DNA from: Mariprofundaceae bacterium
GTDB taxonomy: Bacteria > Pseudomonadota > Zetaproteobacteria > Mariprofundales > Mariprofundaceae
Direction: 5' to 3'
Length of the DNA stretch: 51,471 nucleotides
NCBI GenBank assembly: GCA_015488125.1
Contig: WFOJ01000096.1
Coordinates: 1 to 51,471, forward strand
Shown: one piece after another, positions 1-51,471 of the stretch
How positions within the stretch are numbered: the stretch's first letter is position 1
How the letters are laid out: every line of letters begins with the position of its first letter
Notes under the pieces: model-generated
The model's database searches: none
The model's input: only the letters and a program-made list of their open reading frames with translations
Told to the model about the DNA's origin: nothing
Position numbers and translations under genes: made by a program

Positions 1-1128
1 CGCAAAAACGCCGCGATCATCCACCGGATTGAAAACGGGCAGACCATATTTCATACCCACCACATAGTCTTCCTGACCATGGCCTGGCGCTGTATGAACG
101 CAGCCGGTACCGGCATCCAGCGTAACGTGATCGCCGAGAATCACCGGCACTTCGAGATCCAGCCAGGGATGCTGGAAACACCGATGTTCCAGCGCTGCTG
201 CCGACAGCCGCTGGATCACTTCACCCTGCATGTCAAGCTGCTGCAACACCTCTTCATACAAGCCATCGGCCAGCAGCAGTACATCGCCAGCATGCAGCGG
301 TGTTGCGCCGGGTTGCGTGATGCGAACCGCCACATATGCCATGTGCTCACCCAGGGCAATAGCCTGATTGGCCGGCAAGGTCCACGGTGTCGTCGTCCAG
401 ATGACCGCCAGCACCCGCCCGCTGATGTCAGCTGGCAACACATCATTCATCGGAGTGGTGGCAGCAAAAGCCACAAACACGGCAGGCGAGCGATGTTCGG
501 CATATTCTACTTCTGCCTCAGCCAGTGCCGTATGACAGGAAGGACACCAATGCACAGGCTTGGCGCCACGATACAGCCCGCCATTAGCCAGAAAACGGCC
601 AATTTCGCGCACCGTATTGGCCTCAAAGGCATAATCCATGGTGATATAGGGATGATCCCAGTCACCGGTAATGCCCAGACGTTTGAAATCTTCGCGTTGC
701 AAGTCGATCTGCGTTTGCGCATATTCGCGACACAGACGACGGAATTCAGCGGCGCTGACATCTTCCGGTTTGCGTTTTTTCTTGCGCAGCTTCTCTTCCA
801 CTTTCAATTCGATCGGCAAGCCATGACAATCCCAGCCCGGCACATAAGGTGCATCAAAGCCCATCATCGAACGCGAACGCACCACAATATCTTTCAGCAC
901 CTTGTTGACAGCATGACCAATATGAATGCTGCCATTGGCATAAGGTGGGCCATCGTGCAGCACGAAACGCGGTGAACCCTTGCGTGCCTGGCGAATACGG
1001 GCATGCAAATCATCATCCTGCCATTGTTGTAAAATAGCAGGTTCACGTTTAGGCAGGTTGCCACGCATGGGAAAATCCGTTTGGGGCAGGAACACGGTCG
1101 AGCGATAGTCAAAAGCAGAATCGGACAA
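1..1128 (-). CDS. ileS: isoleucine--tRNA ligase, N-terminal 376 codons (gene continues beyond window start)
   Basis: Absent from the ORF track because it runs off the edge. My reverse-complement translation from TTG at 1128 (in-frame TGA four codons upstream) gives [82 protein letters not shown]. This carries the HIGH motif and the typical IleRS N-terminus. Confidence 0.93.
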
Positions 1129-1451
1129 TGCAAATCCTCACACAGGTCTGGCATGAAACACGACGAAGACTTCGTCGCCAATAGCGGACAACACACAGCC
1201 GTCCCCGTCCATGCGGGAACAAACGTGCAGGCTCCGCTTCATACATTCATGCCAAAGCCAGAAAATGGGCCGCAGTATAAGCAATTTCGCGGTAATGTAT
1301 AATAGGAAATGAATCGCTCTTTGCGTCACTCAAGGCCAGTGATGAAGTACTTGCCACAACCGCAAGGATACGTCGGTCAGAAAATATTGTCCGCCACCTT
1401 ACCCGTTAAAACTGTTACAAGTCTAACGGACAAGCATCGAACTCAGCAGAT

Positions 1452-2645
1452 TCAATGCCTGGGCCTTCTCCCCAAAACATCCTCTATGCCCGCATTATTT
1501 GTCAACCTGACATAATACGTACGTAATGCTTGATACACCACATTGGCATCAAACAGTTGTTCTGCCCGTTTTTTTGCTTTTTCACCCATTATTCGGCATT
1601 GCCGAGGATTACCCAGGAACGTCTTGATGCATGCCAGCAATTCCTGAACATCACCTGCCGGAAACAGCAATCCCGTCTCTCCATCAACAATAGCATCAAT
1701 CAAACCTGAAATACGTGTACCAATAGCGGGTAATCCACAGGCAGCGGCCTCAATAACAACGCTTCCAAAGCCTTCGCGATAGCTGGGTAAACAAAATACA
1801 TCCGCCGCCATAAACATCTGTTCGGGCTGAGCGACAAAACCGGTAACATGCAGCCGCTCACGACATTCCCCGATCCGCGCATAGACTTCCGGAAGTATGT
1901 TCCCTTCATCAGGGCCGGCCAGAATCAGATGTGCCTGTTTGTCTGGCAACAACGCGAAGGCATCAACCAGATCAAGAATGCCTTTATCCCTGTGTAGTCT
2001 TCCAAGATACAGGAAAACGATCCTGTCGAGCGGAATTCCCAGTTCAGCACGAATGTTTTTTCTTGTTGTTGTATCAGGATGAAATCTTGATATATCGACA
2101 CCAGAAAGCGAGCCGTTGCCCAGCACCGGCAACGCATTGCCACACACTTTAATTCCCTGCTTTTCAAGAAATTTCGACTGAGAGTGACTATCCGTCATGC
2201 ACACAGTGTTCAGCATAACAATCAGACGATCTATTCCCTGATATATCCTGCGGATCACCCCTTGCTTTGTTGCCCACACTTGTCCTGTAAACGTGTGTAG
2301 TCTCACCGGAACCCTGCACAAAAAACCAGCGATTGCGGCCAACAGGCCAGCTTTGGGCATAATGGAATGGACAATATCAGGTTGAATATCCTGAAAAACC
2401 TTGTACAAGGCTAACAAAGCTTTCAGATCAGTCCACGGTGACACCTTGCGTTCCAGATCCAGGTCGATCCAATGCACATGGGGATAGTCTTTGCTGTTTT
2501 CAGATACATCCTTTCCCACAACCCAAGTTTCAAAATCCTCAGGCATGCGTCGCAAGGTATTGGCAAGATGCCATGGCACAACATAGGAAGCTGTTACGAC
2601 GCGAACAACCCGTAACCTGTGCGCTGATGACTTAGCAGCTGACAT
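1452..2645 (-). CDS. GT-B fold glycosyltransferase (GT4-like), last gene of the polysaccharide locus
   Basis: 397-aa ORF. The C-terminal region EGFGSVVIEAAACGLPAIGTRISGLIDAIVDGETGLLFP is the classic GT4 E-x7-E nucleotide-sugar binding region. Confidence 0.85.
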   Translation of the reverse strand: MSAAKSSAHRLRVVRVVTASYVVPWHLANTLRRMPEDFETWVVGKDVSENSKDYPHVHWIDLDLERKVSPWTDLKALLALYKVFQDIQPDIVHSIMPKAGLLAAIAGFLCRVPVRLHTFTGQVWATKQGVIRRIYQGIDRLIVMLNTVCMTDSHSQSKFLEKQGIKVCGNALPVLGNGSLSGVDISRFHPDTTTRKNIRAELGIPLDRIVFLYLGRLHRDKGILDLVDAFALLPDKQAHLILAGPDEGNILPEVYARIGECRERLHVTGFVAQPEQMFMAADVFCLPSYREGFGSVVIEAAACGLPAIGTRISGLIDAIVDGETGLLFPAGDVQELLACIKTFLGNPRQCRIMGEKAKKRAEQLFDANVVYQALRTYYVRLTNNAGIEDVLGRRPRH

Positions 2646-2850
2646 GCCGCCAAGCCTTAACCAGTTCGCTTATACCTTGCGCTGGTATTCGTTTCGTTTC
2701 GCACAAATCACCGATATATCGGATGATGCCTGGCAGTGGCAATCCATCAACTTTTCGAGTCAGATAACGTACTTCATCGTCCAGTGCTACATGCCGTACG
2801 ACCAGATGACGACCAACAAAGCCCGTTTCGCCTGTTACTGCTATCTTCAT
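2632..2850 (-). pseudogene. truncated remnant of an NAD-dependent epimerase/dehydratase (SDR), N-terminal ~60 aa only
   Basis: 72-aa ORF MKIAVTGETGFVGRHLV..RYLTRK has the Rossmann GxxGxxG start of extended SDRs. It stops long before the YxxxK catalytic region, and its 3' end overlaps the start of the next glycosyltransferase. Confidence 0.5.
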
Positions 2851-2877
2851 GATCGAAATTCACGCTCATGCCGCATA

Positions 2878-4131
2878 TTACACGTGTTGATCAATCACAT
2901 TCTCCAGAAAATCCAAAAGTGTTATTGCCAGTGTTTCATGCGACCATGGCAGAATGATATCTCTACTGACACCCCGAGGGCATTTCTGCTGCCATTTTTT
3001 CAGTATTTCTGAAACTTCCCCTGAAGTGTTGGCGACTGCGCCCGTATTCAGGCTTTCGATCATTTCGGATGCCACATTGCCCCTTGGTCCCAGGGCAATA
3101 ATTGGTCTCCCTGAAGCCAGGTATTCGAAAAGCTTGCCCGTATAAACACCGCGCTGCCTGGGATCATTCCACAAGGCCAATAGCAACGCATCTGCCTCAC
3201 GTTGCAGACGAAGCGCATCTTCCCGTGGCACGGGATCGTGAAAAAACACCTTGTCGGTTACGCCATACGCCCTGGCCTTCATTTCGGCATACCCAAACTG
3301 CCTGCCATAAAAATGAACCTGAATCTCAGGCATTTGAGCAATCGCGGCAAATAATGGTGAAACATCCTGTTTTTCACCGTAAAGGATGCCCGTATAAACA
3401 ATTTGGAAACACTTATCCTCATGTTTTTTCAATGATGCCACTGATGCATCGCATACATCATCTGGATCCCAACCATTGGGCAAGGTCAGAACAGCTTGCT
3501 CATAGCGTTTGCGTAATGAATCAGCCAGAGGAACAGAAACAGTCACCAGACCCGACGAGCAAGAAAGAAGCCTTTTCTCCCAATTAGCATCAAGCCAGCG
3601 ACGCCAGCGAGGCAGGAAATCCAGGTAATGGTTACCGCTCCACAGGTCACGAAACTCAACAACCAGGGGGACATCGTAGATGTTGGCGAGTTTTTTCCCG
3701 AGAATCAGGGAGGAGTGAGGGGGAGCAGAAGCATAAATGACATCTGGTTTCCACCCGTTAAGCTGATCGCAAACGGTGCGAATGGCTGGTCGCACCCAGC
3801 CTCGCTGGCCATCCGGCCAATGAAGCAGCGTTCGGTACCAGGTTTCGAAGGTCCCCGGGGATCCACTACTGCCTCCAGAGGAATTAGCAGCTTTCCCCAA
3901 AGCCATACGCAAAAAAGCGCGAGCTAAACCATCAATGTCCACCCACGAAGAACGTATCACGCGCTCTTCCGGGAGTTCGCAGCGTATAGCTTCAGGATAG
4001 GGCTGCGGTGCGGCTGTTACCACGCGAACATCTGCGCCTTGCCTTAACAGCCATTTGCTGAGTTTCCCCCCTCGCACGGCAGCAATATTATTGTAGGGTG
4101 GGTAGAAAAAGGAAAGATAAAGAATTCTCAC
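2878..4131 (-). CDS. glycosyltransferase (GT-B, Glyco_trans_1_4-like)
   Basis: 417-aa ORF starting MRILYLSFFYPPYNN. C-terminal GKLFEYLASGRPIIALGP motif. 4-nt overlap with the upstream asnB-like gene. Confidence 0.75.
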   Translation of the reverse strand: MRILYLSFFYPPYNNIAAVRGGKLSKWLLRQGADVRVVTAAPQPYPEAIRCELPEERVIRSSWVDIDGLARAFLRMALGKAANSSGGSSGSPGTFETWYRTLLHWPDGQRGWVRPAIRTVCDQLNGWKPDVIYASAPPHSSLILGKKLANIYDVPLVVEFRDLWSGNHYLDFLPRWRRWLDANWEKRLLSCSSGLVTVSVPLADSLRKRYEQAVLTLPNGWDPDDVCDASVASLKKHEDKCFQIVYTGILYGEKQDVSPLFAAIAQMPEIQVHFYGRQFGYAEMKARAYGVTDKVFFHDPVPREDALRLQREADALLLALWNDPRQRGVYTGKLFEYLASGRPIIALGPRGNVASEMIESLNTGAVANTSGEVSEILKKWQQKCPRGVSRDIILPWSHETLAITLLDFLENVIDQHV

Positions 4132-6074
4132 GGTGTGGATTCCAGGCGAATGGAAAACGTCTTAACCCACCGGATCAAATTCAGCCATCGCCAGGTTTGC
4201 CAGTCAAAATCGCGCTGTCCCACCAATATCTCTTGCCATGTCTGGAGCATCGCTGTTTTGCTCAGGCATGGCATACAATCAGCTTCATGCAGCGTCTCCT
4301 CCACCCAGGGACGCAGTTCCTCCAGCCATTGCCTCTCCGGTGTAGCAAAACCGACCTTGTCCCGGCGATCCAGAATGTTATCCGGCACTATGCCGCGCAT
4401 AGCTTGCTTGAATACAGATTTTGTCTGGCCGGTGCCATCAATCAGGTAGCTTTCCGGAAGGGATAACGCGAACGCCGCCATCTCACGAGTCAGGAACGGT
4501 ACCCGGCTTTCGATGGAAAAGCGCATGGAATTCCTGTCACCATGCCGCAGTAATGCCGGTAGTCCGCGACGGGTTAATTGCCGTGCCAGTTCCTCGCGTA
4601 CATAATAACGGCTTTGGAAGCCTTCTTTGATGACTGGAAGATTGGTTCGAAGCTTGTGTTCTTGCAGCCAATCCTTGTTCAGCCAGGGAGGAGTGACCGA
4701 GCCACGACCGATGGAACGAAGTGCGGGATAAAGGCAAGCAGGTGTAAACTGAGCCACCAGACGCTTGAATACATCCGCCTTCGAACGATCAGGCCAACGA
4801 CTTGTCGCCTGAAAAAAACGCCATGCCTCCAGAACCTGGCCAGCCATGATCAGACTTTTAAGACGCTCTGCGGGAAAACCCATGTAGCCTGCGAACATCT
4901 CATCAGCGCCCTGTCCGTCAAGCGTTACAGTAACACCAGCTTCGCGGGCAAGGCGAAACACCCGGTATTGCGCATAGATGCTCGTGCTACCAAACGGCTC
5001 GCCCTGAGCCTGGATCAGATCATCCAGATCGTCCGTCAATTCCCGCGGACCAATACGCACTTTATATGCCTTGGAGCCAACATGATGAATAACGGTATCG
5101 GCCCAGGCCTCTTCATCTACCTCAGTTCCTGCCGCCACGTAGGTAAACGTCTTCAGTGGCATGTCCGGTTCCAGGTGACGGATGGCACAGGTCACGGCGG
5201 AGGAATCCACACCCCCGGAAAGCGCCGCGCCCAATGGTACATCGCTGCGCAGGTGCAGCCGCACATTCTTCAAAAACAGCTCGCGCAGCGCCTCAGCCGC
5301 CTCGGAAAAACTCAATGATGAGGTTCTGGTCAAATCCGGCTTCCAGTAGCGTTGCTGTTCGATAACCTCACCGGTATTTGTATCGATGGTCATGCAATGT
5401 CCTGGTGGAAGATGCAAAACTCCTTCCACCATGGTTTCATCCTGCGAGTCATAATCGCCAAAGATAAGATAATCATAGATGCGTTGCGGATCAGCCTTGC
5501 ACTCTACCGCAGGAGACCGCAACATCACAGGCAACTCGGAAGCAAAAAAGCATTGCCCGGATTTCGCTGCGGCATAATACAGCGGCTTGATGCCAAAGTG
5601 ATCCCGAATCAGGTACAGCTTTTTCTCCCTGTCGTCGTGAATCGCCATGGCAAACATGCCGGAAAAGCGGTTCAGGCACGCCAGCCCCCAACAGGCAAAA
5701 GCCTGAAGAACCACCTCGCTATCGGTATCTGTCCTAAATCGAACGCCCTGCGACCTCAGCTCTTCGCGCAATTCCAGATAGTTGTAAACCTCTCCGTTAA
5801 ACGAGAGCCGAAAACGACCATCCTCGGTCATCATCGGCTGTTTTCCAAGTGGGGAGAGGTCGAGAATCGAGAGCCGAACATGTCCGATAAACAGCGGTAC
5901 ATCGTCCCTCAGCTCATGTTCCCGCTCACACCATCGGCCATCTGCTAACTGAAACATCATGCCATGGTCATCAGGTCCACGGTGCCTTAACAAACGAAAA
6001 GCATCGGCAACCGTCTTCCGCACATTCCCCTGGGATCGCTCACCCCGCGACACCCAGCCGAAAATTCCACACAT
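4128..6074 (-). CDS. AsnB-family glutamine-dependent amidotransferase (asparagine synthetase-like), probable sugar uronamide-forming enzyme
   Basis: 648 aa. N-terminal MCGIFG (Cys2 nucleophile of class II GATases) and the PP-loop ALSGGVDSSAV. Confidence 0.9.
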   Translation of the reverse strand: MCGIFGWVSRGERSQGNVRKTVADAFRLLRHRGPDDHGMMFQLADGRWCEREHELRDDVPLFIGHVRLSILDLSPLGKQPMMTEDGRFRLSFNGEVYNYLELREELRSQGVRFRTDTDSEVVLQAFACWGLACLNRFSGMFAMAIHDDREKKLYLIRDHFGIKPLYYAAAKSGQCFFASELPVMLRSPAVECKADPQRIYDYLIFGDYDSQDETMVEGVLHLPPGHCMTIDTNTGEVIEQQRYWKPDLTRTSSLSFSEAAEALRELFLKNVRLHLRSDVPLGAALSGGVDSSAVTCAIRHLEPDMPLKTFTYVAAGTEVDEEAWADTVIHHVGSKAYKVRIGPRELTDDLDDLIQAQGEPFGSTSIYAQYRVFRLAREAGVTVTLDGQGADEMFAGYMGFPAERLKSLIMAGQVLEAWRFFQATSRWPDRSKADVFKRLVAQFTPACLYPALRSIGRGSVTPPWLNKDWLQEHKLRTNLPVIKEGFQSRYYVREELARQLTRRGLPALLRHGDRNSMRFSIESRVPFLTREMAAFALSLPESYLIDGTGQTKSVFKQAMRGIVPDNILDRRDKVGFATPERQWLEELRPWVEETLHEADCMPCLSKTAMLQTWQEILVGQRDFDWQTWRWLNLIRWVKTFSIRLESTP

Positions 6075-6210
6075 CTAATTGTTTGTGAGAATATCAACAG
6101 TACACTGGAGTGAGTTTTCAGTCACATACAGTATCCGGGCGGTGGGCCCCTGTGTCACTGCTACAGTTTTAAGTAATTTAAAACGAGTACTCATCAAGGA
6201 TACCGTCCCA

Positions 6211-7353
6211 TTATACCTGCCTGCTACCTTCGATATTCTTTGATGCCATGTATTCTCTTTTCATTTTATCCGCTATAAATATGGGATCATGCCATCGCTC
6301 CGCAAAACTCCGACTCTTCCGTCCAATGAGAGCCAGCCTTTCTTTTTTCTCCATTAAACAGCGTTTGAGTACCAAATAAATCGTATTTGGTTCAGCTTGA
6401 ATGACAGGCAGGTCTCCTCGCATGGTTTCGGGAATAAATTTCAGATCGGATTGGCGAATATAGGCAATCACAGGTTTTCCCAATGCCATGAACTCTAACG
6501 CCAATCCTCCATACCATCCAGCCAGCAACTGGTCGATCAGGATGTCCGCTTTCTCGTAATAGCTGCGGGCTTCGTCGTTTGACATACCTTCAACGAGAAC
6601 AAAGTCAAAATTCAGCCCTTCATCTTTCAAACGCCGTACTGCCGCCTCGATATAACGGGTGCCTTTAACCTGACGGTGGCTGGGCGCATGAAGCACCAGA
6701 GGGCGACAATTATCCGTGGAAACCGGTTTCCAGCTTTCCAGATCGACAGACGCATAGGGTAAGAACACTGCCCGCCTGGGGAGAACATGCAGCAAGTCTG
6801 GATTCAACGCATAAATGCGATCAGCATATTTATCGAATGCCCCTATTCGCTCCCGTTTTATCTGGTCTGATATGTTTGTGTAATAATCATCATCAACTTC
6901 TTTGGCAAATGTAATCGCAAAATGCTCCCGACAGTAGTCCCCTTGCCTGGCATCATCTCCCTGAAATGTCACCACGATCACCTTACCAAGCCACTTGAGA
7001 ATCTTGAGATCGAAGTTTTCAAAAACGCGCACATAAAGTTGATAAATCAACCTAAGCCATACAGGGAAGGCTTTCGCCCTGTTGCTATACAATGCCATTC
7101 GGGAAGGCATGATGGTTTGCCCGAAGTTGTAATGAATAACATCATAACGCAAAGCTCGCCAAAGCAGTCGCCAGCGCGCCAATTCGCCTCTGACGACCCC
7201 AGAACCTTCAGTCAACAGAACCTCATCAGCAGGATAGTTGAAGTAATTTTGTCGAAATACGATTAGCTTGCTATCAAGGCCAATCTTGCGTTCAGCCCGT
7301 GCCAGTTGAACCGCATGCCCACCTACCAGATCAGGGCAGTGAAGAACTTTCAT
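6211..7353 (-). CDS. glycosyltransferase-like protein (paralog of 10540..11877)
   Basis: 380 aa. The C-terminal block HAPSHRQVKGTRYIEAAVRRLKDEGLNFDFVLVEGMSNDE..ADILIDQLLAGWYGGLALEFMALGKPVI is shared almost motif-for-motif with ORF 10540..11877. Confidence 0.6.
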   Translation of the reverse strand: MKVLHCPDLVGGHAVQLARAERKIGLDSKLIVFRQNYFNYPADEVLLTEGSGVVRGELARWRLLWRALRYDVIHYNFGQTIMPSRMALYSNRAKAFPVWLRLIYQLYVRVFENFDLKILKWLGKVIVVTFQGDDARQGDYCREHFAITFAKEVDDDYYTNISDQIKRERIGAFDKYADRIYALNPDLLHVLPRRAVFLPYASVDLESWKPVSTDNCRPLVLHAPSHRQVKGTRYIEAAVRRLKDEGLNFDFVLVEGMSNDEARSYYEKADILIDQLLAGWYGGLALEFMALGKPVIAYIRQSDLKFIPETMRGDLPVIQAEPNTIYLVLKRCLMEKKERLALIGRKSRSFAERWHDPIFIADKMKREYMASKNIEGSRQV

Positions 7354-8237
7354 TCAACCTTTTTACCTCGCATGGTAATTCCATAGTGATCGACAAACTC
7401 ATGGGTTATTTTTAACTTTGCATTCCGAAACCACTTGCGAATTTCTTCCAGTCTATGCCTTGAACATAGCTGTGGATGATACCAGTCATAATTGATAACA
7501 ATGTTTTCCTGTTCTGAAAGTTCAGGATTCCAAAAGCATTTCATGAAGAAATGATAGATAAAACGTTGTAAATCGTATTCGCCTGCCTCAATATCCAGAA
7601 TATCAACAGCAGGAGCCTGGAACTTCACATCAAGCGCACTGAGAGCCTTACCCAGTGCAGTGATCTGCTCGCAAGCCTTCAATGCATCCTCGTACGAAAG
7701 CCCTGCAATTCTTTCGCGTACAAAATCATCAACAAATTCTCTTACCGGCGCCTTCTGCTTATACACATAAATAGCAATTTCGCCGCCATCTTCGAGAATA
7801 GATGTGAGATTGGAAAAAGCACGCGCTGGATCACTCGTGTGATGCAATACTTCCTGGCAGTAAATAAAATCGAATCGGCCCAAATCACTCAGATCACCCA
7901 GCAAATCCTTATCGGCAAAACTTATATTGATGCTATCCTGAAGATTTTTCCGGGCAATATCAGCCGCTACCAAATCAACGCCCATGATATGGGTTTTGTC
8001 AGGGTCAGTATATTTTCGTAGTAATGCCGTAACCCTGCCATTGCCACAGCCGGCATCCAGGATGCTTTTTTTATCGGAGAGAAACCGTCTCAACGCATCG
8101 GGAGAATCAAATCCGTTACGGGACAAAATCCACTGAAAAATATCACTGCCTTCGGTGATAGTGCTCTCAAAAGCACAATTTTCATTATTGCTCCACTTAT
8201 CGTGAAAGCTTTTTTTTGTATTACATGAATCGCTCAT
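7350..8237 (-). CDS. class I SAM-dependent methyltransferase
   Basis: 295 aa. Motif I is ILDAGCGNGRVT. 4-nt overlap with the downstream gene. Confidence 0.85.
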   Translation of the reverse strand: MSDSCNTKKSFHDKWSNNENCAFESTITEGSDIFQWILSRNGFDSPDALRRFLSDKKSILDAGCGNGRVTALLRKYTDPDKTHIMGVDLVAADIARKNLQDSINISFADKDLLGDLSDLGRFDFIYCQEVLHHTSDPARAFSNLTSILEDGGEIAIYVYKQKAPVREFVDDFVRERIAGLSYEDALKACEQITALGKALSALDVKFQAPAVDILDIEAGEYDLQRFIYHFFMKCFWNPELSEQENIVINYDWYHPQLCSRHRLEEIRKWFRNAKLKITHEFVDHYGITMRGKKVE

Positions 8238-8249
8238 ACTATTTCTCGT

Positions 8250-9119
8250 TTACAAAAGATCCTGAACGCCATCTTCAAAATGAACAACAGGATCCACAAG
8301 CAAAGACTTCATCTTTTTGATATCACCGATCAGGTTTCCCGATTCTGCAGATGGGTTAACTTCAAAAGTCGGTGTGGTATTCAGCTTTTCCCCAATAATC
8401 TCACATAACTCTCGTAGTGATAATGCATCAGGCCCTGCCACATTAAGGCGGTGACAACCTTTAAGCTTCAGAGCATGGGAAATAGCTCTGACCGCATCAG
8501 AAACATGAACAGGGTTGATATGCAACCCGTCGTTACCCTGAAGACGTACCGCTTTTCCATCCCTGATACTGTCAACCAGTCTGGGAATCAGCATGCTTCT
8601 TTTTTGTCCCTTGCCATAGACAAAAAAGAACCGAAGGAGGACGATATTCATGTAAGGCGCATAATTCTCTGCAAGCATTTCCGAGCAAAGCTTGCTCGAC
8701 AAATAGAAGCCAATGTTTCCACTGGCTGGAATGGTAATGCTTTCTTCCACGCTGTTTTCCGGAAATCCATACACGCCACCGCTGGATGCATAAATAAAGC
8801 TTTTTACCCCTGTTCTTCTGGCAAAGTCCAGAGCCTTGAGGACCTGAAAGGTATTTACCGAGAAAATATTGATTGCCTTATCGGGAAAATCACGAAAATA
8901 ATCCGACTGCGCCAGATACACGATTGCATCGGCTCGTTTTGGCAAGCTTCCGTCATCAAAGTCTTGTTCCAGGTCAATGCAGTGCCATGAGATGTCAGTT
9001 TTGTTGATCGCATGTTTTTTTCTTGAGACGGCGTGAATATTCCATGTGTCAGCCAGTTCTTTTACCAAATGCCGACCAATCAGTCCGCTAGCCCCTGTGA
9101 TGATCACCGTCTTACCCAT
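8250..9119 (-). CDS. NAD-dependent epimerase/dehydratase (extended SDR)
   Basis: MGKTVIITGASGLIGRHL Rossmann motif, YASSGGVYG and YLSSK (YxxxK). I chose the ATG at 9119 (M16 of the track ORF), which leaves an 8-nt overlap with the wzx stop. Confidence 0.85.
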   Translation of the reverse strand: MGKTVIITGASGLIGRHLVKELADTWNIHAVSRKKHAINKTDISWHCIDLEQDFDDGSLPKRADAIVYLAQSDYFRDFPDKAINIFSVNTFQVLKALDFARRTGVKSFIYASSGGVYGFPENSVEESITIPASGNIGFYLSSKLCSEMLAENYAPYMNIVLLRFFFVYGKGQKRSMLIPRLVDSIRDGKAVRLQGNDGLHINPVHVSDAVRAISHALKLKGCHRLNVAGPDALSLRELCEIIGEKLNTTPTFEVNPSAESGNLIGDIKKMKSLLVDPVVHFEDGVQDLL

Positions 9120-10539
9120 GCGCTGCTCCTTTATGAAATACCAATAGCCAGACTGTGATGACATACAATGCGCACAACAACAGTTTCAGGCCAACAACAT
9201 ACCAAGAAAGCTGATGCGACAACAACGCCAGCGATAACGACAAAAAACCAACGCACAATACAGATAAACCAATCAAATGAAACCACTGAATGGGCAGCGG
9301 GTGAAGTTTTTGCGTGTAATAAAGATAGGCTGAAGTCATGATTATGTAGGACAGTAAAGTAGCCCAGGCTGCGCCTGCAGCACCGAATGAAGGAATCAGT
9401 AACAGATTCAACAAGAAGTTACACCCCGCCGTCATCCATGCCAGACGTGCAAGAATATGCGTTTTTTTTTCCAGAGAAATGCCCAGTGCTGTCACCTGGG
9501 TTGTTGCCTGAAACACCAGGCCAATACTCAGGATTGCCAAAGGCAAGGCACTGTGCAGATACGCTTCAGGCATAATAACAACCACCAGTTCACCTGAAAA
9601 CAGCGCCAAACTTCCGCCAACAAGACCCATGGCTGCCAGCAAAAGCATGAAAATGCGAACATATTTTTCCCGGTAGGAATCAGGAAAATCCGTTTTTAGC
9701 TTGATCGCATACGGACTCCATGCCTGGCCAAACGCTGTGGAGAAAAACATGACAATAGCGGCAAGCCGAAAAGCCACGGAATACATACCCACTTCCGCTA
9801 CCGAACTCATGGAGGCAAGCATCCAGCGATCCATGGAAGCAAACAACCAGTAGGCCATACTGGCGAAGATGAATGGATAACCAAACTTTACCAGCTCTTT
9901 GATCCACCCGAAACTGATATTGCTCACTAAATCCTTCCTGATCAGCCATAAGCCGAGCGGCAGGGCAAGGCAAACAGCCAGCGCCTGCACCTCCATCATG
10001 CCATCAACCCCCCAGTTCAACTGCAAAACAACCAACACAGCCAGAGCCAGCCCCAGTGTTCGGGAGAGAAGAGAAAGCGAAAAAAACTTCCATGGTGCAA
10101 AATGCAGCCTTGTCACATCAAGGCAATAGGTCAGGTATTGGGTAGCCGCCATCAACACAAGCCCCGCAACAACGGCAGCCCAACTCATGGGTAGATGATG
10201 GGCCTCAATATACTTTTCAGCCAAAGGCAGCATGGCCAAACCGAGCAGCATCGCAAGGCACCCAAAAACAAATAGCGCAGCAAAACCGGAGCTGACCACC
10301 ACCGATCGCTGATCAACAGGCGTATCGGCATCCCAGTAAAAACGCTGCAAGGCATTATTGAGCCCACAGTTCATGAACATGGCAAGCAACGCGGTGGAAG
10401 TAAGCAGCAATTCCATCGCCCCGAAAGCATCAGGTGACAGTGCGGTCGCGATGATCGGGAAGGCAACAAAGGCAAGCAGTTTAGATATGGCATCGGCACC
10501 GCCATAGACAACAGAGTCTTTTAACAGGTTGTATTTCAC
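9112..10539 (-). CDS. wzx: MOP-superfamily oligosaccharide flippase (Wzx-like)
   Basis: 475 aa, hydrophobic throughout with about 12 predicted TM stretches. The N-terminus MKYNLLKDSVVYGGADAISKLLAFVAFPII is typical of polysaccharide biosynthesis/Wzx proteins. Confidence 0.8.
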   Translation of the reverse strand: MKYNLLKDSVVYGGADAISKLLAFVAFPIIATALSPDAFGAMELLLTSTALLAMFMNCGLNNALQRFYWDADTPVDQRSVVVSSGFAALFVFGCLAMLLGLAMLPLAEKYIEAHHLPMSWAAVVAGLVLMAATQYLTYCLDVTRLHFAPWKFFSLSLLSRTLGLALAVLVVLQLNWGVDGMMEVQALAVCLALPLGLWLIRKDLVSNISFGWIKELVKFGYPFIFASMAYWLFASMDRWMLASMSSVAEVGMYSVAFRLAAIVMFFSTAFGQAWSPYAIKLKTDFPDSYREKYVRIFMLLLAAMGLVGGSLALFSGELVVVIMPEAYLHSALPLAILSIGLVFQATTQVTALGISLEKKTHILARLAWMTAGCNFLLNLLLIPSFGAAGAAWATLLSYIIMTSAYLYYTQKLHPLPIQWFHLIGLSVLCVGFLSLSLALLSHQLSWYVVGLKLLLCALYVITVWLLVFHKGAAHG

Positions 10540-11877
10540 TTATGAGGCGGTACTTCGTTGCTTTGAACAATATTGATTGTACAGTTCGGAATAATTGCCC
10601 ATCACAGGGTGAAACAATAGCATTGTATCGACTTGTTCATCAAACCATATTTTCCGGTAAATTTGTCCCCAAATAATCTGTTGGGCCACATAAGAATGAT
10701 ACTTTTCGACGTACTTTCTGCTCTTTTCCCCGATATCCTTTCTGGCTTCAGGGTGTTCAATAAGCCACTTCAATTTATCGTAAAGACTATCAATATCGGC
10801 CTGTACGATGGGGCATTCATCGAGATAAGAATAATGCCGAAGCACTGAAACATCGCCCTGGAAATTTGAAATAACAGGTTTGCCCAAAGCCATTCCCTCG
10901 ATTCCCGATAACCCGTAGCCAGTGATGAGCAACTCCACAAGTATATCACATCGTTCCAAAGCTTTCCTAACTTCACTGTTTTTCATGTTTTCCAATAGCA
11001 ACAGTTCAACAGGGATCCCCTCTTCCTTCAATCTGCGCACTGCAGAAAAAACATATTCGGTTCCCTTGATCAGGCGATGATTGGGAGAATGCGCAATGAT
11101 AACAGGAGATGCATCGTCCTTACCTGATTGATCGTTTCCGCCTGATTTTAGCTTCCACATATCCGTATCAATTGCCAAATAACTCACAGGCAATATATCC
11201 CATCGATATAGCCCATCAAAATTAATGCTTCCCACACAAAAGTCTGCCCACCTGCCGTAATGATCAATCCACTTTCGAATTGCAGATCGATTCCGAATAA
11301 GTGAGCCACCATATTGATATAGCTGAACAAACTTATATTCACGATTCATCATGGTGGAGAGTTCATGAACATCCGCCCCATAAGGCATTACAACAACTCG
11401 TTTGTTGAAGGCATGTAAGAGATGTATTTCTAAAAACCTCAAGGGTGTTCTGGATAATATCCCTCCATCATAAAAAAAATGAAACACATCGAACTTCATC
11501 AACAGGTAGATGAAAGATAAATAAGGTTCAATTAACAACACAACTGGCCTGGGAAGAAATTTATATAGGTTGAAAAGCTCGTAACGATATAAATCAAAAT
11601 CGGCTTTCTCCCCAATCCGCTCATAATAAGTGCCGACAAATGTCTTGGAGTAATAACCCACCTTACCCAACGCCTGAGATGCGTACTTGATATTGATTAA
11701 AGGAGTACAACCCCACAATAGACGGGGTAACACCCATTTTGCAGACGCGCTGACGACCTTGGATGGTATTGCAATTCTCAACAATAACAAACATAAAAGA
11801 AAAAACGGGCACAAGACTGCCGAAAGCAGCCAATAACCCGACCGAAGAAACAACGAATAACCAGAACGAGGTATCAC
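10540..11877 (-). CDS. glycosyltransferase-like protein with N-terminal membrane anchor (paralog of 6211..7353)
   Basis: 445 aa. Hydrophobic N-terminus LLSAVLCPFFLLCLLLL. C-terminal block HSPNHRLIKGTEYVFSAVRRLKEEGIPVELLLLENMKNSE..CDILVELLITGYGLSGIEGMALGKPVI. Confidence 0.55.
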   Translation of the reverse strand: MIPRSGYSLFLRSGYWLLSAVLCPFFLLCLLLLRIAIPSKVVSASAKWVLPRLLWGCTPLINIKYASQALGKVGYYSKTFVGTYYERIGEKADFDLYRYELFNLYKFLPRPVVLLIEPYLSFIYLLMKFDVFHFFYDGGILSRTPLRFLEIHLLHAFNKRVVVMPYGADVHELSTMMNREYKFVQLYQYGGSLIRNRSAIRKWIDHYGRWADFCVGSINFDGLYRWDILPVSYLAIDTDMWKLKSGGNDQSGKDDASPVIIAHSPNHRLIKGTEYVFSAVRRLKEEGIPVELLLLENMKNSEVRKALERCDILVELLITGYGLSGIEGMALGKPVISNFQGDVSVLRHYSYLDECPIVQADIDSLYDKLKWLIEHPEARKDIGEKSRKYVEKYHSYVAQQIIWGQIYRKIWFDEQVDTMLLFHPVMGNYSELYNQYCSKQRSTAS

Positions 11878-13016
11878 GACAATACATCCAAAATTCTGGA
11901 ACCATCAACCGTGCAATTGTGTTCGAAGGTTCTCTTCGACGGCATGGCATCCTGAATACACCAATTTGGGTGTACCTGATACAATGTGTATGCCCTCTGG
12001 CACATATCTACACCGATAAGCCCCCGATTTGCATCCAGACACAATAACAAACCATCATGTACAGCTACCACCTGCTGAACCCACTCAACTTCCTCAGTTC
12101 CCTCAACCTTGCCACCGAGCGATGTCAAACTTGCGCGAAAAATCGGTTCCCAATCCACAGAAAAATGCCACCATTCACCCAATGTAGTGTTTGTCATAAG
12201 CCAGCCATCCCGATAAGGCTGAAGACCATGGGGCATCTGACTCAGACAATCACACACACAAACAGCATCTCCGCCATCTTGCTTAACCCTGTAAATGCGA
12301 CCATCGTGGGCTATTGACAAGAGAATATCGCCACTTTCCCCATAGTGATCATACATGGCCACATTGGGGTGGGCCGTTCTTCTGGCTGTTACCAACCCTT
12401 GTTCTCCGTACTGTGCCGGATCAATCAATAATGTTTTTTTCTTCTGCGCCAGATACTGTTGATATTGTTCGATGTTCGCTGCAAGCCAAAAATCTTCACC
12501 ATCAGGATTGAAACCGTGATCCCAGGCAAACCACTCCCATGTCACATCACCGGTTTCTATTTCAATTTCAAAACAAGCATCATATCCGGATGAAACAATC
12601 AACATTCGTTTTCCATTCGGCGAAAGATCGATGGTGTGAAGAAAGGCAAAAAAAGGATGCCGGTATTCCCGAATAACGCGCCCCCGATCATCAATCCATT
12701 TTACGCAATCGATCTCAGTTATCAGATAGCCATGTTCTGGATGTCTTCTTATATGTCTGGGTTCTCTGAATTCTTTGCTGTCTTGCAAAACACACATTCC
12801 ATCTTGCAATGTCACGCTGGCTAGAAGACCAATGCTGGTTGGCCGTTCGTTCACACGTCCGATTTTTCCACCCTTCCGGGATTCCAGCATGCGCCGTCGC
12901 CGTTCCAGTTGGTCCTGACTTTTAACGACCAGCAGCCACTCGCTGTTATTCAGCACGTTATCTGTCTTTTTGAACTGAGAAATATCGACTGCTTCAATCA
13001 CAGCTATTTCCCGCAT
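11874..13016 (-). CDS. hypothetical protein, possibly beta-propeller (arylsulfotransferase-like repeats); function unknown
   Basis: 380-aa ORF translationally coupled on both sides (4-nt and 23-nt overlaps). The segment FLHTIDLSPNGKRMLIVSSGYDACFEIEIETGDVTWEWFAWDHGF is reminiscent of ASST-type propeller blades. I cannot confirm this without an HMM search. Confidence 0.55.
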   Translation of the reverse strand: MREIAVIEAVDISQFKKTDNVLNNSEWLLVVKSQDQLERRRRMLESRKGGKIGRVNERPTSIGLLASVTLQDGMCVLQDSKEFREPRHIRRHPEHGYLITEIDCVKWIDDRGRVIREYRHPFFAFLHTIDLSPNGKRMLIVSSGYDACFEIEIETGDVTWEWFAWDHGFNPDGEDFWLAANIEQYQQYLAQKKKTLLIDPAQYGEQGLVTARRTAHPNVAMYDHYGESGDILLSIAHDGRIYRVKQDGGDAVCVCDCLSQMPHGLQPYRDGWLMTNTTLGEWWHFSVDWEPIFRASLTSLGGKVEGTEEVEWVQQVVAVHDGLLLCLDANRGLIGVDMCQRAYTLYQVHPNWCIQDAMPSKRTFEHNCTVDGSRILDVLS

Positions 13017-13803
13017 GTATCAGCGGAGTCACCCATGCATTCAGCCCTGTATCAGGTAACCCATTGGGAAAGTACCTTCGGTAATAATGATTTGTCAGAA
13101 ATTCCGATTCTGCTAAACGAATATGATCACGCCAAGCTCCTGCCAAAACCTGCTCCATTGTGCTGCTGTCGTATACCCATTGAAATGGATGAAACAACAA
13201 ATGAATCCTCTCAGGTGAATTTATCGCCTTATCAAGCCACTCCTCAATCGTGAAACGGTGGTTGGAATCAGAAGCATAAGCAAGTCCGTCAGCCACAAGC
13301 GCATAGGGGTTGATCAATCCAGCAATTGGTCGCGATACCAATGAAGCATGTTTCGCCCCCAGAACACTCGGATTGTGCCAACTCATCACAGGTTGCACCG
13401 GAACATCCAGCATTGAAGCAAGCAATTGCATATCATGCTGTACCATGGCATCAACAATTTCAGCCAACTCTTCTGCCGGAGAATCGGCAACGGCCTTTGG
13501 AAGGGAGAAATGCAACCCGATGGTATGCCCCAGCTCAATGATACGATGAATATTGTCGATATTATCCTGCTCCAACAAGTTGTACAAAACATTCCTGATC
13601 TGTAAGCAAAAGCATGCTTTCACGCCCAGTGCGTGATTTGCCTCTGCGACCCGTACAGCCGCCAGCAAATTATAATCAATGTCATGTCGTAACAATACGG
13701 CCTTAGGCACTTCTTCCGGTATGACCTCACCTAACGGATAAAAGGCGTAACCATTCTTCTGAAATGCTGAAAGCACATCTGAATAACTAACAAGAGAAAA
13801 CAT
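12994..13803 (-). CDS. polysaccharide deacetylase-like / hypothetical protein
   Basis: 269 aa. The LLRHDIDY and GHTIGLHF motifs resemble the divergent CE4-like fold. 1-nt overlap with the upstream methyltransferase. Confidence 0.5.
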   Translation of the reverse strand: MFSLVSYSDVLSAFQKNGYAFYPLGEVIPEEVPKAVLLRHDIDYNLLAAVRVAEANHALGVKACFCLQIRNVLYNLLEQDNIDNIHRIIELGHTIGLHFSLPKAVADSPAEELAEIVDAMVQHDMQLLASMLDVPVQPVMSWHNPSVLGAKHASLVSRPIAGLINPYALVADGLAYASDSNHRFTIEEWLDKAINSPERIHLLFHPFQWVYDSSTMEQVLAGAWRDHIRLAESEFLTNHYYRRYFPNGLPDTGLNAWVTPLIHAGNSCD

Positions 13804-14717
13804 TAAACCGCTTTCCGCAGCAAACTGATATAGATTCGTTCAATTCCCGCAGCTTGGCTGGATACCTTTTTGAGTAAACTGATTTTTTCATCCGACAACT
13901 CGCCTCTTAGCCGCATGCCATGCAATAACAAAGCTGGCTCAGCCGGTACTGTTATGCATTCTAGTACCTCAAAGCCAACAGCTTCCGCATCACGTTGCAT
14001 GCGTTTCTTGTCGTACAAATGAACTTCCACGGTGTGTTCGCTCTGACCACGAACAGTATCAACAAACTTTTTCTCACAAAGAATGCGCCCAACCTGCCCC
14101 CAATCGCTATTCAGCAACGCATGCACAAAATAGGCCTGGCTGGAGACATTGCTTACCATAGCCATTCCTCCAGGCTTTAGGCATCGCCATGCAGCACGAT
14201 ATGCGTCGAGAGGATCGGAGAGTGTATAAGCGACCTCGGAAAGAATCACTGCATCGGCAAAATCTATCCAAGGGAAAGTTTTATTGGCGGAAGAGCAAAT
14301 CAATGTTACCCGCTTTTTTTCATCCCCGCTAAGAGCTGCCCACAACCTCTTAAGATCAGTCGGGTTAAAATCAATAGCAACAACCCTCGACTCAGGTATC
14401 AAAATCAGCGCCTCCTTGCTCAAACGACCGTCACCACAACCAAGATCAACAATACAGGAAGGCTTGGGGATGACATCTGCAACTTTTCCAAGAGCTTCCC
14501 GGTAAAAAGGCATGTCATAATATCCCGCCTGCAATAAATTCGATGAACGTTCTCTTTGCCTGCATCCATCCGCCGAATTGTAGGCGTTTGCCTCTTCAGT
14601 ATCTCCACATTGTTCGGCATAAAGTATACTATCGGTATATTTCCAACCGAGAGGAAGATATTTTAAATTTAGCGTATCCAAATTCATGTGTATCGCATCC
14701 ATGGAAGATTCTTTCAA
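13803..14717 (-). CDS. class I SAM-dependent methyltransferase
   Basis: 304 aa. Motif I is IVDLGCGDGRLS, and the post-I acidic residue is in VVAIDFN. Confidence 0.8.
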   Translation of the reverse strand: MKESSMDAIHMNLDTLNLKYLPLGWKYTDSILYAEQCGDTEEANAYNSADGCRQRERSSNLLQAGYYDMPFYREALGKVADVIPKPSCIVDLGCGDGRLSKEALILIPESRVVAIDFNPTDLKRLWAALSGDEKKRVTLICSSANKTFPWIDFADAVILSEVAYTLSDPLDAYRAAWRCLKPGGMAMVSNVSSQAYFVHALLNSDWGQVGRILCEKKFVDTVRGQSEHTVEVHLYDKKRMQRDAEAVGFEVLECITVPAEPALLLHGMRLRGELSDEKISLLKKVSSQAAGIERIYISLLRKAV

Positions 14718-14832
14718 CTTGATCGCAGTAAGTGACCTGATATAACCAGTAGTGACTGTTGTATAGCCCCACCCCTCTTTACAGAAAGTATATTTTTCCA
14801 GCTCATTGGAGAAATGCCATCAGATTCCAACT

Positions 14833-15576
14833 TCAAGGACATTGAATTTCTCCGATTTTACCGAATTCCATACCTCTATCTTTTCCCTGTTGAATCAAAC
14901 GAAGCAGAAAATTACGTGTGCCTGTAACTGCGTCCGAATTTCGCTGTTTCAACATTTGAACGGGATTATTAAAAAATTCGCGACAGATCTCATATCGTTT
15001 CAAAGTCTCAGTATTGAGAAAAACGTGAACCGGATGAAAATTAAAAATCTTCAAACCATGCGCATCGAGAAACCGCTCAACACTCCAATCTTTTTCAGTC
15101 CCATTTGAAAAACAAAAAGCATGCACATCATCTTCCCAAACAAAAGGAGTTCGAATTAGTCCGTTCCAAGATCGGAATGGTTTAACTTCAATTCCACTAT
15201 TTTTCGGTATTAGTAAATTAACTTCATGGGTCATTCCAATCTCAACAAAGTGGTCTAGCAAGCGAGTATTTTGCGTCAAAGAATGGGATCTAACACTTAC
15301 AGCCTCAGGAACCATCTCTTTTAGATGGCAGGTAATTTCCCCCATGCTCTTTTTTACAGTATCACCACCAAACAAAAGGTTGTTAAAATTTGGATGAATT
15401 CCCAGCTCAATGGCATCGTCTTTTCTCATGAGATCGAGCAATGGTGTATCATGAGTGACGAAAAACGTGGCTGATACATTATATTCATTAAGAATGGAAA
15501 GGGTGTCTGCCAGAACCTCATTACCAGCCCAATCAATATCAAAAGTAAGAAAAACTCTTTTAGCCCAATTACGCAT
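14833..15576 (-). CDS. polysaccharide deacetylase-family protein (WbmS-like)
   Basis: 247 aa. FLTFDIDW..ATFFVTHD..GIHPNF..RSHSL is a pattern of CE4-related deacetylases found in O-antigen loci. Confidence 0.65.
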   Translation of the reverse strand: MRNWAKRVFLTFDIDWAGNEVLADTLSILNEYNVSATFFVTHDTPLLDLMRKDDAIELGIHPNFNNLLFGGDTVKKSMGEITCHLKEMVPEAVSVRSHSLTQNTRLLDHFVEIGMTHEVNLLIPKNSGIEVKPFRSWNGLIRTPFVWEDDVHAFCFSNGTEKDWSVERFLDAHGLKIFNFHPVHVFLNTETLKRYEICREFFNNPVQMLKQRNSDAVTGTRNFLLRLIQQGKDRGMEFGKIGEIQCP

Positions 15577-16351
15577 CTTTTTTTACCACATAAACACCGG
15601 CATAGCTGCATTCAGAAAAGTTTAGACTAAATGCGTTTTTAATTTGTAGCTCAGCAAATACACGATTAATGTGACTATCATGCTGTACGTTTCCATTTGT
15701 CAGCAATGGATGAATTACACGTGACCCGTAGATATACTCACCGAACCCAACGAATTCAATAACTTCCCCTCTACTCTGAAAAAAGCCTTCAAGATCAAGG
15801 TTATCAAAAAAAAGATTGTATTCAACCACATTCATCACTGATAGGCCATTACGCTGGCGATGAATATTTATGCCATCCCATCCATGCTTATACCCTTCAC
15901 TAAACAATAACAGCCCCCCAGGTTTAAGCACATAAAAAAGATTTTCCAATGCCCGATATTGCATTTTGGCATCAGGAAGATTTATCAGACAGCGAATGCT
16001 AATGACCCGGTCGAAGGAATTCGGTTCAAATACTTTATCCAATTCTAGCACATCACCTTGGATAAAATTTCCATTGCATATGCTTCTTTGTAATGCACGC
16101 TCAATGAGCGATTGAGAATAATCTATGCCTGTAATTTCATTAACTCGTTGAGAGAAAAAATCTGTTGATGATCCATCACCACAGCCAACATCAAGAACCT
16201 GATCATTGCTATCTAGGTAATTGCCTATGAAGTACTCGTTAAGCTGTTGCATATAGGGATCTCGTGCTGTTGATTTCAACCCATCCTTATCAACTTCTTT
16301 TAACCCGGCTTCTTGCCAGAATTTCTTTATTTTTTCATATAGTTCCATCAA
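15569..16351 (-). CDS. class I SAM-dependent methyltransferase
   Basis: 260 aa. Motif I is VLDVGCGDGSST, followed later by LKPGGLLLF. Confidence 0.85.
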   Translation of the reverse strand: MMELYEKIKKFWQEAGLKEVDKDGLKSTARDPYMQQLNEYFIGNYLDSNDQVLDVGCGDGSSTDFFSQRVNEITGIDYSQSLIERALQRSICNGNFIQGDVLELDKVFEPNSFDRVISIRCLINLPDAKMQYRALENLFYVLKPGGLLLFSEGYKHGWDGINIHRQRNGLSVMNVVEYNLFFDNLDLEGFFQSRGEVIEFVGFGEYIYGSRVIHPLLTNGNVQHDSHINRVFAELQIKNAFSLNFSECSYAGVYVVKKDA

Positions 16352-16382
16352 TCACCTCTACATTAATCATATAGCAATGCCA

Positions 16383-16527
16383 GTAACTATTCAGCTCATC
16401 CCGTGGTTTGCCCGATACCTGCGTTGAAAATGCTCATGTGCGAATAGCACACCGCGCGTTTTCGCCTTGTTATCGAACAAACCACGGGGGCGATCTGAAC
16501 AGTTACAAAATGTAGCTGAATAGTTAC
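16383..16527. mobile_element. 145-bp MITE-like element with 14-bp perfect terminal inverted repeats and 8-bp target-site duplication
   Basis: GTAACTATTCAGCT at 16383-16396 and its exact reverse complement AGCTGAATAGTTAC at 16514-16527. Both ends are flanked by the identical CAATGCCA (16375-16382 and 16528-16535). An inner imperfect arm (16478-16506) mirrors 16383-16410. Confidence 0.65.
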
Positions 16528-16564
16528 CAATGCCATAAGATAAATTGTCAGTCATTTTCCAAAA

Positions 16565-18448
16565 TCACAACTCATCATGAATAAACAACTCACACCACTC
16601 TTCGAAGTTGAGCAGTGACCAAATAAACAGTCTGCGGTTTTCCTTGCCTTGAATATGATCATTAATCAGGTCTTGAATAGTTTTACGATCCATATAATCA
16701 TAAATTCTGGCATGTGGTGAACACAGTTTTCTGCGCACGTATTCAATGCTTTCGCCACGAAACCAGGAGGCATCCGGAGCAGAAAAACCACGCTTTTCAG
16801 CTTGGGTGATTTCATCCGGAATATAATGACGCATCACTTCCCGAAGGAGAAGCTTTCCATCTTTCACTTTTTGGAAGTATTTCTTCGTTTTGTTACCAGG
16901 TTCATTTTCATTGAGGCGAACAACATCTGTCAAATTTCTCAACTTCAGTCGGACAGGAACCTGCATGGCAAAATCGACCAGATCATTGTCAAGAAATGGT
17001 ACACGAGACTCCAAGCCATGTGCCATACTCAACTTATCTTCGACAACGAGTAGGCCATGCAAAAATGTTTTCGCCTCAAAATAGAGAGAATGATTCACAT
17101 AATCCTCAGGACGTGTCAGAGAAGACGCATGTCTGTAAAAAACATTTTTGAAAATATCACGAGTCCAAACATGATTCACATCCGACCAGACAGGGCTGAA
17201 CACCTTATGAATTAGCTTGTTTTGAATCAACCGCTGCCAGAACTTGTAATATTTATCAATATAATGTTCAAAATCATCGTTGACGACGGCACGATAATAG
17301 CGCCAGGGATAGCCGCCAAACAGCTCATCTCCGCCAGCGCCGGACAAAACAACCTTGACGAATTTTGAGGCTAATTTGGCAGCGTAAAAATTAGGATAAC
17401 TTTGGCCAACGCGCGGCTCTTCAAGGTGCCAGGCCAGCGCAGGTAGAGCGCGCTCCATGTCGCCAGCCTTGAGTACCATTTCATAATGTTCCGTCTTGAA
17501 CAGATAGGACATGTATTCGGCCTGTGTTCGCTCATCATAGCCCAGTTCGATGCCCGATGCTGAATTGAGGTCGAACCCGCAGGTAAATGTTTTCATGTAG
17601 GGGTACTGCTGTGCGGCCAGGGCTGTAATGGAGCCAGAGTCAATGCCCCCGCTGAGGTAGGACCCCAGTTCAACGTCACTGACCAGCTGACGATTGACCG
17701 CCTGCCTGAACAGACGATCCAGTTCTTCCCTGTATTCGCTGTCACTGGCGGGGGATTCTGGCTCAACAAAATTGAAGTCCCAGTATTGTGTAAGTTTGAT
17801 CGTTCCGGAATCAGCGCTGACAATGCCGTAATGCCCTGCGGGAAATATGTGAACGCCCTTGAGCAGGGTTTTGTCGGTGAAAATATTCTGGAAAGTGAAA
17901 TATTCCAGTAAACCTTCAAGGTCAACCTGCTTTTCAATGCCAGGATATGCAGTCATGGCTTTTTGCTCAGAGCCAAACAAAAACGCCGAACCCTGAAACA
18001 TATAGTACAGCGGCTTGATGCCATAACGATCACGCGCCAGGAACAGCGCTTTGCTGCGACGATCCCATACCGCGAAGGCAAACATGCCGTTAAGCCGGTG
18101 CAGACAGTCAGCGCCCCATTCAACCCAGGCATTCAGCAGGACTTCTGAATCGGTATCTGAAACAAAGCGATGCCCCAGCCGCTCCAGTTCCGCACGAATT
18201 TCCATGAAATTGTAGATTTCGCCGTTATAGCTGAGTACATAGCGCTGATCAGCACTTACCATCGGTTGATGCCCGGCCGGGCTCAGGTCGATGATTGCCA
18301 GACGACGATGGCCTAATCCGACACAGCCATCCACCCAATGCCCTTCCCCGTCCGGCCCCCGGTGGGCTATGGCATCGGTCATACGCTTTAGAAGAACTGG
18401 CGAGGCCGGTTCACCATTCAGGTGCAGCATGCCTGCAATACCACACAT
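16565..18448 (-). CDS. AsnB-family glutamine-dependent amidotransferase (second copy)
   Basis: 627 aa. N-terminal MCGIAGML and the PP-loop YLSGGIDSGSITA. Confidence 0.9.
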   Translation of the reverse strand: MCGIAGMLHLNGEPASPVLLKRMTDAIAHRGPDGEGHWVDGCVGLGHRRLAIIDLSPAGHQPMVSADQRYVLSYNGEIYNFMEIRAELERLGHRFVSDTDSEVLLNAWVEWGADCLHRLNGMFAFAVWDRRSKALFLARDRYGIKPLYYMFQGSAFLFGSEQKAMTAYPGIEKQVDLEGLLEYFTFQNIFTDKTLLKGVHIFPAGHYGIVSADSGTIKLTQYWDFNFVEPESPASDSEYREELDRLFRQAVNRQLVSDVELGSYLSGGIDSGSITALAAQQYPYMKTFTCGFDLNSASGIELGYDERTQAEYMSYLFKTEHYEMVLKAGDMERALPALAWHLEEPRVGQSYPNFYAAKLASKFVKVVLSGAGGDELFGGYPWRYYRAVVNDDFEHYIDKYYKFWQRLIQNKLIHKVFSPVWSDVNHVWTRDIFKNVFYRHASSLTRPEDYVNHSLYFEAKTFLHGLLVVEDKLSMAHGLESRVPFLDNDLVDFAMQVPVRLKLRNLTDVVRLNENEPGNKTKKYFQKVKDGKLLLREVMRHYIPDEITQAEKRGFSAPDASWFRGESIEYVRRKLCSPHARIYDYMDRKTIQDLINDHIQGKENRRLFIWSLLNFEEWCELFIHDEL

Positions 18449-19597
18449 TTAGCTTGCGATTCCTTTGATGCACTCAACCACATAAGCGTAATCATCCGCT
18501 GTCATCCTGTTATGCAGTGGAATCGCCATGGTATGGGCATCGCATGCTTTAGCTGCCGGAAAATCATCTGCCCGGATACCAAAGCGATCCCGGTATAGCC
18601 CCAGCATATGCACAGCATGCGTTCCCGGCCGGGTGGCAATGCCTCGCTGTTGCAAGGCATCCATAATATCGTTGCGTGGCATTGGCGCCCTTTCAGGTTC
18701 CACCCATGTGGTAAACGCCTGCCAGGCATGGCGGCCGCCCGCCGGTTCATCGGGCAGACGCAGCCACGCCACATCAGCCAGCTGATCACGATACCAGGCT
18801 GCCCAGTTGGCGCGTTCAGAAATGAAGGACTCCAGTTTGGCAAGCTGAACCAGCCCAACAGCGCCTTGTAAATCCGTCATGCGATAATTAAAGCCGAGCA
18901 GATTGAATGCTGGCAACAGGTAAGGGTGCGCCCCCTTGTGCCGCTGTTCCTCGGAGATACTGGCGCCGTGATTGCGCATCATGTTCATCTGTTCAAAAAG
19001 CGCATCGTCGTTGGTGGTGATCATGCCACCTTCACCCGTGGTAATGGATTTGCGCGGATGAAAGGAAAACACCCCTGCATCGCCCAGGCCACCAGCCTTT
19101 TTCCCTTGGTAGCTCGCACCCGCTGCACAGGCCGCATCCTCGATGATTTTGACATGCGGTGGAATGACTTTGCGAATGGCATCCATATCGGCGCACAAGC
19201 CGAATAAATGCACCGGAATAATGGCTTTGGTTTTTTCCGTTATCTTGCCGACCACATCGTCAGCATCCATGTTAAACGTCATTGGATCAACATCCGCAAA
19301 CACAGGGGTCGCGCCACAATAAAGCACAACATTCGCCGTTGCCACCCAGGTAAAGGCTGGTACGATCACTTCATCGCCCTCACCAACACCCATGGCTGCC
19401 AGCGCCAGATGCAGGCCGGTTGTGCAGCTTGTCACGGCCAGCGCATGTTTCACATCATGCGCTTTGGCGAACTGCGCCTCGAACTCAGCTACCTTTGGCC
19501 CTTGCGTCAGCCAACCACTCATAATGGGTTCACGCACTGCCTGCCATTCCTCTTCTCCGGTGGCAGGTAGCGAAATGTGTATCTGTCGTTTATGCAT
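18449..19597 (-). CDS. DegT/DnrJ/EryC1/StrS-family PLP-dependent sugar aminotransferase (second aminotransferase of the locus)
   Basis: Motifs GDEVIVPAFTWVATAN and SFHPRKSITTGEGGMITTND (PLP lysine). I chose the ATG at 19597 (MHKRQIHISLP..), which overlaps the upstream stop. The longer track ORF start at 19663 would run into the previous gene. Confidence 0.9.
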   Translation of the reverse strand: MHKRQIHISLPATGEEEWQAVREPIMSGWLTQGPKVAEFEAQFAKAHDVKHALAVTSCTTGLHLALAAMGVGEGDEVIVPAFTWVATANVVLYCGATPVFADVDPMTFNMDADDVVGKITEKTKAIIPVHLFGLCADMDAIRKVIPPHVKIIEDAACAAGASYQGKKAGGLGDAGVFSFHPRKSITTGEGGMITTNDDALFEQMNMMRNHGASISEEQRHKGAHPYLLPAFNLLGFNYRMTDLQGAVGLVQLAKLESFISERANWAAWYRDQLADVAWLRLPDEPAGGRHAWQAFTTWVEPERAPMPRNDIMDALQQRGIATRPGTHAVHMLGLYRDRFGIRADDFPAAKACDAHTMAIPLHNRMTADDYAYVVECIKGIAS

Positions 19598-20609
19598 CCG
19601 CAAGTCCGACGGCTGCCCGGCGAGCGGCCACCTCAGCCTTATGTGCCTTGCGCCAATCAACAAGCTTTCGCAGGCCTTCCATCAAATCATACTTCGCTTC
19701 AAAGCCGATTTCTTCCCTGGCTTTCCTGGGGCAGCCGATCCGGTTGCGTACCAGCGTTGCCTGACTGCGTGGCGCATACTGAATTTCTTTATCACAGCCC
19801 GTGATTTCCAGCAGCATTTCTGCTAACTCCTTTAAGGATGTTCGCTTGCCTGTCCCTACATTGTAAAAGCTATCGGTTGCATCCGACTTCATAGCACACA
19901 CATTGGCACGACCACAATCCTCGACAGCGACAAAGTCGAAGGCCTCAGAACCATCACCGAGGATCGTCGGCGCTTCTCCGCGATCAATAGCATCAAGCAT
20001 TTTCATGATCACAGCAATATAGGCACCGTTATAATCCTGACGCGGGCCATACACATTCATATAGCGCAGGCCAACAAAATCAAAATGCTTATCCGTTCCC
20101 TTATAGCGATGATGCAACGAGCGGCACATGTGTTCGCCGGCGATCTTGGTGGCACCATAGAAATTCAGATTATTGTACGGGTGATCCTCCGTCATCGGCT
20201 CTTCGACAGCATCGCCGTAAACAGATGCCGAGGATGAGTAAACCAGGCGTTTAACACCGTTATTCAGCATGGCTTCCAATACATTAAACGTTCCACCGAT
20301 ATTGACCTCGAAGGCAGACCGTGGAAAATCATGACAGTGCAACAGCCATAATGCGGCAAAATGGAACACGCCATCGATACCCTTCATCGCTTCATTGAGT
20401 AAGTCCCGATGCAGTAATTCTCCGCCAAGTGGAAAAATATTTACACGCGGATCCTTAAGCGCTTCAGCCAGGTTTTCCCGACTGCCGCGGGAAAAATTAT
20501 CGTAGATGCGAATCTCTTCGACATCCTCCTTGACCAACTCATCCACACAGTGCGAACCGATCAGCCCACCGCCGCCAATTACCAACAGACGTTTACCTTT
20601 TAAATCCAT
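19590..20609 (-). CDS. NAD-dependent epimerase/dehydratase (extended SDR; WbpK/WbmF-H-like)
   Basis: MDLKGKRLLVIGGGGLIGSHCV, YSSSASVYG and YGATK. The ATG at 20609 is preceded by AAGGAG 6 nt upstream. Confidence 0.85.
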   Translation of the reverse strand: MDLKGKRLLVIGGGGLIGSHCVDELVKEDVEEIRIYDNFSRGSRENLAEALKDPRVNIFPLGGELLHRDLLNEAMKGIDGVFHFAALWLLHCHDFPRSAFEVNIGGTFNVLEAMLNNGVKRLVYSSSASVYGDAVEEPMTEDHPYNNLNFYGATKIAGEHMCRSLHHRYKGTDKHFDFVGLRYMNVYGPRQDYNGAYIAVIMKMLDAIDRGEAPTILGDGSEAFDFVAVEDCGRANVCAMKSDATDSFYNVGTGKRTSLKELAEMLLEITGCDKEIQYAPRSQATLVRNRIGCPRKAREEIGFEAKYDLMEGLRKLVDWRKAHKAEVAARRAAVGLADA

Positions 20610-20610
20610 T

Positions 20611-21813
20611 CTAAACTCCTTTTTGATCCACAATATATTTTGCAAAACTCATCGAACTGGTAAACGCCGGTGAGATCGCATTCAGCACATGCGTGCTGTT
20701 AACGCCATTTTCTACAACAAAATCCATCACCAATTCATGTTTTTTTATGTCCAGCAGTTGTGCCCGAATACCCACCTTGTCACTGGCAAGCAGGTCTTCA
20801 TCCCTTAACTCCGGAGTTAGATGGCGCGCCGCTTCGGCAAATTTTGAGCGAAAAAAGCGCAATGCTTCCGCATGTGAAAAGTCTCTAAAGCCCTGTTTAT
20901 TCAAGATGTACTGCTGCCCAAGTCGAAACAGTATCGAAACACTTTCTGCCAGGTTTATACCTTCCAGCCCTTTATAGTGCTCGCGGCCCAGTGCCGGAAC
21001 AGCAGTCGGCCCCAAGTACACATGACCATCAATTTTTTTCGTATAGTGAACACCCAGAAATGGTACATTCAAATCAGGTACAGGATATATCATACGGTTG
21101 CAGATAACTTTCGATGTTGGCGATAGCCGGTAATAAATCCCCTTGAAAGGCAACAATGTGTAGCGCTCACCTACACCGAGCTGCTTACCCACCTGATCTG
21201 CATACTGACCGGAAGAATTAAACAACCATCCATAGCCATATGTGCCGGTTCGTGTTCTCAGCCATGCGTTGCTGGCATCCACCTCCATGATTTCAGCATT
21301 AAACTGAAACGTCACCCCATTGGCTTGCAGGATCCGCGCCATATGGCAAACGATGGATTTTGGTTCGACCACTGCGGTATCTGGCGCATATAGTGCCTGA
21401 CCCGTAGCAGTTCTGGCAGACGGCTCCAGTTCATGAAGCTGCGCCGCATTGAGCAACTCCACTCGCGCCCCGTTGGCCTGGGCACGCCTAAATAACAAAT
21501 CCAGTTGCTGATCATCATCTGAGCGAACAGGCACAATTACCTTGCCCAGTCGCGCAATAGGAAGACGGTTGCGATCACAATACTCAGCCATCAACCTGGC
21601 GCCATCGGCGCACATTCTGGCCTTTAACGATTCTTCGGGATAGTAGATGCCAGAGTGTAGCACACCACTATTGCGACCACTGCCATGCCGACCCACTTCC
21701 GACTCTTTTTCAAGTATAAGAACAGAGCAATCAGGCTCTCTAGATAACAATTCGCGAGCTACTGTCAAGCCGACAATGCCAGCGCCGATGATGATATAAT
21801 CGTACGGTTTCAC
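20611..21813 (-). CDS. lhgO: FAD-dependent L-2-hydroxyglutarate oxidase/dehydrogenase family protein
   Basis: 400 aa with a GTG start. The motifs YDYIIIGAGIVGL, ILEKESEVGRHGSGRNSGVLHSGIYY, PFKGIYYRL, MIYPVPDLNVPFLGVHYTKKIDGHV and HVLNAISPAFTSS track the E. coli LhgO (YgaF) motifs as I recall them. Confidence 0.75.
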   Translation of the reverse strand: MKPYDYIIIGAGIVGLTVARELLSREPDCSVLILEKESEVGRHGSGRNSGVLHSGIYYPEESLKARMCADGARLMAEYCDRNRLPIARLGKVIVPVRSDDDQQLDLLFRRAQANGARVELLNAAQLHELEPSARTATGQALYAPDTAVVEPKSIVCHMARILQANGVTFQFNAEIMEVDASNAWLRTRTGTYGYGWLFNSSGQYADQVGKQLGVGERYTLLPFKGIYYRLSPTSKVICNRMIYPVPDLNVPFLGVHYTKKIDGHVYLGPTAVPALGREHYKGLEGINLAESVSILFRLGQQYILNKQGFRDFSHAEALRFFRSKFAEAARHLTPELRDEDLLASDKVGIRAQLLDIKKHELVMDFVVENGVNSTHVLNAISPAFTSSMSFAKYIVDQKGV

Positions 21814-21814
21814 T

Positions 21815-23350
21815 TCAGGAAGCCACCGCCTCTTTCAGCATGCAGACGGTGATTTCCTGATTCTCATGAGTCAAATACGGATGCATCGGCAAGCTCATCA
21901 CGCGTTCAGCGGCATATTCGCTGCGTTCAAAATGCTCTGGATGTGCCAGAGCTGGTTGGTGATTCAGTGGAATCGGATAATGCACAGCGGTGGGAACCCC
22001 GGCTTCTTTCAAGTGTGCCTGCACGGCATCGCGGTTTTCCACCTGCACCGTATATTGCGCATAAACCGACGTATTGTATGGCTCGATGTACGGCGTTGTT
22101 ACGATATCGCCCAGCAATTCCGTATAGCGTGCGCCGATTCGCGCTCGCGCTTGCACTTCTTCATCAAACACATCCAGCTTGGCCAGCAGAATCGCTGCCT
22201 GCAAGGTGTCCAGCCGACCATTCACGCCAATGCGTGGATGGTGATAACGCCGATCCTGACCATGCACGCGAATCTCGCGCATGGCTTTGGCCAGGTCATC
22301 ATCATTGGTAAAGCAGGCCCCGCCATCGCCATAACAGCCCAGCGGCTTGGAGGGAAAAAAGCTGGTGCAGCCGATCGTGGTCAAACCGCACGATTTTCTA
22401 CCCTTGTAGGTAGCGCCGAAGCTCTGGCAGCCATCTTCAATCACCGGCAGGCCATGTTTTTCCGCAATCGCGTTAATCGCGTCATAGTCTGCGCATTGGC
22501 CATAGAGCGATACCGGCATGATCGCCTTGGTTTTTTCTGTAACCGCCGCTTCCAACAGCGAAGGATCCAGGTTGTAGGTTTTGGGATCAATATCGACAAA
22601 CACCGGCCTGGCACCAAGCAGGGCGATCGTTTCCGCTGTGGCAATAAAGCTAAATGGCGTGGTAATCACCTCATCACCTGACCCAACACCCAGCGCCATC
22701 AGGGCAATCAGCAGCGCATCGGTGCCGCTGGCTACGCCAATGGCATGTTGTACGTTCACATACTCTGCCAGCCGTTCTTCCAGTGCTTCGACCTCCCGGC
22801 CCATGATATAACGTCCATGATGCAGCACTGCATGCATGTTTTTTTCCAGTTGCGGACGAAGCAGATCCTGTTGTGTTTTCAGGTCGATGAAATCAGTGCC
22901 GCTTTCAGATGATGGTTGATCCAGCCAGTCTAATGCCTCTGAGGGGGTCACTGCATCCACATCACCCAATGTATCAAAGGTTCGGTTGCTTGTAACAATC
23001 ACCGCTTCCCCATGCAGGGCACAGGCAGCCAGTGCAATCTGGGCATCTTCATAATCACGCGCTTTTGCATATGCGTTGCGTTGTTCATAACCAAAATTAC
23101 TCAATACATTGACCCGGGATAACAGATGATCCATCAACTGCTGCACCATGGCACGCGCTTCCGAACCACTAGCTCCGGCATGTATCAGTTGGCGGGTAGC
23201 GAGATAGTCCAGGATAGGCAAAGAAGATGCCGACACCCAGCCGGAAGCCCGCCTGCCAACCGCATCAAACAGGAGTTGGAGCGCTTCAACATTCGCTCTG
23301 GCAAACCACAAATCGAGAACCGCACTCACATCGAAAACAAGGTGTTTCAT
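21815..23350 (-). CDS. wbpE: fusion protein: N-terminal PIN-like (VapC-type) domain plus full-length WbpE/WlbC-type UDP-3-oxo-sugar aminotransferase
   Basis: Residues 1-~150 ([56 protein letters not shown]) look PIN-like. After a linker DWLDQPSSESGTD with no in-frame stop or start codon comes FIDLKTQQDLL..GVASGTDAL..SFFPSKPLGCYGDGGACFTND (DegT fold with PLP lysine). The ATG at 23350 overlaps the upstream ORF stop as ATGA. Confidence 0.85.
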   Translation of the reverse strand: MKHLVFDVSAVLDLWFARANVEALQLLFDAVGRRASGWVSASSLPILDYLATRQLIHAGASGSEARAMVQQLMDHLLSRVNVLSNFGYEQRNAYAKARDYEDAQIALAACALHGEAVIVTSNRTFDTLGDVDAVTPSEALDWLDQPSSESGTDFIDLKTQQDLLRPQLEKNMHAVLHHGRYIMGREVEALEERLAEYVNVQHAIGVASGTDALLIALMALGVGSGDEVITTPFSFIATAETIALLGARPVFVDIDPKTYNLDPSLLEAAVTEKTKAIMPVSLYGQCADYDAINAIAEKHGLPVIEDGCQSFGATYKGRKSCGLTTIGCTSFFPSKPLGCYGDGGACFTNDDDLAKAMREIRVHGQDRRYHHPRIGVNGRLDTLQAAILLAKLDVFDEEVQARARIGARYTELLGDIVTTPYIEPYNTSVYAQYTVQVENRDAVQAHLKEAGVPTAVHYPIPLNHQPALAHPEHFERSEYAAERVMSLPMHPYLTHENQEITVCMLKEAVAS

Positions 23351-23601
23351 GAATGTTTTTCCGCCAGATGCTGATGCCATGCCGCCTTATCATCGGCCAC
23401 CGTTTGCGGCGTATGGCCCTGACGGTATTTTCCAAGAATTGCATTCAGCTCGTCAGCAATCGTGTTATCCACCGCTTCAGTTGACGAAATTTCAAGCGCC
23501 TCATCCGGAAGCTCAATGACGACCTGAAACGACTCGCGCCGAAGCTTTAGCTGCCTCGGCAACCGCAGTGTGCCATGATCATAAAAAGCTGTTACCCGCA
23601 T
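23347..23601 (-). CDS. small antitoxin-like protein (DUF104/AF2212-type, VapB-like)
   Basis: 84 aa. The N-terminus [34 protein letters not shown] matches the pattern of DUF104 antitoxins (M..A.Y.nG.l.P...l.L.e...v.i.i). It has an ATGA overlap with the PIN ORF, and its start overlaps the wbpD stop by 10 nt. Confidence 0.6.
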
Positions 23602-24167
23602 ATCCGCTGCACCTCACCACCCTTCAATCGATACCGCTCTCCGGTATGTACACACGTCGTATCAGCCTCGCCATGCAAAGGCAAGTCAAGCCGTTCACCA
23701 TAAGCGCTCATCCAGCCGATTTGTTTGGCTGGCACACCCACCATCAACGCGTAATCAGGCACATCCCGATTCACTACAGCGCCTGCGCCGATGAATGCGT
23801 AACAACCAATCGTCGTACCACACACGATTGTGCAGTTCGCGCCGAGCGTCGCACCTTGCTTCACCAGCGTATCGCGATATTCATGCTTGCGGGAAACCGC
23901 AGAACGCGGGTTATAGACATTGGTAAACACCATGCTCGGGCCACAAAATACATCATCCTCAAGTATCACATTGTCATAAACAGAGACATTGTTTTGAATT
24001 TTCACGTTATTGCCGATGACCACCCGGTTGCCGACAAAAACATTCTGCCCCAACGAACAGCCCTGACCGATACGTGCGCCACCGCATACATGCACCCAAT
24101 GCCAGATCCGCGTTCCCTCACCGACCAAAGCGCCATCATCAACAACCGCTGTTTCATGCACCTGCAT
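23592..24167 (-). CDS. wbpD: left-handed beta-helix N-acetyltransferase, UDP-2-acetamido-3-amino-2,3-dideoxy-glucuronate 3-N-acetyltransferase type
   Basis: 191 aa. The sequence [80 protein letters not shown] closely follows WbpD/WlbB as I recall it. Confidence 0.85.
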
Positions 24168-24170
24168 GAC

Positions 24171-25223
24171 TCAATACTCCAGCGGCAGGGCAACAGTTCG
24201 GCCATCACGGGCAGAGAGGTAAGCAGCAATCAGTACTTCAAGCGACTTCAGGCCCTCGCGCCCATCGGTTTCCGGTTCACATATGCCACGCAGTGTATCC
24301 ACAACGTTCTTGTAATACAGCGGATGACCAAAGCCATATACAGAGGTGGTTTCATAACTGGCTTCCCGTACCTGTTCATCATAGTCCCGGCTGTCAGCAA
24401 ACTCCCAGTGCTGAATTTCATTAACAGCCACCCCTCCGACGCGCACCGTGCCTTTCTCGCCAAGGATCGTCATCGAACCTTCCAGGTTTTTCGGCCACGT
24501 CAGCATGCTGACGGCCATGGAACCCAAGGTGCCAGAGCGCCAGCGAATATTTAACACGCCCGTATCTTCCACCTCAATATTTCTGCCCAGCGTAGCGGTC
24601 ATGGCCTGCACGCGATCAACCGGACCGATCAGCCAATCGAGCAGATCAACATAATGACTGGCCTGGTTCATAAAGGCACCGCCATCCAGTTCCCACGTTC
24701 CCCGCCATTTGGCAGAGTCATAGTAAGCCTGTGGACGCGTCCAGAAGACGTTCAAATGCACCATGTAAATACGTCCAAAACGTTGTTCGCAAACAGCGCG
24801 CTTAAGCAATTGCAGGGTCGAATTGCGCCGATTTTGCTTGACGACAAACAATCGAACATTGGCCTGGTCACAGGCGCGCACCATGCGCAGGCCATCCGTC
24901 CAGCGGGTAGCCATGGGCTTTTCCGTCATCACATGCACACCAAAACGGGCTGCCATGACAGCTTGTTCCGGGTGCATACCGCTGGGTGTACACAACGCCA
25001 CAAGATCGGGATGTTCCCGATCAAGCATGGTTTCAAGATGCTGATAGCTGGGCACGCCATAACGTTCGCCATGTGTACGGGCAACATCCGGGTTCGCATC
25101 GCATACTGCGATAAGTTGCAAATCCTCGCCATGGCAGGCAATCGCCTTAAAATGATTTTGCGCAATACGACCGCAGCCGACAACGGCAATGCGAATGGGA
25201 CGATCATTGATCACAGGAAACAT
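24171..25223 (-). CDS. wbpB: Gfo/Idh/MocA oxidoreductase, UDP-GlcNAcA 3-dehydrogenase type
   Basis: 350 aa. Motifs RIAVVGCGRIAQNHF (Rossmann), MTEKPMATRW and FVVKQNRRN. It sits between wbpA-like and wbpD-like genes. Confidence 0.85.
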   Translation of the reverse strand: MFPVINDRPIRIAVVGCGRIAQNHFKAIACHGEDLQLIAVCDANPDVARTHGERYGVPSYQHLETMLDREHPDLVALCTPSGMHPEQAVMAARFGVHVMTEKPMATRWTDGLRMVRACDQANVRLFVVKQNRRNSTLQLLKRAVCEQRFGRIYMVHLNVFWTRPQAYYDSAKWRGTWELDGGAFMNQASHYVDLLDWLIGPVDRVQAMTATLGRNIEVEDTGVLNIRWRSGTLGSMAVSMLTWPKNLEGSMTILGEKGTVRVGGVAVNEIQHWEFADSRDYDEQVREASYETTSVYGFGHPLYYKNVVDTLRGICEPETDGREGLKSLEVLIAAYLSARDGRTVALPLEY

Positions 25224-25226
25224 GGG

Positions 25227-26519
25227 CTACGCCTTAACAAGATTGGGCGCATCTTGACGATACACACCTCTGGAATCAACCACCAGCGATGCATGCTGAA
25301 GAATCATTGCATAATCAAAATCCTGATGGTTGGTGGCAATCACCACGGCATCATAGCTACGGATCACTTCATCACTCAGTGCCGTGCTGGCAAGATCAAA
25401 ATGATGCTCGCGCATTTTGGGAAAAACCGGCACATAAGGATCGCTGTAGGCAACCACAGCGCCTTTGGCACGAAGCAACTCCATAATTTCAACCGATGGC
25501 GATTCACGCATATCATCCACATTGGGCTTGTAAGCAATACCCAATACCAGAATATGGCTGCCATTGAGTGCTTTTTGTTGCCTGTTCAGACCATCCACCA
25601 ACTTGCCGACCACCCACTGGGGCATGGCCGTGTTGACTTCCCCGGCAAGCTCGATAAAGCGCGTGTTAAGGCCGTATTCCCGCGCTTTCCAGGTCAGATA
25701 AAACGGGTCAATCGGGATGCAATGCCCGCCAAGTCCGGGGCCGGGATAATAGGGCGTAAAGCCAAAAGGCTTGGTGGCAGCAGCCTGAATCACTTCGTGA
25801 ATATCCACGCCCATGCTGTCGGCGACGATTTTCATTTCGTTAACCAGGCCGATGTTGACAGCGCGGTGGATGTTTTCCAGCAGCTTGGTCATCTCCGCTG
25901 CACGTGTTGAACTTACAGGCACAACCTGATCAATCGCAGGACTGTAAAGCGCAATACCCACTTCAAGACAATCCGGCGTGTGACCCCCGCATACCTTGGG
26001 AATGGTGCGAGTGACAAAATCGGGATTACCCGGATCTTCCCGTTCAGGAGAATAGACAAGAAAAACATCCTTGCCAACTTTCAAGCCGGAAGATTCGATA
26101 CGCGGCAACAATTCTTCTTCAGTGGTGCCAGGATAAGTAGTGCTTTCCAGCGATAGTACCTGGCCGCTCCGCAAATAGGGCACCAGCGCATCGGTGGTAT
26201 TCGTGACGAATGCAAGATCAGGTTCCCGATATTTATTCAGCGGTGTGGGTACGCAAATAATCAATGCATCTGCTTTTGTTGCCTGCGAAAAATCCGTGGT
26301 CGCCTCAAAGCCACATTGCGTTACCGCATGTGTTATTGCCGACGATGAGATGTGCCGGATATAGCTTTTTCCCGCATTGAGCGCATGTACCTTGGACGGG
26401 TCGATATCAATCCCCAGCACCTTAAAGCCGACCTCGGCATAGCGCAACACCAGCGGCAGGCCCACATAACCCAAGCCAATAATGCCGATCACGGCTGTTT
26501 TTGTTTGAAATTTGTCCAT
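25227..26519 (-). CDS. wbpA: UDP-N-acetyl-D-glucosamine (or mannosamine) 6-dehydrogenase
   Basis: [23 protein letters not shown] Rossmann start and the [13 protein letters not shown] catalytic Cys motif. I chose the ATG at 26519. The 40-aa N-terminal extension in the track ORF has no homolog-like character. Confidence 0.9.
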
Positions 26520-27154
26520 TAACTGATCTTTGATCACACTTATATTCCTTGTAGTGATTCGATGTGTTGTTGTAATAACATCAGTTTCTCTCCTACCGTT
26601 AAACAAAGCAACGGTCGTCACGAAACAACCCAGCGACAACCATACGTAGCTTGCATACTGGCAGAGTCAATTCAAAAAGACAAAACGCCATCGTCACGCA
26701 CTTGTTGGTAACGAAAAAAATTGACCTCTATCTGTGCTTGGGTATTTTTCTGTGCGGACTCGTCAACCAATTGCCGCCTCATGCATTGAAAGGAACGCAT
26801 CCACCACACACCTTGTTTACAGCAAGGAAGAAAAAGCATTTTTTATGCTTACTGCGAAAATCCCACGTTTAAAACTATGTCATCCGTACTCACTGATGGC
26901 TATTGTTGTGCCATGCGCTGATCATCTCCGCACGGATGGCCGAATACTGCCGCAAATATTTCGCTGCGGCTACAATTGCCTGTTTTGAGTTTATATCAAC
27001 ACGATGCTACCATTTTTTCAGACCAAACGGGGCATACTCCGGTCACGCGACATTCAATCTGCTTGTTACCCAATATCTCCGATCATCAATAACCTGTCTT
27101 TACAGGCGTCAACTGAAACAACGATAGCGTGTATTTTTCACACAGCTTGTGTAA

Positions 27155-27985
27155 TCAGCAATGGCCATGACAAGCTACCGAGGTTAAATGAAACGGTTGC
27201 TGATCAATACGAGCCAGTGTCAGGCGACCACGCCAAACACAACCGGAATCCAATCCTAATACATGCGGATAATGTTGCACCAATCCCATGGCTGCCCAAT
27301 GACCAAAAATCACCCGAGAAACATCATCACGCCAACGAAGCTTAGCATGCAGATACCAGGGTTTATCCCCTGCTCTGTCGGACGTTGTGCGGTTTGCCCG
27401 CCAATTGAACACGCCATTTGCTGAACAAAACCGACTGCAGGTCAAGACGCCGAGTGAATATAATATGCGCTCGTTTTTATTCATTTTTTTCGGTTCAATT
27501 TCGGGAAAGCGACAATTCGCCCAGCGATAGCATGTGCTTTTCCAATCATCACGCTGCAAACATTTTTCAATATTTTTCGCTCGTTTTTTTGCTTTTTTCA
27601 ATGTCCAGTGCGGAGCCAGTCCGGCATGTACCATAGCGATGTTCAAGGTTTTATCGTAGTGAAGCAATGGTTGAAAACGTAACCAGTCAATCAGATATTC
27701 ACTGTCTTTAGCATTGACAACCTGTTCCAGTGTGTCACCCTGAACGTATCGACGAGCGCCGGCCACACGTTCCAACAAATGAATATCATGATTGCCAAGT
27801 ACGCACACGGCAGCATCACCAAGCGATACGAGATAACGCAGCACGGCCAATGAATCAGGGCCGCGATTCACCAGATCTCCGGTACACCACAGGTAATCAT
27901 GCGCAGGGTCAAAACCCACCTTGTCCAGTAACTTCCGCAGGGAGCGATAGCATCCCTGAATATCGCCAACAGCATACACAGCCAT
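27155..27985 (-). CDS. apaH: symmetrical bis(5'-nucleosyl)-tetraphosphatase
   Basis: MAVYAVGDIQGCYRSLRKLLDKVGF..LWCTGDLVNRGPDSLAVLRYL..VLGNHDIHLL..FGHWAA are the metallophosphoesterase motifs of ApaH. I chose the ATG at 27985. Confidence 0.9.
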   Translation of the reverse strand: MAVYAVGDIQGCYRSLRKLLDKVGFDPAHDYLWCTGDLVNRGPDSLAVLRYLVSLGDAAVCVLGNHDIHLLERVAGARRYVQGDTLEQVVNAKDSEYLIDWLRFQPLLHYDKTLNIAMVHAGLAPHWTLKKAKKRAKNIEKCLQRDDWKSTCYRWANCRFPEIEPKKMNKNERILYSLGVLTCSRFCSANGVFNWRANRTTSDRAGDKPWYLHAKLRWRDDVSRVIFGHWAAMGLVQHYPHVLGLDSGCVWRGRLTLARIDQQPFHLTSVACHGHC

Positions 27986-28034
27986 TATGTTACACTCCAG
28001 ATGTACATCGTACCACACAATTTTGTTTGCGCGA

Positions 28035-29018
28035 TCATTTTTTACCAGGGGATTTTTTGTAAATATCACTGAAACTCACATTCATACCACCGCATCGCTG
28101 GTTATCAGCAACCATCAGATAATTATTTAGCAGTCGTATCTTCACCTTGCAGTCTTCAGTCATATTCTGGTCAACTGTCAACCTGTCCCCTTGAATGCGT
28201 CCTGTGGTGGAAAAATAACCATCGTGAACCACACCGTTGGCGCCTTCCCAGATAGCTGTACCCTCCACATGAACCAGGCCGTCCTTGTGATATTCGATAG
28301 TGATCTCAGCATCAGTGTGATCGCCAATCCAAGTGCCTGACCAGTCATCGTTTTTCGGCATTATTGATGATTGAAGACGAATATGTTCCATATCCATCCA
28401 GCCAACCAACCCTCCCCGTCGGCTCGGATACCAGACACATGCCCAACCGTCTTCTATTTTGCCGACAATCAACTGATCACCGGGAATCAGATAGGCTTTC
28501 CGTTTGCAACTGGTTCGATAAGGGCAATGCTTGCCATCATCATAAAAATAGCTGCGCCATCCCTTTTTACCGATGATTTTTCCCCATGTTGCCTGTTTTT
28601 GCATCGTCGGAAAATAATCCCCAAGACACTGATAAGGCACGATGTGGGAAGTGCATGTATCCGGTATATCCACAGATTGCACACGCAATTCACTAATACG
28701 AATCAAACCATCATAATTTACGGCAAAATCATCCACCTTCTCATTCAGCAAGTGACCACGAAACTCGATATAAACCGGTTCATAAGGTGAAGTAGTGGGG
28801 TGTTGTCTGTAAAAATTTGTTAATTGATTGTGAATGCTTGGTTGTGTGCTGATCCAATAGCTGTTATCGCTTGTACACGGTCTGAATATATCGGCATCAT
28901 TCCCCCACACATATGTCCCCTTATATACTTTGTCACAATCCAATGCGATAGTGGTCGCAGGTATAATCAAAACAAGGGTGATTACGCCGATACTGAGAAC
29001 ATGTTTCATGATTTTCAC
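28035..29018 (-). CDS. secreted hypothetical protein with SH3b-like domain
   Basis: Signal-peptide-like MKHVLSIGVITLVLIIPATTIA and the SH3-like stretch GDQLIVGKIEDGWACVWYPSRRGGLVGWMDMEHI. The start is either GTG 29018 (AGGAG 7 nt upstream) or ATG 29009. The longer track ORF start is unlikely. Confidence 0.55.
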   Translation of the reverse strand: MKIMKHVLSIGVITLVLIIPATTIALDCDKVYKGTYVWGNDADIFRPCTSDNSYWISTQPSIHNQLTNFYRQHPTTSPYEPVYIEFRGHLLNEKVDDFAVNYDGLIRISELRVQSVDIPDTCTSHIVPYQCLGDYFPTMQKQATWGKIIGKKGWRSYFYDDGKHCPYRTSCKRKAYLIPGDQLIVGKIEDGWACVWYPSRRGGLVGWMDMEHIRLQSSIMPKNDDWSGTWIGDHTDAEITIEYHKDGLVHVEGTAIWEGANGVVHDGYFSTTGRIQGDRLTVDQNMTEDCKVKIRLLNNYLMVADNQRCGGMNVSFSDIYKKSPGKK

Positions 29019-29204
29019 GAACAATCTCCTGTCACGATGTTTTCCGCCATGATATTTCAGGGCGAGAGTCTTGTTGATAGCAAAAGAATGAGCAATGAAT
29101 TTACGTTTTTTCCCGAAACCCCTTGCACCCAAAAGGAAGAAATATCGTGTGCCTTGATTCCCTGGCGTTGCGTGAGGATGCGCCCCCGCTATGCTTCGCC
29201 GCGC

Positions 29205-29480
29205 TTTGAGGTGCCTGATGGCTGAATGGCCAAAAGGTTAAACGGGAAGTCCGGTGCGTTTGTTGGCGAACAAATCCGGCGCAGCCCCCGCTACTGTAAG
29301 CCTGACAATGTTATTGGCGATCTGTTCACTGGCCCGTTTCCACCTGCAACGTTGAAAAGCTCCTTTCACCTTGCAGGGCAACAAAGGCATATGGACAGAC
29401 AGATTTGCAACCACTGGGAAACCGGGAAGGGATCAATAACAGCGGATGAAGGTAAGCCAGGAGACCGACCCAAAGCGCGA
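29205..29480 (+). promoter_or_regulatory. cobalamin (AdoCbl) riboswitch
   Basis: Conserved core strings read directly: AAACGGGAAGTCCGGTG..AAATCCGGCGCAGCCCCCGCTACTGTAAGC (29239-29302), CCACTGGGAAACCGGGAAGGG (29411-29431) and the B12 box GCCAGGAGACCGAC (29456-29469). It lies directly upstream of btuB. Confidence 0.85.
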
Positions 29481-29630
29481 AACCTGCGGGTTTCAAACGG
29501 ATGAGTCTCGGTGGGAGGCTGGCCGCATGTGTTTTCTGCAATAGTTCATATTTGCGCGAGCAGCCATGCCGCTGGTTCCCCTGAACTTGTCCTCACAACG
29601 CATTGCACGGTGGGTGCAGGACAGGATAGT

Positions 29631-31466
29631 ATGAAACGCAATATCTTCGTTGCTCTGGCAACAACATTATTCACAACGCCACTACAAGCATCAGAACAAT
29701 TACCTGAAATGGTCATCACGGCTGACAGAATTGCTCAGGATGAGGCCACAATCAGTGCCGATACCAGCGTCATCACCCGGCAGGAGATCGAACAATCCCA
29801 GGCCGCATCAGTGGCGGATGTGCTGCGCGCTCAGGCGGGCATCCATGTGGTGTCATCTGGTGGCGCCGGCAAAGCCACTTCGGTTTTTTTACGGGGTGGC
29901 AACAGCGGCCATACACTGGTATTGATTGATGGCGTGCGCGTTGGCTCAGCAACGCTGGGCAGTTTTGACTGGGCCAACCTTTCAACAGCCGGTATTGAAC
30001 GCATTGAAATTGTACGCGGTGCGCAATCATCCTTGTATGGCGCTGATGCCATGGCTGGCGTGATTCAGATTTTCACCCGAAAAGCGACCGACAGCACAAA
30101 GGTTCATGTGTCGGGAGAAGCTGGCGCTTACGGCACATCTTCCGGTCGCATGAGCATTACAGGAAAAACGGATGCACATATCGGCTATGCCCTGACGGTT
30201 GACGGGTTGCGTACAGACAGTGTGTCTGCTGCGGCCAGTGGTAAGGAAGCAGACCCGTATCGTCAGGCCACCCTTTCCGGACGGCTTACATTACCTGTGG
30301 GCGATGGTGAACTGGAGTTAATAACTCGCAATGTCGATGGCAGGACCAGCCTGGACGGGCTGGGACTGACTGGCCCGGTGGATACACTGAACTACAGCAG
30401 CAACACCAAACAAACCGTGAACAGCATCAAACTGACCTACCCGTTCAATGATACATTTGAAAGCAGCTTGCAACTTTCACGATCAAGCGATGAAGTGATT
30501 GGCCGCGATCCCGCAAGCAGCTTTCATAACTCGGACTTTCGCACGCGCATTGATCAGTTGACATGGAATAATCACATGGATTTTGACCAGCTGTCGTTAC
30601 TGGCAGGTGTGGATGCATATCGCAGCCAGGGCAACAGTGGCAGTGCCGGACTGAATAACAGCATCGCACAAACAGCAGCCTTTGCTGCCTTGGCATGGAA
30701 CACGGACTGGGCAGACATCAATGCTTCATTACGCTACGATCAAAACTCGGTGACCATCAACAAAACCACCTACAAGGCAGGGGTTGCCTTGCATCCATTG
30801 GATTCACTGAAAATATCCGCTAATTATGGTACGGGATTCAAGGCGCCGTCGTTGAATGATCTGTATTTTCCAGCCTCTGCCTTCAGTGCAGGCAATGCCC
30901 ACCTGAAGCCGGAAAGCAGCAAGGGCTGGGATGTCGGCCTGTCCTGGCAGCTGGATCAGGCATCGATCAAAAGCGGATTATCTCTCACATGGTTTGATCA
31001 GACCTATCGGAATCTGATCGTCTGGCAGGCTTCTCCAACATTCTTCTACAGCCCCGCCAATATTGGCAGAGCGCGCACGCAAGGCATGGAAATCTCCGCC
31101 AACGCATCGTATCAGCATGTTTACCTTCGGGCCAACTGGACGTACCTGAAGGCGCAAGACAGTACGACCAACACCATGCTTCCACGGCGAGCCAAAGAAT
31201 CCGGCAATGTCATCATGGGGACGGAACTTGCAGGTTTGCATGCCGAACTGGCCTGGCGTGTCACAGGTCCCCGTTTTTCCGCAACAGGGAATAAAAAGTA
31301 TATGAAAGGCTATCAGACCACCAGCGTTCGGGTGCATTATACCATCAATGAACGCTGGCAGTTGCATGCACGGGTTGATAACGCAGGCAACAGCAAATAT
31401 GAGGAGGTCGCCGGTTATGGTGTGCCGGGACGAGCCTGGTATGCTGGTTTAAGCACTGACTTTTAA
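29631..31466 (+). CDS. btuB: TonB-dependent vitamin B12/cobalamin outer-membrane receptor
   Basis: Signal peptide MKRNIFVALATTLFTTPLQA, TonB box EMVITADR, plug motifs (IEIVRGAQSSLYGADAMAGVIQIFT) and a terminal aromatic F. I chose the ATG at 29631. Confidence 0.9.
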   Translation: MKRNIFVALATTLFTTPLQASEQLPEMVITADRIAQDEATISADTSVITRQEIEQSQAASVADVLRAQAGIHVVSSGGAGKATSVFLRGGNSGHTLVLIDGVRVGSATLGSFDWANLSTAGIERIEIVRGAQSSLYGADAMAGVIQIFTRKATDSTKVHVSGEAGAYGTSSGRMSITGKTDAHIGYALTVDGLRTDSVSAAASGKEADPYRQATLSGRLTLPVGDGELELITRNVDGRTSLDGLGLTGPVDTLNYSSNTKQTVNSIKLTYPFNDTFESSLQLSRSSDEVIGRDPASSFHNSDFRTRIDQLTWNNHMDFDQLSLLAGVDAYRSQGNSGSAGLNNSIAQTAAFAALAWNTDWADINASLRYDQNSVTINKTTYKAGVALHPLDSLKISANYGTGFKAPSLNDLYFPASAFSAGNAHLKPESSKGWDVGLSWQLDQASIKSGLSLTWFDQTYRNLIVWQASPTFFYSPANIGRARTQGMEISANASYQHVYLRANWTYLKAQDSTTNTMLPRRAKESGNVIMGTELAGLHAELAWRVTGPRFSATGNKKYMKGYQTTSVRVHYTINERWQLHARVDNAGNSKYEEVAGYGVPGRAWYAGLSTDF

Positions 31467-31537
31467 TACGAGCCAGGAAACTTCGCGCACAAGGTCAACA
31501 AAGCCCGTCCATATTGATGTTTGAGCAGGGGGTCCGC

Positions 31538-32254
31538 ATGCGCATGGCAGTCGCAATCATGGTGGCTGTCATGCTGCATGCGCTTATACTTGTCACGCCC
31601 ATTCCAACAGGCACCATACCGCCATCATTACACAAGCAACCATTGCAAATCAGCCTGGTCACAGCACCCGATCCGGCTCCATCTGCAACAACGCTTGCTC
31701 ATAAACGCATGCCACAACATCCACCCGCACACACAACAGCAGATATGCAGAAGAAGCCCCGGAAAAACACCAGCCACCCCGCCATCGTGCCCCGAAACAC
31801 GCCGACTCCGATGGTTCAGCCTCGTCAAAGCGGGAACAATACTCCTGCATTCAATCAACGCCAACGCATACGCCCCGTGGTGCACACCCCCGCAGCATTG
31901 CATCAACATTCCCCGGCAGAAAAAACAAGGCCGCTTGCAGGCAGGCAACAACATGAACCAATTCAAAAACAATATGATCACCAGTCAGCCGACGGCGTGC
32001 CTGTGCCAGAAGACATTCAGGCACATCTTCTGATGCATGTATCCTACCCCAGACAGGCAAGACGACATGGCTGGCAAGGCAAGGTAACATTACAATTTGA
32101 TGTACAACAACACATGATCCGGCATGTCACCGTATTGACTTCAAGTGGCTACCCTGTGTTGGACCGCGCTGCATACCGTGCTTTAAGCCACACGCCGCAT
32201 ATCGCGCTGGCTGATGGTGTTTACCGCGTGCCTGTTGTCTTTCGCCTGCAATGA
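31538..32254 (+). CDS. TonB-family energy transducer (C-terminal TonB domain protein)
   Basis: N-terminal TM MRMAVAIMVAVMLHALILV, a Pro-rich spacer, and C-terminal YPRQARRHGWQGKVTLQFDV..GYPVLDRAA. The start is uncertain (31514 TTG, or 31538 ATG preceded by AGGGGG). Confidence 0.7.
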   Translation: MRMAVAIMVAVMLHALILVTPIPTGTIPPSLHKQPLQISLVTAPDPAPSATTLAHKRMPQHPPAHTTADMQKKPRKNTSHPAIVPRNTPTPMVQPRQSGNNTPAFNQRQRIRPVVHTPAALHQHSPAEKTRPLAGRQQHEPIQKQYDHQSADGVPVPEDIQAHLLMHVSYPRQARRHGWQGKVTLQFDVQQHMIRHVTVLTSSGYPVLDRAAYRALSHTPHIALADGVYRVPVVFRLQ

Positions 32255-33072
32255 TGAATCTGCCTCGCCGGATCATCCTGGCGCTTTTGTGGCTGTGCAT
32301 GCTGCTGCCAGGTGTGAGCCATGCAGAACACTACAGCCGCATTCTGGCATTAAGTCCCCATGTGTGTGAAATGCTTTATGCCATTGGTGCCGCTTCCCGG
32401 GTCGTTGGAGCGGTGTCCTATTGCGATTATCCCGCCGATGCACGCGCCCTGCCGCGTGTCGGCAGTTACAAGGGTATTCGTGTTGAAGCTGCGCTTCGCC
32501 TGAAGCCTGACCTGGCTATTGCCAGCAGCGAGCATGTAAAAGGCCTGATGCAATTAAAAAAAGCGGGGGTGAACATCGTGATTTCCAACCCCCGGCGTTT
32601 TGAGGATATTTTTCATGATATGCTGACCCTGGGGGCATTGACCGGACACCAGCAGGAAGCGGCAACACTGGTGCGCCAACAGCGAAAACGCCTGAATCGT
32701 ATTCGTCAACATGCCAGTTCACAACGCCGTGTTTTTTATGAATTATGGCCTGATCCATTGCTGACTGTGGGCAAATCAGGCTTCATCAATACATTGATCA
32801 GCGAAGCAGGTGGTCATAATGTGTTTGCGCATATCCCGCTGGAAACCCCGCGCGTCAATATTGAAGCTGTTATCAAGGCCCGGCCTGATGTGATCATTAT
32901 CCCACGTGAAAAAAGAAACATACAGCAACGGCAACGGTTCTGGAACAAGTGGCTGGGCAAACAACATGTACATATTGCCGGTGTTGACCCGGATTTGCTG
33001 CACCGCCCCGGCCCTCGCCTGATCGACGGACTTGAAATCTTGCAGCGCATACTCAATCAGCCACAACCATGA
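32251..33072 (+). CDS. btuF: periplasmic cobalamin-binding protein of ABC importer
   Basis: Signal peptide, then RILALSPHVCEMLYAIGAASRVVGAVSYCDYP and a C-terminal PGPRLIDGLE. The ATGA overlaps the tonB-like stop. Confidence 0.8.
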   Translation: MMNLPRRIILALLWLCMLLPGVSHAEHYSRILALSPHVCEMLYAIGAASRVVGAVSYCDYPADARALPRVGSYKGIRVEAALRLKPDLAIASSEHVKGLMQLKKAGVNIVISNPRRFEDIFHDMLTLGALTGHQQEAATLVRQQRKRLNRIRQHASSQRRVFYELWPDPLLTVGKSGFINTLISEAGGHNVFAHIPLETPRVNIEAVIKARPDVIIIPREKRNIQQRQRFWNKWLGKQHVHIAGVDPDLLHRPGPRLIDGLEILQRILNQPQP

Positions 33073-34016
33073 CACAACACAGAGCGCTGCTTGTGTGGGC
33101 CATCGTACTGGCAGTTTCCGCCGGATTTTTTCTATTATGCCTTGCCATGGGCGAACAGTGGATCAATCCGTTGCATGCCAGTGGGCAGGATGCCATGATT
33201 TTGTGGGAGCTTCGTCTGCCGCGTTTGCTCACAGCTTTTGCCGTAGGTGGCCTGCTGGCGCTGGCAGGCGCCTGGTTTCAGGTGTTGCTGGGCAATCCAC
33301 TGGCGGAACCTTATGTGTTAGGAGTGGCCGGCAGTGCATCAGCAGGGGCTGTGGCTGCACTGATGTGGTTGCCCGATACAACATGGGTGATGTCGGCAGG
33401 GGCATTTGTCGGCGCCTGGCTGGGCATTGTCTGTGTGATGTTTTTTGCTCGTTCAGGCCCGGACAAGATGCTCCTCGCTGGCGTGGTGCTGGCAGCCTTC
33501 TGGTCGGCAATGCTGGGACTGTTGCTGGCCCTCTTGCCAGAGCAAACCCTGTTTCGTGCTTTTTCATGGATGATGGGGGATGTCTCCGGCTCGGATATAC
33601 CTGTTCCACTGCTCCTGGCCATATGGGGCGGCGCTTTGCTGTGTGGTTGCCTGCTGTCACGCTCACTGGACATATTATTGCTGGGGGAACGGCATGCGGA
33701 AGCACTCGGTATTGATGTGCAACGCTTGCGCCAACAACTGTTGTTTCTTGCCTCGACCGTGACCGCCCTGGCCGTAACTGCGGCGGGCACGATTGGTTTT
33801 GTCGGTTTGGTGGTTCCCCATTTTATGCGTCTGCTGCTGGGTTCCTTGCATCACAGGGTGCTTCCCGCTGCTGCCATGGGCGGTGGCATATTGTTAATGC
33901 TGGCTGATACCATCGCCCGAACCATGATTGCGCCTGCGGAATTGCCTGTGGGTATTTTAACCGCCATCATCGGTGTGCCCGTGTTTTTGTTCCTGTTGTT
34001 ACGGCGGCGTTCATGA
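33069..34016 (+). CDS. btuC: FecCD-family ABC permease (B12 import)
   Basis: 315 aa polytopic protein. The motifs LLGNPLAEPYVLGVAGSASAGA and PVGILTAIIGVPVFLFLL are typical FecCD/BtuC motifs. Confidence 0.88.
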   Translation: MTQHRALLVWAIVLAVSAGFFLLCLAMGEQWINPLHASGQDAMILWELRLPRLLTAFAVGGLLALAGAWFQVLLGNPLAEPYVLGVAGSASAGAVAALMWLPDTTWVMSAGAFVGAWLGIVCVMFFARSGPDKMLLAGVVLAAFWSAMLGLLLALLPEQTLFRAFSWMMGDVSGSDIPVPLLLAIWGGALLCGCLLSRSLDILLLGERHAEALGIDVQRLRQQLLFLASTVTALAVTAAGTIGFVGLVVPHFMRLLLGSLHHRVLPAAAMGGGILLMLADTIARTMIAPAELPVGILTAIIGVPVFLFLLLRRRS

Positions 34017-34759
34017 TGCTGTTGATGAAGCTGCGTCATGTATCGGTTCAACGAGGCAGAAAAACCTTGTTTTCCGGGGTGAATTTTACCGTGACAGCCG
34101 GTCATATCACGGTGATCCTGGGAGGCAATGGCGCGGGCAAATCCAGTTTGTTGCTGGCCATGGCAGGGCTTATTCCTGCGATCGGTGATATTGAACTCAT
34201 GGGAAGGCCCTTGCGGCACTATTCCCCTCGCGAGCGAACACGGCTGATTGCCTGGCAGGGCGAACTGCCACCAACGGCATTTGGTTTAACCGTCGAACAA
34301 CGGTTGCATCTGGTCAGCAACTGCCCGCAAACAATTCATCATGTTGCTTGCGAAATGGCAATTTCCCATCTTTTATTGCATGCGCTTGACCAGCTATCCA
34401 GCGGCGAGTTACAGCGCGTGGAACTGGCTGCACTCATGTTGCGGGACGCGCCTGTATGGCTGCTGGATGAGCCGACATCACATCTGGATTTCAAGCATCA
34501 GATCCGTTTGATCCATACCTTGAAGCACTATGCCACCAGGGGAAAAGCCATCGTGGTCATTTTGCACGACCTTCAGCAGGCCAGGGCCCTGGCAGATTTT
34601 CTGATTTTAATCGATCGGCAAGGTGAAACGCGTTATGGCGCATGTGAAGAACTATTCAACCGCCAGATGCTGTGCCAGACATTCGACGCTCCGCTTGTAG
34701 AACAGGCGGTGGCACTGTTGCCCGATTATGGCATCTGCCCGAAAACAGGAGAAACATAG
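34013..34759 (+). CDS. btuD: ABC transporter ATP-binding protein (B12 import)
   Basis: Walker A GGNGAGKSSLL, signature LSSGELQRV and Walker B WLLDEPTSHLD. Confidence 0.85.
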   Translation: MMLLMKLRHVSVQRGRKTLFSGVNFTVTAGHITVILGGNGAGKSSLLLAMAGLIPAIGDIELMGRPLRHYSPRERTRLIAWQGELPPTAFGLTVEQRLHLVSNCPQTIHHVACEMAISHLLLHALDQLSSGELQRVELAALMLRDAPVWLLDEPTSHLDFKHQIRLIHTLKHYATRGKAIVVILHDLQQARALADFLILIDRQGETRYGACEELFNRQMLCQTFDAPLVEQAVALLPDYGICPKTGET

Positions 34760-34855
34760 CAAAACGGCGTGAAGTCTGTTGTCAGCGTGGCATGTACTGT
34801 CGAAAAAACGATGGTGCCACTTGCATTTTTTTACCGGGTGCAGACAATCATCTTC

Positions 34856-35737
34856 ATGACTACCTCTTCTATTGATCACAGCCGCGTTCGCCGGGCCTTT
34901 TCTCATGCTTCAGAGAGCTACGATCGTCATGCTGTGTTGCAGCGGGAAATTGCCGAACGATTGCTCAATCACGCGCTTTGCGCCAAATTTGAGCCTTGTC
35001 GCATCCTCGATATTGGCTGTGGAACCGGTTATTACACCCGCTTGCTCGATAAACAGTTCAAAAAAGCGGACATCATCGCCCTGGATCTGGCTGAAACCAT
35101 GTTGCACCGCTGCCGCAAATCACGCGGTCGCCGTCTGCCATGGCATGGCAAACGCCAGTATTGCATGGCTGATGCTAGCTATCTGCCCTTTGCCGATGCC
35201 TCTTTTGATCTGGTAACCTCCAACCTGGCCATGCAATGGGTGGCTGATCCAGCCTTGCTGCTGAGTGAAATGCGGCGCGTACTGGCTCCCGGCGGGCTGA
35301 TGCTGTTTAGCACCTTTGGCCGACGCACACTGCATGAACTGCGGCAATCGCTGGTGCGCCAGCAACGCCGCTTCAGTGGCCTGCTGATCCCTTTCCCCGA
35401 CGTGATGAGCATGGGCAATGCGCTCTCTGCGCTGTCTGTTGAAGTGCCGGTGGTGGATTCCGATCTGTTTACGCTGACCTACCCGAACACCATGGCGTTG
35501 GTGCGTGAACTTAAGGGGTTGGGAGCTTCGGCAGCGGCGATTCGCCAGCGTCCGGAAGGCTTGTACGGTCGCCGTTTACTGCGCCAGCTTGAGGATGATT
35601 ATCGTCGGCATTATGCGACAGAAGATGATCGCGTCTATGCCAGTTTTGAAGCCCTGTATGCACAAGCCTGGCATCGTCCCGAAGCATTTCAGCCCACCGG
35701 CGATATCATTCCTGTTCACCCTGCAGATCAGGGCTGA
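34856..35737 (+). CDS. bioC: malonyl-[ACP] O-methyltransferase
   Basis: VRRAFSHASESYDRHAVLQREIAERLL, ILDIGCGTGYYT, SNLAMQWV and LVRELKGLGA follow the BioC pattern. I chose the ATG at 34856. Confidence 0.78.
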   Translation: MTTSSIDHSRVRRAFSHASESYDRHAVLQREIAERLLNHALCAKFEPCRILDIGCGTGYYTRLLDKQFKKADIIALDLAETMLHRCRKSRGRRLPWHGKRQYCMADASYLPFADASFDLVTSNLAMQWVADPALLLSEMRRVLAPGGLMLFSTFGRRTLHELRQSLVRQQRRFSGLLIPFPDVMSMGNALSALSVEVPVVDSDLFTLTYPNTMALVRELKGLGASAAAIRQRPEGLYGRRLLRQLEDDYRRHYATEDDRVYASFEALYAQAWHRPEAFQPTGDIIPVHPADQG

Positions 35738-35826
35738 CCGACACCTTGATTTCATCATCACAACGCCTAGATTTCATGAAATATTGAAAATATTGCTATT
35801 TTTTCATTCCTACAGGAGAAAACATA

Positions 35827-37344
35827 ATGAATATAAGTGTTCGCGCCGGAAGCGTTGCCAAATGCCGGGAAGATACCATTGTGCTTCCTCTGCTGACCGG
35901 ACGAAAGTTCACCGATGCCGGACGCAACCTGCCGGAGGCAACCGCTGATTTTCTGAAAAGCTTTTTTCGTCGTTCGGCGATCAAGGGAGAGTTTGGCGAA
36001 ATCACCACCTTGCATGCCGTGCCAGGTCTGCACGCCTATCGCCTGGTGCTGGTCGGCTGCGGCAACGAAAACAAACTGACATTGCACGGTCTACGCCGTC
36101 TTGCCGGCAAGGCAGCCAGAAACATGCGTGCATCAGGAGCCCATACGGCGGCTGTTTTTCTTGCCGATGCCAATGTTCGCCATAGTGCGCAACATGAACG
36201 TGTGCAGACGGTGACGGAAGGTATCGCCCTTGGTCTCTATCGTTTTGAGCGCTTCAAAAGCAAGAAAAAAGAGGATCATAAGGCTGAGCCTTCATTTGTG
36301 GTGATCGTCAACAATCGTCGTCGTGAAGCCCTTGCCGCGTATCAGCAGGCCGTCCGGCGCGGTCAAACCATCGCTGAAGGCGTGATGCTGGCACGTGACC
36401 TTGGCAACCTGCCGGGCAATGTCTGCACGCCAGCGTATCTGGCAGAGCAGGCGCAGGCGCTGCAAGGCGAGCGTCTTCAGGTTGAAGTTATGGACAAGGC
36501 AGCCATTGAAGAAAAAGGATTCCGGGCCTTGCTGGCGGTGAATCAGGGTTCAGCGAAAGAACCGCGTTTCATCGTACTGCGTTATCAGGGCGGTGAGGAA
36601 GAGGAAGCGCCCATTGCCCTGGTCGGCAAGGGCCTGACCTTTGATGCGGGCGGCATCAGCATCAAGCCACCGGCAGCCATGGACGAAATGAAGTTTGATA
36701 TGTGTGGCGCAGCAGCGGTGCTGGGCACCTTCAAGGCTGCCAGCGACCTGCAACTGAAGGTCAATCTGCTGGGCGTGATTCCCTCCACCGAAAACCTGCT
36801 CGGCGCAGCTGCCTACAAACCTGGCGATATTATCACCGCTTACAATGGCACCACCATTGAAGTGCTCAACACCGATGCCGAAGGCCGTTTGATTCTGGCC
36901 GATGCACTGGCCTATGCCGCAGAACAAAAACCGGGAAAAATCATTGATTTTGCCACCCTCACCGGCGCTTGCGTCATCGCACTGGGCGCACAGGCCAGCG
37001 GTTTGATGGGCAATGATCAATCCTTGTTGCGCAAACTTGAAAAATCAGGTGAACGCACCCACGACCGCGTTTGGCAACTGCCCATGTATGAAGAATATCA
37101 AAAGCAGATTGACAGCCATATCGCGGATATTCGCAATATTGGTGGACGCGAGGCTGGCACCATTACCGCCGCCTGTTTTCTCTCCCGTTTCGTTGATCAT
37201 CTGCCCTGGGCGCATATTGACATTGCCGGTACTGCCTGGGGCAAGGGCGATGAGCTTTCCCCCAAAGGCGGCACAGGCGCTGGCGTTCGTCTGATGATTG
37301 ATTACCTCTCAACAATTGCCGATCGCGAAGCAACAGGCGACTGA
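35827..37344 (+). CDS. pepA: leucyl aminopeptidase (M17)
   Basis: VGKGLTFDAGGISIKP, MKFDMCGAAAV and NTDAEGRLILADAL are M17 signature motifs. Confidence 0.95.
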   Translation: MNISVRAGSVAKCREDTIVLPLLTGRKFTDAGRNLPEATADFLKSFFRRSAIKGEFGEITTLHAVPGLHAYRLVLVGCGNENKLTLHGLRRLAGKAARNMRASGAHTAAVFLADANVRHSAQHERVQTVTEGIALGLYRFERFKSKKKEDHKAEPSFVVIVNNRRREALAAYQQAVRRGQTIAEGVMLARDLGNLPGNVCTPAYLAEQAQALQGERLQVEVMDKAAIEEKGFRALLAVNQGSAKEPRFIVLRYQGGEEEEAPIALVGKGLTFDAGGISIKPPAAMDEMKFDMCGAAAVLGTFKAASDLQLKVNLLGVIPSTENLLGAAAYKPGDIITAYNGTTIEVLNTDAEGRLILADALAYAAEQKPGKIIDFATLTGACVIALGAQASGLMGNDQSLLRKLEKSGERTHDRVWQLPMYEEYQKQIDSHIADIRNIGGREAGTITAACFLSRFVDHLPWAHIDIAGTAWGKGDELSPKGGTGAGVRLMIDYLSTIADREATGD

Positions 37345-37352
37345 CGGCCTTG

Positions 37353-38114
37353 ATGATCACGCCTCGCGTGTATGGAGCGGGTGGCATGGCAATGCTGCCC
37401 ATTCCTTTTTTCTACTACTTTAACATCCCTGTTTTTCAATGGCTTAATGGTCACCATAGCAACTGGCTGGATGCCTTGATAGGGATTGTCAGTGGTCTTG
37501 GTGATGGTCTGGTGATCGCCTTGTTGCTGGGCCTGGTGGCCTTTTATCACTGGCGTGCCGGGCTGGCCGGGCTGGCCGCCTTCATATTGTCCGGGCTGCT
37601 GGCGCAGTTACTCAAACGTGCTTTTGATATGCCTCGACCTCCTGCCGTGCTGGAGCATGTGCATATCCTTGGTGCAGCATTACACAGTCACAGCTTTCCC
37701 TCCGGCCACGCCACCTCCTGCGGCGTCATGGTGGCCGGGGCTTTTTTGCTCTGGTCCTGCCGTCAGTGGCAGGCATGGGTTGTCGCCGTGCTGTTTACAC
37801 TGGCTGCACTGGGGCGCATTTACGGCGGCGTGCATTTTCCACTGGATGTCTGGGTTGGCCTGTGGCTTGGCGCGGGCAGTATGTGGTGGTGCTGGCAACG
37901 TTCCCGTCGTTGGCCGCTGCAACGCTGGTCTGCCTGGCCATGGATGCCGCGCCTGTTGGGATTGATTGTGCTGATCGAAAGTGCCGTACTGGGCCTTGGT
38001 TATCATATTCAACCGCAAACAGCGCAACCCTTATGCTGGCTGCTGCCACCACTGGCGCTGCTGCTGCTGTGGCGCTACTGGCAGGCAACGCTGATCCGTC
38101 CGGCGCTTTCCTGA
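37353..38114 (+). CDS. PAP2-family membrane phosphatase
   Basis: Acid phosphatase motifs KRAFDMPRP, SFPSGHA and GRIYGGVHFPLD, with multiple TM segments. The start is either TTG 37350 or ATG 37353. Confidence 0.8.
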   Translation: MITPRVYGAGGMAMLPIPFFYYFNIPVFQWLNGHHSNWLDALIGIVSGLGDGLVIALLLGLVAFYHWRAGLAGLAAFILSGLLAQLLKRAFDMPRPPAVLEHVHILGAALHSHSFPSGHATSCGVMVAGAFLLWSCRQWQAWVVAVLFTLAALGRIYGGVHFPLDVWVGLWLGAGSMWWCWQRSRRWPLQRWSAWPWMPRLLGLIVLIESAVLGLGYHIQPQTAQPLCWLLPPLALLLLWRYWQATLIRPALS

Positions 38115-38187
38115 CATTGCCCGCTACATGATTTTTTCATCTTTTACGATCTAGCGTGTGCCGCCATGTTGTTGATGGAGTGTTCTT

Positions 38188-41100
38188 TTGGCTGACAATA
38201 TTCGCGAAATACCCTATAACTACACCTCCTATTCGGATCGGGAAATCGTTATCCGCTTCCTGGGGGAGGAAAGCTGGGATGATCTGAATGTATTGCGCTC
38301 GCAACGACGCACTGGCCGCTCGGCGCGCATGCTCTTTGAAATTCTTGGCGATCTATGGATGGTCGAGCGTAATATTTATTTGAAGAACACGCTGTTGCAG
38401 CAGCCACGCAAGCGGCGCGCCATGCAGCAACGGCATGCCAGCCGTTTGCAACGCATTATTGAAGGGGCCACAGATAATCCCCGGGCACGCAAGGTAGCGG
38501 GTCAGCTGGAGCAGGCGCTGGAAGCCTTTGCGCAATGGTTTGAGCGAGAGCCGCAACGGCGCAAACAGGCCGAGAAAGCCTTTTCCCGTCATACCCACCG
38601 TAACAACGTGCATTTTGATGCCTATACCCTGGCGCATCATGCTACTGACGCCACGGACTGGCGTTCACACCTGCCATTTTGCGTGCTGACGCCGGATAGC
38701 GCAGAAGAAATTCCCGGCCTGATTCGCGCCGCCAAGGCGTTGGATCTGGCATTGATTCCACGCGGCGGCGGCACGGGACTATGTGGTGGCTCTGTACCAC
38801 TGACTGATCGCGCTGTGATCATCAACATGGAAAAGCTGGACTTTATCGACGACGTGCGCATGCAAAACATTCGCGACGATGAAGACGACAATTCAGCTCA
38901 CATGGTGCCCACGATTCGGGCTGGCGCCGGGGCGGTGACAGGACGGGTGATGGAAGCTGCCCAACCCCATGTGTTTGCTACCGATCCGACCAGTCTGTGG
39001 GCTTGTACCATTGGCGGTAATGTTGCTTCCAATGCCGGTGGCAAGCATGCCGTCATCTGGGGCACCTGCCTGGATAATCTGCTGGCCTGGCGCATGATTG
39101 ATGCTGAAGGCAACTGGCTGGATGTTCGCCGCCTCAATCACAATATGGGCAAGATTCATGATGAAGAAGAGGTGCAGTTTCGCATTCGGCGCACGGATTC
39201 ACAATCTTCTGCGGTGCTTGCTGATGAAATTCTGACCATTCCCGGCAGTGAGTTTCGTCGTCAGGGGCTGGGCAAGGATGTCACCCGCAAGGCCATGCGT
39301 GGCCTGCCGGGCATTCAGAAGGAAGGCTGCGATGGCCTTGTGGTGGAAGCAACGTTTGTGCTGCACAAAGCCTTTGCCTTCACGCGCACAGTCTGTTGTG
39401 AATTTTTCGGCCGCGATCTGGCACCGGCAACAGCAGCATTGGTCGCCATCAAGGAACAACTGGATGCCCTACCTGAGGCGCATATCGAAGGCTTTGAGCA
39501 TTTTGATGAAAAATACATCAAGGCGATTGACTATGTCTCCCGGAGTACGCGCCGTGAACAACCCCGCATGGTGCTGTTGATTGATATTTCCGGTGATGAT
39601 GAACATGCTGTAGCGGAAGGCGCAGCGCTGGTCACACGTCTGACATCACAAGGCAACGGCGAAGGTTTTGTTGCCGTGCAGCAGCAGGATCGCCATGCTT
39701 TCTGGGCTGATCGCAGCCGCATGGCCGCCATTGCCCGCCACACACGCGCCTTCAAGCTGAACGAAGACGTGGTTATTCCCCTGCCCCGCCTGCACGAATA
39801 CAGCGACTTTATTGAACGATTGAATATCGAGGCCTCGCTTGACAATAAAATTGCCATTATCGAGGCCGTTGAAGCATTCATCGAAACCTTGCGCCAGCAA
39901 TTGCAATCGGATGACGCACACCTTCGCGAAACCCTGGGGATTGCGGATGATAGCTATCTGCCGGAAAAACTGAACGAATGCGAGTTACTGCTCAGCGCTG
40001 TACGCATGGGCTGGATGAGTATTCGTCGGGGGCTGGATCTGCCTGCCGCACAATTGGAAATGTTGTTGCAGGATGTGGATTACGACCCTGACGAAACCGT
40101 GTTGCGCCTGATTCAGCGCGGCGGCCTGCGCATTTCCTACCGCGAGGAAATCGAGAAACCATTGCTCGATCGTTTTCGCGGTCATGAAGTCCTCTGCCAG
40201 CGTCTGCGCGACATTCATCAACGTGTACTCTCCAGCCGTATTGTGGTGGCCACGCATATGCATGCCGGCGATGGCAATGTGCATACCAATATCCCCGTCA
40301 ACTCCAACGACTATGCCATGATGAAGCAGGCCCACCACACGGTGGAGCTGATCATGCGCAAGGCCGTGGAACTTGGCGGTGTTATTTCCGGTGAACACGG
40401 CATTGGCATCACCAAGTTGCCCTACCTGGGGGAACAAGAGCTTCAGGAAGTCGCAGCCTATCTGCGGCAAGCCGATCCGGAACATCGTTTTAACCCTGGC
40501 AAGCTGATGCCGGATACCTCCCTGGCACTGACCTACACGCCCAGCTTTAATCTGCTGGAGCATGAAGCGGTGATTCTCGAAGCAGCGGAAATGACCGAGC
40601 TAACCGATGTGATTTCCCCCTGCCTGCGCTGCGGCAAATGCAAACCGGTGTGCAACACCCATTTTCCGCGTGCCAATATGCTGTATTCACCGCGCAACAA
40701 GATCCAGGCCAGTGGCGCCATGATTGAGGCCTTCCTCTACGAATCGCAAACAGGCGAGAATATTTCCTTTGAGCAATTCTCGGGCATGGCAGAAATTGCC
40801 GATCATTGCACCATCTGCCACAAATGCGAAAAACCCTGCCCGGTCAATATTGATTTTGGCCGCGTCAGCGAACGCATGCGCGCTGTGCTCAAGGCGCATG
40901 GCCAACGGCGCAGTAATCTGGGCACCCGCTTATCGCTGGGTTTTTTGAGCCTGCGTCAGGATGCGGCAGTCAAAGTAATGCGCAAGGCTTTGATTGATGG
41001 CGGCTATACGGCTCACCGCTGGCTGCACAGAATCGCAAAACAACTGGGTCTGCTGCGTCAGAATGCACAGCAGCGCCGCAATCTGGACGGCATCCCGGCG

Positions 41101-42003
41101 CAGGTGATCAGTTTTGTTGAACGCCCGCTGAAACAGGCGCCCACAGCAACAGCACGCACCATGCTAGGCATCGAAAGCCGCAGTAAAAACATGATTCCCG
41201 TTTTGCGTCAGCCAGCAATCCGCAGCAGCCGGGCCGTCTTCTACTTCCCCGGCTGTGGTTCCGAGCGTCTTTATTCGCAGATTGCACTGGCCACAGAGTT
41301 TATGCTCTATGAGCTGGGTATTCATGTGGTATTGCCACCGTCCTATGTCTGCTGCGGCTACCCTTCTTCGGCCAATGGCGACACGGAGCAGGGTCAGCGC
41401 ATGGTGTATGATAACCGCGTCATGCTGCACCGCCTGAAAAATGCCTTGTCCTATCTTGATTTTGAGGCCGTTGTTGTTTCTTGTGGCACCTGCTTTGACC
41501 AGTTGGAGGAGTACCACTTACAGGAAGTCTTCCCTGATGCCCCGTTAATTGACATCCATGAGTATCTGGCAGAGCAAGGCATCGCGCTTGAAGCGGCTGG
41601 TCGGCGTTATGTTTACCACGAGCCTTGCCACACACCGCTGAAGCGCCACGGCTCGGCTCAGGCTGTGGCAACCCTGCTGGGGGCTGAGGCCATTGCTTCC
41701 GCCCAGTGTTGCGGTGAAGCAGGCACCATGGCCGTATCATCACCGGCGATTGCTGGCCGTATCCGCATGCGTAAGGAAGAAGAATTGCAACGCAATGCCG
41801 AAGCCATGCAGGATACGGCGGAGAAAAAAATCCTCACCTCCTGCCCCTCATGCCTGCAGGGACTGGGGCGACTGGAGCAGCAAAGCGGCCTGCAGGCTGA
41901 TTATATGGTGGTCGAACTGGTGCGCCAGCTCCACGGCGACGAATGGCAAAACATCGCCATCGAGCGCATTCGTCAACAGGGCGTGGAGTATGTGTTGATG
42001 TAG
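38188..42003 (+). CDS. 1271-aa multidomain oxidoreductase: DUF3683-like N-terminus + GlcD-type FAD domain + 2x[4Fe-4S] + two CCG (GlpC/GlcF-like) domains
   Basis: TTG start. The N-terminus is IREIPYNYTSYSDREIVIRFLG. FAD-binding PRGGGTGLCGGSVP, GEHGIGITK, CLRCGKCKPVCNT and CTICHKCEKPCPV, then FPGCGSE..CCGYP and YHEPCHT..QCCGEAGT. Confidence 0.9.
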   Translation: MADNIREIPYNYTSYSDREIVIRFLGEESWDDLNVLRSQRRTGRSARMLFEILGDLWMVERNIYLKNTLLQQPRKRRAMQQRHASRLQRIIEGATDNPRARKVAGQLEQALEAFAQWFEREPQRRKQAEKAFSRHTHRNNVHFDAYTLAHHATDATDWRSHLPFCVLTPDSAEEIPGLIRAAKALDLALIPRGGGTGLCGGSVPLTDRAVIINMEKLDFIDDVRMQNIRDDEDDNSAHMVPTIRAGAGAVTGRVMEAAQPHVFATDPTSLWACTIGGNVASNAGGKHAVIWGTCLDNLLAWRMIDAEGNWLDVRRLNHNMGKIHDEEEVQFRIRRTDSQSSAVLADEILTIPGSEFRRQGLGKDVTRKAMRGLPGIQKEGCDGLVVEATFVLHKAFAFTRTVCCEFFGRDLAPATAALVAIKEQLDALPEAHIEGFEHFDEKYIKAIDYVSRSTRREQPRMVLLIDISGDDEHAVAEGAALVTRLTSQGNGEGFVAVQQQDRHAFWADRSRMAAIARHTRAFKLNEDVVIPLPRLHEYSDFIERLNIEASLDNKIAIIEAVEAFIETLRQQLQSDDAHLRETLGIADDSYLPEKLNECELLLSAVRMGWMSIRRGLDLPAAQLEMLLQDVDYDPDETVLRLIQRGGLRISYREEIEKPLLDRFRGHEVLCQRLRDIHQRVLSSRIVVATHMHAGDGNVHTNIPVNSNDYAMMKQAHHTVELIMRKAVELGGVISGEHGIGITKLPYLGEQELQEVAAYLRQADPEHRFNPGKLMPDTSLALTYTPSFNLLEHEAVILEAAEMTELTDVISPCLRCGKCKPVCNTHFPRANMLYSPRNKIQASGAMIEAFLYESQTGENISFEQFSGMAEIADHCTICHKCEKPCPVNIDFGRVSERMRAVLKAHGQRRSNLGTRLSLGFLSLRQDAAVKVMRKALIDGGYTAHRWLHRIAKQLGLLRQNAQQRRNLDGIPAQVISFVERPLKQAPTATARTMLGIESRSKNMIPVLRQPAIRSSRAVFYFPGCGSERLYSQIALATEFMLYELGIHVVLPPSYVCCGYPSSANGDTEQGQRMVYDNRVMLHRLKNALSYLDFEAVVVSCGTCFDQLEEYHLQEVFPDAPLIDIHEYLAEQGIALEAAGRRYVYHEPCHTPLKRHGSAQAVATLLGAEAIASAQCCGEAGTMAVSSPAIAGRIRMRKEEELQRNAEAMQDTAEKKILTSCPSCLQGLGRLEQQSGLQADYMVVELVRQLHGDEWQNIAIERIRQQGVEYVLM

Positions 42004-42082
42004 GCGTTGCCGTGCATGCAAAAAGCGGCGGAAGCTGCCCTGGCTGGCACTGTTCTCGCCGCTCCCCAGGAGTCCGATGGAC

Positions 42083-43627
42083 TTACACCCCGGAGTATTG
42101 CGCGTGCACTTCGCGTGCATGGGTGTTGGGCAGACGGTTCAGGGCGGCGATAAACGCCTGCACGGAAGCGACGATAATATCGGTGTCCGCCCCCTGCCCG
42201 TTGACCGTGCGACCGCCATCTTCCAGCCGCACAGTGACTTCGCCTTGCGCATCGGTACCAGAGGTGATGGCGTTGACCGAATAGAGCAACAAACGCCCGT
42301 TGGGCTCAACCAGTGATTTAATCGCCTTGAAGGCGGCATCCACCGGCCCGTCACCGTGGCTGGTAGCGCTATGACGCTCGCCATTGATTTCCAGTTCAAC
42401 AGCCGCCACCGGCACATCACGGGTACCTGAGGCAACATGCAGGCTGATTAAGCGAACACGCTCTTTCACGGCATCGGCATCATCATTGAGAATCGCCAGC
42501 AAATCTTCGTCAAACACTTCTTTTTTCTTGTCAGCCAGCGTCTTGAAGCGGGCAAACACCTTGTCCAGCTGCTCGCCATCAACAGGCGCTCCCAATTGCG
42601 CATAACGATCCTTCAGCGCCGCCCGCCCTGAGTGCTTGCCCAGCACCATGCGATTGGTTTGCCAGCCGACAGATTCAGGGGTCATGATCTCATAAGTCTG
42701 CTGATGCTTGAGGATGCCGTCCTGATGAATCCCGGATTCGTGGGCAAATGCATTGGCACCGACAATCGCCTTGTTCGGCTGCACCGGCATGCCGGTGATC
42801 TGACTGGCCAGCTTCGAGGTTGGCACAATTTTTTCGTGCCTGATACCGGTTTCAATACAATAACGGTCACTTCGTGTGCGAAAAATCATGGCGATTTCTT
42901 CCAGCGCCGCATTGCCCGCACGTTCGCCCATACCGTTGATGGTACACTCCACCTGACGTGCGCCATTTTCCACCGCAGCCAGTGAATTGGCCACCGCCAG
43001 CCCCAGATCGTTATGACAATGCACCGAGAAGACAGCCTGATCGGCATTGGGCACCCGTTCACGCAGGGTGCGAATGCGCCAGCCAAATTCATCCGGCGTC
43101 ATATAGCCCACGGTATCGGGAATATTGATGATGCGGGCGCCGGCAGCAATCGTCGCCTCAACGATGCGGCACAAAAAATCCATCTCGGAGCGTCCGGCAT
43201 CCTCAGCCGAAAACTCAACTTCAGGCGACAAGCTGCGTGCCAGCTTCACCGCCGCCACCGCCTGCTCTACCACCTGATCTTCATCCATGCGCAATTTGGC
43301 CTGCATATGAATCGGGCTGGTGGCGATAAAGGTATGAATGCGTTGACGCTCGCCCGCCGGCGCAACGGCTTTGGCCGCCGCTTCAATATCACCCTTGCGC
43401 GCCCGCGCCAGACCGGCAATGCGCGGCCCGCTTATTTCACGGGCAATGCGCTGCACGGCAGCAAAATCGCCGGGAGAGGCGACAGGGAAGCCCGCCTCAA
43501 TTACATCCACGCCCAGCGCCGCCAAACCGTGCGCCATACGGATTTTTTCTTCCATGTCCATGGAGCAACCCGGCGATTGTTCCCCATCACGCAAGGTTGT
43601 ATCAAAAATATACAAGCGTTCAGCCAT
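42083..43627 (-). CDS. leuA: 2-isopropylmalate synthase
   Basis: MAERLYIFDTTLRDGEQSPG, HCHNDLGLAVANSLAAV and a C-terminal LeuA dimerisation/regulatory region. The ATG at 43627 is preceded by AGGAGAGG. Confidence 0.95.
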   Translation of the reverse strand: MAERLYIFDTTLRDGEQSPGCSMDMEEKIRMAHGLAALGVDVIEAGFPVASPGDFAAVQRIAREISGPRIAGLARARKGDIEAAAKAVAPAGERQRIHTFIATSPIHMQAKLRMDEDQVVEQAVAAVKLARSLSPEVEFSAEDAGRSEMDFLCRIVEATIAAGARIINIPDTVGYMTPDEFGWRIRTLRERVPNADQAVFSVHCHNDLGLAVANSLAAVENGARQVECTINGMGERAGNAALEEIAMIFRTRSDRYCIETGIRHEKIVPTSKLASQITGMPVQPNKAIVGANAFAHESGIHQDGILKHQQTYEIMTPESVGWQTNRMVLGKHSGRAALKDRYAQLGAPVDGEQLDKVFARFKTLADKKKEVFDEDLLAILNDDADAVKERVRLISLHVASGTRDVPVAAVELEINGERHSATSHGDGPVDAAFKAIKSLVEPNGRLLLYSVNAITSGTDAQGEVTVRLEDGGRTVNGQGADTDIIVASVQAFIAALNRLPNTHAREVHAQYSGV

Positions 43628-43729
43628 CACACCTCTCCTGTTGTATTGAAGCGGTTTCCAGATCAATACAACACATGCACCTGCCTTTTCAGGTTTATTG
43701 CAAGCTTTATTCGGAAATCGCCTCAAGGC

Positions 43730-43756
43730 AAAAAAAAAGCCGCGAAAAACGCGGCT
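43730..43756 (-). terminator. intrinsic terminator / attenuator hairpin upstream of leuA
   Basis: On the minus strand: AGCCGCG-UUUUU-CGCGGCU followed by a U9 run, about 100 nt upstream of the leuA ATG. Confidence 0.6.
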
Positions 43757-43777
43757 CGTGAAAATCCAGTCTGATAA

Positions 43778-43861
43778 TCAGTCAGTATGTTCATTGCACA
43801 CGAGCCTGCACCACCACAGCAGTGGTAGCGTCAGCAGTAAAAGGAAAAACGTGCGCTTCAT
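43778..43861 (-). CDS. candidate Leu-rich leader peptide (27 aa) for leuA attenuation
   Basis: My translation is MKRTFFLLLLTLPLLWWCRLVCNEHTD, with 8 Leu including 4 consecutive (CTT TTA CTG CTG). It ends 21 nt before the terminator stem. No convincing SD, and the ATG lies in a 7-bp hairpin arm. Confidence 0.4.
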   Translation of the reverse strand: MKRTFFLLLLTLPLLWWCRLVCNEHTD

Positions 43862-43923
43862 GCGCCGAATCATGAAGCATTGGCGTATTGAGTCAAGCAG
43901 GCCCAGGGCAATCGCATTAAAAA

Positions 43924-44097
43924 TCAACTTGCTCCCATCAGTAGAACCATCAGGTAATCATTGCCAGCCATTGTTAAGTCGCTTGTTTTGATGCCGATTT
44001 TTGATGATTTATCGGCCTTGATCAGGTTCAGGGCGATGTGCCGGATGACGGCCATGTTGGCAGCGCCGTTACCTTTGCGCATGCGTTGGGAATCCTG
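43924..44097 (-). pseudogene. C-terminal fragment of an ISAs1-family (H-repeat type) transposase
   Basis: My translation is QDSQRMRKGNGAANMAVIRHIALNLIKADKSSKIGIKTSDLTMAGNDYLMVLLMGAS*. It matches the conserved ISAs1 transposase tail (..R.GN...N.A..R..ALNLLK.....K.GIK.KR..A.W...YL...L) as I recall it. An in-frame stop lies immediately upstream. Confidence 0.6.
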
Positions 44098-44147
44098 TTA
44101 TGATTATGTGCGCAATATCGCCAGATAATCAGTGCATAACTGATGCT

Positions 44148-44312
44148 AGGAGTCTGTCGGACTTTGACAAATTTACTACGAAAAAACGGATATTGGCCAA
44201 ATATTCACCCTGTTTCTTTGTTAAATAGCGCTGCTATTCGCCGTAAACAGGTCGAATATTTGGCTCAATCCCGCTATTTCTCGTAACGATGACCAAAGTC
44301 CGACAGACTCCT
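44148..44312. repeat. 165-bp long imperfect palindrome (19-bp perfect outer arms)
   Basis: AGGAGTCTGTCGGACTTTG at 44148-44166 and its exact reverse complement at 44294-44312. Inner segments also pair (GGCCAAATATTCACCCTGTTT vs AAACAGGTCGAATATTTGGCT). No clean target duplication. Confidence 0.7.
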
Positions 44313-44314
44313 GG

Positions 44315-44427
44315 ACGCTCTAATGCCTGACTACTGACGGCCAGGGCTATATCAGATGGAAAAGCTGCCTGGCGATCTCCGGCTTGAAAAGAGAGAATCC
44401 TTTCCTAGCATAACGCCTTCGTGGCAC
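44315..44427 (-). pseudogene. frameshifted, degenerate internal fragment of the same ISAs1-type transposase
   Basis: Two adjacent frames read ..RKGFSLFKPEIARQLFH and SDIALAVSSQALER. These resemble the ISAs1 motif ..GCQKEIAQQI....ADYVLAVKxNQ..L. This is weak and needs alignment. Confidence 0.3.
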
Positions 44428-44596
44428 TTCGTTGTGTGTTGAGGGGTTTCAAATTTTCATGTTGACGTGCGCATTTGCGGGCAGGCGTCGGTATAGCGGC
44501 ATGCTATGCGTGAACTGGCCGCATTGTGATCCGTTGTGGGATACGAGGCTTCAACCGCAATTATCACGGTCTGCCAGTTTTTGGAATGGAGTTTGT

Positions 44597-45124
44597 ATGT
44601 TGAAAAAAATATTGCTGCTGGCTTGCGCAGCGACTTGTGCTGCGACCGCCCCGGTTGTAACTGCATCCGCAGCCAAGGCGACGGAATTGAAGCTGGGTTT
44701 TGTGGATTTGAAAGCGGGTATTGAAAACACCAAGCGTTACCAACGTGGTTTTGCTCGCCTGCAAAAATTAAAGGACCAGAAAAAGGCCGAATTGGATGCG
44801 CTCCGCAAACAAATTGACCAGGCCGAGAGTGATATTATGGGGCAATCCATGGCCATGTCGCCGGAACGCCTGAGCAAAAAGCAAAATGAGCTGAAGGAAC
44901 TCCGCAAGGCATTCACCCGCAAACAGCAGGACGCTCAGGAAGAATTGATGACGAAGAAAAACAATCTGGATGCCGAGGTATTAACCAGCTTTTATGAGGT
45001 GGTTCGTGATTACGGAAAACAGGAGAAATATGACTTCATACTGCAAAAGTCTTCTGTTTTCTATGCTGATCCCAGGTTTGATATTACACCCAAGATTACC
45101 GATCTTCTGGACAAGAAAAAATAA
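44597..45124 (+). CDS. skp: periplasmic chaperone Skp (OmpH family)
   Basis: Signal peptide MLKKILLLACAATCAATAPVVTASA, then KLGFVDL, a coiled-coil Lys/Glu/Gln-rich body, and a DIT..I..LL tail. The ATG at 44597 is preceded by GGAG. Confidence 0.85.
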   Translation: MLKKILLLACAATCAATAPVVTASAAKATELKLGFVDLKAGIENTKRYQRGFARLQKLKDQKKAELDALRKQIDQAESDIMGQSMAMSPERLSKKQNELKELRKAFTRKQQDAQEELMTKKNNLDAEVLTSFYEVVRDYGKQEKYDFILQKSSVFYADPRFDITPKITDLLDKKK

Positions 45125-45126
45125 CT

Positions 45127-46134
45127 ATGGCGGCGCTTTCGCTCGCTGAATTGGGCGAATTGCTACAATGCACAGCACCAGCGGTTGATCTACCGGCTAT
45201 TCACGGTGTGAATACGCTGGCTGCGGCGACGGAAGGCGAGGCATCTTTTCTGGCCAATAAGCGCTATCTGCCGGATTTATTGACAACGCGGGCATCCGTG
45301 GTGCTGGTGGACGAGGCAACGCAAGCCCGTTACGCCGGACAGGTAGACACTGTTTTGTGGGCTTGCCAGGACCCTTACCTCGCCTTTGCCCGGTTGCAGC
45401 GTCATTTTCATCCGCAACCGGTTAGCAGTGGCCGACGGCATCCCACGGCGGTGATTGCACCTGACGCACAGTTGGCTGATGATGTGGATGTTGCCGCTGG
45501 CGCAGTGATCGGCGAGGGCTGTCGTATCGCAGCAGGTTGTCTGATTGGCGCTGGCGCGGTGATTGGTCGGCATTGCCAGCTTGGTGAAAACTGTCTGATT
45601 CATCCTCGAGCGGTGATCGCTGATGGCTGTGTGCTGGGCAAACGTGTTATTCTTCAGTCAGGTGCCGTCATTGGCTCTGATGGCTTTGGTTATGCCTGGG
45701 ATGGCAAAGCGCATGTGAAAATCCCGCAAACGGGGATTGTCGAGCTTCATGATGATGTGGAAATTGGCGCCAATACCTGCATCGACCGTGGCGCGCTGGG
45801 CAACACAGTGGTGCATCAGGGTGTCAAAATTGATAATCTGGTGCAGCTTGGTCATAATGTTGAAATCGGCGCCTGTAGTGTGGTGGTCAGTCAAGTCGGT
45901 ATTTCCGGCTCCACGCATATCGGGCGCGGTTGTCAACTGGGCGGTCAGGCCGGGGTCGCAGGGCATTTGACTATTGGTGATGGCTGCAAGGTGGCTGCTC
46001 AAAGCGGCGTGATCAGTAATCTCGATGCTGGCGGCACCTATGGTGGTACGCCTGCCATCCCTCATCGCATGTGGCTACGCAGTATGGCCATGCTGAACCG
46101 TCTGCCGGAGCTGTTCAGAAAAAACAAGGCGTAG
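45127..46134 (+). CDS. lpxD: UDP-3-O-(3-hydroxyacyl)glucosamine N-acyltransferase
   Basis: 335 aa with hexapeptide repeats. GSDGFGYA..KIPQ.G.V...DVEIGANTCIDRGALGNTV is the LpxD core. Confidence 0.93.
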   Translation: MAALSLAELGELLQCTAPAVDLPAIHGVNTLAAATEGEASFLANKRYLPDLLTTRASVVLVDEATQARYAGQVDTVLWACQDPYLAFARLQRHFHPQPVSSGRRHPTAVIAPDAQLADDVDVAAGAVIGEGCRIAAGCLIGAGAVIGRHCQLGENCLIHPRAVIADGCVLGKRVILQSGAVIGSDGFGYAWDGKAHVKIPQTGIVELHDDVEIGANTCIDRGALGNTVVHQGVKIDNLVQLGHNVEIGACSVVVSQVGISGSTHIGRGCQLGGQAGVAGHLTIGDGCKVAAQSGVISNLDAGGTYGGTPAIPHRMWLRSMAMLNRLPELFRKNKA

Positions 46135-46282
46135 AAAACGGCTGTTTTTTCTTTTTTTGACTGCATGCAGTTGACCTTGGTGGTTGGTTGATGCCTTGTA
46201 TGGCAAACATCATACATGCGACGGAAGCTGATCGCGCGTTCCCGCGTTCCATTCTAACGCAGACTCACATTTGAAGGTGTTT

Positions 46283-46726
46283 ATGTCTCTGAATATTGAT
46301 GATATCCTCAGTTATTTACCGCATCGCTACCCGTTTTTGCTGGTTGACCGGGTGCTTGATTACGAACCGGAAACATCGATCCGGGCGCTCAAGAACGTCA
46401 CCGTCAATGAGCCGCATTTCACCGGGCATTTTCCCGATGCGCCGGTGATGCCTGGGGTGTTGATCGTCGAAGCCATGGCCCAGACCGGTGGCATTCTTGC
46501 CTTTCATTCGGCACCGAAAGACAAGGAATATCTGGTGTATTTTACCGGTATTGATAACGTGCGTTTTCGCAAGCCGGTACGTCCTGGCGATCAGTTGATT
46601 TTTGATCTTAGCTGTTTGCGGCGGCGTGGTCACATGTGGCGTTTCAAGGCTGAAGCGCGGGTAGATGACCAACTGGTATGCTCTGGAACCTTGATGGCAA
46701 CGCTGATGCCAAGGGAAAACGCATGA
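46283..46726 (+). CDS. fabZ: 3-hydroxyacyl-ACP dehydratase
   Basis: ILSYLPHRYPFLLVDRVL, NEPHFTGHFPDAPVMPGVLIVEAMAQ. The ATG at 46283 is preceded by GAAGG. Confidence 0.95.
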   Translation: MSLNIDDILSYLPHRYPFLLVDRVLDYEPETSIRALKNVTVNEPHFTGHFPDAPVMPGVLIVEAMAQTGGILAFHSAPKDKEYLVYFTGIDNVRFRKPVRPGDQLIFDLSCLRRRGHMWRFKAEARVDDQLVCSGTLMATLMPRENA

Positions 46727-47526
46727 GCTGCCAGATTCACCCCACTGCCATTGTTGCAAGCGGGGCGAAGATTGGTGATAAAGTGCGTATCGGGCCTTAT
46801 TGCGTGGTCGATGAGCACGTTGAAATCGGTGATGACTGCCATTTATATTCCCATGTTGTGATCAGCGGGCATACGCGCATCGGTTGTCGCAACCGCTTTT
46901 TTCCGTTTTGCAGTATTGGCCATGAACCACAGGATCTGAAGTATCACGGTGAGGATTCCGTCGTGGTGATCGGCGACGACAATACCATTCGTGAAAACGT
47001 CACCATTAACCCTGGCACTGAGGGAGGGGGCATGCTCACCCGCATCGGCAATCATAATTTATTGATGGCCTATGTGCATATCGCCCATGATTGCCTGTTG
47101 GGTAATCGCATTGTCATGGCCAACTGTGCCACGCTGGCTGGCCATGTAAGCATTGATGATGATGCGATTATCGGTGGTATGTCAGCCATCCACCAGTTCC
47201 TTCGGGTGGGAAGGCTGGCGATGATCGGTGGTATGAGTGGCATTGTTCAGGACGTGCCACCTTATACCTTGACCGCTGGTGGCTATCGTCCCGGCCTTGT
47301 CGGTCTAAATGCCGTGGGACTTAAACGGCATGGCTTCAGCGCCTCGGATATGCGTGATCTTAAAGAAGTGTATCGTTTGTTGTTACAGGGAACAGGCGAG
47401 CTTCAGAGCCGACTGGAACAGGCTTATGCATTAACGGACGAGGATACGCACGCCCGTCATTTGGTGGATTTTGTGCAATCGGCCAAACGAGGCATCACAC
47501 CACACCGGCGTGAGCAACGAAATTAA
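46723..47526 (+). CDS. lpxA: acyl-ACP--UDP-GlcNAc O-acyltransferase
   Basis: MSCQIHPTAIVASGAKIGDKVRIGPYCVV, hexapeptide repeats and HIAHDC. The ATGA overlaps the fabZ stop. Confidence 0.95.
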   Translation: MSCQIHPTAIVASGAKIGDKVRIGPYCVVDEHVEIGDDCHLYSHVVISGHTRIGCRNRFFPFCSIGHEPQDLKYHGEDSVVVIGDDNTIRENVTINPGTEGGGMLTRIGNHNLLMAYVHIAHDCLLGNRIVMANCATLAGHVSIDDDAIIGGMSAIHQFLRVGRLAMIGGMSGIVQDVPPYTLTAGGYRPGLVGLNAVGLKRHGFSASDMRDLKEVYRLLLQGTGELQSRLEQAYALTDEDTHARHLVDFVQSAKRGITPHRREQRN

Positions 47527-47599
47527 GTCATGCTGACAATAAAACGGCGCCAACTTGTTGTCGCTCCTTTTTTCGGTATCAAGGTTGACTGACGCATCT

Positions 47600-48427
47600 G
47601 TGCAGCCCCGGCAACGCGCCATTGGTCTGATTGCCGGTTATGGCATGTTTCCACTGGAGGTGGTGGATCAACTAAAGAACGAGGGTTATCAGGTACACGT
47701 GGTGGCTGCCCGTGAGGAAACATCGCAGGAGATTGAGGCGGTCGCTGACTCTGTGTGCTGGCTACATGTCGGGCAGATCGGCGCTATGATCAAGGCGTTA
47801 AAAGCCCGTGGTGTCGATGAAGTCATTATGGCCGGCAAGGTACGCAAACTGCACCTGTTCCGTAATTTTCGTCCCGATCTTGTGGCCATTAAATCCCTGC
47901 TTCGCCTACCAGATCGTCGTGACGACAGTATTATGCTGGAGATCACCCGGCTTCTCGCTGAAGCAGGCATTCGTTTGTTACCCCAGGTTGATGTGGTTCC
48001 CGGTATGGTGGCCAGCAAAGGCCATTTATTTGGTCCGAAACCGGACAAGCAGATATTGCGGGACATCCGTTTCGGTGTTCCTCAAGGACGTGGTATTGCG
48101 GCACTGGATATTGGGCAGACAGTTGTTGTACAACAAGGCGCAGTACTCGCTGTTGAAGCCATTGAAGGAACCGATGAAGCCATTCGCCGGGGTGGCGAGC
48201 TGGGCAATGGCAAGGCAGTGGTGATCAAGGTGGCCAAACCGGCACAGGATCTTCGTTTTGATGTACCCGCCATTGGCCCGGATACGTTGTGGAATATGCA
48301 GCAGGCGGGATGTCGGGCCATTGCTGTGCAGGCAGGCTGCACCTTGTTGATTGAACGTCAAAGACTTGCCGAACAAGCCCGTGATCTGCGTATTACCGTG
48401 TTTGGCTTTGATAATAGTGAGTACTGA
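47600..48427 (+). CDS. lpxI: UDP-2,3-diacylglucosamine pyrophosphatase LpxI (DUF1009)
   Basis: IGLIAGYGMFP, DIGQTVVVQQGAVLAVEAIEGTDEAIRRGG and DLRFDVPAIGPDT. It sits between lpxA and lpxB as in the described lpxI loci. The start is uncertain (TTG 47555 or GTG 47600). Confidence 0.8.
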   Translation: MQPRQRAIGLIAGYGMFPLEVVDQLKNEGYQVHVVAAREETSQEIEAVADSVCWLHVGQIGAMIKALKARGVDEVIMAGKVRKLHLFRNFRPDLVAIKSLLRLPDRRDDSIMLEITRLLAEAGIRLLPQVDVVPGMVASKGHLFGPKPDKQILRDIRFGVPQGRGIAALDIGQTVVVQQGAVLAVEAIEGTDEAIRRGGELGNGKAVVIKVAKPAQDLRFDVPAIGPDTLWNMQQAGCRAIAVQAGCTLLIERQRLAEQARDLRITVFGFDNSEY

Positions 48428-49580
48428 ATCGCCGCCGCGGCATATTCTTGTGTGTAGCGGTGAAGCGTCCGGCGATATGCATGGGGCGGCATTGATTCGT
48501 GCGCTTCGCCAGCAACATCCGGATATGCGTATTTCTGCCGTTGCCGGCGAAGCCATGCGGCGCGCAGGCTGCCATACCGTGGTTCCCATGGAATCACTGA
48601 ATGTCATGGGGCTTGGCGATGTCTTGCGGGCGCTGCCCCGCGTTTTGGGTGTTGCCCGCACCATCACCGAATGGGCACAACAGCAACGCCCTGATCTGGT
48701 CGTGTTAATTGATTTCCCCGGCTTTCATCTTCGCCTTGGCAAGCGCCTGCGTCGCCTCGGTATTCCCGTGCTGTATTACATCGCCCCCAAACTCTGGGCC
48801 TGGGGTAGCTGGCGCGTAAAACGTCTGGCACAGGCACAGGATCGCCTGGCCTGTATTCTACCTTTTGAGGCCAAATGGTTTGCTGCCCGTGGTATTCAGG
48901 CACGTTATGTCGGTAACCCCAGTGCGTTTGCCTGCCATGATCGGGGCTGGTCGCGGCAGGCACTGTGCCAGCATCTGAAGCTGGATGCGCAACGACCAGT
49001 GATCGCCTTGCTGCCTGGCAGTCGCAATAGTGAGTTGACCAGGCATGCACAGCTGCTTGCTGACGTCGCCCGCGCTTTGCAACAATCCATCCCCGGCCTG
49101 CAATGCATTGCCTGCCGTGCCCCGGGCATCAGCGATATGCAGCTTTCTCCCTTGCTTGATGCAGGCTGTGTCGTACTGGATCGTCTGCATCAGGATTATG
49201 CCCTGCGCGTTGATGCTGCACTGGCAGTCTCGGGGACAGCGACGCTGGAGTTGGCTTTATGGAATACACCTACTGTGCTGGTATATCGTAACAGTGCCAC
49301 CATGATGTTTCTGGCCAGACGACTGGTTGCCCTGCGTTGTGCCGGCCTGGCCAATATTATCATGGATGATACCCCGGTGATGCCTGAATGCATCCAGGAG
49401 CAGGCAACGGTGGAACGCATTATGCCTTTGATGCACAGCTTGCTCACCAATCCCGATGCGGCAAAACGGCAGCGCCTGCAATTTGCCACCCTGCGTCAGC
49501 GTCTGGGCAACCAGAATCCGGCCATTGGCCTGTGTCAGATGATTGATGAAATATTGGGCTCATCCCCCATCGCAAGCTGA
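48417..49580 (+). CDS. lpxB: lipid-A-disaccharide synthase
   Basis: ILVCSGEASGDMHGAALIRAL, IDFPGFHLRL, YYIAPKLWAWG and LPGSR. I chose the GTG at 48417, which gives about 387 aa like known LpxB. The track ORF start at 48351 lies inside lpxI. Confidence 0.9.
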   Translation: MSTESPPRHILVCSGEASGDMHGAALIRALRQQHPDMRISAVAGEAMRRAGCHTVVPMESLNVMGLGDVLRALPRVLGVARTITEWAQQQRPDLVVLIDFPGFHLRLGKRLRRLGIPVLYYIAPKLWAWGSWRVKRLAQAQDRLACILPFEAKWFAARGIQARYVGNPSAFACHDRGWSRQALCQHLKLDAQRPVIALLPGSRNSELTRHAQLLADVARALQQSIPGLQCIACRAPGISDMQLSPLLDAGCVVLDRLHQDYALRVDAALAVSGTATLELALWNTPTVLVYRNSATMMFLARRLVALRCAGLANIIMDDTPVMPECIQEQATVERIMPLMHSLLTNPDAAKRQRLQFATLRQRLGNQNPAIGLCQMIDEILGSSPIAS

Positions 49581-49900
49581 TCATGACAGCTCTCTGATTG
49601 TCCACTTTGCCGTGTTTTTTTGCAGGCAAGCATCATGACAAAGCTTGTTTCTGCTGTTAGGGTGCGCGGCCTTTTTCAGGCGAGAGGGGATAAGCCAACT
49701 GATTGCTGCAAGGCTTGTCATTCGCCATTTGTGAGTTTTACAAGCTGTTTGCAAAACGTCTGCTGAATGAACTGCCAGCTCGCATCAGGCCGAGAAGGTT
49801 CTGATGCGAGGCAGTCAGCGGTGATCAGGATTTTGCGAGCAGCTCTCATGTCAAGTTTATGGTGCGGTGAGTACGTTGCCGTGCTGCTATGGAGTTGTTT

Positions 49901-51471
49901 ATGCGTCAGTCATCGGAATTCGTGAGCGCGCCGGGCAAGCAGGGCTTATACGATCCGGCTTATGAGCATGATGCCTGTGGTGTCGGCTTTATTGCCCATA
50001 TTCGCAATAAAAAAAGTCACGATATTGTTGCTCGCGGCCTGGAAATCCTGCTGCGACTGACGCATCGTGGCGCGGCTGGCGCCGATCCGCGTGAGGGTGA
50101 TGGCGCTGGCATCCTGATTCAGATTCCCGACGCTTTTTTCCGGGAAGAAACTGCTGCCTTGGGAATTTCCCTACCTGAAGCTGGCAACTATGCCGTTGGC
50201 ATGTGCTTCTTGCCACAGGATACAGTTCGCCGCCAGCAGTGCGAGCGTATCGTGGAAGAAAACATTGCCGCACACGGACTGACGCTGCTGGGTTGGCGCG
50301 ATGTTCCTGTGGATGCCGATGCCGCTGATTTGCCAGCCAGCGTGCGGGGCTGCGAGCCAGTGATACGGCAGGTATTCATCGGTCGGGGCGCTTGCAGTGA
50401 CCAGGATGCTTTTGAACGCAAGTTGTTTGTGGTGCGTAAGCTAAGCAGTCATCAGGCTGCTGACATTGCTGCTGCTGATGCCGCCGGCTTTTATGTTTGC
50501 TCCATGTCCAGCCGCACAATTGTTTACAAGGGCATGTTTCTCTCGCATCAGGTGGGCGCATATTTCAGCGATTTGCGTGATGAACGTATGGTTTCGGCGC
50601 TGGCTTTGGTGCATCAGCGTTTCTCGACCAACACCTTTCCTTCCTGGGAACTGGCCCACCCTTTTCGCATGATGGCCCATAACGGTGAAATCAACACCGT
50701 GCGTGGCAATATCAACTGGATGAACGCCCGGCGTCATTCGATGAAATCCGAGCTTTTTGGCGATGATCTGGCGCAGCTCTGGCCTGTTATTGACGAAGGT
50801 CAGTCAGACACTGCCTGTTTTGATAACGCTCTGGAGCTGTTAACACTCGGCGGTTATTCGTTGGCTCATGCGGCGATGTTGATGATTCCCGAAGCCTGGG
50901 CCGGCAATCAGCTCATGGATGCTCAGCGGCGTGCTTTTTACGAATACCATGCGGCGTTGATGGAACCATGGGATGGCCCGGCGGCGGTGGCGTTTACCGA
51001 TGGTCGCCAGATTGGTGCCACGCTGGATCGTAACGGCTTGCGCCCGGCCCGTTATCTGGAAACCCGCGACGGTCTGGTGGTGATGGCCTCGGAAATGGGT
51101 GTGCTTGATATTCCTGAAGAGGATATTGTGCGCAAATGGCGCTTGCAGCCTGGTCGCATGTTTTTGATTGATCTGGAGCAAGGACGCATTATTGACGATG
51201 AAGAGCTTAAGCAGGAACTGGCCGGGGCGCGTGATTATCAGACCATTCTGAACGAAACGCAGCTGCATCTTGGCCAGTTACCCCATGAAGTCGAGCCCAT
51301 GACGGCTGACCATGGTACGTTGCTGGATCGTCAGCGTGCCTTTGGCTATTCGAAGGAAGATCTCAAGTTTCTGATGACACCGATGGCCACTTCCGGTCAG
51401 GAAGGCATTGGCTCCATGGGCAATGATTCGCCATTGAGCGTGCTTTCCAATCGTTCCAAACCCTTGTTTAA
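49901..51471 (+). CDS. gltB: glutamate synthase large subunit, N-terminal ~523 codons (continues past window end)
   Basis: Absent from the ORF track (no stop within the window). My translation is MRQSSEFVSAPGKQGLYDPAYEHDACGVGFIAHIRNKKSHDIVARGLEILLRLTHRGAAGADPREGDGAGILIQ.., the Ntn amidotransferase start of GltB. GGAG lies 7 nt upstream. Confidence 0.93.
   Translation, partial: MRQSSEFVSAPGKQGLYDPAYEHDACGVGFIAHIRNKKSHDIVARGLEILLRLTHRGAAGADPREGDGAGILIQIPDAFFREETAALGISLPEAGNYAVGMCFLPQDTVRRQQCERIVEENIAAHGLTLLGWRDVPVDADAADLPASVRGCEPVIRQVFIGRGACSDQDAFERKLFVVRKLSSHQAADIAAADAAGFYVCSMSSRTIVYKGMFLSHQVGAYFSDLRDERMVSALALVHQRFSTNTFPSWELAHPFRMMAHNGEINTVRGNINWMNARRHSMKSELFGDDLAQLWPVIDEGQSDTACFDNALELLTLGGYSLAHAAMLMIPEAWAGNQLMDAQRRAFYEYHAALMEPWDGPAAVAFTDGRQIGATLDRNGLRPARYLETRDGLVVMASEMGVLDIPEEDIVRKWRLQPGRMFLIDLEQGRIIDDEELKQELAGARDYQTILNETQLHLGQLPHEVEPMTADHGTLLDRQRAFGYSKEDLKFLMTPMATSGQEGIGSMGNDSPLSVLSNRSKPLF

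Follow-up and report, generated by a model that had tools for sequence, protein, structure and literature searches.

The window (the whole stretch of 51,471 nucleotides that was analyzed) contains on its minus strand an open reading frame that fills positions 20611..21813 exactly, begins with GTG, and encodes a protein of 400 amino acids, here called LhgO. A preliminary description of this DNA had assigned the gene to the LhgO family of flavoproteins, and the family models agree: the inferred product matches NCBIfam NF008726 ("L-2-hydroxyglutarate oxidase") with 342.2 bits, above the curated cutoff of 299 bits, with residues 4-396 of 400 aligned to positions 1-389 of 389 in the model, and it matches Pfam DAO (PF01266) at 2.9e-54 over residues 5-396. 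An FAD-binding GxGxxG motif lies near the N-terminus (IIGAGIVG, residues 7-14), and the three motifs quoted in that description are all present in the translation (RNSGVLHSGIYY, residues 47-58; PFKGIYYRL, starting at residue 222; and YPVPDLNVPFLGVHYTKKIDG, starting at residue 243). The closest solved structure is that of Drosophila L2HGDH (dmL2HGDH; 8W75, 1e-54), to which LhgO is about 34% identical; with E. coli LhgD it shares 34% identity. Because an identical protein and relatives at 74-88% identity are present in public data, we conclude that LhgO is a real gene.

The residues of dmL2HGDH that bind L-2-hydroxyglutarate (L-2-HG) and 2-oxoglutarate are Ser88, His92, Tyr289, Leu299, His302, and Arg393 (PMC10726252). 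In an alignment to 8W75 they correspond to S49, H53, Y243, L253, H256, and R350 of LhgO, and all six are invariant across 78 aligned relatives, E. coli LhgD among them. The E. coli (LhgD/LhgO, or YgaF), P. putida (LhgO), and Drosophila and human (L2HGDH) proteins belong to the same DAO-fold family, and their catalytic and substrate-binding residues are identical in the window protein. As judged from its sequence, the protein is a bona fide member of the LhgO/L2HGDH family with an intact L-2-HG site, and it is predicted to be a genuine FAD-dependent L-2-HG dehydrogenase/oxidase that would convert L-2-HG to 2-oxoglutarate. E. coli lhgD lies in the arrangement glaH-lhgD-gabDTP, a context of glutarate and GABA catabolism, whereas the window gene is found in a nucleotide-sugar/glycan operon beside a gene for an SDR. 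None of the canonical csiD/glaH and gabDTP neighbors is located near LhgO, where the order is WbpE-LhgO-SDR; genomic context is not a strict criterion for this family.

The operon surrounding LhgO

LhgO had been described as wedged, with gaps of 1 nt, between a wbpE fusion and an SDR gene and hence as part of their operon. Both junctions, together with the Pfam matches of the neighbors, uphold this description. On the 5' side the stop codon of the WbpE fusion (TGA, 21817-21815) is followed by a single A and then by the GTG at 21813; on the 3' side the stop codon of LhgO (TAG, 20613-20611) is followed by a single A and then by the ATG of the SDR gene at 20609 (MDLKGKR...), which is preceded by AAAGGAG. 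An independent gene call for the source metagenome scaffold yielded the same 400-aa and 339-aa genes.

Upstream of LhgO, and likewise on the minus strand, is a gene for a 521-aa fusion of a PIN-like region to a WbpE-like DegT aminotransferase (21815..23380; DegT 4e-117, residues 179-509). Its N-terminal extension of ~170 aa, which is also present in locus L003, matches PIN_3 weakly (7e-5, under the gathering score). Further upstream on the same strand lie genes for a WbpD-like hexapeptide N-acetyltransferase (23592..24167; Pfam Hexapep 2.9e-19), orthologs of which (57-80% identity) adjoin WbpB/WbpE in related loci; a WlbA/WbpB-type UDP-GlcNAcA 3-dehydrogenase of the C. violaceum/B. pertussis class (24171..25223); and a WbpA-like nucleotide-sugar 6-dehydrogenase (25227..26639; TIGR03026 427 bits, cutoff 190), whose three UDPG_MGDP_dh domains begin at residue 51 and whose true start probably lies inside the listed open reading frame. 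Thus, homologs of WbpA, WbpB, WbpE, and WbpD of the Wbp/Wlb pathway to UDP-ManNAc3NAcA are gathered in a single cluster. A tblastn search of the whole 51-kb window with the L. taurinensis 2-epimerase revealed no WbpI/WlbD UDP-sugar 2-epimerase, and therefore the product of the pathway is, to judge from this gene content, probably not manno-configured.

Downstream of LhgO on the same strand is the gene for the SDR, a GalE-like extended SDR (19590..20609; 339 aa from the ATG at 20609; Pfam Epimerase 1.9e-47). Its stop codon is overlapped by 8 nt by the start of a gene for a second DegT-family aminotransferase (18449..19597; 382 aa from the ATG at 19597; Pfam DegT 1e-120). The latter resembles C4 aminotransferases, its best matches among solved structures being two enzymes of that kind, perosamine synthetase (1e-81) and ArnB (3e-72), as against merely 2e-43 for WbpE. 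Next comes a gene for an AsnB-like glutamine-dependent amidotransferase (16565..18448; TIGR01536 457 bits, cutoff 267; Pfam GATase_6/7 and Asn_synthase), the third component to be conserved in the SDR cassette, about 70% identical in the cassettes of other phyla.

Recurrence of L2HGDH-like genes beside SDR genes

We compared the neighborhoods of 162 loci, each set being limited to at most the best 80 matches and the loci being phylogenetically non-independent; open reading frames in them were called by a simple longest-ORF heuristic. The adjacency of LhgO and the SDR is kept across phyla. The same order is found in Cyanobacteria, Nitrospirota, Planctomycetes, and Alpha-, Gamma-, and Zetaproteobacteria, as well as in the cultured organisms Methylomarinum vadi and Legionella taurinensis; an LhgO homolog is followed immediately by an SDR homolog in at least 15 loci from genomes and at least 10 from metagenomes, besides two cultured strains. 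An extended SDR was the immediate same-strand neighbor of LhgO in 27 of 80 cases (the best 79 related loci plus the window), compared with 8% for the other ORFs of those loci. In operons of the window type (context A) the order is LhgO-SDR-(C4-type aminotransferase)-AsnB. Two loci (L002 and L147) have the LhgO-SDR cassette without WbpB, WbpD, or WbpE, and four (L003, L004, L030, and L108) have it without the second aminotransferase, so a step from a 4-keto to a 4-amino sugar is not universal.

A second type of operon emerged from the comparison. In at least 11 GDP-heptose clusters, an LhgO homolog (43-48% identical to window LhgO) is located on the same strand 2-44 nt downstream of an ortholog (53-56% identity) of C. 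jejuni Cj1427, a GDP-heptose C4-dehydrogenase (PDB 6VO6). A twelfth ortholog (58%) lies 3.6 kb upstream of the LhgO homolog in locus L064. WbpB is absent from these loci, which contain HddC-, GmhA-, GmhB-, and HddA-like genes, and DegT genes are found in both conserved contexts. To our knowledge, the published capsule cluster of C. jejuni itself has no LhgO gene.

The slot upstream of the SDR can also be occupied by a different flavoprotein. In loci L094 and L131 a non-orthologous L2HGDH-like protein of the Bp3253 type (4.5e-115 to 3DME) is encoded directly upstream of the SDR, as LhgO is in the window, and in three others (L088, L111, and L146) a gene of this type adjoins that for another 4-epimerase-like SDR. 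Bp3253 of B. pertussis (PDB 3DME) is an L2HGDH-like flavoprotein in which the substrate residues of L2HGDH are conserved (PMC10726252). It represents a distinct subfamily, being about 368 aa long, 25-27% identical to window LhgO, and, at 203 bits, below the NF008726 cutoff. At least three lineages of LhgO have been recruited, in addition to this second family in the same slot. In a neighbor-joining tree, which carries no support values, the LhgOs of context A are polyphyletic and interleaved with those of the GDP-heptose clusters that carry Cj1427-family SDRs, which suggests that the two groups may be interchangeable in role.

Seen from the side of the SDR, LhgO is accessory. Among 57 informative metagenome loci found with the SDR as seed, an L2HGDH-like gene was adjacent in 12, elsewhere in the cluster in five, and not nearby in 40, so that about 30% of such cassettes carry one. 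The cassette is itself a mosaic that has been widely transferred, and most of its copies are without LhgO. The carriers of LhgO are often autotrophs or methanotrophs (Mariprofundus-like bacteria, Methylomarinum, Methylomicrobium, Prochlorococcus, Synechococcus, and Nitrospirota).

A proposed role for LhgO and its alternatives

The window SDR has the extended-SDR fold with Ser...YxxxK catalytic residues, and S125-S129 and Y151-K155 are invariant. Its motifs include SSSASVYG (GalE-type) and YGATK, and the SDR is without the Asp/Glu found in 4,6-dehydratases and decarboxylases. The group is 70-76% identical across phyla, and its nearest solved structures are those of 4-epimerases (6DNT, 4ZRM, WbpP, and WbgU). 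Cj1427 is an SDR whose site of action on a nucleotide sugar is C4 and whose tightly bound NADH has been shown experimentally to be reoxidized by 2-oxoglutarate, with formation of L-2-HG (PMC10680097). An assignment of the window SDR as an ortholog of Cj1427 was rejected, the pairwise similarity being undetectable (no blastp match at 1e-5, and 6VO6 absent among PDB matches at 1e-20); it is a distant GalE-like relative, which we would liken to Cj1427 in its working, not in membership.

We propose, at a probability of roughly 45%, that the downstream SDR works as a ping-pong C4-dehydrogenase and that LhgO reoxidizes the L-2-HG it releases. The SDR (19590-20609), 1 nt downstream of LhgO, would hold NAD(H) bound and, as in Cj1427, 2-oxoglutarate would take up the hydride, yielding stoichiometric L-2-HG. 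The aminotransferase of C4 type whose gene is translationally coupled to that of the SDR (18449-19597) would aminate the 4-keto product and convert glutamate to 2-oxoglutarate, for a net reaction of sugar-OH + Glu to sugar-NH2 + L-2-HG. LhgO would then turn L-2-HG back into 2-oxoglutarate, closing the loop and rendering the sequence irreversible, with the electrons going to quinone or O2. We infer from the adjacency to L2HGDH-like genes that the window SDR is a net dehydrogenase that uses 2-oxoglutarate; oxidation would take place at C4, and the sugar would presumably be a UDP-2,3-diacetamido-uronic acid, not GDP-heptose. Against this proposal, the closest solved relatives of the SDR are ordinary 4-epimerases, enzymes with no need of an external oxidant, and LhgO is dispensable, 40 of the 57 SDR-seeded loci having no such gene nearby. 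It is also conceivable, and we put this forward more tentatively, that the highly conserved GalE-like SDR group is a second and widespread family of C4-dehydrogenases for sugar nucleotides that work by a 2-oxoglutarate-dependent ping-pong mechanism, and that two families of L2HGDH have been repeatedly recruited into glycan operons, here and beside Cj1427 orthologs, with regeneration of the hydride sink as their dedicated task.

An unlikely alternative is that LhgO is a true L-2-HG oxidase with no dedicated partner that serves in general metabolite repair, mainly where a housekeeping L2HGDH is absent. The two glutamate-dependent aminotransferases and the NADH-releasing dehydrogenases of the operon would raise local levels of 2-oxoglutarate and NADH. 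L-2-HG would then be formed by promiscuous reduction, as by malate or lactate dehydrogenase, and would inhibit enzymes using 2-oxoglutarate or glutamate; LhgO would clear it. The accessory distribution of LhgO, the autotrophic or methanotrophic habit of many carriers, and the DegT genes in both contexts are what would be expected of such a repair function, but it leaves unexplained the repeated, exact placement beside an SDR gene, seen in 27 of 80 cases where the background is 8%, and the neighbors include orthologs of Cj1427, the only SDR for which stoichiometric formation of L-2-HG is known.

The preliminary description had proposed a different source of 2-hydroxyglutarate (2-HG), the WbpB/WlbA 3-dehydrogenase of the operon, which would regenerate its bound NAD+ with 2-oxoglutarate. 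The operon does have WbpA, WbpB, WbpD, and WbpE homologs immediately upstream of LhgO, such homologs are also present in most context-A loci, and there is a published precedent: P. aeruginosa WbpB reduces 2-oxoglutarate to D-2-HG, which is recycled by D2HGDH, and less O-antigen is made when removal of 2-HG is blocked (PMC8651671). The local enzyme, however, matches WlbA of C. violaceum (3Q2I, 3e-165) and of B. pertussis (3Q2K, 3e-154) over its full length and T. thermophilus WbpB (3O9Z), which represents the P. aeruginosa/T. thermophilus class, at just 5e-11. By sequence it falls outside the ping-pong P. aeruginosa/T. thermophilus subfamily and in the class whose members make no use of 2-oxoglutarate, an outcome that had been named beforehand as counting against WbpB. 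The B. pertussis and C. violaceum enzymes follow a sequential mechanism instead of a 2-oxoglutarate ping-pong (PMC10622841), and hence the premise that Bordetella WlbA uses 2-oxoglutarate was mistaken. Even the ping-pong class would be an unsuitable partner, since it yields the D-enantiomer, on which L2HGDH is inactive (PMC10726252).

Nor does the distribution of the genes point to WbpB. P. aeruginosa-type WbpB genes are present in other surveyed loci (cluster c47), and L2HGDH-like genes occur at similar rates with either class, in about six of 12-15 loci with the C. violaceum type and four of 16 with the P. aeruginosa type. They also occur in WbpB-free loci (L002, L147, and all of the GDP-heptose clusters), each time adjoining an SDR gene. 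A hand tally of the SDR-seeded metagenome loci gave no clear dependence of LhgO on the second aminotransferase or on WbpB class, and no D2HGDH/GlcD-like gene, sought as a possible companion of P. aeruginosa-type WbpB clusters, was found in the 162 loci. On the grounds of enzyme class, enantiomer, and co-occurrence we rejected WbpB as the source of 2-HG and regard it as an improbable partner of LhgO. What survives of the original proposal is its core, namely that reoxidation of 2-HG, formed as 2-oxoglutarate takes up hydride from a sugar-nucleotide dehydrogenase, is still the best explanation for LhgO.

We consider it similarly improbable that the substrate of LhgO is something other than L-2-HG (for instance, another 2-hydroxy-dicarboxylate, or a hydroxy or amino group linked to a sugar) and that the enzyme modifies the glycan directly, in which case its label as an L-2-HG oxidase would be an over-annotation. 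Its score is modestly over the cutoff (342 against 299), its identity to the E. coli and Drosophila enzymes is limited to the 34% noted above, and substrates in the DAO family are diverse, the second-best family match being to type 2 glycerol-3-phosphate oxidase (1.4e-35). Yet the six residues that in dmL2HGDH touch the carboxylates and C2 oxygen of 2-oxoglutarate are all conserved, and among them is the equivalent of Arg393, whose binding of the C5 carboxylate marks a free C5-dicarboxylate substrate. Least probable of all is that LhgO is a functionally unlinked passenger of a mobile cassette, which would fit the mosaic, widely transferred nature of that cassette and its many copies without LhgO but not the tight spacing (1 nt or overlapping), the recruitment of several LhgO lineages and a second family to one slot, or the recurrence of the LhgO-SDR adjacency in an unrelated heptose pathway.

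The proposed pairing of LhgO with the SDR shares its logic with two P. aeruginosa systems, D2HGDH-WbpB and D2HGDH-SerA (Xiao et al. 2021, PMC8651671), in which 2-oxoglutarate is the hydride sink of a dehydrogenase and a flavoenzyme reoxidizes the resulting 2-HG, so that glycan synthesis continues. Those systems involve the D-enantiomer and an unrelated FAD_binding_4-type enzyme encoded by an unlinked gene, whereas the window enzyme belongs to an L-specific family and is encoded in the operon, whose WbpB is of the class without 2-oxoglutarate. The preliminary description knew of no earlier account of the link between LhgO and glycan synthesis. Our literature search indeed found no description of an LhgO-glycan operon link; recycling of WbpB-derived 2-HG, on the other hand, has already been described through D2HGDH. 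A 2026 preprint on L2HGDH and coenzyme Q has a scope that does not extend to bacteria.

The analysis corrects a tempting assignment to WbpB, which in this operon is of a class that would not use 2-oxoglutarate. If the SDR is indeed the partner of LhgO, the fate of the stoichiometric L-2-HG from Cj1427-type dehydrogenases would be explained, and the published D2HGDH-WbpB/SerA coupling would gain an L-enantiomer, operon-encoded counterpart. Should the GalE-like group prove to be a second family of such enzymes, electrons withdrawn from the sugar as it is aminated would flow via L-2-HG to the respiratory chain or O2. If the pairing of LhgO with the SDR is correct, an L2HGDH gene beside an SDR gene would be a genomic marker for net dehydrogenases that use 2-oxoglutarate, as distinct from epimerases, and would help to decode many uncharacterized amino-sugar pathways of environmental bacteria.

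The LhgO gene and its operon

The preliminary description had claimed an LhgO-family gene at 20611–21813, and an open reading frame was present exactly there on the minus strand, encoding a 400-residue protein from a GTG start codon and containing all three of the motifs that had been quoted for it. The protein scores 342 bits against the NCBIfam model NF008726 ("L-2-hydroxyglutarate oxidase"), above the curated cutoff of 299, and the Pfam DAO match spans its whole length. The 1-nucleotide gaps reported on either side were also borne out: upstream, the stop codon TGA (21817–21815) is followed by one base and then the GTG, and downstream, the stop codon TAG (20613–20611) is followed by one base and then an ATG at 20609. 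Preceded by a good Shine-Dalgarno sequence, this ATG opens the gene for a GalE-like extended SDR (19590–20609, minus strand). Gene calling on the metagenome scaffold of origin gives identical boundaries.

The closest solved relative of LhgO is Drosophila L2HGDH (dmL2HGDH; 8W75, 1e-54), and LhgO shares 34% identity with E. coli LhgD. In dmL2HGDH, which has no activity on D-2-hydroxyglutarate (D-2-HG), 2-oxoglutarate is bound by Ser88, His92, Tyr289, Leu299, His302, and Arg393, and mutation of these residues abolishes or impairs activity (PMC10726252). Mapped via the 8W75 alignment, the six correspond to S49, H53, Y243, L253, H256, and R350 of LhgO and are invariant across a 78-sequence alignment, in which LhgO and the proteins of the related loci stand beside E. 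coli LhgD, dmL2HGDH, and one Bp3253-like protein. Given this conservation, we accept the family assignment, with L-2-hydroxyglutarate (L-2-HG) as the probable substrate; as an enzyme, LhgO is a typical representative of a family already known.

In order of transcription, all on the minus strand, the operon encodes (1) a WbpA-like 6-dehydrogenase, (2) a WbpB/WlbA-like 3-dehydrogenase, (3) a WbpD-like acetyltransferase, (4) a fusion of a PIN-like domain to a WbpE-like aminotransferase, (5) LhgO, (6) the extended SDR, (7) a second DegT aminotransferase, (8) an AsnB-like amidotransferase (16565–18448), and, further on (9), methyltransferases, a WbmS-like deacetylase, glycosyltransferases, and a flippase. 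The N-terminal extension of the WbpE-like protein (22856–23380, minus strand; about 170 residues) has a weak match to PIN_3 (7e-5, below the gathering score), and the WbpE of a related locus, L003, is fused to a comparable extension (40% identity); joining a PIN-like domain to a sugar aminotransferase is unusual. Two AsnB-like glutamine amidotransferases (4128–6074 and 16565–18448, minus strand), three class-I methyltransferases (15569–16351, 13803–14717, and 7350–8237), and a second SDR (8250–9164) together suggest an extensively modified amino-uronic acid glycan. The product of 14833–15576 (minus strand) strongly matches the polysaccharide deacetylase family PF22537 ("WbmS-like"; 1.9e-66), a name that we take to refer to the Bordetella wbm O-antigen locus, and this match hints at a glycan related to Bordetella diacetamido-uronamide polymers.

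Some 12 kb from the end of the operon at 26639, on the opposite strand, 38188–42003 encodes a protein of 1271 residues whose domains are, in order, DUF3683, FAD_binding_4, FAD-oxidase_C, 4Fe-4S, CCG, and DUF3400. This architecture is YdiJ-like, and the protein is a candidate D-2-hydroxyacid dehydrogenase, its match to the D-2-HG dehydrogenase YdiJ model being very weak (50 bits versus a cutoff of 1350).

Genomic contexts of LhgO and its SDR neighbor

A survey of lhgO-family gene neighborhoods used an alignment of relatives as query against one genome per GTDB species. Among the best 80 loci, two recurrent contexts emerged from tblastn with the window proteins and clustering of heuristically called open reading frames. 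Over the 79 related loci and the window, which are phylogenetically non-independent, an extended SDR was the immediate same-strand neighbor of LhgO in 27 of 80, versus 8% for other open reading frames there.

Context A, seen in about 15 loci and the window, has the order [WbpA, WbpB, WbpD, WbpE]–LhgO–SDR–[second DegT]–AsnB. Its SDR is 70–76% identical across Cyanobacteria, Nitrospirota, Planctomycetes, and Alpha-, Gamma-, and Zetaproteobacteria, and its AsnB is about 70% identical across loci. WbpB is either C. violaceum-type or P. aeruginosa-type (cluster c47), and one locus, L002, has no WbpA, B, D, or E within its 21 kb. The cassette is also present, with the same 1-nucleotide gap or a 4-nucleotide overlap, in the cultured Methylomarinum vadi and Legionella taurinensis. 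Just 5' of the M. vadi WlbA gene (L162, 3499–6918) lie three successive nucleotidyltransferase/HepT-like toxin-antitoxin pairs and a transposase, consistent with a mobile or variable region.

Context B comprises a radical SAM protein, a GHMP kinase, an SDR, a split transketolase, DegT, a nucleotidyltransferase, a SIS isomerase, a further SDR (c4), LhgO, and a HAD phosphatase; flanking genes resemble those for HddA, HddC, GmhA, and GmhB. A representative of c4 matches Cj1427 (6VO6) at 1e-113, and in 11 loci LhgO follows a same-strand Cj1427 ortholog (53–56% identity) after 2–44 nucleotides. The tightly bound NADH of Cj1427, a ping-pong C4-dehydrogenase, is oxidized by 2-oxoglutarate, yielding L-2-HG (PMC10680097). 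The cluster with both genes (L014, L022, L023, L024, L027, L028, L031, L033, L034, L039, and L069; about 6 kb 5' of the LhgO gene in each) occurs in hosts including Methylobacter, Thioglobus, and Alphaproteobacteria. Widespread and apparently uncharacterized, it suggests a modified GDP-heptose pathway, possibly leading to a 4-amino or branched sugar.

By a neighbor-joining tree built without support values and by identity comparison, the LhgOs of context A do not form a single clade. Those of Cyanobacteria (L015, L030) are nearest to LhgOs of context-B-like loci (L040, 58%; L020, 50–52%) and 43–50% identical to other context-A proteins, and the Vibrio-type ones (L055, L037) are nearest to L038 and the context-B proteins of L014 and L069. 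Such interleaving suggests repeated recruitment or exchange of LhgO between two kinds of SDR partner.

A metagenome scan was seeded with the SDR and was thus unbiased as to LhgO; in its capped set of best hits, again phylogenetically non-independent, 57 loci extended far enough 5' of the SDR. An L2HGDH-like gene lay directly 5' of the SDR in 12, elsewhere in the cluster in 5, and was absent from 40; LhgO thus counts as an accessory member of the cassette. In five loci the gene belongs to the Bp3253/3DME subfamily (about 368 residues; 4.5e-115 to 3DME) and is not an LhgO ortholog. It takes the place of LhgO directly 5' of the SDR in L094 (4884–5987) and L131 (4179–5285) and stands at the cluster start in L088 (about 850–1953), L111 (1–996), and L146 (3–980). 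The latter three clusters carry P. aeruginosa-type WbpB, and in them the gene adjoins another SDR, which resembles, in sequence, a UDP-glucuronate 4-epimerase. Bp3253 keeps the L2HGDH substrate residues (PMC10726252).

A putative 2-oxoglutarate-dependent C4-dehydrogenase

Common to every conserved context is an SDR predicted to act at nucleotide-sugar C4, adjoining a presumptive L-2-HG-oxidizing flavoenzyme. This pairing, together with the stoichiometric L-2-HG formation by Cj1427, leads us to propose that the window SDR (19590–20609) would be a net C4-dehydrogenase with 2-oxoglutarate as hydride sink. The enzyme would oxidize the C4 hydroxyl with its bound NAD+ to give a 4-keto sugar and would then pass the hydride from NADH to 2-oxoglutarate, releasing L-2-HG; transamination of the 4-keto sugar with glutamate would yield a 4-amino sugar and 2-oxoglutarate, and LhgO would return L-2-HG to 2-oxoglutarate with an acceptor. 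In support of this proposal, the SDR has the epimerase-type motifs SSSASVYG/YGATK and lacks the acidic residues typical of 4,6-dehydratases and decarboxylases. The second aminotransferase gene also overlaps the SDR stop codon by 8 nucleotides, and its product is closest to the C4 aminotransferases perosamine synthetase and ArnB. Activation by 4,6-dehydration would not be open to a uronic-acid substrate, which would thus require a net oxidation. For the AsnB-like enzyme, amidation of a carboxylate or a later step is the probable role. Because the 51-kb window holds no WbpI/WlbD-type UDP-sugar 2-epimerase, the product is probably not ManNAc3NAcA but a gluco- or galacto-configured 2,3-diacetamido-uronic acid derivative. 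In two relatives, L001 (4994–6055) and L. taurinensis (L163, 8920–10017), a 2-epimerase gene lies immediately 5' of LhgO, the place of WbpE in the window.

The window SDR differs from Cj1427 in being no ortholog of it, and it could be a plain epimerase. LhgO is absent from most SDR cassettes, and the second aminotransferase is absent from some that bear LhgO. The main rival explanation, that LhgO serves in general "metabolite repair," we consider unlikely.

WbpB and the recycling of 2-hydroxyglutarate

Still more doubtful is the original proposal that LhgO re-oxidizes 2-hydroxyglutarate from the operon's WbpB, against which three independent lines speak: enzyme class, enantiomer, and comparative genomics. 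The local WbpB matches WlbA of C. violaceum (3Q2I, 3e-165) and of B. pertussis (3Q2K, 3e-154) over its own full length but T. thermophilus 3O9Z, taken to stand for the P. aeruginosa/T. thermophilus class, at only 5e-11. According to a 2011 abstract, the two WlbA enzymes reportedly "do not require alpha-ketoglutarate." Work from the Holden laboratory assigns these two sequential mechanisms and P. aeruginosa WbpB a ping-pong mechanism in which 2-oxoglutarate oxidizes NADH (PMC10622841). The local enzyme thus falls in the sequential class, a finding that the preliminary description had itself named as counting against its proposal. The ping-pong WbpB of P. aeruginosa, moreover, makes D-2-HG, as a chiral assay showed, and this is recycled by an unlinked D2HGDH (PA0317) whose loss lowers O-antigen (PMC8651671); recycling of the WbpB by-product, put forward as undescribed, is therefore already in print, for D-2-HG and with an enzyme from another family. 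Finally, by hand count of the SDR-seeded loci, an L2HGDH-like gene accompanies C. violaceum-type WbpB in about 6 of 12–15 loci and the P. aeruginosa type in 4 of 16; its presence does not depend on WbpB class. No D2HGDH/GlcD-like gene was found in 162 loci.

The known coupling of 2-hydroxyglutarate and 2-oxoglutarate to a sugar dehydrogenase involves D-2-HG (P. aeruginosa; PMC8651671), whereas the genes considered here are of the L2HGDH type and the association is at the level of the operon. We found no description, in the literature searched, of operon-level recruitment of L2HGDH-type genes beside SDR sugar dehydrogenases, including Cj1427 orthologs, and such recruitment appears to be undescribed. 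From it we predict that the conserved SDR of the cassette is a new ping-pong dehydrogenase.

Follow-up and report, generated by a model that had tools for sequence, protein, structure and literature searches.

In a Mariprofundaceae bacterium, the gene for a WbpE-type aminotransferase appears to carry the toxin of a toxin-antitoxin (TA) pair as its N-terminal domain. Our preferred explanation of the sequence that we analysed (positions 1 to 51,471 of contig WFOJ01000096.1, assembly GCA_015488125.1, referred to here as the window) is that a VapBC-like type II TA cassette is lodged between wbpD and wbpE in a 2,3-diacetamido-uronic-acid sugar operon, with the toxin tethered to WbpE, and we put the probability of this at about 0.6. 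A TA-type cassette between wbpD and wbpE had been proposed in an earlier sequence-only reading, and structure prediction, family-level HMM matches, conservation and comparative context all bear the proposal out. The toxicity of the tethered PIN module and its biological role are put forward here as candidates, from sequence.

Gene organization at the wbpD-wbpE junction

All of the genes described here are on the reverse strand. HMM matches and locus comparison show that wbpA, wbpB and wbpD are all present in the window operon together with the fused WbpE. The operon includes a wbpA-like NDP-sugar 6-dehydrogenase (25227..26537; TIGR03026, 427 bits), whose start we took from the 436-aa gene call in locus L028, the mechanical ORF extending to 26639. 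A wbpB-like GFO/IDH/MocA oxidoreductase (24171..25223, assigned by HMM matches) and a wbpD-like hexapeptide N-acetyltransferase (23592..24167, Hexapep match) lie between this gene and the cassette. The cassette opens with a small, antitoxin-like ORF of 84 aa (23347..23601), the ATG of which sits 10 nt within the wbpD-like ORF (24167..23592), so that the two overlap at 23592..23601. The TGA of the small ORF (23349..23347) in turn shares an ATGA (23347..23350) with the ATG of the next gene (23350..23348). Both the 10-nt overlap and the ATGA coupling had been noticed previously, and the coordinates hold.

The gene that follows is a fusion ORF encoding 511 aa (21815..23350, stop codon included), the reading frame of which is open across all 511 codons from 23350 to 21815. 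It consists of a predicted PIN_3/VapC-fold domain (aa 1-144, 22919..23350), a variable linker (aa 145-153, DQPSSESGT D, 22892..22918) and a complete WbpE-type UDP-2-acetamido-2-deoxy-3-oxo-glucuronate aminotransferase domain (aa 154-511, 21815..22891). A second in-frame ATG is found upstream, at 23380; homologues and gene callers favour the start at 23350. One nucleotide past the fusion stop codon begins a gene for an FAD oxidase of the L-2-hydroxyglutarate oxidase family (20611..21813; NF008726, 342 bits against a cutoff of 299). This gene also follows wbpE in L006, L020, L024 and L031, and is operon context outside of the cassette.

When we scanned the window for a promoter-like site 5' of the small ORF, none scored above chance, and the scans for terminators and palindromes in this region likewise returned nothing above chance. 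Nor did any operator-like palindrome recur in this region, whether in the window or in three relatives. Because no promoter-like site was found there, the cassette in the window is probably read within the operon transcript, as part of the operon mRNA. In this respect it is unlike VapBC, as we detected no promoter or operator belonging to the window cassette itself.

The PIN-WbpE fusion is a conserved architecture

A missed stop codon or a frameshift could in principle join two separate genes into one apparent ORF. However, four contigs that come from independent assemblies in ENA and Logan encode the identical 511-aa protein, with no missed stop or frameshift, which settles the question of sequencing error that the earlier reading had raised. 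Among the 120 best matches to the protein, 105 of the 118 classifiable clusters are PIN-WbpE fusions (505-564 aa long, 57-87% identity), and the same uninterrupted fusion is present at 20 loci of named genomes, among which Gamma-, Beta- and Zetaproteobacteria as well as Desulfobacterota are represented. A genome locus search with a narrow N-domain alignment, the yield of which is limited by that pattern, gave at least 21 genomes. Moreover, the start codon of WbpE is absent from the fusion rather than merely bypassed. On the strength of the four independent contigs and the 20 named-genome loci with the same frame, we rejected a sequencing or assembly artefact, the chance of which we consider negligible. 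The fusion is thus a widespread, conserved architecture, and represents a new family rather than a one-off.

The fusion proteins are annotated simply as “aminotransferase”. In line with the earlier statement that no PIN-aminotransferase fusion had been described, our literature search found no published description of a PIN-WbpE or PIN-DegT chimera, and the published classification of the PIN superfamily (PMC5499597) mentions no PIN-DegT architecture in its main text. Makarova et al. (2009; PMC2701414) recorded 24 cases of a “PIN - pfam00155 aminotransferase” neighbourhood, which may be the same arrangement, but did not consider it further because it belonged to a wider gene association. A described parallel is found in fusions such as PhoH2 (PIN plus PhoH ATPase), noted in the PIN classification (PMC5499597). 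As in PhoH2, a VapC-group PIN is covalently joined to a larger enzymatic domain; unlike in PhoH2, the partner is a PLP aminotransferase of metabolism that is not known to act on nucleic acids, and an antitoxin-like gene is retained.

The N-terminal domain is predicted to have a VapC fold

The first 150 or so residues of the fusion ORF had been read as a PIN domain by eye, and fold prediction and profile searches agree. In the window protein, Pfam PIN_3 matches aa 4-123 with 24.6 bits, which falls short of the gathering score (27), although the alignment takes in nearly the whole model (positions 2-114 of 115). At the level of the family the match is firmer: of 24 homologous N-domains, 22 reach E <= 0.01 with PIN_3, the lowest value being 4e-11, and many homologues carry a precomputed PF13470 annotation. 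The AlphaFold2 (AF2) model of the domain is confident (pLDDT 94.2, pTM 0.89). Its best Foldseek matches in the PDB are the VapC toxins 3zvk, 6nkl, 7vwo and 1v8o (TM 0.6-0.7, probability 1.0), and nearly all of the top 30 are PIN domains, the majority of them from VapC or FitB toxins (probability 1.0, TM 0.55-0.74). Together, the model and these matches show a predicted PIN/VapC fold for the N-terminal domain.

Sequence comparison places this PIN in a sharply separated subclade of PIN_3. A profile search of 1.84 billion representatives gave only 42 matches at E <= 0.001; 24 of the 26 that we inspected belong to the same PIN family, one is a generic stand-alone PIN_3 and one is spurious. The only PDB sequence matches of the PIN profile were designed helical-repeat proteins, which we also judged spurious.

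PIN domains classically carry four acidic residues, and the earlier reading had called for them to be aligned. The acidic residues in the window PIN are D7 (codon 23332..23330), D48, D99, E101, D102 and D126; the usual fourth Asp is replaced by Asn at residue 122 (22987..22985), leaving three of the four classical positions. Across the 105 fusions, D7 and E101 are invariant, D102 is present in 103 and D99 in 101, E or D occupies position 48 in 97 and position 122 in 99, and 91 keep all four classical positions. The acidic set therefore stands for the family, with the window copy departing from it at the fourth position. Estimates of dN/dS were 0.11-0.26 for the PIN domain, 0.10-0.29 for the small ORF and 0.13-0.22 for WbpE, compared with 0.22-0.99 for the linker, showing that the PIN domain and the small ORF are under purifying selection. 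Because the acids are conserved and dN/dS is low, we rejected the idea that the PIN of this family is, in general, an inactive relic in decay, and the inactive, domesticated PIN suggested by the earlier reading is disfavoured accordingly; the window copy itself, with N122, may be attenuated.

A conserved acidic pocket could also have been exapted for something other than RNA cleavage. The PIN pocket might bind or act on a small phosphodiester ligand, for instance the UDP moiety of the pathway intermediates, with possible functions in channelling, proofreading or hydrolysis and with the small protein as a cofactor. Tethering to a nucleotide-sugar enzyme would fit such a function, and the weak Foldseek matches (E 0.03-0.08) include the RohQ cyclodehydratase (9c5w), which has no nuclease annotation. 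Against it, every one of the best structural matches is a VapC RNase toxin, a stand-alone pair of small ORF and PIN exists without a sugar enzyme, sister WbpE lineages dispense with the module, and the 5' partner has the layout and the coupling of an antitoxin. We consider this explanation very improbable.

WbpE is complete but has lost its own start codon

The aminotransferase part of the fusion matches DegT_DnrJ_EryC1 at aa 169-499 with 392 bits, and some homologues bear the JGI name K13017. Residues 154-500 align with residues 4-352 of Pseudomonas aeruginosa WbpE (PDB 3NYU, E 2e-150), and the enzyme is therefore complete from its fourth residue. The PLP lysine is present (K335, codon 22348..22346), and this lysine and D306 are invariant in 25 aligned homologues. 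The claim that a complete WbpE follows the linker is thus upheld. The C-terminal 358 aa align end to end with P. aeruginosa WbpE and Bordetella WlbC (3NYU, 3NU7), with which the fusion locus also shares the PLP lysine and the wbpA, wbpB and wbpD operon context. Unlike in these two, the WbpE of the fusion lacks its own start codon, has a 153-aa N-terminal extension of PIN plus linker, and is preceded by the small ORF rather than directly by wbpD.

As had been observed from the sequence, no in-frame ATG, GTG or TTG is found at the linker: there is none between aa 135 and 171 in the window. The nearest in-frame candidates, a TTG (L128) and two GTGs (V131 and V134), are all inside the PIN domain, and the next ATG downstream (M172) would truncate WbpE. 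The position of the ancestral WbpE Met is occupied in the window by ACT (T152), and in the 105 fusions by Ile (47), Leu (34), Met (9), Ala (6), Val (4), Thr (3), Pro (2) or Ser (1). At the 24 loci that we read at the DNA level, the codon here is mostly one base away from ATG (ATC, ATA, ATT or CTG). The linker, which coincides with low pLDDT at the C-terminal end of the PIN model, stands in place of the ancestral WbpE start.

These data also bear on the idea that WbpE is made mainly as a stand-alone protein of about 40 kDa, either from an internal GTG (V131 or V134) or by proteolysis of the linker. The “fusion” would then be a mere overlap of reading frames at the DNA level, which would be compatible with our main explanation. 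The two in-frame GTGs lie 20 and 23 codons before the FIDLK motif in the window, a Met is kept at the ancestral start in 9 of the 105 fusions, and the linker is variable and modelled with low confidence. By eye, however, no convincing Shine-Dalgarno sequence precedes the window GTGs, and six loci (L010, L011, L021, L022, L024 and L027) have no in-frame ATG, GTG or TTG within 30 codons 5' of FIDL. In addition, 81 of the 105 fusions have Ile or Leu at the ancestral start, and the codons that predominate there in the 24 loci are not bacterial starts. Production of WbpE mainly as a separate protein therefore seems improbable to us.

The small ORF encodes a putative antitoxin

Comparison of the junction in related genomes, which had been suggested as a check, showed that a homologous small ORF lies directly 5' of the PIN domain in 25 of the 25 loci examined. 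In all 25, the small ORF stops no more than 20 nt from the first residue that is conserved in the PIN, and overlap of the ORFs is the usual case. TTG is the only possible start of the fusion in at least six loci. The family of the small protein comprises 72 clusters, for which every name given by the sources is “hypothetical protein”.

The AF2 model of the small protein (pLDDT 74) has an N-terminal beta-hairpin domain (aa 1-35), a variable linker and two helices (aa 47-60 and 68-83), in what would be the usual layout of an antitoxin. A fold search with this model gave no significant match; two VapB chains appeared at E 4-9, and we discounted them as evidence. The earlier reading had described the N-terminus as DUF104/VapB-like. 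A weak resemblance to AF2212 survives at the level of the family profile, while the window's 84-aa protein itself has no direct Pfam or NCBIfam match and does not match PF01954, the model proposed for checking it. AF2212 (2nwt) is the sole PDB sequence match of the small-ORF profile (E 0.049), hhalign aligns the family profile with AF2212 at 86.5% probability over 35 columns, and PF01954 matches 6 of 42 family members weakly (E 0.0075-1). The similarity to AF2212 is thus marginal by each of these measures.

Proteins of the AF2212/COG2880 family have been predicted to act as antitoxins to PIN toxins (Makarova et al. 2009; PMC2701414). In the COG2880/DUF104 (AF2212-like, PF01954)-PIN pairs of archaea and thermophiles (PMC2701414), a small 5' protein accompanies a PIN gene as it does here, and the N-terminal motif xEAxYenGxxxPxxxxxLkeGxxVxv is common to the COG2880/DUF104 proteins and the small-ORF family. 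In contrast to those pairs, the small-ORF family is found in mesophilic Proteobacteria and Desulfobacterota, and it has a conserved C-terminal extension, ILG...WHxHLEEKyL, that AF2212 lacks.

The likeness to VapBC extends to the organization of the pair. In Rickettsia felis VapBC2 (3ZVK), H. influenzae VapBC-1 (6NKL) and the M. tuberculosis VapBCs, a small 5' gene likewise overlaps the start of the PIN gene. The PIN of the window family shares the VapC fold (TM 0.6-0.7) and keeps its acidic residues, and the 5' protein, like VapBC antitoxins, has a small N-terminal beta domain and C-terminal helices. Unlike in those antitoxins, the N-terminal domain of the small protein contains no AbrB, RHH, Phd or HTH domain recognisable by HMM, being weakly AF2212/AbrB-like. 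Unlike the free VapC toxin of about 130 aa, the PIN here serves as N-terminal domain to a PLP enzyme of 358 aa.

We then compared the distances among small ORFs with those among their neighbours, and found that they follow the distances among PIN domains (Mantel rho 0.48, p 0.003). The same holds for the C-terminal 32 aa of the small protein (rho 0.53, p 0.0007), whereas small-ORF and WbpE distances show no tracking (rho -0.18). The co-variation of the small ORF and PIN could come from physical linkage instead of binding. Position, translational coupling, co-variation and the weak AF2212 profile match together suggest that the small protein is an antitoxin.

The cassette has a history separate from that of WbpE

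In Parabeggiatoa (L025), the small ORF is followed by a stand-alone PIN of 152 aa, without WbpE. This is the only confirmed free-standing form of the PIN domain, and the two-gene pair looks like the ancestral cassette. In most fusion loci a WbpD homologue lies 5' of the small ORF, in many of them directly adjoining it, and the order wbpD, small ORF, PIN-wbpE is found in most of about 23 distinct loci. In L005, the pair of small ORF and PIN is outside any wbp operon. Conversely, closely related WbpE genes without the module are found in P0046/L030 and in Mariprofundus L031, and the module is therefore dispensable for the pathway.

The comparison of the window with P0015/L006 is informative in this regard. 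The two are 85-97% identical in wbpE, lhgO, epimerase and degT2, but their PIN domains are only 10-30% identical, with the break in identity at about aa 150. This shows that two operons that are otherwise close relatives have different types of cassette swapped into the same junction, and that the cassette has a history separate from the body of WbpE. Many TA modules are associated with mobile elements or defence islands. The cassette lacks this typical association: a tblastn search with the PIN domain found its subfamily in none of 72,556 plasmids and 50,697 phage records, and the PADLOC defence models gave no match for the cassette.

We weighed whether the PIN domain and the small protein have been domesticated to tune the pathway, no longer acting as a growth-arresting TA pair. 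For instance, mRNA of the wbp operon might be a substrate of the PIN, or the small protein might act through the PIN to control how dimeric WbpE assembles or how active it is. VapC/PIN proteins dimerise and DegT-family enzymes are dimeric, and dimerisation of the PIN would be compatible with fusion to such an enzyme. The recurrence of the same operon junction in most of the distinct loci, the lack of a detectable promoter of its own in the window, the purely chromosomal occurrence indicated by the plasmid and phage searches, and purifying selection comparable to that on the enzyme domain are all consistent with this. It fits poorly with the related WbpE genes that work without the module (L030 and L031), with the pair outside of any wbp operon in L005, and with the pair that lacks WbpE in L025. 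Cassette swapping at a fixed junction and a history decoupled from WbpE also resemble the behaviour of a selfish element. We regard domestication as unlikely.

Proposed mechanism and significance

We propose the following sequence of events for the tethered TA cassette. A cassette made up of a small AF2212-like protein and a PIN_3 nuclease would have lost the stop codon of its toxin, which would thereby have become the N-terminal domain of WbpE. The C-terminal helices of the small protein would bind and block the PIN active site. Translation of PIN-WbpE would be coupled to the small ORF, through the ATGA in the window and through weak TTG starts in the 3' end of the small ORF elsewhere, and this coupling would keep the chimera from being made without its inhibitor. 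Were the small protein depleted, the tethered PIN would cleave RNA and arrest growth. Since any nonsense or frameshift mutation in the PIN would take WbpE with it, the cassette would be locked into a needed gene. Most likely, the pay-off would be a glycan locus that is less easily lost or replaced, or else a means of responding when host expression is shut off.

Carried further, these steps would make the chimera a locked-in addiction or checkpoint device, that is, an antitoxin-gated RNase tethered to a surface-glycan enzyme that senses loss, replacement or shut-off of the glycan locus; we offer this as a speculative extension that we consider unlikely. Were the locus lost or replaced, or its expression shut off, as might be done by a phage whose receptor is the glycan, the labile small protein would be depleted and the stable toxin-enzyme chimera released. 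The divergent cassettes swapped at the wbpD/wbpE junction would then be the record of an arms race over the locus.

Type II toxins are normally small free proteins, and those encoded on chromosomes are often seen as expendable genes that readily decay. In the family described here, a predicted VapC-type domain is welded to a surface-sugar enzyme, and its catalytic residues and small partner are kept across several bacterial phyla. More than 100 database entries named “aminotransferase” carry this unrecognised nuclease-type (PIN) domain, and the family of the small partner is unnamed; the PIN-WbpE module is thus widespread yet uncharacterised. Culturable hosts of the chimera include Halospina denitrificans, Modicisalibacter muralis, Halochromatium glycolicum, Thauera phenylacetica and Thioalkalivibrio. 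Should the pair prove active, it would be a natural example of a selfish cassette that escapes loss by fusing to a useful gene. O-antigen/LPS loci are hot spots of exchange and phage pressure, and an active pair could show a new way in which such loci are stabilised or policed.

Organization of the locus

The genes of the locus all lie on the minus strand. The 84-aa small ORF (23601..23347, minus) follows wbpA-, wbpB- and wbpD-like genes, its ATG falling 10 nt within the 3′ end of the last of these, a hexapeptide acetyltransferase gene (24167..23592, minus), and its TGA overlaps the ATG of the next ORF as ATGA (23350..23347, minus). Both overlaps are as the sequence-only reading had described them. 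The next ORF, open for 511 codons (23350..21815, minus), encodes the PIN-WbpE chimera and is followed by genes for an L-2-hydroxyglutarate-oxidase-family FAD enzyme, an SDR epimerase, a second DegT protein and an asparagine-synthase-like amidotransferase. With the upstream genes, this set looks like a 2,3-diacetamido-uronic-acid sugar operon. In a mechanical ORF listing, the epimerase ORF (19590..20645, minus) overlaps the upstream ORF (20611..21813, minus) by 35 nt, and the second DegT ORF (18449..19663, minus) overlaps the epimerase ORF by 74 nt; these long overlaps are probably artefacts of the listing, as gene calls on an identical contig have later starts and much shorter overlaps.

The fusion is genuine and widespread

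It had been claimed that the PIN domain is joined in frame to WbpE, which left a missed stop or frameshift to be checked. An assembly or sequencing error is ruled out, because the same 511-aa protein and 84-aa neighbour are found, identical, on four contigs that were assembled independently in ENA and Logan, and because the fusion recurs in other organisms. Among the 120 clusters listed in a full-length search, 105 were fusions, 505-564 aa long and 57-87% identical over approximately the whole length, many carrying precomputed PF13470 and PF01041 annotations, while 13 were ordinary WbpEs of 357-363 aa. In GTDB species genomes, a scan limited by its search pattern picked up at least 21 loci, in Accumulibacter, Thauera, Sulfuricella, Polaromonas, Gallionellaceae, Halomonas, Halospina, Modicisalibacter, Halochromatium, Parabeggiatoa, Zetaproteobacteria, Desulfamplus, Desulfobulbia, Desulfobacterales and Geobacteraceae. 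The PIN frame continues into WbpE in 20 of 21 scan loci, reaching a stop in 19 and the contig end in one. That the chimera has the anatomy described is close to certain. Its source databases name it “aminotransferase” and nothing more, and our full-text searches turned up no account of a PIN-DegT or PIN-WbpE protein, in keeping with the sequence-only reading, which was aware of none. The PIN gene-neighbour table of Makarova et al. (PMC2701414) does contain a PIN-pfam00155 aminotransferase neighbourhood (24 cases), which those authors put down to a larger gene association; it may have been a first sighting of the arrangement seen here.

The C-terminal part of the chimera is a bona fide WbpE. 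Pfam DegT_DnrJ_EryC1 covers aa 169-499 (392 bits), the C-terminal 358 aa align with residues 4-352 of Pseudomonas aeruginosa WbpE (PDB 3NYU; E 2e-150), and neither the PLP lysine, K335, nor D306 varies among 25 aligned homologues. The enzyme is therefore complete, yet it has no start of its own, as had been proposed: ACT stands where the ancestral WbpE had its Met codon, and between V134 and M172 there is no in-frame ATG, GTG or TTG. In the 105 fusions this position holds I (47), L (34), M (9), A (6), V (4), T (3), P (2) or S (1), and in 24 loci read as DNA the codon is mostly one base from ATG; it looks like a decayed start codon. Separate products, made by internal initiation or processing, are possible for the window but improbable, and are unlikely family-wide, since at several loci none of the 30 codons nearest the junction could serve as a start.

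The N-terminal domain resembles VapC toxins

The claimed PIN domain held up at the level of the family. Pfam PIN_3 matched 22 of 24 homologous N-domains (best E 4e-11), although the window's own match, which spans the full model at aa 4-123, scored 24.6 bits against a gathering score of 27. An AlphaFold2 model of the N-domain (24 sequences; pLDDT 94.2) had as its best PDB matches the VapC toxins of VapBC complexes with solved structures (3ZVK, 6NKL, 7VWO, 1V8O and 5ECW; TM 0.6-0.7). All of these are RNase toxins, which makes it very improbable that the PIN pocket has been repurposed for a nucleotide-sugar ligand. An exhaustive HMMER search with the PIN domain returned only 42 matches at E <= 0.001 among 1.84 billion representatives, nearly all inspected ones being fragments of the fusion family, and we conclude that this is a sharply delimited PIN_3 subclade.

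Among the 105 fusions, D7, E101 and Q104 are kept in all, D102 in 103, D99 in 101, D/E122 in 99 and E/D48 in 97. All four classical acidic positions are kept in 91, but six fusions have no acid at position 122, and the window is among them (N122), though it retains D126. The fourth acid of certain active VapCs, that of Shigella for one, lies a few residues further on, so N122 is suggestive of attenuation but not decisive.

The upstream ORF is a constant partner

In 25 of 25 loci the PIN domain is directly preceded by a homologous ORF, 81-122 aa long, whose stop is no more than 20 nt from the first conserved PIN residue; as a rule the two ORFs overlap. In at least six loci the chimera could start only at a TTG that falls within the small ORF's 3′ end, which implies translational coupling. 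The family (72 clusters, named “hypothetical protein” where named at all) has a conserved N-terminus (MQvEAiYdnGrLeLPxxlxLKhxxfxVxVxvPDeE), a variable middle and a conserved C-terminus (ILG...WHqHLEEKyL).

The description of this ORF as DUF104/VapB-like is plausible but weakly supported. Its profile matched a single PDB sequence, AF_2212 (2NWT; E 0.049), to which hhalign aligned the N-terminal 35 columns with 86.5% probability, and six of 42 family members gave weak PF01954 matches; however, the window protein has no Pfam or NCBIfam match, and a fold search with its AlphaFold2 model (a beta-hairpin N-domain and two C-terminal helices; pLDDT 74) returned no significant match. PMC2701414 predicts AF2212/COG2880 to be an AbrB-like antitoxin of PIN toxins, and the small ORF and PIN domain resemble COG2880-PIN pairs. 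Separately, a 71-aa protein from an ENA metagenome (P0230) joins the small-ORF N-terminal domain (MQLEAIYREGQIHFTTPIRLKNHPIRVRIDVPDDEID) to a TRAM_2 RNA-binding domain (PF18693; E 3.5e-9), which takes the place of the usual C-terminal helices.

The cassette and the enzyme have separate histories

In Candidatus Parabeggiatoa, the small ORF overlaps, in the ATGA manner, the start of a 152-aa PIN gene that ends in TAA, with no aminotransferase after it; this is the free two-gene form of the cassette, and it looks ancestral. At one locus (L005) the small ORF and chimera lie outside any wbp operon. Comparison of wbpD-wbpE junctions, which had been suggested as a check, showed the order wbpD, small ORF, PIN-wbpE in most of approximately 23 distinct loci, while in sister WbpE lineages (~80% identity; L030 and L031) there is no module and wbpD adjoins wbpE directly.

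In four close pairs (window/L001, L008/L010, L011/L014 and L013/L016), dN/dS was 0.11-0.26 for the PIN domain, 0.10-0.29 for the small ORF, 0.13-0.22 for WbpE and 0.22-0.99 for the 15-codon linker. The PIN domain and small ORF are under purifying selection. Within each gene, synonymous divergence was lower in the PIN part than in the WbpE part in all four pairs (0.29 vs 0.68, 1.07 vs 1.45, 0.18 vs 0.45 and 0.10 vs 0.37, respectively), which points to a mosaic history inside a single ORF. In Mantel comparisons of pairwise distances across 18 loci, the small ORF correlated with the PIN domain (rho 0.48, p 0.003), as did its C-terminal 32 aa (rho 0.53, p 0.0007) but not its N-terminal 36 aa (rho 0.18, p 0.10); genetic linkage alone could contribute to this correlation. 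Neither the small ORF (rho -0.18) nor the PIN domain (rho -0.25) correlated significantly with WbpE. Separate histories are most evident in L006 (chimera P0015), which is 85-97% identical to the window in wbpE, lhgO (the FAD oxidase gene), the epimerase gene and degT2 (the second DegT gene) but only 10-30% identical in the PIN domain, with a jump at about residue 150, and whose small ORF shares the N-domain alone. Two operons that are nearly identical elsewhere thus hold divergent cassettes at one and the same junction. This swapping, and the sister lineages that manage without the module, argue against a domesticated regulator of the pathway, which we consider unlikely.

Other genes in wbp operons

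The FAD oxidase (20611..21813, minus) starts 1 nt past the PIN-wbpE stop and matches the NCBIfam model “L-2-hydroxyglutarate oxidase” (342 bits; cutoff 299). Such a gene adjoins wbpE in relatives (L006 4979-6181, L020 1489-2328, L024 5022-6200, L031 3938-5014 and 6087-7289), and in L031, Mariprofundus erugo, two DAO genes flank wbpE. According to PMC8651671, P. aeruginosa WbpB converts 2-ketoglutarate to D-2-hydroxyglutarate and is inhibited by that product, which an unlinked D2HGDH recycles. A putative operon-encoded 2-hydroxyglutarate oxidase would close the WbpB cycle locally, with the proviso that the model is for the L-form and the WbpB product is the D-form.

Several wbp loci of relatives carry other inserts: an MNT/HEPN pair between wbpB and wbpD together with a PF01850 PIN pair that precedes wbpA (L001; 1121-1731 and 4524-5181), a PDDEXK_3 gene separating wbpB from wbpD (Thioalkalivibrio L003, 4417-4824), an ORF6N gene after wbpE (L030, 1821-2363) and an MNT-type pair near the chimera (L005, 8236-8966). 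This suggests that wbp glycan operons are recurrent landing sites for small toxin-antitoxin- or nuclease-like cassettes.

A putative toxin-antitoxin pair tied to an enzyme

We regard as established the fold, the active-site conservation, the obligatory partner ORF and the coupling geometry, along with purifying selection, a free and apparently ancestral form and modular cassette evolution. Judged from sequence, the locus probably holds a VapBC-like module whose toxin has become the N-terminal domain of WbpE, a putative functional toxin-antitoxin pair to which we assign a probability of about 0.6. The window's sub-threshold PIN score, the small ORF's lack of a match and N122 count against it. 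By analogy, the module is predicted to work as VapBC does: the C-terminal helices of the small protein would block the PIN site, coupled translation would ensure that the inhibitor accompanies the chimera, and depletion of the small protein would free the RNase and arrest growth. Unlike the small free toxin of VapBC, the toxin domain here continues into WbpE, and where VapBC is autoregulated, no promoter or operator of the cassette's own was found upstream of the window's small ORF. Nor did we find the cassette on plasmids, on phages or among defence models. These absences, too, speak against a functional pair. Fusion may protect the toxin gene from loss by nonsense or frameshift mutation, as such mutations would also wreck WbpE, and the benefit could lie in stabilizing a glycan locus that is often exchanged, or in reacting when its expression is shut off. 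The fusion is not peculiar to the window; it is a conserved, widespread and uncharacterised chimera of a toxin-antitoxin toxin and a metabolic enzyme that keeps its cognate partner.
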